A DNA stretch of 32,000 nt from a cyanobacterium endosymbiont of Epithemia turgida isolate EtSB Lake Yunoko (GTDB lineage: Bacteria; Cyanobacteriota; Cyanobacteriia; Cyanobacteriales; Microcystaceae): NCBI RefSeq assembly GCF_000829235.1, contig NZ_AP012549.1, positions 1,170,001 to 1,202,000 of the forward strand, given 5' to 3'. The position numbers and the translations under genes were made by a program. Positions 1 to 32,000 of this stretch are shown here, piece after piece; position 1 is the stretch's first letter, and each line of letters starts with the position of its first letter. A model generated the notes under the pieces. It ran no database searches. It was given only the letters and a program-made list of their open reading frames with translations, and was not told where the DNA came from.

Positions 1-1
1 G

Positions 2-772
2 GCTACTCTAAAAGTGGCTGAACGTTGTGGACCAGATGCAGTCGTTGGCTTTTTTCCTGCTGATCATTTAATCGCTGATATTCAAGGGTTTGAAACAACC
101 CTCAAAGCTTGTTCCCAGTTAGCTATGGCTAAAGATGCCATTGTCACCTTAGGCATTAAACCTAGCTATCCCTCCACAGGCTATGGTTATATTGAACAAG
201 GAGAAAAACAGGGCGGTTGTGAGAAACTGCCAATCTATCGTGTCAGTCGCTTTACTGAAAAACCTGATCAAGAAACTGCCCAATCTTTTATTGCAACAGG
301 AAAGTTTAGCTGGAATAGTGGGATGTTTATTTTTCGAGCAGAAGTCGTCCTCAAAGAACTAGAAACCTATGCTCCTAAGATGATGCAATTGTTGAAGGAT
401 AAAGGGGAAGCAGCTTATTCTGAATTAGATAAGATAAGTATTGACTATGCCCTGATGGAAAAGACAAAATTAGCCTATGTTTTACCAGCTAATTTTGTTT
501 GGGATGATTTGGGAGACTGGATTTCTTTAGAAAGACTTACCAAAAGAAACGGGGCTAATATGGATTTAGCTAATCACGTTCATTTGGATACTCAAGGGAC
601 GATCGCTTATTCGAGTGACAAAAACCATATTATTGCTACTATTGGATTAGAAGATATGGTAATTGTGCACGACAGGGATGTTACCCTAGTGGTTGGGAAA
701 GAACGTACTCAAGACATAAAAAAACTATTAGAGTTATTGCAAGCTAATGAACAATTAGAAAGATATTTGTAA
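2..772 (+). CDS. manC: Mannose-1-phosphate guanylyltransferase-like NDP-sugar pyrophosphorylase, 5'-partial (N-terminus lies upstream of the window)
   Basis: The frame of ORF 14..772 stays open back to nt 2 (ATLKVAERCG...). The translation has ManC/CpsB-type segments: GFFPADHLI, TLGIKPSYPSTGYGYIEQG, RFTEKPD, SWNSGMFIF, DYALMEK. Confidence 0.8.
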   Translation, partial: ATLKVAERCGPDAVVGFFPADHLIADIQGFETTLKACSQLAMAKDAIVTLGIKPSYPSTGYGYIEQGEKQGGCEKLPIYRVSRFTEKPDQETAQSFIATGKFSWNSGMFIFRAEVVLKELETYAPKMMQLLKDKGEAAYSELDKISIDYALMEKTKLAYVLPANFVWDDLGDWISLERLTKRNGANMDLANHVHLDTQGTIAYSSDKNHIIATIGLEDMVIVHDRDVTLVVGKERTQDIKKLLELLQANEQLERYL

Positions 773-965
773 ATATTCACATCGACTAAAATGATTGATG
801 ATGACTTTAGTACCTAAAAAATTATTGACTATTAATACTAGTTCTTCCAAGCTATGAGTATGATTAGTTTATAACTAACGACTTCTAAAATTCCTATTCT
901 GAACTATGCTCTGATACTCCCAAAAACCTTCGATTTTGGCTTATTGTAGTGTTATCACAGCAAGT

Positions 966-2105
966 CGAGAAGAGCCTTAGTGTTTTCTTTTACTAAAACT
1001 AGTGTACGTCAACGGGAAATTATCGAAATAGTTATCGGTAATAGCTGGCACTATATACGAGGGCTATTGACATTAGGAAAAGTTGATAAACCTCAAGTTC
1101 CCCCACCAGAGGTTTTACGAAATATTTTAGTAGAATTTGGTCCATTTTATCTAAAATAAGGACAAATTATTAGTACTTGTCCTGATATTCTTTCTCCTAG
1201 TTATATTAGAGTGTTAACTGCTCTACAAGCTAATGTTCCTCCTGTGTGTTGGTCTAAAATCGAAGAAATACTTTTCCAAGAATTACAAAAACTTTTAGAG
1301 AATATATTTCAAACCATTAATCATGAACCAATTGCAGCCGGTTCTATTGCTCAAATTTATCGGGACACTTTAATCAATGGAACCGAAGTGGCAATTGAAA
1401 TCCAACGGACAGGAATTGATATAATTGTTGCCGAAGATATTGCTTTAATTGAAGGAATTACTTAGTTAGTTTCTTTCACGGAGTTTAAACAAAATTATGA
1501 CATTGTTAAATTAATAGACGAGTTTGCTCGAGCTATTAAGTCAGAATTAAATTTTACCCAAGAGGGACACTATACCGAGTACATCAGCCGAAATTTAGCA
1601 ACGAGTAGCTGATTCGATACTAAACTAAATATTTAGTCGTTCCTCAAGTATATTGGGAAGTTAGCATGAAAAAAATTCTAGTTCTGGAATGGTTAAATGG
1701 TCAACCAATTCTTAATGTAAATTTCAGTATCACTCCTAGTCAGAAATCTCTTAAGAAGAGAAAACAAGAGATAACAACCTTACTATTTAGAGCTTTGATA
1801 TAAAATCTATTTATTTAAAAACTCCTCGGCAAATCGAGATATTATTAAATCGTTTATCCTCAGAAACTTTACAATGGAATTTGCGCATAAAAGAATTAAA
1901 TCTTCTAGGCTGTAGTGTTGATACTTCTGCTAATCGTCTATCTTGTAGTATCGTTTTAAGTTCATTAATTGTAGTAGTTGCTATTATTTATAATAATTCC
2001 AAAACTCAACAATTATATCTAATTAGTGTGGCTTTGTTTGCCGTAGCAAGTTTATTAGTAATGTGGTTACTTATTAGTATTTTAAGATCAGTACGTTTAA
2101 AGTAA
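966..2105 (+). pseudogene. ABC1/UbiB-family atypical kinase pseudogene (in-frame stops, frameshifts, internal deletion of the kinase core)
   Basis: Translation from ~980 reads RQREIIEIVIGNSW..LRNILVEFGPFYLK*GQIISTCPDILSPSYI..LQANVPPV..PIAAGSIAQIYR..EVAIEIQRTGID. This is the conserved ABC1 N-terminal half, broken by TAA at 1157-1159 (a Leu position in the KLGQ motif) and TAG at 1463-1465. The frame breaks repeatedly over 1600-1800. ORF 1881..2105 (NRLSCSIVLSSLIVVVAII..) matches the C-terminal transmembrane tail of cyanobacterial ABC1 proteins. Total length is ~1.1 kb versus ~1.7 kb expected, and the HADPHPGN core is absent. Confidence 0.8.
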
Positions 2106-3971
2106 ACGTTTTATTGTTTATAAAATTTTTTAAAAATAAAAACTAAGCTGTAATTTAGGTTAGATTACAATTAATTACCACTTATAATGTAAAAATATTA
2201 AATCATGTATATATGATTATACATTGCAAGGGAGAGCCTCCATAGATGGTTCAGGATTACTATGATAAATACAACTTTTTAAGCCAATGAGTATAACTAG
2301 TTTTTTATTCATAAATACTTGTAAATTTTTAGGTAATAAATTTAATAATTGATTACCTAAAGACTAATAATTTTCTACTAATTTTTTAAAAAATATAGAT
2401 AGTTAAGCAACTATAGAACTGTATATAAATTCTATTTTTATTTTTAGCTATGAGTTCATCTAAGTTTGAGGGCACGTTCAAAAAACTTCTACAAAATTAG
2501 AATTGTCAAATTATGACAATAAATTTCAGTATTTTAGTATATATTTAGCAGTACTATTCAACAGTACGTGGCGTATATACTATTTTTTTATTTATTTCAG
2601 CTTCTAAAAGATTAAAAACTAATCAATATTATTCTCTTTTTTTATCTCAAAAAAATCTACAACTCTAGCCTCTGAATAAACAGCTTTTTTTAAAAACCCT
2701 AAATCATATTTATATTCAAAATTTTTTTAAAAATCGCATAAATTTTTACTTTATTTCAATATTTTTCTATAAAATTTATTTCTGAACTATAAATTGAAAC
2801 AAAAAATAAGTATAATTATTATTTCAATTGTTTTGCTTTTATTTTAAATAAATAATTAATATTCATTAAATCATTGCAAATGATAATTACAGTATCTATT
2901 CTCTTGTTTTTCTCTTTATTTAAATATTTTTATTTAGAGTAGTTAATCTTTTATTAAGTTCATATATTTCTATTGTATTTAGTGATCTTTATTTTACTTA
3001 TTAGTTAATTTTATAATCTTTTTATGACCTACCTGCTTTATCTGAAATTCTTTTGAAATTTGTATGAAATGATGAAAATGATGAATTGACCGGTCATTAA
3101 ATTTATTTAAACTTCTATTTTCTTGTATTAAAGATAATATTTATACTCTTATTGTTACCCTAAGAAAATATTAAATACAAGTTTATTTACTATCATGTTG
3201 TCTGACTTTTTAGGTAGATTTATATCTAATAATCAATCTTTTTAAAAGTAAATTAATTTAAATTAATCTACTTACTTATTTTTTATATTCTAATTAAATG
3301 TTTACTTAGAAACAACTATATATTATTTTTAATATCTAGAAAAAATACTATTTTTTTAAGGCTAACTAATTAAATAGTTTATTGTTTAGTTTATTGTTTA
3401 TTTTAATATTTTTGTATAAAGTAAATATATCCTCCTACTACGTCATTATTTGGCCTGTCAATCCGGGAAAATAAATTCGTTGCATCATATCCTTCTAGCC
3501 ATAGAAACTTATTTATTAAAGTTAACATTGTTGATTGTTAAAGAAAAGATATTTAATCTGGTATAATTTTTTTTGTACTTAAGTCTTTTATTACCTTTCC
3601 TAAAGGGGGTTTATATTTTTATTATCTCTTACTTTACTAATTTTAGATATTATTGGAAATATAATAATTATTTACTATAAATTATTTAATAAGCTTTTTG
3701 ATAAATATTGGAAAATCTGATATGGTTAAAAGTTTTTTATTTTTTTTTCACCTTTGCTAAATTAAGAGATTTTTTGTCTTCCGTTTATACAATTTAACTT
3801 TCTGCTTATAACGATTGATATCACAAATCACTATTATCCACCAGTTATAATAATTCCATTGTTCTTGACATTGACTTTATGAATATCATCTTATTTATTT
3901 TTTTAACAAAAAAAGAAATATGATATTAAGTTGATAATCAATAGTTATTGGCATTTTGTCAGAATAAAAAA

Positions 3972-5084
3972 ATGAATTTAAATCGTCGTAAATTTTTAAT
4001 TACTAGTGGAGGTTTATGTGGGTTAAGAATTGCTTATTCAACCCATCCAGGATTAAGAAGTGAGAATATAAACTCTCAACTCCTATCTACCCCCATTCAA
4101 AAATACAAAGAGACCTCGATTTCTTACCCTGTAGCCGTTGCCCCTCCAGGATTATTTGCTCCTATACGAGGAGATACTAGAATTATTGTCATTAGCGATC
4201 TTAATAGTCAATATGGGTCTACTACTTATGAATCAGAAGTTAAACAAGCAATCACCCTTATTCCAGGATGGAAACCTAACTTAGTATTGTGTGGGGGGGA
4301 TATGATTGCTGGACAAAAAAAATCTCTTACTAAAACCCAAATTCAAGCCATGTGGTCAGCTTTTGATGCTAATATCAGTAATCCTTTACGTCATTTTAAT
4401 ATTCCCTTCGGGTTTACCATCGGCAACCATGATGGATCAGGAGCAATTTATCAAGGAAAATATACTTTTGCATCTGAAAGAGAATTAGCCTCAAATTATT
4501 GGAATCAACCGACCTCTAATCCGGGATTAGACTTTATTGATCAAGTTAATTTTCCTTTTTATTATAGTTTTATTCAAAATAATGTTTTCTATCTAGTTTT
4601 GGATGCTTCTACCCATATTATCTCCTCTGAGCAGTTAACCTGGATTAAAAAGAATTTAGCAAGTTCCATCGCACAAAAAGCTAGATTGAGACTGGTTATT
4701 GGTCATCTTCCTCTTTATCCTATAGCTGTAGGACGAAATGACGTAGGAAATTTTTTAAGTAATGGAGAAACATTACAATCAGTGTTAGAACAATATAGAG
4801 TGCATATTTATATTAGTGGACATCATCACGCCTATTATCCAGGAAAAAAAGGCCGATTAGAATTACTTCATATCGGTGTGTTGGGAGCAGGTCCCAGGAA
4901 GCTACTAAACAGTAATATCATTCCCAGCAAAACCTTAACAGTAGTTGATATTTATCTAAATTCTCAAACTATTAACTATACGACCTATGATATGAAGACT
5001 CTGGAAGTTGTCGATATTAAAACATTACCTAAATGCATTGGCAAAGTGCGGCGTAGAGATCTTATGGCTGGCTCAAATTCCTAA
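3972..5084 (+). CDS. Calcineurin-like metallophosphoesterase with a twin-arginine (Tat) signal peptide
   Basis: ORF 3948..5084. The ATG at 3972 gives MNLNRRKFLITSGGLCGL, which fits the Tat consensus RRxFL followed by a hydrophobic stretch. Metallophosphoesterase motifs present: ISDLN, GGDMIAG (GD), TIGNHD (GNHD), IGHLP, SGHHHAY (GHxH). Confidence 0.8.
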   Translation: MNLNRRKFLITSGGLCGLRIAYSTHPGLRSENINSQLLSTPIQKYKETSISYPVAVAPPGLFAPIRGDTRIIVISDLNSQYGSTTYESEVKQAITLIPGWKPNLVLCGGDMIAGQKKSLTKTQIQAMWSAFDANISNPLRHFNIPFGFTIGNHDGSGAIYQGKYTFASERELASNYWNQPTSNPGLDFIDQVNFPFYYSFIQNNVFYLVLDASTHIISSEQLTWIKKNLASSIAQKARLRLVIGHLPLYPIAVGRNDVGNFLSNGETLQSVLEQYRVHIYISGHHHAYYPGKKGRLELLHIGVLGAGPRKLLNSNIIPSKTLTVVDIYLNSQTINYTTYDMKTLEVVDIKTLPKCIGKVRRRDLMAGSNS

Positions 5085-5100
5085 TGGGAAATAAACAATC

Positions 5101-5133
5101 TACTAAGAGGTCAATAAAATTGACCTCTTAGTA
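5101..5133. terminator. Perfect 15-bp stem / 3-nt loop hairpin 17 nt after the phosphoesterase stop codon (candidate intrinsic terminator)
   Basis: tactaagaggtcaat-aaa-attgacctcttagta, every pair checked by hand. The downstream tract on the plus strand is A/T-rich (aaaattta) rather than a clean U-run. Confidence 0.45.
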
Positions 5134-5802
5134 AAATTTATAGTTCTACTAATTTGGCATTTAACTCATTATCATCAAAAGTCCATCGTTTCAATTATGA
5201 TGACTCAGAACAAGGCAATAAATCAAAAATCTCTCGTAACATATCATAAATGGCTTTATATGAAATCTGTACTTAATTATCAAAGACAATACTCGTTGTT
5301 GCTTGATAATCACAGTTTGAGGAATTACGCCATTATAATAGAACCCTGGTTCTTCAGGAGAAAAGTCACTTTAGGAAGAATGGAATCGACATTGAGTAGG
5401 TAAAATGTCACCAGCTCTGTTATAAAATCACTGCACTCAAGAAACAATAATAACAAATTGCTTACAATCTTGACTCTTACCAAGACAAAAAATTAAAGCC
5501 GTTGGCATTTGCTGTTTAAAACTATCAGTTAAGCTTAATTTCGTTGAAACCAGAGAACCATTTCTCCCATAGACAACACAAATATTGCCACCAAGAATAT
5601 CATCATCGATATTTGCCAAAACTGTGGAGGTTCCTCTGGTTATTAAAACTACTCCCATAGCTATGACAAGGATAAGACAAATTTTAATCTGAATTTTTTC
5701 GCCAGCAATTTTCTATTAGTTTTGATAAACGTCATGGTATTGAAACCCTTCGCTTTTAAGTTTAGTTAAAATAAAGTCACGAAAAATATTATAAGAAATC
5801 TT

Positions 5803-6267
5803 GTGACTCAGCAGCCAACTACAGCACAATCAACCTATCGAAAAATTCCCATACAGACAAAGTTTGCCAATAGCTACTACGCCATTTTAGGGCTTCATCC
5901 GTCCGCTTCCGCCGTCGAAATTCGAAGGGCTTATCGGGAGCTGAGTAAACTTTACCATCCCGATACCACGGACTTACCTTTAGAGACAGCTACAAAGCAA
6001 TTCCAAAAGCTTAATGAAGCCTATGGAACTCTAAGTAATCCTGAAGGGCGCTCACTCTACGATCTTAAAATTGGCTATTCTCGTCGGAATGTGATTCAAA
6101 CTTTTGACGATTGTCCCCAAAAAAAGGTTTGGGGAACTTCCCCATGTCCAAATTCAACTTCTTTTGATTCAAGTAATCGTTCTTTGTCAGCCGGAGAAAT
6201 TTTTGTTCTGTTTATTTTAGGATTAACTTTTGTAGGATGTATGCTCTTAGCGATCACTATAAATTGA
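5803..6267 (+). CDS. J-domain (DnaJ-like) protein with a C-terminal transmembrane helix
   Basis: YYAILGLHPSASAVEIRRAYRELSKLYHPDT..KLNEAYGTLSNPEGRSLYD is a canonical J domain with the HPD tripeptide. The C-terminus IFVLFILGLTFVGCMLLAITI is hydrophobic. The GTG start has no obvious SD, so the start is uncertain. Confidence 0.75.
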   Translation: MTQQPTTAQSTYRKIPIQTKFANSYYAILGLHPSASAVEIRRAYRELSKLYHPDTTDLPLETATKQFQKLNEAYGTLSNPEGRSLYDLKIGYSRRNVIQTFDDCPQKKVWGTSPCPNSTSFDSSNRSLSAGEIFVLFILGLTFVGCMLLAITIN

Positions 6268-6487
6268 AAAATGGCTCGCCGAAATTAGCCTAGATATCAG
6301 ATAATTAGCAGTCTGCTATCCTAAAGTAGAAACCATAAATGAAGAGATTATACGGATTCTTAAATACCCTCTAAGTTGCTAAGGGCTTGAATCGACTGTT
6401 TGTTCAAATTCTTTAGATATATTTAATAATGATCTTTTTTTTGAAACGAGACGAAGTGACTCATTTACTAATAAAATAATAATAAGG

Positions 6488-6517
6488 GGCTTGCTGTCCT
6501 TCCGAGAACTGCAAGCC
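6488..6517 (-). terminator. Candidate minus-strand terminator hairpin downstream of the cyAbrB gene
   Basis: ggcttgc(16 nt)gcaagcc forms a 7-bp GC-rich stem. On the minus strand it is followed by ccttattattattttatt (a T-rich tail). Confidence 0.3.
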
Positions 6518-6551
6518 GTGGTTTGATGTCGTTACCTTGATTGAAGTAGTA

Positions 6552-6596
6552 AGCGTTGTTTAGTCTAGCCTCTAAACGACGCTATTTTTTTATTTT
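6552..6596 (+). terminator. Rho-independent terminator (plus strand)
   Basis: agcgttgtttag-(8 nt loop)-ctaaacgacgct forms a 12-bp stem with one G-U pair. It is followed directly by atttttttatttt. Confidence 0.6.
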
Positions 6597-6633
6597 GTTA
6601 AGTCTAGGAAAACTGGATGAACTAACATTAGTT

Positions 6634-7020
6634 TTATTCTTCATAATCATCAAGTTCACCAAGTTGTCTGAGATGGATGTGCTTCCGCCCTAGGGTAATT
6701 TCAAATTCGTCCCCTGGTTGTAGACCCATTTTTTTTGTGTAAGCTGAACCAATCAAAAGGTTACCATTTGATTGCACACTAATTCTATAACTAGCCGAAC
6801 GGCCGCCTCTTCCCTGCCCTTCCGAAGAGCTATCTAATTCAATTCCTTCCGCATCAATTAAGGCGTTAAGAAATTTCATCATGTTGACTCGTTCTATACC
6901 ATTTTTAGTCTGGGTATAGTAGCCACAAGCTCTAGCTTTTTCTTCTTTACCGAGGTTACCTAGCTCTTTAACTTTTTCGACTAATGCTGTACCGGTCAGG
7001 GGTGTATCTTGACTCATCAA
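6634..7020 (-). CDS. cyabrB: Cyanobacterial AbrB-family transcriptional regulator (cyAbrB / CalA-like)
   Basis: The 128-aa protein has the clade-typical N-terminal region (LTGTALVEKVKELGNLGKEEKARACGYYT..ERVNMMKFLNALIDAEGI). It also has a C-terminal AbrB/SpoVT swapped-hairpin domain (YRISVQSNGNLLIGSAYTKKMGLQPGDEFEITLGRKHIHL). Confidence 0.9.
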   Translation of the reverse strand: MMSQDTPLTGTALVEKVKELGNLGKEEKARACGYYTQTKNGIERVNMMKFLNALIDAEGIELDSSSEGQGRGGRSASYRISVQSNGNLLIGSAYTKKMGLQPGDEFEITLGRKHIHLRQLGELDDYEE

Positions 7021-7331
7021 CTTAAACAGTAACTAAATGAATAATATGGTTGACAGATTAGAAATATAATATGACATCGAGCAACTCAAAAAGTGCCACG
7101 ATTGCTAACTATCTCCCCTTTCATTTTACACACAACAAGTAAACTTTATCTACCATATGACCAGATCAATAATAATCTATTGCTCTTGCTCTTTAAAGAA
7201 GAATCATCTACAGAATTTACAAATATTTGAGTCTCAGGGTTTTTGTTGAGAAGAACGTGTTATAAAATCAACAACGAACCCTTTAACAGTGCCTTACAGT
7301 CTACTTAAAACTAAGGGAACAAACTAACCAA

Positions 7332-7775
7332 ATGAAGTTAACAACTCGCAGTCATTATAGCGTTAAAGCCCTGCTGGATCTTAGCTTACAGCCGAACTAT
7401 GGTCCAACTTCAGTAAAAGCGATAGCAAGACGACAAAATTTACCGGCTCCTTACTTAGAAAAATTACTGATTGAAATGCGTCATTCTGGGTTAGTTAAGT
7501 CAGTGCGTGGTCCTCAAGGAGGCTATCAATTAGCATGTCAACCTAATCAAATTTCCCTAGGACAAATTCTGGATGCAGTTGAAGAAAAAAACCAACCTTT
7601 GTCAGGTTATCAGCCCGATCTTACGCAAGGATCAGATTGGGTTGCATTTAGTTTATGGAAGCGGCTTCATGAGAAACTTAAAGAGGCACTTTACAAGATT
7701 ACTCTTGCTGATCTTTATTATGATGCTCGCAGTTGGCAGGCTTCTCAAGGAGAAGCCACAAGTTTTGTGGTGTAA
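7332..7775 (+). CDS. Rrf2-family transcriptional regulator
   Basis: MKLTTRSHYSVKALLDLS....SVKAIARRQNLPAPYLEKLLIEMRHSGLVKSVRGPQGGYQLA is the Rrf2 winged-helix signature. The protein has only one Cys, so it lacks the three-Cys Fe-S ligand set of IscR/NsrR. Confidence 0.85.
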   Translation: MKLTTRSHYSVKALLDLSLQPNYGPTSVKAIARRQNLPAPYLEKLLIEMRHSGLVKSVRGPQGGYQLACQPNQISLGQILDAVEEKNQPLSGYQPDLTQGSDWVAFSLWKRLHEKLKEALYKITLADLYYDARSWQASQGEATSFVV

Positions 7776-8035
7776 AAGATTAATATTTAATAGTTAAAAA
7801 CTAATTAAGTTACTATGAAACTTGCTTTAATTTTTGTACTATAAGCTTACGCATTGATGTTAAATAGCATTTGACTCATAATCAAGATTGCTAAAATTTT
7901 TTAGAAAAAAAGGTTTTTAATAAATTAAATTACTGTGAACAGTTTAATAAGGATAATTAAGAAACAAATGTAAATAAAATTATAAACTTTAATAACCTCA
8001 CCAAAAAATAACTTAAGCTAGAAAATGATCAGATT

Positions 8036-9034
8036 ATGAAGACAAATCTAGAAGCAATTATTTTAGGGATAGCTGCCGTAATTGATTATAGAATAAGCGA
8101 GCCTAAAGAGTGGTGACATCCTGTACAAGGGATAGGATGTGCTATCTCAAGGTTAAGTAAAGTTGTAATCATCATTTGTCAAAGAAAATGGCAACGTCGC
8201 TGGTGAGTAATTCTACTAGAGTTAGAGATAATTCTTTGTAGTGAAACTACTAGTTAGATAATCGTTCATCTAGCTAAAAATATTCATTTCTTGTTAGTAA
8301 TTGTAGTACAAAATATTCTTTTAGCAAGTTGTTTTGCAGCCCGAAGTTTATGGTTTGCAACCAAAGCAGTTCTTTCTTCTTTAGTTGAAGGAAATATTAT
8401 AGTTGCGAGGGCTCAACTTGGTCAATAGATAGAAAGGGATACAGATAATCTCTCAGAAGAAATCTTACGCGCTATTTTAGAAACAGTTTTAGAAAATGCT
8501 GTCGATGGGGTAACAAGCACGTTGTTTTATGCAATTGTTGGGGCATTTTTTCCAAAAATTGGGTTGCTTCCTTTTGCATTGGGTTATAAAGCGAAGCGGT
8601 GAGGACCCTTGATTCAATGATTGGTTATAAAAAAGATACCTTTCAAGATTTAGGATAGTTTAGTGCAAAGTTGGAGGATTATTTAACTTGGTTTCCTTGT
8701 CGTTTGACCGTATTAACCTTAGCCTTAATATCAGGAAGACCCCTAGCTATATTATCAATTTGTCGTCGTAATACTCCGCACGATCCCAGTCCAAATTCTG
8801 GTTGGAGTGAATCTGTTTACGCAGCTATCCTATTTTAGGAGTTCAATTAGGGGATACCAATACTTACCAACGCAAATTAAAACACAAGCCAAGCCATTAT
8901 TAGGAGATTTCCTACACCCAATTACCCCAACAATTATCTATCAAGCTTTAAAATTAACTCAGATCTGTTTTCTTTTATGGTTAGGATTAGGAATAGTGAG
9001 CTTATTTTGTATAACAAATTTAACATTTTTTTGA
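8036..9034 (+). pseudogene. cbiB: Adenosylcobinamide-phosphate synthase pseudogene (CbiB in Salmonella naming, CobD in P. denitrificans naming)
   Basis: The reading from ATG 8036 carries CbiB-like segments: HPVQGIG, RDTDNLSEEEILRAILETVLENAVDGV, YKA..TLDSMIGYK, FSAKLEDYLTWFPCRLT, HDPSPNSGWSES, KPLLGD. It is interrupted by at least 5 in-frame stops (for example TGA after EW, TGA after RRW, TAG in LGQ*IERDT, TAG in LG*FSAKLED) and at least 2 frameshifts. ORF 8807..9034 is simply the last frame segment. Confidence 0.85.
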
Positions 9035-9229
9035 CCTTACTGCAAACCTTTATTTTTAAATCGTTAATTCTCTGTTTCTTAAAGTTTACTTGGCTGTCCC
9101 CACCGTATTTTGTTCAAGTTGATTGCACATCAGCCAAGTCCTTTATTAAAAGTTGGTTCTCACTGCTACCCGAAAATAGCTGTCGCCTAATCCAGGGAAA
9201 TTTAGATAATCACGGCTAAAAATCTGATA

Positions 9230-10132
9230 TTATTGTAATAATTTATGTTGAAGTTGGGAACTAGGAACTTAAGTTTTCACTAGTAAAAAATTAGCAGTAC
9301 TGGGGAACGTCTGTAATCCTTTAAGGTCTGATAATATTTTCAATAAACTTTTTTTGCTAGCAACTAACCAAGACCAAGTTTGCTGTTGAAACTCGTGATC
9401 ATTAATTACTGCCTCTCCCACAGCTGCCGCTAAGCTATTAACAGACCTCTCGCGATAATTACCATTGTTGGAGACGATAAGGATGGGCGATTATCCAAAT
9501 TTGGTGAGTAATCGTATAATCACTAAATTTGGATAATCGCCCATCATCGGAATTAAGCTTTGTTGCTCATGAGGGGGGAAAAAGTCCATAAAGGACTTAT
9601 AAACCACTACTAAAGCAAATTTTTCCAGTAAGGGTAATAAAATATCCCTATGAAATAACTTTCCTGTGGGATTATGGGGATTGTTGATGATCACTCCGCT
9701 CAATTGGGGGTTAACAGGGTCTAAGTTCAGAAAAAAGGTTTTTCTTTTCCAAGAGAAAGGGCAAGACTTTACCTTAGCACCAAATCCTTGTAGAGCGCGC
9801 CAATAGTCCCAAAAACCAGGAACTATTAAGTAAGTGAGCTTTAGATTAACTAATTCTCGGACTGCCCCGGTTAATAGTTCAGATGCTCCATTACTAGGAA
9901 CAATCCAATCAGGTGAGATGTTATGTAATTGTCCTAAGGCTAATCGCAATCGAAGATAATGGCGAGCAGGATAATGGGCAATAGCGGTTATTCCTTTCTA
10001 AAAAGCGTTAATCGCACTGTTGGGAGGTCCCAAAGGGTTAATACTAACAGAAAAATCTATAATAGAAGTGACTGGACAGCCTGCTTGATTCGCTGCCCAG
10101 GTTAAGTTTCCTCCATGGATAGGCCGTTTCAT
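9230..10132 (-). pseudogene. cobD: L-threonine-O-3-phosphate decarboxylase pseudogene (CobD in Salmonella naming, CobC elsewhere; class I/II aminotransferase fold)
   Basis: Minus-strand reading from ATG 10132 gives MKRPIHGGNLTWAANQAGC..IIDFSVSINPLGPP, then an in-frame TAG (plus-strand cta 9998-10000). ORF 9491..9949 follows in the same frame with NNPHNPTG, degenerate YKSFMDF (DEAFMDF expected) and LLTKFG* ending right after the PLP-lysine motif. Downstream homology continues in shifted frames (IIAHPYRLQQW, then SVNSLAAAVGEAVINDHEFQQQTW..STANFLLVKT*). Confidence 0.8.
9482..9545. repeat. Perfect 21-bp inverted repeat (about 26 bp with one G-U) inside the cobD pseudogene, at its premature stop
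   Basis: gatgggcgattatccaaattt (9482-9502) is the exact reverse complement of aaatttggataatcgcccatc (9525-9545). The arms extend inward through ggtga/tcact. The 12-nt centre is gtaatcgtataa. Confidence 0.9.
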
Positions 10133-10148
10133 TCTAATGGAATAACAC

Positions 10149-10430
10149 TTATGACTTGGGTGCAACTTTTTCCTTAAATAGTTTTCCAGCAGAAAATGCC
10201 GGAACCCTTGTCGCAGGAATTAACATTTTTTCGTTCGTTTTTGGGTTACGCCCTTCACGAGCTTTGCGATCGCGTGCCTCAAAAGAGCCAAAACCAACAA
10301 GAGTAACTTTATCATCTCCGGAGACTGCTTCCATAATGGTTTCAATGGTGGCCGAGATAACTGCCTCAGCCTGCTTTTTGGTAACATCGGCTCTATCTGC
10401 TACTGCATCAATCAATTCGCCTTTATTCAT
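10149..10430 (-). CDS. hup: DNA-binding protein HU
   Basis: MNKGELIDAVADRADVTKKQAEAVISATIETIMEAVSGDDKVTLVGFGSFEARDRKAREGRNPKTNEKMLIPATRVPAFSAGKLFKEKV is a full-length HU/IHF fold with the RNPxT arm. I chose the internal ATG at 10430 over the longer ORF start at 10490 because the extra 20 aa have no HU counterpart. Confidence 0.92.
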   Translation of the reverse strand: MNKGELIDAVADRADVTKKQAEAVISATIETIMEAVSGDDKVTLVGFGSFEARDRKAREGRNPKTNEKMLIPATRVPAFSAGKLFKEKVAPKS

Positions 10431-10960
10431 ACGAGAATCTCCCTTTGTTCTTAATTTGATAGTTTTTAGGATAAATTTCTTCAGTGACATTTTGCCATGA
10501 GAAATTTTTCTAAGGAGCCAATTAGAGAAATATTAGTTTGGGTAAATTCCCAAAATCCTCATAGGCTAAATGTTTCACTGCATTATTCTAAGCCCTATTT
10601 GTCTTCTTTGGTATCGCTTAAACCTTTAATTTCTGTAGATTTTGTCGGTTTTCTGGGAAATTTATTTCCTAAACTTGCCCATTGTGCATTGAAGTATTTG
10701 AGAGAAAACTAGCAGCAATGAAGTTAGAGTTTAAATAATTAGATTGTAAACGAATATAAATTTTAAAAGTTAAAACTAAATAGATTTTAAGTGAGTATCT
10801 TTAAATAAATAGTCAAAAAAAATTACTTTAGATCTCTATATTAGAGTTGTATAAATTAATTTTATATAACTCTAATTATTATTAAATAATATTATTTTGT
10901 TTGTTAAATATTATTTAAATAATTTTCTAATTTTTATTAGACACAATCACCCTTATATTA

Positions 10961-11003
10961 ATTTATTTATAGACTCTAAGTCATTTATTTATAGACTCTA
11001 AGT
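10961..11003. repeat. Tandem direct duplication, 22-bp period, 2 copies
   Basis: atttatttatagactctaagt occurs at 10961-10981 and again, identical, at 10983-11003. One nucleotide (c) separates the copies. Confidence 0.9.
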
Positions 11004-11146
11004 TATTTAAAAATATAAATTTAATTATTTTTAAATATTGCTTAAGTTTAATTTAAACTAAACTATTTTTACTTATTTAGTAATAATCACGAACAGTTAC
11101 AGTATCTGTTCTGTTTTTTAGAAAATTATATAATTTTTATCTTCCG

Positions 11147-11189
11147 TAAATAATCTATTTAGAAAAATAATTTCTAAATAGATTATTTA
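11147..11189. repeat. Perfect 19-bp-arm AT-rich inverted repeat (hairpin or palindromic site), 5-nt centre
   Basis: taaataatctatttagaaa-aataa-tttctaaatagattattta, all 19 pairs checked by hand. Confidence 0.85.
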
Positions 11190-11289
11190 ATAATTTTAGC
11201 TAATCTACAATTTCTTTGAATTTACATTATCTGAGATGGAAACATGATACTTTTACTTTTGTTTTCATCTTGTAAAAAATTTTGGGGTA

Positions 11290-11826
11290 ATGAGTGAAAT
11301 TCAATAATTAAGGACTTGTTATTGTTAATACCAGTAATGGGAAAGACAAAACCACAGCCGCTTTTTGGATGCTTATAAGACCCCTTGGACATGGGTTCCG
11401 AGTGGCTGTCGTCCAATTCATTAAAGGAACTTGGGAACTTGCAGAAAAAGAGGTACTAAGTCGGTGGGGGACCGACTAGAATTTTATGCTATGGGGGAAG
11501 GATTTACATGGGAAACCCAGGATCAAGAACGAGATATTGAGAATGTCCAAGTTGTCTGGGAAAAAGGGTTATCTTTTATTTGTAACAAAAAGTATCGATT
11601 AGTGTTACTCGATGAAATTAATGTTGCCTTACAATTGGGCTATCTCGATGTAAATACGGTTTTAAAAGGACTGTCCCAAAAACTAAACTGTCCACTGCTC
11701 ATGTTATACTGACAGGAGGCGGTACACCCCTTGATAGAAAGGGCAGACTTAGTGACGTAAATGACCTTAATTAAACATCCTTTTTAAAAACAAGGGATTA
11801 GAAATCAACCAGGGATTGAATTTTAA
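11290..11826 (+). pseudogene. cobO: Cob(I)yrinic acid a,c-diamide adenosyltransferase pseudogene (CobO/CobA/BtuR family)
   Basis: Fragments in shifting frames: [42 protein letters not shown] (P-loop GNGKGKTTAA degraded to SNGKDKTT), GEGFTWETQD, YRLVLLDEINVAL, then LIERADLVT*MTLIKHPF*KQGIRNQPGIEF*. There is a stop 5 codons after the ATG, at least one frameshift near 11460, and at least 3 in-frame stops in the 3' part. Confidence 0.85.
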
Positions 11827-11832
11827 TTTTAG

Positions 11833-12363
11833 TCAATTTGAAGGTAAGCAAGCATCTAGGATGCGTTGGTCGTTGTCGCTGAGATCACCAAGACGATGGT
11901 ATCCCTCTAACGTAACTTCTGAGGATCGTCTGCTGTTGGTGGCTACTGGAGAGACAACCTGTAAACCGATGGCATAATTGTATTTCATGCCATCATGAGG
12001 ATCGATAATAGAAAGATTTATTTGACGACTATCAAAACTACCTGAAAAACAGTTAAATTCTGATCTCGGCATATAAAATGCCCCAATAACTTCCCCTTTT
12101 TGAACTTTAAAGACTAAATATTCTTGTCCCATAGTTTCGGGTTCTGGTGATCGTCCATACAGATAAACTCCATTAGCTAAACCACTAATTCGCGTTAAGG
12201 AAACTTCTTCAGATGAACTTTCTTGACTATGAGATGAATTTTCTTCAGCTGCCTGTACAAAATTACCACTAATTGTCCCTGAACTAATAAGTAGACTCAG
12301 AGATGCTATAGATAACAATCGGAGATGTGTGAGTGAAAATAAGAATGTTGGAACAAAAGACAT
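11833..12363 (-). CDS. Hypothetical secreted protein (N-terminal signal peptide)
   Basis: Intact 176-aa ORF. The N-terminus MSFVPTFLFSLTHLRLLSIASLSLLISSGTISGNFVQA-AEE looks like a Sec signal. The mature part has normal composition (GVYLYGRSPEPETMGQEYLVFKVQKGEVIGAFYMPRSEFNCF). I cannot name a family. Confidence 0.6.
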   Translation of the reverse strand: MSFVPTFLFSLTHLRLLSIASLSLLISSGTISGNFVQAAEENSSHSQESSSEEVSLTRISGLANGVYLYGRSPEPETMGQEYLVFKVQKGEVIGAFYMPRSEFNCFSGSFDSRQINLSIIDPHDGMKYNYAIGLQVVSPVATNSRRSSEVTLEGYHRLGDLSDNDQRILDACLPSN

Positions 12364-12783
12364 TTGATTTCCCTGAACATATGAACTAATATCAATTACA
12401 AGAAATATGCTTGTTTAAGCTAATATCGAAACTGGGAGGAAGTACTCATTCGGGACAATCCTTTGTGCCATTATCAGATAATACTGTCGAACTTGTTGTA
12501 TCCAAATATGCTTAACTAAACCATTTTCCCTGGAAAAACAGAATTGATAGAAACACCATATCTGCTCGGTTCAACTTATTTTTAAAGCAATTATCTAACT
12601 GCCCCCCAAAACACTGTTGGGAGCTGACGTTAATTAGCTAAAAAAGTTTCCTCACTACCATTTTCATTGTGCAGTAGTTTTCTAGAATAGGAGAACTTTT
12701 TTCTTAAGTTTTAATAAATGATCAATCAATGGACAAGATTTTGATTAACTGTACAATTAATTTTTATTAAATAATTTTCTTTG

Positions 12784-12813
12784 CAGAAAAAAGTGATCGT
12801 TAAGAAGACGACC
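12784..12813 (-). terminator. Weak candidate intrinsic terminator downstream of the sigma-factor gene
   Basis: On the minus strand, ggtcgt-cttctta-acgatc forms a 6-bp stem with one G-U. It is followed by acttttttctg. Confidence 0.3.
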
Positions 12814-12867
12814 GCCTTAACCCATCTAAGCTGATGTTTGTAGAATATCAAATGACTAGGAATTGAT

Positions 12868-13854
12868 TTAGCTAGCTGCCAAATATTTCTTGATATTTGT
12901 TTTACTTCTACGTAAGTAAGCTAAGGCTTGATGTTCTAACTGAAGAACTCTCTCACGACTAATATTGAGCTTTTTAGCAATTTTAGTTAGGGATAGTTCT
13001 TTCCCATCCTCCAATCCGAAGCGCAAAGTAAGGATCATCTGTTGCTGTAGAGTTAACTCCTTCATTAAATCTCTCAAGTCTTTACGTAGTAACTCTTGAA
13101 TAGTGTAGTTGTCAGGAGAAACACCTCGATCTTCTAGAAGTTCTAAAAGTTCTGTGTCTTGATTATCCCCAACTCTGACATCTAAAGAAATAGGTTGACA
13201 CGCTATACTTAAATACTCCCAAATTTTAGAAGCTTCGAGATTTAAAACTGCACCAATTTCGGTAGGAGTAGCACTGCGACCTAATTCTTGAGACAGTTCT
13301 CGTTGGATTTTCTTTATTTTGTTGAGTTTTTCAGTAATATAAATAGGCAGGCGAATAGTGCGAGCCTGTTGGGCGATTGCTCGAGTAATTGCTTGACGAA
13401 TCCACCAATAAGCGTAAGTAGAGAACTTATAGCCTTTGGTTGGATCAAATTTCTCAACTCCTCGCGCTAACCCTAAACTTCCTTCTTGGATAAGATCGAG
13501 AAATTCCATGTTGCGCTTCTGATACTTCTTGGCAATGGCAACCACTAGGCGCAAGTTGCCTTCAATCATTTTACGCTTTACCCGATTTCCTTGGTCAATA
13601 GTTTTTTTTAGGTCTGATTGGCTAAGGTTGACAGCTTTTGCCCACTCTTTAAAACTTGGTTCTTGTCCTGCATCTTGAGTAAGTTGCTCTTTTATTTCCA
13701 ACAAAGACATCATTCTTTGTACTTGTTTCCCATATATAATTTCTTGCTCATGGGTTAACAGAGGCACCCGTCCAATTTCATGCAGATAAGTCCGCACCAT
13801 ATTTGTCGAGTACATAGGCTGTTTCGTTTGTGAGTTGACATTAGCAGTAGGCAT
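12868..13854 (-). CDS. RNA polymerase sigma factor, sigma-70 family, cyanobacterial group 2 type
   Basis: VRTYLHEIGRVPLLTHEQEI (region 1.2), IAKKYQKRNMEFLDLIQEGSLGLARGVEKFDPTKGYKFSTYAYWWIRQAITRAIA (regions 2.1-2.4, RpoD box), regions 3 and 4.2 (LSLTKIAKKLNISRERVLQLEHQAL). At ~328 aa it has no long region 1.1, so it is group 2 rather than SigA. I chose the start at ATG 13854 (AAGGAG lies 13 nt upstream); the ORF track's TTG at 13887 is the alternative. Confidence 0.9.
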   Translation of the reverse strand: MPTANVNSQTKQPMYSTNMVRTYLHEIGRVPLLTHEQEIIYGKQVQRMMSLLEIKEQLTQDAGQEPSFKEWAKAVNLSQSDLKKTIDQGNRVKRKMIEGNLRLVVAIAKKYQKRNMEFLDLIQEGSLGLARGVEKFDPTKGYKFSTYAYWWIRQAITRAIAQQARTIRLPIYITEKLNKIKKIQRELSQELGRSATPTEIGAVLNLEASKIWEYLSIACQPISLDVRVGDNQDTELLELLEDRGVSPDNYTIQELLRKDLRDLMKELTLQQQMILTLRFGLEDGKELSLTKIAKKLNISRERVLQLEHQALAYLRRSKTNIKKYLAAS

Positions 13855-14276
13855 TGGTAGGTTATAGCTCCTTAAAACCTGCTTCAAAGTCTTTCACTAC
13901 ACTTTAGTGTTTTCCCCAAAATAGAGGAAATGCACATGAATACACTAGAAGAAACAACAAATGTGTAATCGATATGACTTTGATTTTACTCTAAACTAGC
14001 TCATTCATTTAGATGATGGCAATTATCAAACTGTTTATCCCTAATTCAGGGAAATAGAGTGACTTCAACCACTTTCAGTAAAGATTATAATTGTCACTTT
14101 AAAAGTCAACTTCAAGTAAACTTTAGGCATCTATTCACTAATAATGACGTAAAAATCAATATAAAGAAAGATTAAAATTTAGGGTGATTTCCGAACCTAA
14201 CTTGAAATGATTCACAATAAATAACCCTTAGCTAATAATTAATATAATTTACAAGAAGTATATTAATCTTAATGAG

Positions 14277-14307
14277 ATCAATAAAGCTTTTCAAAAGCTT
14301 TATTGAT
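14277..14307. repeat. Perfect 31-bp palindrome (15-bp arms, 1-nt centre) containing two HindIII sites
   Basis: atcaataaagctttt-c-aaaagctttattgat, all 15 pairs verified. It lies ~420 bp upstream of the sigma gene start and ~440 bp upstream of the tRNA gene. Confidence 0.85.
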
Positions 14308-14748
14308 AAGGACTTCAAGTAATTACTCGTTATCAACAGAAGATCGAACAAAAGTTAGTGAAACTAATTGATAAAATTTTACTTCGTAATAATTATTGGA
14401 GCGAACCGATTAACGACCAACTAAAAAACATCTATCAGATTTAATTTGAGAAAAATTGAAGCGTTTGAGACTATTATGTTCAATTTTAAAATTAACCGAT
14501 TACTTATTACCTGTTTACCTCAAAAATATTCTCCCAATTGAGGTTAAAAAGAGAAGTTAACCTCGCTTCTTGATATGTCTAAACAAAAATTGTAGTCTTA
14601 TATTGTTGGCGGTTACCATTTCAGAGTTAGATAATCGTCAACTTTGTTGTGTTTTGACTTAGGTATTGAGAATAACAAAAGTATTTTTAAATCTTATATA
14701 ACTCATATACTCAATCAAATGATATGATTTTAAAAGGGGTTACCCCTT

Positions 14749-15083
14749 GGGGCTGTGGCTCAGTAGGATAGAGCAAGCGCCTCCTGAAGTGTCGGGCATC
14801 ATGGACGGAAACGCCATAGATGGATGTGGTCAAATTCAAGGAAGCCTAAGTCTTCTTAAAGATAAGGTAATCTTGAGCCAAGCTCTAAGTCCCTGGTAGA
14901 GAAGGTGCAGAGACTGGTTGTAGGTCGCCAAAGGGACACAAAAACAATAGGGCTAATCATGTCTACAACATAACGGCCACCACCTAAGGACATCAAGTCT
15001 AGGGTGAAGGAATAGTCCAGAGAGTGAGGAAACTCACACTAATCTGAAGCGCTAGGTCGCCGGTTCGAATCCGGCCAGTCCCG
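14749..15083 (+). tRNA. tRNA-Arg(CCU) gene interrupted by a group I intron (exon 1 14749-14785, exon 2 15047-15083)
   Basis: Joined exons give a 74-nt cloverleaf. Acceptor ggggctg/cagtccc (one G-U), D arm gctc-agtaggata-gagc with G18 G19 A20, anticodon arm agcgc-ctCCTaa-gcgct, variable loop aggtc, T arm gccgg-ttcgaat-ccggc, discriminator G. CCA is not encoded. Confidence 0.9.
14786..15046 (+). ncRNA. Group I intron (IC3-like, tRNA-intron type), 261 nt, no internal ORF
   Basis: It is inserted right after U36 (5' splice site follows a U) and ends in G (..aatctG). It contains the conserved IC3 core strings known from the Azoarcus and cyanobacterial tRNA introns: ggtcaaattc..gaagcctaag, aatcttgagccaagc, gaaggtgcagagactgg, ccaccacctaagga, gaaggaatagtccag. 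Confidence 0.88.
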
Positions 15084-15402
15084 TTAACCTGTCAGTAAGT
15101 CTCTATCAAACAGTAACTATAGAGAGAATAATATAATATTATTCTAAGCGTTATCCATAATTGAGCACTCAATTTTTTGGTTTAAGCTCAGATACGAGTC
15201 ACAAACATCGATGGTTTATGGCTCATGATTAACTTTTATGTGAATTTTTGTAAAGATCTAATGACTTTAATATAGTGTTTCTCAGGAATGGGAAGATTGA
15301 GGTATACCCTAATTTATTTCCTGTTGCCTAAAATTTAAAAAGTTTTGTATTTCATCAAATATGCTTTACGGCTATCCCAATTAGTTTGATAGTTCCATTA
15401 TT

Positions 15403-15999
15403 GTGTTCATGTTATTAAAAATTAATCCCAAAAAACACCGTATAAAAGTTCTTTCATCTCGTTGGAGGTATAGGTTGTTACCTCTAATTTCTCTGGTAGG
15501 TATTAGTCTGTGGGCAGGTTGTAAAGAATTACAAAGTTATATGGTGCAACCTGAAGCGATCTTTGTTTTAGGAGGACACGAAGAACGCGAACACTTTGCC
15601 GCTCAATTGGCTAGTCGACATCGCGATCTCCCTATTTGGGTGTCTTCTGGAAGCCCTCAAAGCTATGCTAAAAAGATTTTTAGGGAAGCCGGTATTTCCA
15701 GTGCTCGCCTTTATCTAGATTACCAGGCACGGGATACTGTAACTAACTTTACAACCCTAGTAGATACCTTTAAAAAACAAGGCATTGATAGTGTTTATCT
15801 AGTTACTTCCGCTAATCATATGAACCGTGCTCGCTTTATTGGGGAGATTGTTTTTGGCACTCGGGGGATTATACTTAAACCTATAGCTGTTGAGTGTGAT
15901 CGCCCTCCTGAACCCTTCAAAAAAATCCTCAGAGATGTAGCTAGATCACTGCTGTGGTTGGGTACGGGCAAAACAGGAGAAACTTTGATTGTTCCTTGA
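15403..15999 (+). CDS. DUF218 (YdcF/ElyC/SanA-like) domain protein with an N-terminal membrane anchor
   Basis: IFVLGGHEEREHFAAQL...PIWVSSG....AGISSARLYLDYQARDTVTNFT....GIDSVYLVTSANHMNRA matches the DUF218 core. The N-terminal LLPLISLVGISLWAG is hydrophobic. ATG 15409 is an alternative start. Confidence 0.75.
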   Translation: MFMLLKINPKKHRIKVLSSRWRYRLLPLISLVGISLWAGCKELQSYMVQPEAIFVLGGHEEREHFAAQLASRHRDLPIWVSSGSPQSYAKKIFREAGISSARLYLDYQARDTVTNFTTLVDTFKKQGIDSVYLVTSANHMNRARFIGEIVFGTRGIILKPIAVECDRPPEPFKKILRDVARSLLWLGTGKTGETLIVP

Positions 16000-16503
16000 A
16001 ATTAAATTCTTGGCGGTATTTTTTAAAAGTCTGTTGCCAAATGTTTTGGGGTTGAAGCTCTGTTCTTTCGGGGAGACTTTGTGTGTTATTATAGTGTTGT
16101 GTTAATATGTATGAAGTATCGATAAAGTCCTTTTTTAGAAGATTAATTTAAAGACTTTGTAACCGACGATAGCTGGGAAGCTCCGCTCCTTCTGAGACGT
16201 ATTCTTCCATAGAGGAACTCTGCCCAGTCAGTGTAGAATAAGAATTAATTGTTAGTTTGATTGTGAAGTGATTTAAACTATTAAACATTCAAAAAAGGAT
16301 GCATCCTGCTGTTGGGTAGTGAATGTTACGTCGGACTGGAATGCTTGTGGATTTAGAGTTTGGTGGAGGTGTAACTTGGAAAAACTATGTCTAGCTAAGA
16401 GAAGAATAAGCAAGAGTCCCTGTCGTTCTAAGGACAGGGAGTGTCAAAACAGAACGCTGTGCATTAGGTTCAAAGTAACAAACACAGGCTTAGGAGAGAT
16501 GTC

Positions 16504-17955
16504 GTGACACCCAGAGTTCGTATTGCACCAAGTCCCACTGGAAATCTACACATTGGAACTGCAAGGACAGCTATTTTTAATTGGTTATTTGCTCGTCATC
16601 ACTGGGGGCAATTTATTTTACGCATTGAAGATACGGATCTTGAGCGATCAAGACCAGAATATACGGAAAATATTAAATCAGGACTCACTTGGCTAGGGTT
16701 AAATTGGGATGAGGGTCCCTTTTTGCAAACCCAACGCTTTGATCTCTATTGTCAAGGAATTCAAACCTTACTTGATAAGGGGTTTGCTTATCGTTGCTAC
16801 TGTACTCCTGAAGAATTAGAAAAAATGCGGGAGGAACAAAAAGCAAACAATCAAGCTCCTCGCTATGATAACCGTCATCGTCATCTCACTGAAGCAGAAT
16901 GTCAAAAGTTTGAATCTGAAGGTAAAAAACCTGTTATCCGTTTTATTATCGATGATAACCGTGAAATTGTCTGGAATGACTTAATCCGAAATAAAGTAAC
17001 CTGGAGAGGAAAGGATCTCGGTGGGGATATGGCAATTACTCGCATCCCTCAACTTGAAGGAGAGTCATTTGGACAACCCCTATATAATCTAGCTGTGGTA
17101 GTTGATGACTTAGACATGAAAATTACCCATGTCATTCGGGGAGAAGATCATATTGCCAATACAGCAAAACAGATTTTACTTTATGAAGCGTTAGGGAAAA
17201 CAGTTCCAGATTTTGCTCATACCCCCCTTATTTTAAATCAGGAGGGAGGAAAACTGTCTAAACGCGACGGAGCATCATCTATTGATGACTTCCGTAAAAT
17301 GGGTTTTTTACCCGATGCTCTCGCCAATTATATAATGCTCTTGGGTTGGACTCCCCCTGACTCCACTAAGGAAATTTTTACTTTAAGTGAGGCCGCGAAA
17401 GAATTTAGTTTAGAAAGGGTAAATAAAGCGGGGGCAAAATTTGATTGGGGTAAACTAGATTGGATTAATAGTCAATATCTCCATCAAATTCCAGCCTCGG
17501 AATTAGTTGAGCTAGCTTTCCCCTATTGGAAAGAAGCGGGTTATGAAGTTAATCTGGAAAGTGATCGTCCTTGGTTAGAACAGTTAGCAGCTCTAATTGT
17601 CCCCAGTTTAACTAGGTTAACTGATGTAATAAAAGAGAGCCGTTTATTGTTTGGCAACACACTTAGTTATAGTAATGAAGCTCTAGAACAATTGCGAAAA
17701 GAGGGAGTCAAAGATATCATACAAGCTGTGGTTGATAATTTAGCTAATTATCCTCAGTTAAGTGAAGACAATGTAAAGGAGATTATCAGGCAAGTTACCG
17801 TAGATTTTAAGATCAAAAAGGGTTTAATTATGCGCTCTCTCAGAGCCGGTTTAATGGGTGAATTACATGGTCCTGATTTAATTAAATCTTGGTTTTTATT
17901 ACACCAAAAAGGATGGGATATAATCCGTTTAAAAGAAAGCTTAAGTCAAATCTAG
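16504..17955 (+). CDS. gltX: Glutamyl-tRNA synthetase
   Basis: [28 protein letters not shown] (HIGH-type motif), [21 protein letters not shown] (KMSKS-type motif), full length 483 aa. It has a GTG start with aggag 8 nt upstream. Confidence 0.95.
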
Positions 17956-17979
17956 AACAGATAAATTCTTGATTTTGGT

Positions 17980-18012
17980 AGGAGCGTAATTTATTACATC
18001 TCCTTTAGTTTT
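17980..18012 (+). terminator. Weak candidate terminator after gltX
   Basis: aggag-c-gtaat-tt-attac-at-ctcct is an imperfect two-part stem. It is followed by ttagtttt and begins 25 nt after the stop codon. Confidence 0.35.
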
Positions 18013-18299
18013 AAAAGTTAACGTTCGAGTTTTTATTAATTTGATTAAATATTTTTTAATCTTGACTTGAGAAAAAGTGATTCTGGAATATCTTGTAAAG
18101 CAGATAAGTCTTTTTTGCGGAGTTGACAGCTTTAGGATTAAAGAAAAAATAAACCTATTTATGTATTTTCTTCAGAAATTGACTCTGATAGTAGAAAACC
18201 TGTTAGTTAAATTTTTGAAAAAAACCTTCAATAATTTTACTGAAGTAGCAGAGAAATAAATCTTTAATCATAATTTTTATCTGCTTAATTTTTCTGTAT

Positions 18300-18334
18300 A
18301 ATATTTAATATTTAATATTTAATATTTAATATTT
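18300..18334. repeat. Heptanucleotide microsatellite (AATATTT)x5
   Basis: Five exact tandem copies, counted by hand. Confidence 0.95.
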
Positions 18335-19057
18335 ACGCAAACCTATAAGATTTAAAATATAAACAGATAACAATCTTTTTAAGAACTATTTATAGTATAG
18401 TATCGAAAAAAAATATAAGTTTTGTTAGTGTAAAGAAGATAAAAATTTTTTAAAATATTAAACATTATATTTGCTACTAATTTATTTGTAAATTAGCAAT
18501 CATTACTATTATTATAGAAACAATAATATTATCAGCTAGATTGCCATAAGACTTCAAGAAATACTGTATTTCTTTGGAGAAAGGTAAGAATTAAAAGAGT
18601 CATTAGACTCTTTTATATAAAAATAAAAAATATAGAAATAAAATTTAATTGCTAATAATAGACTGGCTATAAATCATAACTATAAATCAGATAAAACTCA
18701 ACATTGCCACTTTATTTATATCTATAGCATCAAATATTTCAATTAGTTTAATGAATGGTATTCTAAATTTAGAAAAATTTACTATTGTCCACTATCAGAC
18801 TTAAAATAAGATAAGAACAGATTAATTTATTTAAAAAATTAACGTAACAACAATTGGCATTTATCTTGGCTTAACTATTTTAAATTAATTCCAGATAGAG
18901 AGAGCTATCTATCTCAAAATAGATGTAATTTTTAAACTAATGTAAAAATTAATTTAGAGAATTGTCAGGCTAACTTTAAAAAATACTAAAAAAGAACAAA
19001 AATTACTAATGATATGAAAAAGTACCTCAGATATAAAAATAATAATCAATCTAGTAT

Positions 19058-20152
19058 TTAAAGAAATCTTTTTAAAACCTCTAAAGTGGAATTTCCAGTT
19101 TTTTGCCAACTGAATTGACTAGATTGTTGTAAACTCAAAGTTTTTAACTGTGATCGTAACCCATCATCATTGATAATTTGTTCCATTGCATCCGTTATTT
19201 CTGATACCTGATAAGGATTAATTAATAATCCCGCATCTCCTGCAAGTTCAGGGAGAGAAGATGAGTTAGAAGTAATCACAGGTGTTCCACATCCCATTGC
19301 TTCTAAAACTGGAAACCCAAATCCTTCCCATAAAGAAGGAAATACTAATGCTAATGCTTGATTTAATAGAATAGGCAATTGATTATAGGAAACGTAATCA
19401 AGAAATTTAATTTGATTTCTTATTCCTAATTCAGTTGCTTGTTGTTGTAATTTGGGGGTATAACGTTTATCTGTTTGCCCCGCTAACCAAAGTTCATAAT
19501 TTTGATAATTCCTAATTCCTGCAAATGCTTTAATTAAACGGGATAAATTTTTATGGAGATCATGACGACCTAAATAAAGGAAATAGGGTAAACTAGTCTT
19601 GGATCTTATTTTTTTTTTAAATTTTAACGGACGAAAATGATTTGAATTATAAGCAAGAAGAATAGGAGTTATTTTCTTAGCAGAAATCCCAAAAAAATCA
19701 ATAATATCTGTCGCTGTTGCTTGAGAATTACAAAGAATATGTCTAGCTTGTTTTAAAACTTGTGGAATGTAATTCTTGAAATAAGGTGTTAGAGGGGAGT
19801 TCTTTTTAGGGAAACGCAATGGAATTAAATCATGTACCATGACGACGGATTGACAGTTAGTGTACAATGGAGCTTCAGGAACTGGTGAAAATAATAATGA
19901 ACCTTCTAATTTTTTATAGATTTTTGGTAACTTAAACTGTGTCCATAATAATCTACGAAAATGACCTACAGTTCCTTGTTCTGAAGTTAAATTTTTAGGT
20001 ATTAAATAGCAATTAAAGTTATAATTATTTTGGGCTATTAATAATGTAGGATTTAGGTTTGTAAAGTAAGGAAAAATGCTATCAGCATAAATAGTAATGC
20101 CTGTCGGTTTAGACATCAACATAGAAAGATTAATAAACAAATTTTTTGCCAT
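19058..20152 (-). CDS. Glycosyltransferase, GT-B fold, family 4/1 type
   Basis: C-terminal domain signature FPSLWEGFGFPVLEAMGCGTPVITSNSSSLPELAGDAGLLINP (EX7E motif). It is the last gene of the operon. Confidence 0.85.
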   Translation of the reverse strand: MAKNLFINLSMLMSKPTGITIYADSIFPYFTNLNPTLLIAQNNYNFNCYLIPKNLTSEQGTVGHFRRLLWTQFKLPKIYKKLEGSLLFSPVPEAPLYTNCQSVVMVHDLIPLRFPKKNSPLTPYFKNYIPQVLKQARHILCNSQATATDIIDFFGISAKKITPILLAYNSNHFRPLKFKKKIRSKTSLPYFLYLGRHDLHKNLSRLIKAFAGIRNYQNYELWLAGQTDKRYTPKLQQQATELGIRNQIKFLDYVSYNQLPILLNQALALVFPSLWEGFGFPVLEAMGCGTPVITSNSSSLPELAGDAGLLINPYQVSEITDAMEQIINDDGLRSQLKTLSLQQSSQFSWQKTGNSTLEVLKRFL

Positions 20153-20164
20153 ATCAATAAACCA

Positions 20165-21322
20165 TTAATTAATTAATTGGTAAGCTTTAAAAGTTTCTTG
20201 TGCCGTTTTCTCCCAAGAAAATAATTTTGCTCTTTCTTTTCCTTTCTTAGTTAATTCTTTTCTTAACTGAGAATCACTAATCACCTTTAAAATAGCCTCG
20301 GCTAATTCTAGGAAATCATTTGGATTAATCAACAATGCTGCATCTCCCGCAATTTCAGGAAGGGATGAAGTATTAGAAGTGATTACGGGGGACCCTAATG
20401 TCATTGCTTCTAGAACAGGTAAGCCAAATCCTTCATAAAAAGAAGGATAAATAAAAACCTCAGCTTGAGCATAGAAGAAAGCTAATAATTTATCAGGTAA
20501 ATAGTTTAAATAATAGATACTTTGTTGGTATTTTGAATTTTTTATTGCTTCAAAACTAGATTGATACTTCCATCCCTTTTGACCAATTAAAATGAGGTTA
20601 TGAGGAATTTTATGTTGTTTCTTTAAATAGTCAAACGCTTTAATTAAAGCAATCACATTCTTTCTGGGTTCAATAGTACTAACAAACAGAAAATAAGGAA
20701 TAGACAAATTATAATCTATAGAATTTTTGAGAAGCTCAATCTTATCAAATTTAATTTCATTAGAAGAGTAACGACTTGCTTCGTAAGTTATCTTAATTCT
20801 CTCAGAACTAATATTAAAATATTCAATAATATCCTGTTTAGTACTTTCAGAAAAAGTAATAATCAAGTCTGTCCATTTTAAACAGCGTTTAATTCTTTCT
20901 AAATATCCTTGAACAAGGGTAGTAGAATATTGAGGATATTTAAGAAAAGTTAGATCATGGATAGTCATTATTTTACGACTTTTGGGATAAGGATAAACAT
21001 AATGATCGGTTCCATGAATAATATTAGGTTTATTTAAATAGCCCTCAAAATGTGACAAGATAGAATTAGGATATTTTGCTAACACATCAGCAATAGTAAC
21101 AGGAATAGGTAAGATAGAAACTTGAGAATAGTAAGTTAAAAAATGAGGGATGGAAAAATTTCTCAACAACCAATTTTTGACGGAAGGATGAAAGTAAATT
21201 TCTAGCTCAAAGTGTTCAATTTCTTGTAATTTAGCCAATGATGCTATTATATTTAGGACATAGACCCCAATTCCACTAAGTTTTCCCCTAAGCGGTGTTC
21301 CATCAAGACAAACTTTAAACAT
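20165..21322 (-). CDS. Glycosyltransferase, GT-B fold, family 4/1 type (paralogue of the downstream gene)
   Basis: [43 protein letters not shown]. Its ATG overlaps the stop of the upstream ORF as TAATG, which suggests translational coupling. Confidence 0.85.
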
Positions 21323-22491
21323 TATTTATGGTTGATTATCTTTTGCATAACTTCAGCATAGCGATTCAAACAATGATAGTTTAGGTAGCTGTTTTGCATT
21401 GCCTTGATTTTATTTTTTATATTGGGATATTTAATTATTCTAAGAATAGAGATGAATACTTCTTCAGGAATTTCCCAATTAATAATTAATTCACCTAAAT
21501 CATATTTAAGCAATTCGTAAGCCATCCAAGTTTTATCAGTTACTAAAGGTATTTTGCCAGCAATGATGGACTCAGTAAAAATTCCTGACGTTCTTTCTCC
21601 ATAGGACTGGCAATCATAGGGTAATAAAATAACATCACTAACACTTAGCCAATAATTATACTCTTTTCTTGTTAATTTATCTTGAATTAATTTAACTTTA
21701 ATTCCTCCTTTAGTTACTTTTAAATTAGATGTTTTTGCTGCAACTAGATAAATTTCATCACTGTTTTTTAGATTGCTATCAACTAACTTTTTAATAATAT
21801 TCCATCCTTTTTCCTCTCTAGGAAAACCTGGCCACCAACATAAAATTCCAGGCAACTTATTTTTTATATCGCAATTATAAATTTTAATTTCAGTATGAGG
21901 AATTGGAATTACTGTAACATGTTCTTGAAAATAATTAGATAAAGATTGACCTAATAAATCGCTATCTGTTAGTAACTTTAAGTTACCTGCTGGTAGACTT
22001 TTCTTGATCAAATAATTGAGAAACTTATAAACGTATCTAGTTTTATCTTTATGAGTATTTCTACGATATAGTAGCCAAACTGATAAATTTTTTGTGGGAA
22101 CTAGCCATAAAGCAATCGTTAAGGCAAGCAATTGTAAGTGAATAAATCTTTCGAGAAAAACAATAGATAATTCTGATTTGTAAATAACGTTATTTCGTAA
22201 ATATTTGGCTGTTGTCGTCCCTAAATAAAAAACTCCAGTTAACCTTAAAATTTTTTGCCAAAAATTTCCTTCTTTTTCAAGATCAAAATTGCTTAAACAG
22301 TCATCCCATTCTGCAAGTACATCACCAACTTTTGACTTAGAAGGAATAGCAGCTAAATGTTTCCAGCCTAACTTAGAAACCGCTTGACTAACCGCTTGAT
22401 GATAGGGAACAATGTGTCCTTTACCTTCCATTAAATTAGGAATTAGTGAAACTAATATAGGTGTTGAAGACTCTTCCTGATTTTTAATCAT
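21322..22491 (-). CDS. Hypothetical 389-aa protein, possibly a very divergent GT-B glycosyltransferase
   Basis: Intact ORF embedded in the sugar operon. Its only weak resemblance is to GT-B C-terminal domains (ILLPYDCQSYGERTSGIFTESIIAGKIPLVTDKTWMAYEL). I recognise no canonical motif. Confidence 0.45.
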   Translation of the reverse strand: MIKNQEESSTPILVSLIPNLMEGKGHIVPYHQAVSQAVSKLGWKHLAAIPSKSKVGDVLAEWDDCLSNFDLEKEGNFWQKILRLTGVFYLGTTTAKYLRNNVIYKSELSIVFLERFIHLQLLALTIALWLVPTKNLSVWLLYRRNTHKDKTRYVYKFLNYLIKKSLPAGNLKLLTDSDLLGQSLSNYFQEHVTVIPIPHTEIKIYNCDIKNKLPGILCWWPGFPREEKGWNIIKKLVDSNLKNSDEIYLVAAKTSNLKVTKGGIKVKLIQDKLTRKEYNYWLSVSDVILLPYDCQSYGERTSGIFTESIIAGKIPLVTDKTWMAYELLKYDLGELIINWEIPEEVFISILRIIKYPNIKNKIKAMQNSYLNYHCLNRYAEVMQKIINHK

Positions 22492-22595
22492 TAATAAATA
22501 TTATCTCATTAGAAATAACTGTTGTATTAAGACAATACAAAATTAACTGTTCGTATTCTGTTGTTTTTTCGTCAACAAAATTTACAATACTACTG

Positions 22596-23165
22596 TCAAT
22601 TTATTAGTTTAACTGTCTCAAACAATTCTTTAAAGACTTTAATTTGTATCGGATATTGCGCTAATTTTTTTACTGTCTCTAGTCCCCGTCCCGTTAAAAC
22701 TAAAATAGGTTTACAATTAGCCCTAATAGCAGCTTCTAAATCACTAAACGCATCACCAATAAAGAAAGATTGAGACAGAACTATGTGATGTTTGTTAGAT
22801 GCATTAATCAACATTTCAGGAGAAGGTTTACGGCAAAAACACTTGTCATCGGGACGGTGGGGACAAACAAAAATATCAGTAAAGAATACCCCAAAATAGC
22901 TATATTGTTGCTGAATATAACAGTGAACCTTTTCAACATCTTGCAAACTGTAATATCCTCTACCAACTCCGGCTTGGTTAGTGATTATAATCAGTAAATA
23001 ACCTGCATCTTGCCATTGTCTTAAAGCTTCCCCCGCACCAGAAGGAAGCTTCACTTGTTCAGGTTTACTTAAATAGGGGACGTAGTTAACAATCACCCCA
23101 TCTCTATCTAGAAATAGGGCTTTATTGAAATGTGTATGAGAAGTATTGGTTGAATAATCCACCAT
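22596..23165 (-). CDS. gmhB: D-glycero-D-manno-heptose 1,7-bisphosphate phosphatase (HAD-IIIA)
   Basis: FLDRDGVI (DxDx nucleophile motif), IITNQAGVGRGY, zinc-finger insert CPHRPDDKCFCRKP, FIGDAFSDLEAA. Confidence 0.85.
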   Translation of the reverse strand: MVDYSTNTSHTHFNKALFLDRDGVIVNYVPYLSKPEQVKLPSGAGEALRQWQDAGYLLIIITNQAGVGRGYYSLQDVEKVHCYIQQQYSYFGVFFTDIFVCPHRPDDKCFCRKPSPEMLINASNKHHIVLSQSFFIGDAFSDLEAAIRANCKPILVLTGRGLETVKKLAQYPIQIKVFKELFETVKLIN

Positions 23166-23178
23166 TTCATTTCAGATG

Positions 23179-23772
23179 TCAAACCGCAATTTGGCCTTCT
23201 AAGCCAGCGTTAGCAAACAACTGCGCTTCCACTTGCTCACAAATTCGATGATAGGTCATTAGGTGAATTTCTTGAATATAGGGGGTGTGGTGTTGTTTTA
23301 CAAAAAGGGGATAATCTGACATTTCTTTGAGCATCCCACCATTATTTCCCGCCATTCCTATAGTAACCAATCCCATATCTTTAGCCATCTCAAAAGCACG
23401 CACCACATTGGCAGACTTTCCAGACGTAGAAAGTCCCCAAAGAATATCCCCTGGTTGTCCAAAAGCTTCCACTTGGCGGGAGAAGATTGTTTCATACTCG
23501 TAGTCATTAGCCCAAGCAGTCAAAGTTGCCAGATTACTTCCTAGGGCAATTGCGGGCAAACCTCTACGATGCAGTTGAAACCGCCCCACAAATTCAGCCG
23601 CAATGTGTTGAGCATCGGCCGCGGAGCCGCCATTACCACAAATCAGTAATTTATGTCCATTTCGGAACTGTCTAGCAATTAAACTGATTGTTTGTTCAAC
23701 TGAAAGACAATATTTGTGGTTAAACGCTTCTTCTAGGCTTTTGAGCCTATGTTGAATCCAATAATAACTCAC
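23179..23772 (-). CDS. gmhA: Phosphoheptose (sedoheptulose-7-phosphate) isomerase, SIS domain
   Basis: LLICGNGGSAADAQHIAAEFVGRF, LPAIAL, GLSTSGKSANVV, IQEIHLMTYHRICEQVE. It has a GTG start. Confidence 0.88.
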   Translation of the reverse strand: MSYYWIQHRLKSLEEAFNHKYCLSVEQTISLIARQFRNGHKLLICGNGGSAADAQHIAAEFVGRFQLHRRGLPAIALGSNLATLTAWANDYEYETIFSRQVEAFGQPGDILWGLSTSGKSANVVRAFEMAKDMGLVTIGMAGNNGGMLKEMSDYPLFVKQHHTPYIQEIHLMTYHRICEQVEAQLFANAGLEGQIAV

Positions 23773-23794
23773 CGTTACTCCTCACTTAACTTAC

Positions 23795-24721
23795 TTACCT
23801 AGCCGGAATAAGTTTTCCTTGTTCGAGCCAGAACCACTCTATAGTTTTAGCTAACCCTAATTCTAATGGAGTTAACTTGAAATTGGGTAAAGATTCCTTA
23901 AGTTTTTCAACAACTAAACACTTAGACCTAGCCCCTACATAGCGAGAGGTATCAAATTCAATTTGATTGAAGTCGTAGTCAACTTCTCTACAGATTAGCT
24001 TGGCAAAGTGTCGGATAGTGTATTCTTTCCCTGCGCCAATGTTAATTAGGTCATTATCAATGGTAGCAGCTAGTTGGGTGGTAATCTTAGCAAAATCTTC
24101 AACAAAGACCAATTCCCGTAATTGGGTTCCATCTCCCCATAAGACCACAGGTTCGCTATAAAGTTTCCCCCGAATTATCTTACGGATTAGATCGAAAACA
24201 AAGTGCATCTGTCGTCCATCAGTGTGATATCGTGGACCATAAAGGGTAGAAGGAACTAAACAGAGATATTTTAGACCATATTGTTTGTTTAAAGCTAATA
24301 AACCTGCGTACAGCATTCGTTTAGTCATGGCATAAGTAAACAAACTGCTGATAGGTATCCCTGTGAGGTAATTTTCTTCGAATAAGGGTAAATGAGGGTC
24401 ATAAGCGCAACTTGTCCCCATACAGATGAATTTAGCCTGGGGTTGGTATTTCTGCCACCATATGAGAATGTTAGTATTCATCTGTTGGTTAATAATCCAT
24501 TGTTCCCCTGGATGGTAGAGACAAAAATCCCCTGCTTGGGTCCAGGCAGCTAAATGGTAAATTTGATCATAGTTGTGATCGTTAAAATTGAGTAACGAGT
24601 CAGTTTGAGTGAGATCGCAGTTTTTAGAGTTGAGACGGACTATTTCGTGTCCTTGTGCTTGAAGTTGAGAACAAAGATTAGTTCCGACAAACCCCATTGC
24701 ACCAGTAATTAGAATTTTCAT
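23795..24721 (-). CDS. NAD(P)-dependent sugar-nucleotide epimerase/reductase, extended SDR, GDP-L-fucose-synthase-like
   Basis: MKILITGAMGFVGTNL (Rossmann GxxGxxG), GTSCAYDP, catalytic YAMTK (YxxxK), PSTLYGP. AAGGAG lies 9 nt upstream of the ATG. It is the first gene of the operon. Confidence 0.8.
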   Translation of the reverse strand: MKILITGAMGFVGTNLCSQLQAQGHEIVRLNSKNCDLTQTDSLLNFNDHNYDQIYHLAAWTQAGDFCLYHPGEQWIINQQMNTNILIWWQKYQPQAKFICMGTSCAYDPHLPLFEENYLTGIPISSLFTYAMTKRMLYAGLLALNKQYGLKYLCLVPSTLYGPRYHTDGRQMHFVFDLIRKIIRGKLYSEPVVLWGDGTQLRELVFVEDFAKITTQLAATIDNDLINIGAGKEYTIRHFAKLICREVDYDFNQIEFDTSRYVGARSKCLVVEKLKESLPNFKLTPLELGLAKTIEWFWLEQGKLIPAR

Positions 24722-24782
24722 TATTGAGTACTCCTTTTATCAGCATTCGTTGATCACCCTTGCGGAAGAGTATCGTAGAGAT

Positions 24783-24811
24783 ACTATAGCTATGGCATAT
24801 AGTTTTGTAAA
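24783..24811 (-). promoter_or_regulatory. Candidate sigma-70-type promoter of the 6-gene sugar operon
   Basis: On the minus strand: TTTACA (24811-24806), 17-nt spacer, TATAGT (24788-24783). This is ~60 nt upstream of the epimerase ATG. Confidence 0.4.
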
Positions 24812-24876
24812 GAATTCTAAAGGTTAAGAGATAGAGAGTTGTTAATGTTTATTGAACGCCAAAACTTCAGAACAGG

Positions 24877-24921
24877 AAAATTATCTTCGCCAATAATGGT
24901 ATTATTGGCAAAGATAATTTT
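24877..24921. repeat. 21-bp-arm inverted repeat (one mismatch), 3-nt loop, in the divergent intergenic region
   Basis: aaaattatcttCgccaataat-ggt-attattggcaAagataatttt, pairs checked by hand, single C/A mismatch. Confidence 0.8.
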
Positions 24922-25515
24922 ACAAAAAAGATAAATATATTGATTACAAAATAAATGTCTTCATCAAGCTTAAAAATATTTTGTTTACACTAAACCGAAT
25001 GATGTAGAAGCGCCAAGTTAAAAAGGTTTGGATTTAAAACCTAAAAAAAATGTCGAGGAGCAATTCCTTAAGATTATAGAGGTAAGTCGTCAAAAAAATT
25101 AGGTTATAGCCAGTACAATATCAACTAGCGTCCTGACATATTCCTGTGCATAAGGCTTAAGCTCATTCTATTGTCTATTTTTAGCAATCTATTCTATAAA
25201 TATCTGTTTTTATTCCTTTACTCATTAATTAAACTCTTAAGTAGGTTTTTGTAGATTTAAACGGCTTGTTGCTGAAATAGATAAGAAAGCTACAATACTA
25301 TTACCCTTTACATTACTAAAATAAACTTTAAATATGTTTGATCGAAGTTCCAATAAATCTATGTTCTCTTACTCTAGTTGATTTTAACGAACACCGGCTA
25401 TTTTAGATAAAAAAATTAAACTTTTACTTCACCCTAACATAAAAAGATAAAATCGAACAAGAATAATGTTTCTCTTATCTTGATTTACAAAAAAGGTTTA
25501 TGAAAAAGTAACAAG

Positions 25516-26550
25516 ATGTATTCACTTCCTGCTGAATGGTATGAACAGGATGGGGTAGTGTTAACTTGGCCTCATCAAGATACGGACATAGCTCCTTTCC
25601 TAAAACAGGTGTATCCGATTTATCTTAAAATCAGTCAAGCAATTACCCAACGTCAAAAGTTAGTTTTAATTGTTTATGATTCTATCCTCAAGTATGAGGT
25701 TAAAAATCAGCTAATTTTACATAAAATAGACTTAGAACAGGTAATATTTATGATCGCTCCAACTAATGATATTTGGATAAGAGATTATGGAATTATCACT
25801 TTAGTAAACTCACAAAATAAGCTTAAAATCAATAATTTTCTTTTTAATGGCTGGGGTAATAAGTATAAACATCATCTTGACAATAGAATTAATAGTCACC
25901 TCATCAATAAAGTAATTAATCCTGAAGTAAAAACTGAATCTATCCCATTTGTTCTCGAAGGAGGAGCAATTGATTCAGACGGAAAAGGAACAATTTTAAC
26001 TACTAAATCTTGTCTGCTAAATCCTAATCGAAATCCTCAATTTACTCAAAGACAAATAAAAGAAATACTACTAAAAAAATTAGGAGCTAAAAAAATTATT
26101 TATCTAGAACATGGACATTTAGAAGGAGATGATACAGACAGTCATGTTGATACTTTAGTTCGTTTTGCTCCTAATAATACCATTGTTTATGTTACTTGCT
26201 CTGACAAAAAAGATAGTCATTATAAAGATTTACAAAGACTTGAAACTGAATTAAAAGACTTAAAAACAGAGGAAGCAAAAAATTATAATTTAATTTCCCT
26301 TCCTTGGACTAAACATAAGTACAATGCTCAAGGGAATAGACTTCCTGCTACCTATGCAAATTATTTAATTATTAATGGTGCAGTGTTGGTTCCTACTTAT
26401 CGAGATAAATCAGATAAGACAGCATTAATACAAGTTCAAAAAGCTTATCCTAGTTATCAAATAATTGGGATAGATTGTTTGCCTTTAATTTATCAATTTG
26501 GTTCATTACATTGTATTAGTATGCAACTTCCAAAAGGATTGCTTAAATAA
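25516..26550 (+). CDS. aguA: Agmatine deiminase (agmatine iminohydrolase, PAD_porph family)
   Basis: LPAEWYEQDGVVLTWPH, IWIRDYG, EGGAIDSDGKGTILTT, DDTDSHVDTLVRFAP, ATYANYLIINGAVLVPTY, GSLHCISMQLP (catalytic Cys). Confidence 0.9.
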   Translation: MYSLPAEWYEQDGVVLTWPHQDTDIAPFLKQVYPIYLKISQAITQRQKLVLIVYDSILKYEVKNQLILHKIDLEQVIFMIAPTNDIWIRDYGIITLVNSQNKLKINNFLFNGWGNKYKHHLDNRINSHLINKVINPEVKTESIPFVLEGGAIDSDGKGTILTTKSCLLNPNRNPQFTQRQIKEILLKKLGAKKIIYLEHGHLEGDDTDSHVDTLVRFAPNNTIVYVTCSDKKDSHYKDLQRLETELKDLKTEEAKNYNLISLPWTKHKYNAQGNRLPATYANYLIINGAVLVPTYRDKSDKTALIQVQKAYPSYQIIGIDCLPLIYQFGSLHCISMQLPKGLLK

Positions 26551-27217
26551 TTAAGCAATATATATTAATTAGTTATAGTGTTATTTTTAGCTGAGTTATG
26601 ATCAACAAATAATAAAAAATAAAGCTGGGTAAGCCATTAATTACTAATTTAAAATACTAAGTCTAAAAGAGATGATTTTATTACTTTAAATTAATAATTT
26701 TTGCTTTGTTTTTGTTGATTGTATCTAATTAATTTAAGTATTTATTAACAAAATTCTATCAATTTTATTAATAAATATGTTTTTATGGTGTTTTATACTG
26801 TATTGAGTTGACTAAAAAATTTTAAATTTACCGTAGTTAATTATAATTAAATGTAGTTTGAATTTCTAATGCTATCCCACAGAATTTTGGTTCCATCCAA
26901 TCTAATTTTTCAAAAATTCTGTATGCTTACTGTCAAAAAGATAATAAACTTTTATCAAAGTAGAATCATTAAACTAATTTTTATCACTTCTCTGTTGTGG
27001 GTCTGTGACAAATAGTACGGGAATATAATCATCTAGGACATAGCACCAAATCTCAATAAGTTATACTTATAGCATAAGAGCTGCTGCTTCCCTTTCTCTT
27101 CATAACTTCTTGTCGAACTCACGTTACAAAACTGCAAAACTAAAACTTTAAGTGTAGGGTAGATGATGCCTATCAAGAGGTTAAGATTGTTATCAGAAAA
27201 TTTTTGTTTAGTCAATT

Positions 27218-28105
27218 ATGATTAATTCCCTAAAAGTCGGCTTAGTCCAGCACAGCAACACAGAAGATTTAGATATTAACCTAGAAAAAAGTAGTCAGGG
27301 AATTCTGCAAGCAGCTGCAAAAAATGCTCAATTGATTATTTTGCAAGAACTCCACAGAAGCCTTTATTTCTGTCAAACAGAAGATTTTTCTTCGTTTAAC
27401 TTAGCAGAAACTATTCCTGGTCATTCTACCCAAATTTTAGGGCAACTAGCACAAGAATTAGGGGTAGTAATAGTTGCTTCTTTATTTGAAAAACGAGCAA
27501 CCGGTTTGTATCATAATACAGCAGTTGTTTTAGATAAAGATGGTAAAATTGCAGGAAAATATCGGAAAATGCATATCCCTAATGACCCTGGTTTTTGCGA
27601 AAAATTCTATTTCACCCCTGGAGACTTAGGATTTGAACCAATTAACACCTCTGTAGGACTCTTGGGAGTCATGGTTTGTTGGGATCAATGGTTTCCCGAG
27701 GCAGCACGGTTGATGGCCATGAAAGGAGCGCAAATACTAATCTATCCAACGGCGATAGGTTGGGACTCTAGAGATAGCCAAAACGAGCAAATCAAACAAA
27801 AAGAGGCTTGGATTATTGCACAACGCGCCCATGCTATCTCTAATGGTATTCCTGTCATTAGTTGTAACCGTGTGGGATATGAAGCTAATACCAGTGGTAA
27901 AACTGAAGGAATTCTTTTTTGGGGTAATTCCTTTATTGCGGGTTCTCAAGGCGAAATTTTAGCACATGCAAGTGAAGATAAAGAAGAAGTAGTTACAGCT
28001 ACAATTGATTTACAATACTCGGAAACTGTACGCTGCATTTGGCCATATTTACGTGATCGCCGCATCGACCATTATCAGGATTTACTTAAAATTTATAGAG
28101 ATTAA
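27218..28105 (+). CDS. aguB: N-carbamoylputrescine amidase (nitrilase superfamily)
   Basis: LKVGLVQ, ILQELH (catalytic Glu), YRKMHIPNDPGFCEKFYFTPGD (catalytic Lys), GVMVCWDQWFPEAAR (catalytic Cys), ILIYPTAIGW. Confidence 0.9.
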   Translation: MINSLKVGLVQHSNTEDLDINLEKSSQGILQAAAKNAQLIILQELHRSLYFCQTEDFSSFNLAETIPGHSTQILGQLAQELGVVIVASLFEKRATGLYHNTAVVLDKDGKIAGKYRKMHIPNDPGFCEKFYFTPGDLGFEPINTSVGLLGVMVCWDQWFPEAARLMAMKGAQILIYPTAIGWDSRDSQNEQIKQKEAWIIAQRAHAISNGIPVISCNRVGYEANTSGKTEGILFWGNSFIAGSQGEILAHASEDKEEVVTATIDLQYSETVRCIWPYLRDRRIDHYQDLLKIYRD

Positions 28106-28188
28106 TCATTTTTATTTTAGCTATAAACCTTTTATTTTCTTCGTGTTTATGTGTCTAGAGTGTTAAGTCTCAAACTCTTATTTTTATT

Positions 28189-28437
28189 TTATTTGATTAC
28201 ATTAGTTTCTCGCCGTTTTTGAATGTAAGTTATTAAACAACCACTCATGTAACGTCCGTAGTTATCGAGGTTATTTTGTTGTATTTTGCATTCAAGAGAC
28301 ATGAAAGTTTTCACTAATGCGGAATTCCTCAACATTACTGTTGCAGCGAGAAAAATGTAGTTACAGAAGACAGTAGTAGTTTTGTTTACTTTAGGGGTAG
28401 TGAAAACTATTTTAGTTACTCCTCCTTTTATTTTCAT
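28189..28437 (-). pseudogene. Orphan 82-aa ORF, possibly a heavily degraded IS200/IS605-family tnpA relic
   Basis: This is an island of higher G+C inside a 2.4-kb AT desert. KIVFTTPKVNK faintly recalls the YHxVWxxKYR N-terminal motif. NYIFLAAT..SALVKTF....KIQQNNLDNYGRYMSG...TYIQKRRE faintly recalls DHVHLLVS..S.LV..LKG.SSRKLQQEFP.LKKRYWG....YI..Q. The HUH motif is not intact. This is a speculative call. Confidence 0.2.
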
Positions 28438-30327
28438 GCTTTTACCATAGGAGGTACTTTAGAATGGTGTCATACTAAATATGATTTCTATACTCTCCCG
28501 GAAAAATATAGGAAATTTAACTCATTATTATTGGTTAAATATATAATTTTTTATTGTGTTTCTTGCAAAATATTCATTAACTTAAAACTCATACAGTAAC
28601 GTCCATTATCTTTCTAGGAACTGTAATCATGAAGAGTAAATTAGGAAATACTCTCTAAAAATCCCTGAAATAATCTTTCTCTTTTTACTATAGCGCCATC
28701 TGGCATTATCTTTTGGGAAAAAATATAGATATCTTTATGTTTTTAGTTAAATATTCACCAACTGAATTCAGTTATTTTATATTCACTTTTATAATCTTGT
28801 TCCATAAAAGTTCTCCTGTTAATAGGGTTACAAATTTATAATTATATGACTATTTATAGCAGACAGTTTTGTCTGGAACTTCAACTCTTTTTTCTTATAT
28901 ATTTATCAAAACCTACATATCTGTTTTAGCTTCTAGATATATTTCTTTCAGTTTATTAAATTCCGAGAGTATTTTGTAAATAAATCTTTTTTGTTTAAGG
29001 TATTTTATTTCTATTTTTTAGCCTTAAAAACTAAAAAAGCATCTAATTTTTCCAGTAATAAATATCATCTTTATGTATTATTAATTCATGATCTTTTAAA
29101 ATTCTTTTTTCGAAAAAATATTTTAAATACTTTATTTATAAACCACTTTTTTTAAAAAAATATAATATTCTTAATTATATAAATAAAATATTTATTTTTA
29201 AACACTTCTTTTTTTTTAAAAGTAGACTTAAATACTTGGCTAAATAAAATTTATAAACCTGTTATCAGTTTTATAAAAACCCTTGCAAAAGTTGCGCATT
29301 AACTTTATTAAAAGTCTCAATTATAAACTTTTTTTAACTTTTACCTTGCTGCTCTAAAAAGTATATGGGTTTTAAAAATGCGTTTCTGTTACTGGAATTT
29401 AAAAGTTAAGTGTACGGTGTTTCTTTAATCTAGTGACACTTAATCTTGGTAGCTGTATATTACAATTACCTATAATATTAACTATATCAAGTGGTTTATC
29501 CAAGAATTGTCATCAGTGTATTAGTAAACAAAATCGTTTTTTTAACTAAAATATATATTTTGTGAGGGAAGCTATATATAAAATAAAGTAAATACAGTGG
29601 CTACCTTTACCCAAGAAAATATTCATTTAGTAACTTTTAAAAAATTGTGATTAATATTTTTTAAGAGCTAAATAACAAGTACTTAGTCTTGATTAAGCTA
29701 GAAAATTAAGTATATTTAACATATAGTAATATTTTTATATATAACAATTTTATTATAACTCCAATAAACTTAATAACGATAGTTTTTATAAACTACACAA
29801 TAATAAGATTTATACTTTTGTATATATGGGACACGTAAGAAAAAATAAAATTTTGCAACTTATACCGGTTGAATCTTATTTAACTAAATAAATTACTATC
29901 CAATATCCTAAATCCTATTACATAACCTTCATTCCTCATAAAATATATGAACTCGTTCCTTAAATTCTTGAATAATATTTATCTACTATTTCTAATTCTG
30001 ACGGATTAATTACCCCTATTTATATAGGTTATTTTAAAGGTTTTTATTCACTTGGGCATTAATATCTAATATTTTTTAATCATCAGCTTTTTATTCAAAA
30101 TTTATTTAATAAAAAGTATTAAATTTTATTAAAAATAATAATTAATTAATATTAGTAGTAATAACAGTTTTTATGGCAGCTACAAAAAATAAAATAGTAA
30201 TCAAAATAATTGTTAATAGATACTCAAATAAACCCCAAAAACGTTAATATTTTTTACTTAATTTTACCCTAAAAAATTTTTTAAAAAATAAAAACATACA
30301 GAATAATCTCTTAGAGAAATCATCGTA

Positions 30328-30368
30328 TTTTTCTGACAAACTAAACAAAGTTTGTCAGAAAAAATTTT
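30328..30368. repeat. Orphan terminator-like hairpin (14-bp perfect stem, 8-nt loop) flanked by A- and T-runs
   Basis: tttttctgacaaac-taaacaaa-gtttgtcagaaaaa followed by ttttg. There is no gene within 2 kb upstream on the plus strand. Confidence 0.5.
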
Positions 30369-30508
30369 GTAATAATTAATTAATATATACGATTATTTAT
30401 AGTTAGCTTAATTGATTTTAAGTTAGACAACTCTATTTATATTATTTTCTCAGAACTCATAATTGCTCCAATTGAATCATATTTCTCTTCAAATTCCTAC
30501 AACATCAC

Positions 30509-30545
30509 CAAATAAATAGATAATTAATAATTATCTATTTATTTG
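30509..30545. promoter_or_regulatory. Perfect 37-bp palindrome ending 8 nt upstream of the ldcA start codon
   Basis: caaataaatagataatta-a-taattatctatttatttg, 18 pairs checked around centre 30527. It covers the position where an RBS would sit. Confidence 0.6.
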
Positions 30546-30553
30546 ATGATGTC

Positions 30554-31447
30554 ATGAAACTCCCTTCTCTTTTAAAATCAGGAGACTTAGTACAAGTTAT
30601 CACTCCCAGTGGTCGGCTAAAAGAATTTTCTGCATTTGAAAAAGGACTAGAAATCTGGCGATCACGGGGCTATCAAATTCAATTGGCAAGTCACTGGAAC
30701 ACCAGCGAAGGATACTTAGCTGGAACCGATACTCAACGACGACAAGCATTATTAGAAGCTTGGGAAAACCCCCAATGTAAAGCCATTGTCTGCGCTAGGG
30801 GAGGCTATGGAAGTGCCAGATTGCTAGAAGACTGGCAATGGAACTCTGTTTCGGCTTCATCACCAAAATGGATGATTGGTTTTTCTGATATCACGGGATT
30901 ATTGTGGAGTTTAGCAAAAGAAGAGATTGCTAGTCTTCATGCTCCCGTTTTAACTACCTTGGGAGCTGAACCTCACTGGTCAGTTCAACGGTTATTTAAT
31001 TACCTTGAAAAAGGACTGTTACCTTCTCTCCAAGGTTTAGGATGGGGAGGTGGGAAAACGACAGGAACCCTACTTCCAGCGAATTTATCCGTCGCTACTC
31101 ACTTACTAGGAACTCCCTTACAACCATCTCTAGATGGGGTCATATTAGCCCTAGAAGAAGTGGGAGAAGCCCCATACCGTGTAGACCGTTTTGTGACTCA
31201 ATGGCGGTTAATGGGAGCATTTAAAGGGATTAAAGGGATTGCTTTGGGACGATTTAGTCAATGTAACTTACCGCAATCTAGCTCAAGCTGGACAGTAGAT
31301 AAAGTACTACGTGATCGTCTTGGAGATCTCAACATTCCCATTGTATCAAATCTTCCTTTCGGCCATGATGGAGAAAATGCCGCTTTACCTGTAGGAACTC
31401 AAGTCAGTTTAGATGGAAATCTTGGCGTTCTTAGTTTCATCAACTAA
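30554..31447 (+). CDS. ldcA: LD-carboxypeptidase (muramoyltetrapeptide carboxypeptidase, peptidase S66)
   Basis: LKSGDLVQVITPSG, YLAGTDTQRRQALLEAWENPQCKAIVCARGGYGSARLL, GFSDITGLL (nucleophile Ser), EEVGEAPYRVDR, FGH near the C-terminus. Confidence 0.88.
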   Translation: MKLPSLLKSGDLVQVITPSGRLKEFSAFEKGLEIWRSRGYQIQLASHWNTSEGYLAGTDTQRRQALLEAWENPQCKAIVCARGGYGSARLLEDWQWNSVSASSPKWMIGFSDITGLLWSLAKEEIASLHAPVLTTLGAEPHWSVQRLFNYLEKGLLPSLQGLGWGGGKTTGTLLPANLSVATHLLGTPLQPSLDGVILALEEVGEAPYRVDRFVTQWRLMGAFKGIKGIALGRFSQCNLPQSSSSWTVDKVLRDRLGDLNIPIVSNLPFGHDGENAALPVGTQVSLDGNLGVLSFIN

Positions 31448-31624
31448 GATTAATCTGAAGTACGGTGTTGGGATAACAGATTCAATGCTAATGATTTCTT
31501 AAGGAGAAAACTCCTCTCTGTGTTTTCCGTACAAATATGAATAAAATAGCATTTGAATTGATGTAAGTTACAGTCAAAGTTTTAATTGTTAATTAGCTTG
31601 ACCATTGAGATAACAATCAGATTA

Positions 31625-32000
31625 ATGATGAATTTCCACCTTGTCTCAATTCGGGGAACTAAAATCCAGTATATTGAGGCAGGTAAATATAAGAAATTAA
31701 CCATTTTATCCTTACATATAATTAGTTTTCAGGCAATCAATTTCAAGTTATTTTTCTTAAGTTACCTAACTATGGCAATATTATTCTGTGGTTGTTTCCC
31801 TGTCTATGAGTGGAAGTTATAGTCTAGCAATAGTTGTTAACTATGAATAAAATTAGGAAAATTTGTGGTTGTTGATCCTGTTAGAATTTCTAAGTTTAAA
31901 GTACAATTAACTGTAGTTAAATTACCAATATTAGCAATTTTTGGAAGTGACAATCGAAGTATTCCCGTTAGTTAAGCAGAATAGTTGCTTAAATCTATGC
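31625..32000 (+). pseudogene. Alpha/beta-hydrolase-fold pseudogene (internally deleted; runs to the window edge)
   Basis: The N-terminus MMNFHLVSIRGTKIQYIEAGKYKKLTILSLH resembles the start of epoxide-hydrolase/haloalkane-dehalogenase-like proteins, but the HGFP oxyanion motif is replaced (LHIISF). After ~200 nt of junk, a C-terminal-like piece follows (KLPILAIFGSDNRSIPVS*). The nucleophile-elbow region is missing. Confidence 0.45.

Follow-up and report, generated by a model that had tools for sequence, protein, structure and literature searches.

The genome of the spheroid body of Epithemia turgida was reportedly described by Nakayama et al. in 2014. The same genome, with the same genes as those considered here, is the EtSB of Nakayama and Inagaki 2017 (Sci Rep 7:13075, PMC5638926), in which 14 of 17 genes of the B12 pathway were pseudogenised or undetected, metH was intact, and BtuCD-F was not found; Table S3 of that paper lists cobO (stop, truncation, and frameshift) and cobD(cbiB) (stop and frameshift) as pseudogenes. 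Whole-genome inventories report no metE and a cobamide-independent ribonucleotide reductase in EtSB (PMC5638926, PMC11131595, and PMC12903740), with metH and queG retained (PMC12903740). Abresch et al. 2024 (ISME J, PMC11131595) call the pathway "almost entirely missing" from the endosymbionts of both E. turgida and E. adnata, and two 2026 papers agree on the loss (PMC12903740; bioRxiv 10.64898/2026.03.19.712447). It is reported to be complete in the R. gibba and R. gibberula endosymbionts (PMC11131595, PMC5638926). What has been lost is the synthesis of pseudocobalamin, the cyanobacterial form (PMC11131595, PMC12903740).

Among nitrogen-fixing endosymbionts of rhopalodiacean diatoms, no reported metabolic difference is larger than that in B12 status, and it bears on whether an endosymbiont supplies corrinoid or needs supply. 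Recent papers ask explicitly how MetH and QueG are fed in the E. turgida and E. adnata endosymbionts, which have neither a synthesis pathway nor a BtuCD-F importer. The remnants described here add nothing to this supply question: pseudogenes, pathway-wide loss, and inferred auxotrophy are all in print already, the loss since 2017 and with several later confirmations. What we add is a per-lesion map, evidence that the three genes had died by the time the endosymbionts of E. turgida and E. adnata diverged, and a direct demonstration of neutral evolution.

We analyzed a 32,000-nucleotide stretch of the EtSB genome (the window). Its flanking gene order (ETSB_0806-0808 and ETSB_0812-0816) and the status of its cobO and cbiB genes match those published; the published tables give lesion types per gene, without the position of each lesion (PMC5638926). 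The threonine-phosphate decarboxylase lies outside the 17 pathway genes of that study and is merely "not found" in its orthologue table. The same table gives HU (RGRSB_0767) as "not found" in EtSB, whereas the hup gene in the window is intact.

Results

To call lesions, we compared the window codon by codon with its collinear counterpart in the Rhopalodia gibba 17Bon1 spheroid body (CP067995; here L083), to which it is approximately 89 to 90% identical at the nucleotide level. All four genes of interest are intact in that reference (328, 354, 93, and 205 amino acids), unlike in the window. The R. gibba and R. gibberula (RGRSB_0765-0768) endosymbionts have the same gene order as the window: Rrf2, cbiB, cobD, hup, cobO, a 176-amino-acid open reading frame (ORF), and a sigma factor. 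The features are as follows.

8036..9034, plus strand: cbiB pseudogene (adenosylcobinamide-phosphate synthase); TIGR00380 match, lesions relative to the R. gibba endosymbiont orthologue
9114..10132, minus strand: cobD pseudogene (L-threonine-O-3-phosphate decarboxylase); TIGR01140 match, lesions relative to the R. gibba endosymbiont
9482..9545, no strand: near-perfect 64-nt palindrome in the cobD remnant; DNA fold and arm complementarity
10149..10430, minus strand: hup, intact HU nucleoid protein gene, 93 amino acids; HU/IHF matches, no lesion
11309..11310, no strand: junction of a 599-bp EtSB-specific deletion (cobO start, about 33 codons, and upstream region)
11310..11827, plus strand: cobO pseudogene (ATP:cob(I)alamin adenosyltransferase, CobA/CobO/BtuR); TIGR00708 match, 5'-truncated

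An earlier note on this DNA had claimed that cbiB, cobD, and cobO each carry several stops and frameshifts, and orthologue comparison bears this out on the strands listed above. Its cbiB coordinates stand; cobD spans 9114 to 10132 rather than 9230 to 10132, and cobO spans 11310 to 11827 rather than 11290 to 11826. The collinear stretch of the R. gibba endosymbiont has 15 intact genes; four of them are broken in the window, and three of these four are all three of the B12 genes (hand-calculated Fisher test, p = 4/455 = 0.009). The clustering of breakage on B12 genes therefore exceeds chance. As a separate observation, the nearby sigma-factor gene starts at a downstream ATG, giving a 328-amino-acid protein that is already in the databases, and the ORF with a TTG start has no exact protein match.

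The stitched, stop-masked cbiB translation matches TIGR00380 with 255 bits (cutoff, 165.9) over profile positions 2 to 299 of 305, a full-length match to the CbiB family (TIGR00380, PF03186), and has no uninterrupted reading frame. Its identity with the intact CbiB of the R. gibba endosymbiont is 82% (328-amino-acid gene, L083 10001-10987; 90.5% nucleotide identity). Five in-frame stops occur at codons 27, 57, 74, 131, and 207 (window 8114, 8204, 8255, 8426, and 8656), along with three frameshifting +5-bp tandem duplications (8589, 8825, and 8885) and a 3-bp deletion at 8454. This remnant is a pseudogene of the CbiB family and not a functional member.

For cobD, the best profile is TIGR01140 (E = 5.7e-52), with 176.9 bits, under the 290.55 cutoff. 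The remnant is syntenic with, and 90.7% identical at the nucleotide level to, the intact 354-amino-acid R. gibba endosymbiont gene (L083 11067-12131), and the R. gibberula orthologue is annotated as L-threonine-O-3-phosphate decarboxylase (PMC5638926); it is orthologous to bona fide cobD (TIGR01140; class I/II aminotransferase fold). Four stops (codons 45, 234, 299, and 312; window 10000, 9461, 9271, and 9232) accompany deletions of 28 bp (near 9498), 5 bp (near 9448), and 13 bp (near 9163), the last flanked by TGAGAACC direct repeats. The codon for the PLP-binding lysine is kept (LTKF), the net 28-bp deletion follows directly, and a stop comes two codons on (...LTKFG*), just as the earlier note had read it. 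The C-terminal half after this motif is not intact, with three further stops and two further frameshifting deletions. We rejected the idea that a 152-codon piece of cobD has been kept as a functional ORF, as it shows no deficit of substitutions.

At the 28-bp deletion lies the palindrome (9482..9545), whose arms are perfectly complementary over 21 nt (93% over 29 nt) and which folds, as DNA, with an energy of -26.6 kcal/mol (z = -10.6). Its right arm is absent from the R. gibba endosymbiont; in place of 43 nt of cobD, the window has the reverse complement of GATGGGCGATTATCC, which lies upstream, and this stretch now forms a perfect hairpin arm. From its sequence, the palindrome may have arisen by a template-switch mutation.

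The stitched cobO translation matches its family (TIGR00708, PF02572; TIGR00708 181.8 bits versus a cutoff of 167.75). The 599-bp deletion has removed the start codon, about 33 codons, and the upstream region, a segment kept in the R. gibba (L083 13516-14114) and E. adnata endosymbionts. Three frameshifts (a 1-bp deletion at 11465, a +5-bp tandem duplication at 11680, and a 5-bp deletion at 11726) and two stops (codons 184 and 193; window 11758 and 11785) follow. The P-loop GKGKT reads GKDKT (GGA to GAC relative to the R. gibba endosymbiont, Gly to Asp), confirming a reading made from the window alone, and the change is shared with the E. adnata endosymbiont. The remnant has neither an intact P-loop nor a complete ORF with a start codon. 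We also considered a cobalamin riboswitch in the 599 bp upstream of cobO and rejected it: Rfam found none in the R. gibba endosymbiont segment at gathering level or E ≤ 1, its single match there being a spurious snoRNA (E = 0.19).

Between the remnants, hup encodes a full-length HU/IHF protein (PF00216) that covers HU-alpha and HU-beta profile positions 1 to 89 of 90 and differs at two residues from the R. gibba endosymbiont HU. It carries no indel or stop, in agreement with the earlier statement that this gene is undamaged, it is under purifying selection (dN/dS of 0.055 relative to the R. gibba endosymbiont), and it is free of lesions in four endosymbiont sequences (EtSB, R. gibba, E. adnata, and a sequence from run SRR35386110, here L002). 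Free-living relatives with at most 91% HU identity served as outgroups for cobD and hup; in a search of genome contigs, the closest free-living HU sequences were those of Crocosphaera/Cyanothece (91%). The adjacency of hup and cobD is kept in free-living Crocosphaera and Nostoc loci, which shows it to be ancestral.

We next compared lesions among Epithemia endosymbionts. In the E. adnata 19Bon2 spheroid body (CP076462, about 96 to 98% identical to the window, with its own Logan assembly, L087), the locus is syntenic, the same three genes are dead, and hup is intact. L002 is 98.06% identical to the window and stops short of cobO. EtSB, L002, and the E. adnata endosymbiont have in common four cbiB lesions (stops at codons 57 and 207 and two +5 insertions) and six cobD lesions (all three deletions, including the 28-bp deletion, and three stops); the palindrome is identical in L002. 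Four cobO changes (the 1-bp and 5-bp deletions, the stop at codon 184, and the P-loop change) are common to EtSB and the E. adnata endosymbiont. Specific to EtSB are the 599-bp deletion, the +5 at 8885, and the stop at codon 131. The E. adnata endosymbiont retains the 599 bp with the 5' end of cobO and has its own extra lesions (a start changed from ATG to GTG and stops at codons 4 and 101), and L002 has stops at codons 18 and 153 and a 1-bp deletion. As most of the lesions recur in two separately sequenced Epithemia endosymbiont sequences, they are real and older than the lineage split. The common ancestor from which the endosymbionts of E. turgida and E. adnata descend thus already had all three genes dead; the loss is not a recent event in the EtSB genome alone, and the remnants are decaying independently still.

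Selection on the remnants, a test proposed in the earlier note, was assessed between EtSB and the E. adnata endosymbiont. The pooled dN/dS of the three remnants is 0.87, not different from 1 (p = 0.62), versus 0.38 for nine intact neighbors (p = 4e-5); for cobO alone the value is 0.48, from just 16 substitutions. Since the E. turgida/E. adnata endosymbiont split, the remnants have evolved neutrally and the nine intact neighbors have been constrained, as release from selection would predict. Relative to the R. gibba endosymbiont, dN/dS is 0.31 to 0.44 for the remnants and 0.055 to 0.24 for the neighbors, and each remnant has 16 to 28 lineage-specific amino acid changes on the window lineage versus 2 to 11 on the R. 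gibba endosymbiont branch. This relative-rate asymmetry is not diagnostic by itself, because published dN tables suggest that EtSB evolves faster genome-wide than Rhopalodia endosymbionts (PMC5638926); the argument is carried by the lesions and by the EtSB versus E. adnata endosymbiont dN/dS.

Across cbiB, cobD, and cobO there are 10 frameshifting indels. Four of the frameshifts are 5-bp tandem duplications, which account for all four +5 insertions in the cbiB and cobO remnants. Eight of the 11 stops lie in the GC-to-AT direction (TGG to TGA/TAG, CAA/CAG to TAA/TAG, and GAA to TAA).

Discussion

We are highly confident that the three remnants are nonfunctional and that the pseudocobalamin pathway has been lost in this reducing diatom-endosymbiont genome. 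For pathway-wide loss, the lack of second copies, and the status of metH, queG, metE, and btuCDF we draw on published inventories, our own scan having covered 32 kb. The neutral remnants and the published count of dead or missing genes support the earlier proposal that the whole pathway was released from selection. Of the three states that proposal envisaged, B12 auxotroph or salvager agrees with the published inventories, and B12 independence is disfavored because metH and queG are retained. The endosymbiont would have to obtain corrinoid or methionine through the host.

The earlier note had a single assembly to go on, AT-rich, low-complexity genomes can gather homopolymer errors, and the 1-bp deletion at 11465 falls within a G run, so that one might take the stops and frameshifts for sequencing or assembly errors in genes that are truly intact. 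We give this almost no credence: over 13,665 bp the window agrees at 100% identity with a Logan assembly of run SRR29904087, L002, CP076462, and L087 share the majority of the lesions (including the 28-, 13-, and 5-bp deletions and the 5-bp duplications), and most lesions are substitutions or multibase indels rather than homopolymer slips. These comparisons effectively refute sequencing or assembly error, a possibility that the earlier note had raised. Another explanation is that only this locus was lost, with functional copies elsewhere in the endosymbiont or moved to the diatom nucleus and their product imported. We inspected 32 kb, and the related UCYN-A nitroplast has documented import of proteins, as cited in PMC12903740; however, three published whole-genome inventories find the pathway almost wholly missing in the E. 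turgida and E. adnata endosymbionts and report no second copies, and host supply of intermediates was judged unlikely, diatoms having no known ability to make either cobalamin or pseudocobalamin (PMC11131595). Loss confined to this locus is, in our estimation, very improbable.

It is barely conceivable that the genes still function through a recoded stop (e.g., UGA as Trp), programmed frameshifting, or split-gene products. Certain very small symbiont genomes do read UGA as Trp, a Trp codon is what four of the five stops in cbiB have replaced (two as TGG to TGA), and all three Epithemia-type sequences keep the 152-codon stretch of cobD open. Yet the remaining stops are TAG and TAA, so no single recoding can rescue the genes, and TGA ends the ancestral cbiB and cobD as well as the intact 176-amino-acid neighbor at 11833-12363. 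With the frameshifts also remaining, we rejected UGA recoding as a rescue of cbiB. The number of frameshifting indels, the loss of the cobO start codon and P-loop glycine, the loss of the conserved cobD segment after the PLP lysine, and the near-neutral dN/dS of the remnants all stand against function, and window-L002 substitutions are no rarer in the 152-codon fragment than elsewhere (6 of 13 in 45% of the length).

The spheroid body (diazoplast) of E. turgida is a nonphotosynthetic, nitrogen-fixing, Crocosphaera-related endosymbiont with a genome under reduction. Our preferred reading, nonfunctional remnants of a lost pathway, gives the following course. The pathway ceased to be under selection in the common ancestor of the endosymbionts of Epithemia sensu stricto. 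Stop codons then arose by AT-biased point mutations and frameshifts by slippage-type indels, among them tandem duplications of 5 bp, deletions flanked by direct repeats, and a single putative template switch. Each descendant lineage has gone on to add lesions of its own, and the essential hup between the remnants stayed under purifying selection.

The 5-bp tandem duplications make up four of nine polarized lineage-specific insertions in approximately 15 kb of EtSB and E. adnata endosymbiont sequence, and 5 bp is the second commonest indel size, after 1 bp. We regard it as speculative, and on balance unlikely, that these recurrent duplications together with the template switch are an undescribed mutational signature of spheroid-body genomes. 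DNA-repair enzymes are reported to be missing from these endosymbionts (PMC12903740). Such a signature, if true genome-wide, would indicate that a specific defect in replication or repair lies behind the inactivation of genes in early organelle formation.

Outside the diatoms, the comparison is with Synechococcus sp. PCC 7002, a free-living cobamide auxotroph. BtuCD-F was not found in EtSB (PMC5638926), whereas PCC 7002 is described as taking the cofactor from its environment (cited in PMC12903740); the two are alike in relying on a B12-dependent MetH without making its cofactor.

Cobalamin gene remnants around an intact hup

The window is AT-rich (GC 20 to 41% across 1-kb bins), and its coding content is low: the 32 kb contain only 22 open reading frames (ORFs) of at least 90 amino acids. 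Three proposed B12 genes (cbiB, the threonine-phosphate decarboxylase gene cobD, and cobO) lie in a region in which no long ORF spans them; CbiB, CobD, and CobO peptides are recognizable in the six-frame translation, hopping between frames and interrupted by stops. We ran NCBIfam profiles on the stitched frames with stops masked. The best matches were TIGR00380 for cbiB (255 bits; cutoff, 165.9), TIGR00708 for cobO (181.8 bits; cutoff, 167.75), and TIGR01140 (threonine-phosphate decarboxylase) for cobD (176.9 bits, under the cutoff of 290.55).

When the stitched CbiB was used as a protein query, an intact orthologue of 328 amino acids with 82% identity was recovered from the cyanobacterium endosymbiont of Rhopalodia gibba. 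Over window positions 1 to 18132, the R. gibba endosymbiont locus (L083; CP067995) is collinear at a nucleotide identity of approximately 89 to 90% and carries, all intact, Rrf2, cbiB (328 amino acids), cobD (354), hup (93), cobO (205), a 176-amino-acid ORF, and a sigma factor, in that order. Four of the 15 genes that are intact in this collinear stretch are broken in the window, namely, the three B12 genes and an ABC1/UbiB-type kinase gene (hand-calculated Fisher P = 0.009 for all three B12 genes being among the four).

Features of the region
980-2105: ABC1/UbiB-family kinase pseudogene (intact in the R. gibba endosymbiont, 549 amino acids, L083 2304-3953); 529-bp deletion, +5-bp duplication, three in-frame stops
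8036-11827: region of the cbiB, cobD, and cobO remnants
10149-10430, minus strand: hup, 93-amino-acid ORF for a full-length HU protein

Lesions relative to the R. gibba endosymbiont
cbiB, stops: codons 27 and 57 (TGG>TGA), 74 and 207 (TGG>TAG), 131 (TAT>TAG)
cbiB, indels: +5 bp at 8589, 8825, and 8885, each a tandem duplication of the neighboring pentamer; in-frame 3-bp deletion at 8454
cobD, stops: codons 45 (CAG>TAG), 234 and 299 (CAA>TAA), 312 (AAA>TAA)
cobD, indels: net 28-bp deletion directly after the PLP-lysine motif, after which the frame reads LTKFG and a stop; 5-bp deletion; 13-bp deletion between two TGAGAACC direct repeats
cobO, stops: codons 184 and 193
cobO, indels: 599-bp deletion (junction 11309/11310) removing the upstream region, the start codon, and approximately 33 codons; -1 bp at 11465; +5-bp tandem duplication at 11680; -5 bp at 11726

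This catalog bears out the claim of an earlier, sequence-only note that all three genes are pseudogenes with multiple stops and frameshifts, and the Gly>Asp change that it saw in the cobO P-loop is present (GGA>GAC). Its reading of cobD holds for the lesions; its end point does not, as the remnant reaches 9114, approximately 115 bp further. Eight of the 11 stop-creating substitutions in the three genes run in the GC>AT direction, as AT-biased mutation would predict. hup is free of lesions in the same comparison, as had been stated; its closest relatives in a species-representative genome collection are HU genes of free-living Crocosphaera/Cyanothece (91%). The AT-rich hup-cobO spacer contains hairpins at 11147-11189 and 10840-10876 (its inverted repeats are one of 19 nt, perfect, with a 5-nt loop and one of 16 nt at 94%), which may be terminators or may have arisen as by-products of AT-rich decay.

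Shared lesions, private lesions, and selection

We scored lesion sharing in a four-way alignment of the window, the R. gibba endosymbiont, the Epithemia adnata endosymbiont chromosome (L086; CP076462), and L002, a contig from run SRR35386110. In cbiB, all three Epithemia-type sequences have the stops at codons 57 and 207 as well as the +5 insertions at codons 186 and 263; in cobD, they share each of the three deletions and the stops at codons 45, 234, and 312. The endosymbionts of E. turgida (the spheroid body EtSB, from which the window derives) and E. adnata also have in common the cobO -1 and -5 deletions, codon-184 stop, and P-loop change. The three genes were therefore inactivated before these endosymbionts diverged. 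Other lesions are private to a single lineage. Those of EtSB are the 599-bp deletion, stops at codon 131 of cbiB and codon 193 of cobO, the +5 at 8885, and the -3 at 8454. The E. adnata endosymbiont alone has GTG in place of the cobO ATG, stops at codons 4 and 101, and insertions of +5 and +12; L002 alone has a -1 and stops in cbiB at codons 18 and 153. By these private lesions, the three genes go on decaying independently in each lineage.

Against the R. gibba endosymbiont, dN/dS is 0.31 to 0.44 for the remnants and 0.055 to 0.24 for hup, rrf2, the 176-amino-acid ORF, and the sigma factor gene; dS is similar among these genes except rrf2, where it is lower (0.085). With outgroups, each remnant has 16 to 28 private amino acid changes in the window lineage versus 2 to 11 in that of the R. 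gibba endosymbiont (P < 0.01 each), and hup has 0 versus 1 to 2. We did not rely on this test alone because faster overall evolution has been reported for EtSB (PMC5638926). The comparison of the EtSB and E. adnata endosymbionts is cleaner because the genes are dead in both: the pooled remnants give a dN/dS of 0.87 (39 nonsynonymous and 13 synonymous changes; P = 0.62 versus neutrality), nine intact neighbors give 0.38 (P = 4 × 10−5), and the two groups differ (Fisher P = 0.04). The check on selection that the earlier note had proposed thus indicates neutral evolution of the remnants.

Sequencing error as the source of the stops and frameshifts is excluded by independent assemblies: a Logan assembly of run SRR29904087 matches the window at 100% identity across 13,665 bp, L002, from a separate run, is 98.06% identical across 2.8 kb, and the independently sequenced E. 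adnata endosymbiont chromosome is approximately 96 to 98% identical. Rescue of the genes by recoding or programmed frameshifting is likewise excluded; the stops are a mixture of TAG, TAA, and TGA, intact neighbors terminate in TGA, there are 10 frameshifting indels, a start codon is missing, and dN/dS of the remnants is neutral. Intact copies elsewhere or host-encoded replacements would leave the pathway functional, and the 32 kb inspected here leave room for them; this is nevertheless unlikely, as three published inventories contradict it and the authors of one deemed it unlikely (PMC11131595).

Mutational patterns and other features of the window

A near-perfect 64-nt palindrome with 21-nt perfect arms lies within the cobD remnant at 9482-9545 (DNA fold, -26.6 kcal/mol; z = -10.6). 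Relative to the R. gibba endosymbiont, the reverse complement of the upstream GATGGGCGATTATCC stands in place of 43 nt of cobD after AAATTT. L002 has an identical palindrome, and the same 28-bp deletion is present in the E. adnata endosymbiont. This "deletion" looks less like a simple loss of sequence than like a template-switch (quasi-palindrome) mutation that created the palindrome. In cbiB and cobO, each of the four +5 frameshifts duplicates the neighboring pentamer, and five-base tandem duplications occur at window positions 8589, 8825, 8885, 11680, 1619, and 16180 and, in the E. adnata endosymbiont, at sites aligned to 5659 and 11763. Among indels between the window and the R. gibba endosymbiont, 5 bp is second only to 1 bp (11 real events, 8 in tandem-repeat context), and +5 duplications make up 4 of 9 outgroup-polarized insertions in the EtSB and E. 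adnata endosymbionts, a small sample. Both patterns are curiosities resting on small numbers.

Further features of the window
5803-6267: DnaJ-domain protein
14749-15083: group I intron (Rfam RF00028, 74.8 bits; intron 14773-15039)
25516-26550 and 27218-28105: intact adjacent ORFs, agmatine-deiminase-like (PAD_porph) and carbon-nitrogen hydrolase

The intron is conserved in the R. gibba and E. adnata endosymbionts. By eye, its flanking exons form a tRNA fold with the anticodon loop CUCCUAA, so that the host would be tRNA-Arg(CCU), not tRNA-Leu(UAA) as is usual in cyanobacteria; ARAGORN found no tRNA over the window. The 50-amino-acid ORF called over this region in public annotations is probably spurious. 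The DnaJ-domain protein has 154 amino acids in the EtSB and E. adnata endosymbionts and 169 in the R. gibba endosymbiont; a 214-bp deletion at approximately 6260 takes its 3' end. Its dN/dS between the EtSB and E. adnata endosymbionts is 1.56, from only 6 substitutions. The PAD_porph and hydrolase pair resembles an agmatine-to-putrescine route, a retained metabolism in a reduced genome. Kilobase-scale stretches at 2000-4000, 18000-19000, 26000-27000, and 29000-30000 have a GC content of only 20 to 25% and no ORF of at least 90 amino acids; R. gibba endosymbiont DNA aligned to 2000-4000 is mostly without called genes. Such stretches are probably heavily decayed former genes, in line with the low coding density reported for these genomes.

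Comparison with published spheroid-body genomes

The analysis confirms the pseudogenes and supports the interpretation given to them; the finding itself has already been published. EtSB is unable to synthesize vitamin B12, with 14 of 17 genes pseudogenized or undetected, whereas all 17 are retained in the R. gibberula spheroid body; EtSB metH (ETSB_0394) is intact, and the BtuCD-F transporter is absent (Nakayama and Inagaki 2017, PMC5638926). Abresch et al. (2024, PMC11131595) describe the B12 pathway as the most substantial difference among spheroid-body genomes: both the R. gibberula and the R. gibba endosymbionts have the complete pathway, and it is almost entirely missing in those of E. 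turgida and E. adnata, which keep metH and lack a B12-independent alternative. A 2026 BMC Genomics study (PMC12903740) reports that queG is kept and ribonucleotide reductase is cobamide-independent and calls the cofactor supply "a mystery"; a 2026 preprint extends B12 loss to Epithemia sensu stricto endosymbionts generally. The inventory, importers, metH versus metE, and nrd type are thus all published and support the earlier suggestion that the pathway was released from selection. One small addition here is the threonine-phosphate decarboxylase pseudogene, which falls outside the 17 genes tabulated in 2017 and is there only "not found" (PMC5638926).

The orthologue order reported for ETSB and RGRSB near the B12 locus is that of the window, and decay of the ABC1/UbiB kinase gene agrees with the listing of RGRSB_0759 as "not found" in EtSB (PMC5638926). 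The same orthologue tables list HU (RGRSB_0767) as "not found / Absent from Epithemia turgida SB" (PMC5638926); the exact 93-amino-acid protein is on record for EtSB and its ORF is intact in the window, and the listed absence is probably an orthology-pipeline miss. Table S3 gives a stop, truncation, and frameshift for the EtSB cobO pseudogene and a stop and frameshift for cobD(cbiB), the table's name for cbiB (PMC5638926); these are exactly the lesion types found in the window.

Follow-up and report, generated by a model that had tools for sequence, protein, structure and literature searches.

The spheroid body of Epithemia turgida, a nitrogen-fixing diatom endosymbiont, very probably possesses a functional tRNA-Arg(CCU) gene, the decoder of AGG, that is split by a compact IC3-type group I intron inherited vertically and held under purifying selection. 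In the window, that is, the whole 32-kb stretch of DNA analysed, direct reading of the sequence showed that the gene is split by a 261-nt intron and that the spliced exons comprise 74 nt. When introns were allowed, ARAGORN reported tRNA-Arg(cct) i(39,261) at 14748-15084, with junctions identical to those read directly. The initial annotation had proposed this host, intron length and junctions, with insertion after U36, U(-1) and a terminal G, all of which were confirmed by the two approaches. The gene is composed as follows.

14749..14785, + strand: exon 1 of tRNA-Arg(CCU), 37 nt, 3' end ...CUCCU (ARAGORN, spliced and with introns allowed); 5' strand of the acceptor stem, D arm, 5' strand of the anticodon stem (14776-14780), C32, U33 and anticodon CCU (14783-14785)
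14786..15046, + strand: group I intron, 261 nt, first base G, last base G, IC3 architecture, without ORF
15047..15083, + strand: exon 2 of tRNA-Arg(CCU), 37 nt, 5' end AAGCGC (ARAGORN); A37, A38, 3' strand of the anticodon stem (15049-15053), variable loop, T arm, 3' strand of the acceptor stem and the discriminator G

The intron boundary is unique, as any shift yields a different tRNA from the joined exons. ARAGORN identified the joined exons as tRNA-Arg(CCU), with a clean cloverleaf whose anticodon loop reads CU-CCU-AA, whose D loop contains A20 and whose discriminator is G73, and the minimum free energy structure given by RNAfold was this cloverleaf (-32.1 kcal/mol); CCA is not encoded in the gene. 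A splice site after U33, with GCCU pairing with GGGC, was rejected because no exon 2 beginning with CCUAAG exists. By default, ARAGORN found zero tRNAs across the whole window, and the earlier warning that tRNA finders may miss the gene thus holds; in a sister genome, a gene caller had predicted a spurious 50-codon ORF covering exon 1 and the first part of the intron (L001 4136-4288). A scan upstream of the tRNA gene returned promoter-like sites that were only consensus matches (7 found, 3.8 expected), and a scan for an intrinsic terminator of the gene found none.

The assignment of the insert to group I was borne out by Rfam RF00028 (Intron_gpI), which matched 14773-15039 on the + strand. The match spans the whole model (1-253), and its score of 74.8 bits (E = 1.9e-17), against a gathering score of 50 bits, is far beyond chance. 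This was the sole Rfam match in the window, and orthologues of the intron scored 70.5 and 67.5 bits. The intron lies between U36 and A37, i.e. after the fifth nucleotide of the anticodon loop (CUCCU / intron / AA), and U(-1), the intron-terminal G and the AA after the intron were present in 96/96 split tRNA-Arg(CCU) genes among the matches listed. The tRNA-Arg host, the site after the fifth loop nucleotide, U(-1) and the terminal G are those of Arg.5Ug, which is placed in subgroup IC3 and counted with three others as the classical tRNA introns of bacteria (bioRxiv 10.1101/2020.01.27.920355). As expected of IC3, the fold is compact, contains P2, has no large extension of the P5abc kind, and carries GNRA tetraloops L2 and L9 together with receptor-like motifs in P8 and P5, the motifs being read from the sequence and the contacts predicted. 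The Azoarcus and Synechococcus ribozymes have no P7-P3 extension, whereas the intron has a 53-nt hairpin there (14917-14969); this hairpin is a peripheral addition to the IC3 core and no ground for exclusion from IC3. Because the literature already lists Arg.5Ug among the classical bacterial tRNA introns, the intron is a further example of a type long known in bacterial tRNAs.

The secondary structure was modelled as P1-P9 (63 pairs) and evaluated for covariation in 44 cyanobacterial homologues. Its elements are the following.

14783..14796, + strand: P1 hairpin, exon CCU (14783-14785) with internal guide GGG (14794-14796), loop AGUG
14797..14822, + strand: P2 hairpin with GAAA tetraloop L2 (14808-14811), double changes at 7/7 tested pairs
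14826..14831, + strand: P3 5' strand GUGGUC, partner 14975-14980, 100% paired, double changes at 2/5 pairs
14835..14877, + strand: P4 enclosing P5; P4 is 14835-14841 with 14871-14877, 99.7% paired
14845-14853 with 14860-14867, + strand: P5, inner stem with three double-changed pairs
14878..14905, + strand: P6, 14878-14879 with 14904-14905 and 14883-14887 with 14897-14901, 100% paired, 4/5 inner pairs double-changed
14888-14896, + strand: loop L6, sequence AGUCCCUGG
14910..14915, + strand: P7 5' strand G-A(bulge)-GACU, partner 15014-15018, pseudoknot with P3, guanosine-binding helix
14917..14969, + strand: extra hairpin in the P7.1 position between P7 and P3', 53 nt, stem 14917-14923 with 14963-14969
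14975..14980, + strand: P3 3' strand GGCCAC (covariation alignment)
14983..15004, + strand: P8 hairpin, inner stem with three double-changed pairs
15014..15018, + strand: P7 3' strand AGUCC (covariation alignment)
15024..15037, + strand: P9 hairpin GUGAG / CUCAC with GAAA tetraloop L9 (15029-15032), 100% paired
15043..15046, + strand: 3' tail UCUG, whose last base is the terminal G (15046) present in 96/96 homologues listed

Across the 44 homologues, the model was paired in 97.1% of cells, with both-side changes at 28/63 pairs; 0/500 shuffles reached any of the observed covariation measures, and slid controls were paired in just 32-42% of cells. Each core helix was paired in 89-100% of cells. 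The pairings P3-P8, on which the initial annotation had staked its reading beforehand, were all recovered, and double changes gave covariation for P3, P5, P6 and P8 but not for P4 and P7, which, like P1, are invariant and compatible with the model. All five pairs of P7 were unchanged in 44/44 sequences, and this helix is therefore consistent with the model yet uninformative on covariation. RNAalifold independently recovered P3-P6 and P8, and added three outer pairs to P2. Compensatory changes were also seen in P9 (alignment columns 300/309, G-C to A-U in 12 sequences) and in the anticodon stem (14778/15051, C-G to U-A in six homologues).

P1 consists of just three exon pairs and two intron pairs. 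The exon pairs (U14785.G14794 and two C-G pairs) were invariant in 44/44 sequences, and at the 5' splice site U36 (14785) and G14794 form the U.G wobble. The intron pairs (G14786-C14793 and A14787-U14792) were added by RNAalifold, and this extension covaries, the first intron base and the base 5' of GGG being G-C, A-U or G.U in the 96 introns listed. The Rfam P1, with nine pairs of which several are mismatched, was replaced by this 3+2-bp helix on the basis of the sequence and the family alignment, and inspection of the same two led to replacement of the Rfam P6, which was off by one. No convincing pairing of the 3' exon with the guide region (P10) was found. RNAalifold predicts that 15043-15045 can pair with 15019-15021 in an invariant, P9.0-like manner. 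Tetraloop-receptor-like motifs were read from the sequence in P5 (CCUAAG 14845-14850 with UAAGG 14863-14867) and in P8 (CCUAAG 14983-14988 with UAGGG 15000-15004), and both GAAA loops were invariant in the 44 sequences. From these motifs and the covariation, we infer L2-P8, L9-P5 and L6 tertiary contacts, the L2-P8 type of contact having been described previously (PMC11571812).

The intron was compared with six seed introns of the Williams 2020 alignment by pairwise alignment score; percent identity was dropped, as it is misleading because the aligner opened many gaps. The best score of the six, 122, was obtained with the Azoarcus olearius tRNA-Ile2(CAU) intron (Aol6.Ile2.5Ug, IC3), the five others scoring 42-95. 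The likeness to the Azoarcus intron that had been noticed from the sequence proved to be real: once the extra hairpin is removed, the two are colinear (211 vs 208 nt). They share insertion after anticodon-loop nucleotide 36, the order and size of P1-P9, a 3-bp exon part of P1, P2 and P9 capped by GAAA loops, P5 and P8 bearing CCUAAG receptor motifs, and a single P9 hairpin followed by a short 3' tail. The spheroid-body intron differs in its host, Arg(CCU) instead of Ile2(CAU), and consequently in its internal guide, GGG instead of GUG, in being AU-rich in contrast to the GC-rich Azoarcus ribozyme, and in the addition of the 53-nt hairpin between P7 and P3'.

The insertion site matches that of the alphaproteobacterial tRNA-Arg(CCU) intron, as had been proposed for Agrobacterium, in which it was first described; self-splicing in vitro and splicing in vivo are known in Bartonella (PMC7717549). 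Host tRNA, U36/A37 site, U(-1) and terminal G are all alike in Agrobacterium tumefaciens and Bartonella bacilliformis (BbgpI), whose Arg.5Ug introns are listed as IC3 (bioRxiv 10.1101/2020.01.27.920355) and whose host gene is likewise missed by tRNA finders (PMC7717549). However, the Arg.5Ug seeds Rur1 and Bbo3 have a longer, multi-helix 3' domain and lack the P7/P3 hairpin, and they scored 80 and 73, respectively, vs 122 for Azoarcus Ile2.5Ug; by pairwise score only, the described alphaproteobacterial tRNA-Arg introns are thus not the closest relatives. The cyanobacterial and plastid tRNA-Leu(UAA) intron (Leu.3Ug; Synechococcus PCC 6301 'Syn Rz') likewise places an IC3 core in the anticodon loop of a cyanobacterial tRNA, and alignment located the shared core strings that had been suspected (UCAAAYUC...GAA.CC...GAGCCAAG...GGUGCAGAGACU), but it differs in host tRNA, in its site between positions 34 and 35 and in its 3' domain (score 95).

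The stem of the extra hairpin was recovered by RNAalifold, with double changes at 6/7 pairs. Its inner loop AGGGAC (14932-14937) is complementary to GUCCCU (14889-14894) in L6, and loop-loop covariation was observed, suggesting that the hairpin loop is most likely base-paired to L6, which would add another clamp. The hairpin is missing from the Azoarcus intron and from many other tRNA-Arg introns, and is common to the Cyanothece, Crocosphaera and Xenococcaceae relatives of the intron. A tentative proposal, possible rather than probable, is that in Cyanothece, Crocosphaera, Xenococcaceae, Pleurocapsa and diatom spheroid bodies the tRNA-Arg(CCU) intron represents an IC3 ribozyme of the Azoarcus type that carries a so far undescribed module at its periphery, a P7.1-position hairpin whose loop kisses a covarying L6. 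If so, the hairpin-L6 pairing would be a third long-range clamp beside L2-P8 and L9-P5, could let an AU-rich minimal ribozyme fold, and would provide a natural case in which the small group I scaffold that has been studied best gained a module. In the literature searched, no account was found of IC3 introns in which L6 contacts a hairpin at the P7.1 position, though one may exist elsewhere. A P7.1/7.2 extension has been placed in the IA2 intron td, not in the Azoarcus and Synechococcus IC3 ribozymes (PMC4498298). In phage T4 td, P7.1/P7.2 is a two-helix domain packing on P7-P3-P8, whereas the hairpin of the spheroid-body intron is single, contains a small inner stem, sits on an IC3 core and has a loop covarying with L6; no homology between the two is implied.

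The initial annotation had left undecided how frequent such a gene is in cyanobacteria; a genome scan showed it to be common, with at least 95 more tRNA-Arg(CCU) genes that are split, the majority in cyanobacteria, and also met this intron type in proteobacteria, Paceibacteria and others. The intron occupies the same locus in six other spheroid-body genomes, among them those of Rhopalodia sterrenbergii, R. gibberula and R. gibba, plus uoEpiScrs1 and SU2. The order sigma factor, tRNA, DUF218, gltX is retained in the three Rhopalodia spheroid bodies and uoEpiScrs1; in SU2, the stretch examined spans tRNA, DUF218 and gltX only. DUF218 is also downstream of the split tRNA in Cyanothece sp. UBA12306. 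Upstream of gltX, the genome of Rippkaea orientalis PCC 8801 (L004) is rearranged and holds neither tRNA nor intron; this locus is therefore uninformative on the presence of the intron in that genome. A second split gene called by ARAGORN in L097 (tRNA-Phe, 342-nt intron) has no Rfam support and is treated as a false call.

Considering the established chemistry of the group I family, we infer that the gene is expressed and that the intron actually splices and is self-sufficient without protein. Once the precursor RNA is transcribed, the intron would fold into its P3-P9 core, in the manner of the Azoarcus tRNA-Ile intron (GAAA on P2 and P9, receptor-like CCUAAG in P8 and P5) plus the P7/P3 hairpin, and P1 would present the U36.G14794 wobble. 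Free guanosine in P7 would attack after U36 (14785), G15046, the last intron base, would next occupy the guanosine site, and the freed 3' end of U36 would attack after G15046, joining CCU to A37. The anticodon stem (14776-14780 / 15049-15053) probably holds the exons together in place of a P10 helix, and RNase P, 3' trimming and CCA addition would complete the tRNA.

The intron might instead be a relic that no longer splices, the tRNA being a pseudogene and AGG being read by another tRNA such as tRNA-Arg(UCU). The genome is indeed pseudogene-rich, in agreement with the decaying context that had been recognised, and two pseudogenes, cobA (11312-11823) and an aminotransferase (9677-10132), lie within 5 kb. 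However, across the six other spheroid-body lineages the intron retains 90-97% identity, more than the adjacent DUF218/gltX coding sequence (82-94%) and far more than the flanking intergenic sequence (62-88%); substitutions preserve pairing, as at 14806/14813 in P2, C-G to U-A in homologue L003; the core helices, U(-1).G and terminal G are all intact; and the mature tRNA is identical to that of the free-living Cyanothece sp. UBA12306. Decay is thus very unlikely, and a functional gene remains the preferred reading. Purifying selection is held to act on its intron, since without splicing the tRNA would be of no use. The earlier view that retention in a decaying genome is notable was right in that the tRNA needs splicing, but retention is expected rather than surprising, since loss would take an exact deletion and the demand for the tRNA persists: AGG occurs 19 times among the 4572 codons of the window's long ORFs, in 13 of 15 of these ORFs, with four occurrences in gltX.

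A functional gene would also be compatible with an intron that is removed in vivo with the aid of a protein or chaperone, possibly host-supplied, and is group I by descent but not an autonomous ribozyme. The short P1 and the AU-rich character of the intron (48% G+C in the Rfam match), compared with the GC-rich Azoarcus ribozyme, point in this direction, but no element of the predicted stabilising periphery is missing, from the GAAA loops L2 and L9 and the receptor motifs to the additional L6 clamp. Moreover, protein-free splicing or cleavage is known for IC3 relatives, the Bartonella tRNA-Arg intron (PMC7717549) and the Azoarcus and Synechococcus ribozymes (PMC4498298), making such dependence unlikely. 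As for descent, a recent horizontal acquisition by the endosymbiont lineage, instead of inheritance from a free-living ancestor, would accord with the occurrence of the intron type in proteobacteria, Paceibacteria and others. Going by their titles, the classic papers Paquin 1999 and Biniszkiewicz 1994 argue that bacterial tRNA introns are sporadically distributed and laterally transferred, which also counts for such a transfer. Yet identity drops with host distance, from 97-90% among spheroid bodies to 79-83% in the free-living Cyanothece and Crocosphaera homologues (~83% to Cyanothece UBA12306, ~80% to Crocosphaera and Xenococcaceae); the tRNA-then-DUF218 locus is common to many cyanobacteria; the extra hairpin is also found in free-living relatives; and the intron has no endonuclease ORF. 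Recent transfer is thus extremely improbable, and sequence comparison indicates vertical inheritance from a free-living Crocosphaera/Cyanothece-like ancestor.

Published spheroid-body genomes were assigned 39 tRNA genes by tRNAscan-SE (PMC5638926). As tRNAscan-SE was not built to detect group I introns (PMC8450103), the AGG-decoding tRNA-Arg(CCU) is probably missing from that count. No mention of introns in spheroid-body genomes was found in a limited search of the literature, although they may be described elsewhere. The findings leave the known working of group I tRNA introns unchanged. The clade offers dozens of natural Azoarcus-like ribozyme variants with the putative hairpin-L6 contact, a modest, testable structural lead. 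The tRNA-Arg(CCU) group I intron appears widespread and vertically stable in cyanobacteria and under strong constraint even in a gene-shedding genome, and inferences on codon reading or tRNA import in young organelle-like endosymbionts should include the split tRNA-Arg(CCU).

The spliced exons of the split gene form a 74-nt RNA identified by ARAGORN as tRNA-Arg(CCU), with the regular cloverleaf, anticodon loop CU-CCU-AA, A20 and discriminator G proposed in the initial annotation. The 261-nt insert follows U36 and its last base is G, as described there, and the splice boundary is fixed, any shift no longer yielding tRNA-Arg(CCU). With introns allowed, ARAGORN returned the same gene with the same junctions, confirming the split gene claimed at 14749–15083; at default settings it reported zero tRNAs in the whole 32-kb window, in keeping with the suspicion that standard tRNA finders may miss the gene. 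In the covariance-model comparison that had been suggested, the Rfam group I intron model matched 14773–15039 over its full length (74.8 bits against a threshold of 50, E = 1.9e-17), and no other Rfam match was found in the 32 kb. The earlier finding is real and its interpretation correct: as bacterial tRNA introns go, this one is ordinary and belongs to a class that is classical and widespread. The parts of the split gene are as follows.

14749–14785, tRNA-Arg(CCU) exon 1, 37 nt, read from the sequence
14917–14969, extra hairpin, 53 nt, between P7 and the 3′ strand of P3
15047–15083, tRNA-Arg(CCU) exon 2, 37 nt, read from the sequence

A model comprising helices P1–P9, the anticodon stem and the extra hairpin was drawn on the window, and its pairs were counted across 44 cyanobacterial homologues aligned with MAFFT. 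Standard pairs were formed in 97.1% of cells and two-sided changes occurred at 28 of the 63 pairs; none of 500 shuffles equalled any observed measure, and sliding the 3′ partners by 1–3 columns lowered pairing to 32–42%. Double changes were present in the anticodon stem, P2, P3, P4, P5, P6, P8, P9 and the extra hairpin, and P1, P7 and most of P4 were invariant. RNAalifold recovered the same helices without the drawn model, adding two intron pairs on P1, three outer pairs on P2 and a short P9.0-like pairing beside the terminal G. The P3–P8 pairings, on which the initial annotation had staked its reading, were thus recovered.

Across 80,413 bacterial genomes, one survey reported 5292 intron-split tRNA genes and four classical types, all of group I subgroup IC3 (Leu.3Ug, Arg.5Ug, fMet.2Ug and Ile2.5Ug), with the highest frequency, 0.69 per genome, in cyanobacteria (bioRxiv 10.1101/2020.01.27.920355). 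The window intron is of the Arg.5Ug type, inserted after the fifth nucleotide of the anticodon loop of tRNA-Arg; this type was discovered in Agrobacterium, and a Bartonella example, whose host gene is likewise unannotated, self-splices in vitro (PMC7717549). The window intron without its extra hairpin was aligned pairwise to six introns of the survey's seed alignment, giving scores, which are not a phylogeny, of 122 for the Azoarcus olearius Ile2.5Ug seed, 95 for the cyanobacterial tRNA-Leu seed Sel1, 80 and 73 for the Arg.5Ug seeds Rur1 and Bbo3, 65 for a second tRNA-Leu seed, Ncf2, and 42 for the tRNA-fMet seed. The likeness to the Azoarcus tRNA-Ile intron noticed earlier thus holds, with the top score of the six. 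The two are colinear (208 nt in Azoarcus versus 211 nt) and share their architecture, including a single P9 hairpin and short tail. By this pairwise comparison, the intron combines the insertion site of alphaproteobacterial Arg introns with the architecture of the Azoarcus intron.

Species-representative genomes were scanned with a pattern anchored on the anticodon loop and core strings, yielding at least 119 loci; in 93 of those listed, ARAGORN with introns allowed found tRNA-Arg(CCU) split after U36. Hosts among the matches listed were mostly cyanobacteria (Microcoleus, Okeania, Moorena, Lyngbya PCC 8106, Prochloron, Pleurocapsa, Xenococcaceae, Crocosphaera and Cyanothece), the remainder including beta- and gammaproteobacteria, Paceibacteria and others. 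Together with the window and loci from two other genomes of spheroid bodies (cyanobacterial endosymbionts of diatoms), those of Rhopalodia sterrenbergii (L001) and uoEpiScrs1 (L003), these 93 gave 96 distinct introns of 204–349 nt, all 96 with a preceding U, a terminal G and a following AA. The L001 and L003 introns scored 70.5 and 67.5 bits, respectively, with the Rfam group I model, and the window shares with both loci the gene order sigma factor, split tRNA, DUF218 and gltX (glutamyl-tRNA synthetase). In the close free-living relative Rippkaea orientalis PCC 8801 (L004), an ABC transporter replaces the sigma factor, tRNA and DUF218 upstream of gltX. Intron identities to the window are as follows.

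Intron identity to the window
R. sterrenbergii spheroid body (L001): 97%
R. gibberula spheroid body (L100): 95%
R. gibba spheroid body (L055): 95%
uoEpiScrs1 (L003): 93%
SU2 (L122): 90%
Free-living Cyanothece sp. UBA12306 (L071): 82.6%
Several loci of Crocosphaera and Xenococcaceae genomes: 79–81%

The mature tRNA-Arg(CCU) is identical in the window and Cyanothece sp. UBA12306. Many cyanobacteria that are only distantly related carry a DUF218 gene directly downstream of the split tRNA-Arg(CCU) and in the same orientation (L071, L072, L081, L101, L103, L012, L038, L043, L047, L068, L077, L104, L120 and others), and this linkage is old and stable. Because intron identity drops with host distance and the locus is shared, the comparison points to vertical descent of the intron from a free-living ancestor.

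In IA2 introns, T4 td among them, the position of the extra hairpin is taken by P7.1/P7.2, elements absent from the two model IC3 ribozymes (PMC4498298). At this P7/P3 junction, many other tRNA-Arg introns, for example in Microcoleus, Moorena, Lyngbya and gammaproteobacteria, have only 12 nt (AGACGGCCACCA), as does the Azoarcus intron. In the 44 homologues, the hairpin stem covaries, with double changes at six of seven pairs. A purine-rich segment of its loop, AGGGAC (14932–14937), is complementary to GUCCCU (14889–14894) in L6, the loop of P6, and complementarity is kept elsewhere through other sequences (GCUCC/GGAGC, ACUCC/GGAGU, UUGCUGU/ACAGCAA, CUCUG/CAGAG, UUCCUG/CAGGAA and ACCCC/GGGGU). 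The L6 partner lies 5–10 nt inside the hairpin interior in 34 of the 44 sequences. The longest Watson–Crick run averaged 5.18, against 4.10 ± 0.14 with partners permuted among genomes and 3.81 ± 0.13 with the hairpin interior shuffled, a mean matched by no permutation or shuffle, though these figures are not probabilities because the controls ignore relatedness. That so many different motif pairs stay complementary argues for a real loop–loop contact. No description of it was found in the literature searched, coverage of which is incomplete, and it constitutes a small structural lead. Unusually long tRNA-Arg(CCU) introns, of 349 and 323 nt, occur at L011 760–1184 and L065 630–1028, the extra length in L011 being a bigger insertion at the P7/P3 junction.

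We propose the following scenario for splicing. Free guanosine would attack after U36, held in the U·G wobble of P1, and the terminal G would next enter the same site, with ligation of the exons, following the two-step chemistry summarised for the group I family (bioRxiv 10.1101/2020.01.27.920355). The exon part of P1 is CCU (14783–14785), paired with the guide GGG (14794–14796), and the first base of the intron and the one 5′ of this guide covary as G-C, A-U or G·U across all 96 introns. A P10 helix was sought in the window intron and none was found; the anticodon stem (14776–14780 with 15049–15053) probably aligns the exons in its place. Exon base-pairing in the anticodon stem is reportedly needed by an Anabaena pre-tRNA intron. 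GAAA loops cap P2 and P9, and CCUAAG motifs lie in P8 and P5, an arrangement that matches the tetraloop–receptor contacts typical of IC3 introns (PMC11571812). We infer that the intron splices, that it does so independently of proteins and that these tertiary contacts form.

The main importance of the finding concerns annotation. The 39 tRNAs published for spheroid-body genomes were obtained with tRNAscan-SE (PMC5638926), which was not built for detecting group I introns (PMC8450103). In the R. sterrenbergii spheroid-body assembly, a 50-codon gene without a Pfam match was called across exon 1 and into the beginning of the intron (L001 4136–4288); it is probably a spurious ORF, called because the split tRNA went unrecognised. 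ARAGORN with introns allowed found no split tRNA at pattern matches L008, L009, L023, L027, L030, L033, L042, L056, L059, L061, L074, L084, L087, L088, L099, L107, L111 and L113; these may be split tRNA-Arg genes that it overlooked, since a DUF218 gene lies near several (L023, L027, L042, L087, L088, L111 and L113). Its odd split tRNA-His(atg) and tRNA-Leu(aag) calls in L046, L054 and L116 probably stem from intron boundaries being misplaced in split tRNAs of gammaproteobacteria, and a tRNA-Phe with a 342-nt intron beside tRNA-Arg (L097 4880–5315) is probably a false call because that stretch has no group I match in Rfam. Outside cyanobacteria and proteobacteria, the scan pattern also matched tRNA(CAU) genes split before the anticodon by 282–297-nt introns (L018, L034, L040 and L108, Nitrospirales; L090, Pyrinomonadaceae), which resemble the fMet.2Ug or Ile2 types.

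The spheroid-body chromosome of the diatom Epithemia turgida has 2,794,318 bp. Window G+C is 33–36% in most stretches and 0.33–0.39 outside very AT-rich patches at 2001–4000, 18001–20000 and 28001–30000 (0.21–0.26, few long ORFs); these patches probably represent intergenic or pseudogene DNA that has decayed. Genes near the intron are as follows.

9677–10132, aminotransferase pseudogene with an in-frame stop
11312–11823, cobA/cobO (cobalamin adenosyltransferase) pseudogene with a frameshift and several in-frame stops
16504–17955, gltX, protein identical to an E. turgida spheroid-body protein

Both damaged genes are undamaged in the sister spheroid bodies L001 and L003. These pseudogenes bear out the description of the genome as decaying, and 225 pseudogenes are recorded for it in a published comparison (PMC5638926). 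Compared with five other spheroid-body genomes (L001, L100, L055, L003 and L122), the window shows nucleotide identities of 99–100% in the exons, 90–97% in the intron, 82–94% in DUF218 and gltX coding DNA and 62–88% in flanking intergenic DNA, region-by-region values that make selection directly visible. AGG is in use (19 of 4572 codons in the long ORFs of the window), and therefore an AGG reader is needed. That the endosymbiont keeps the intron is as expected under purifying selection on a tRNA it needs.
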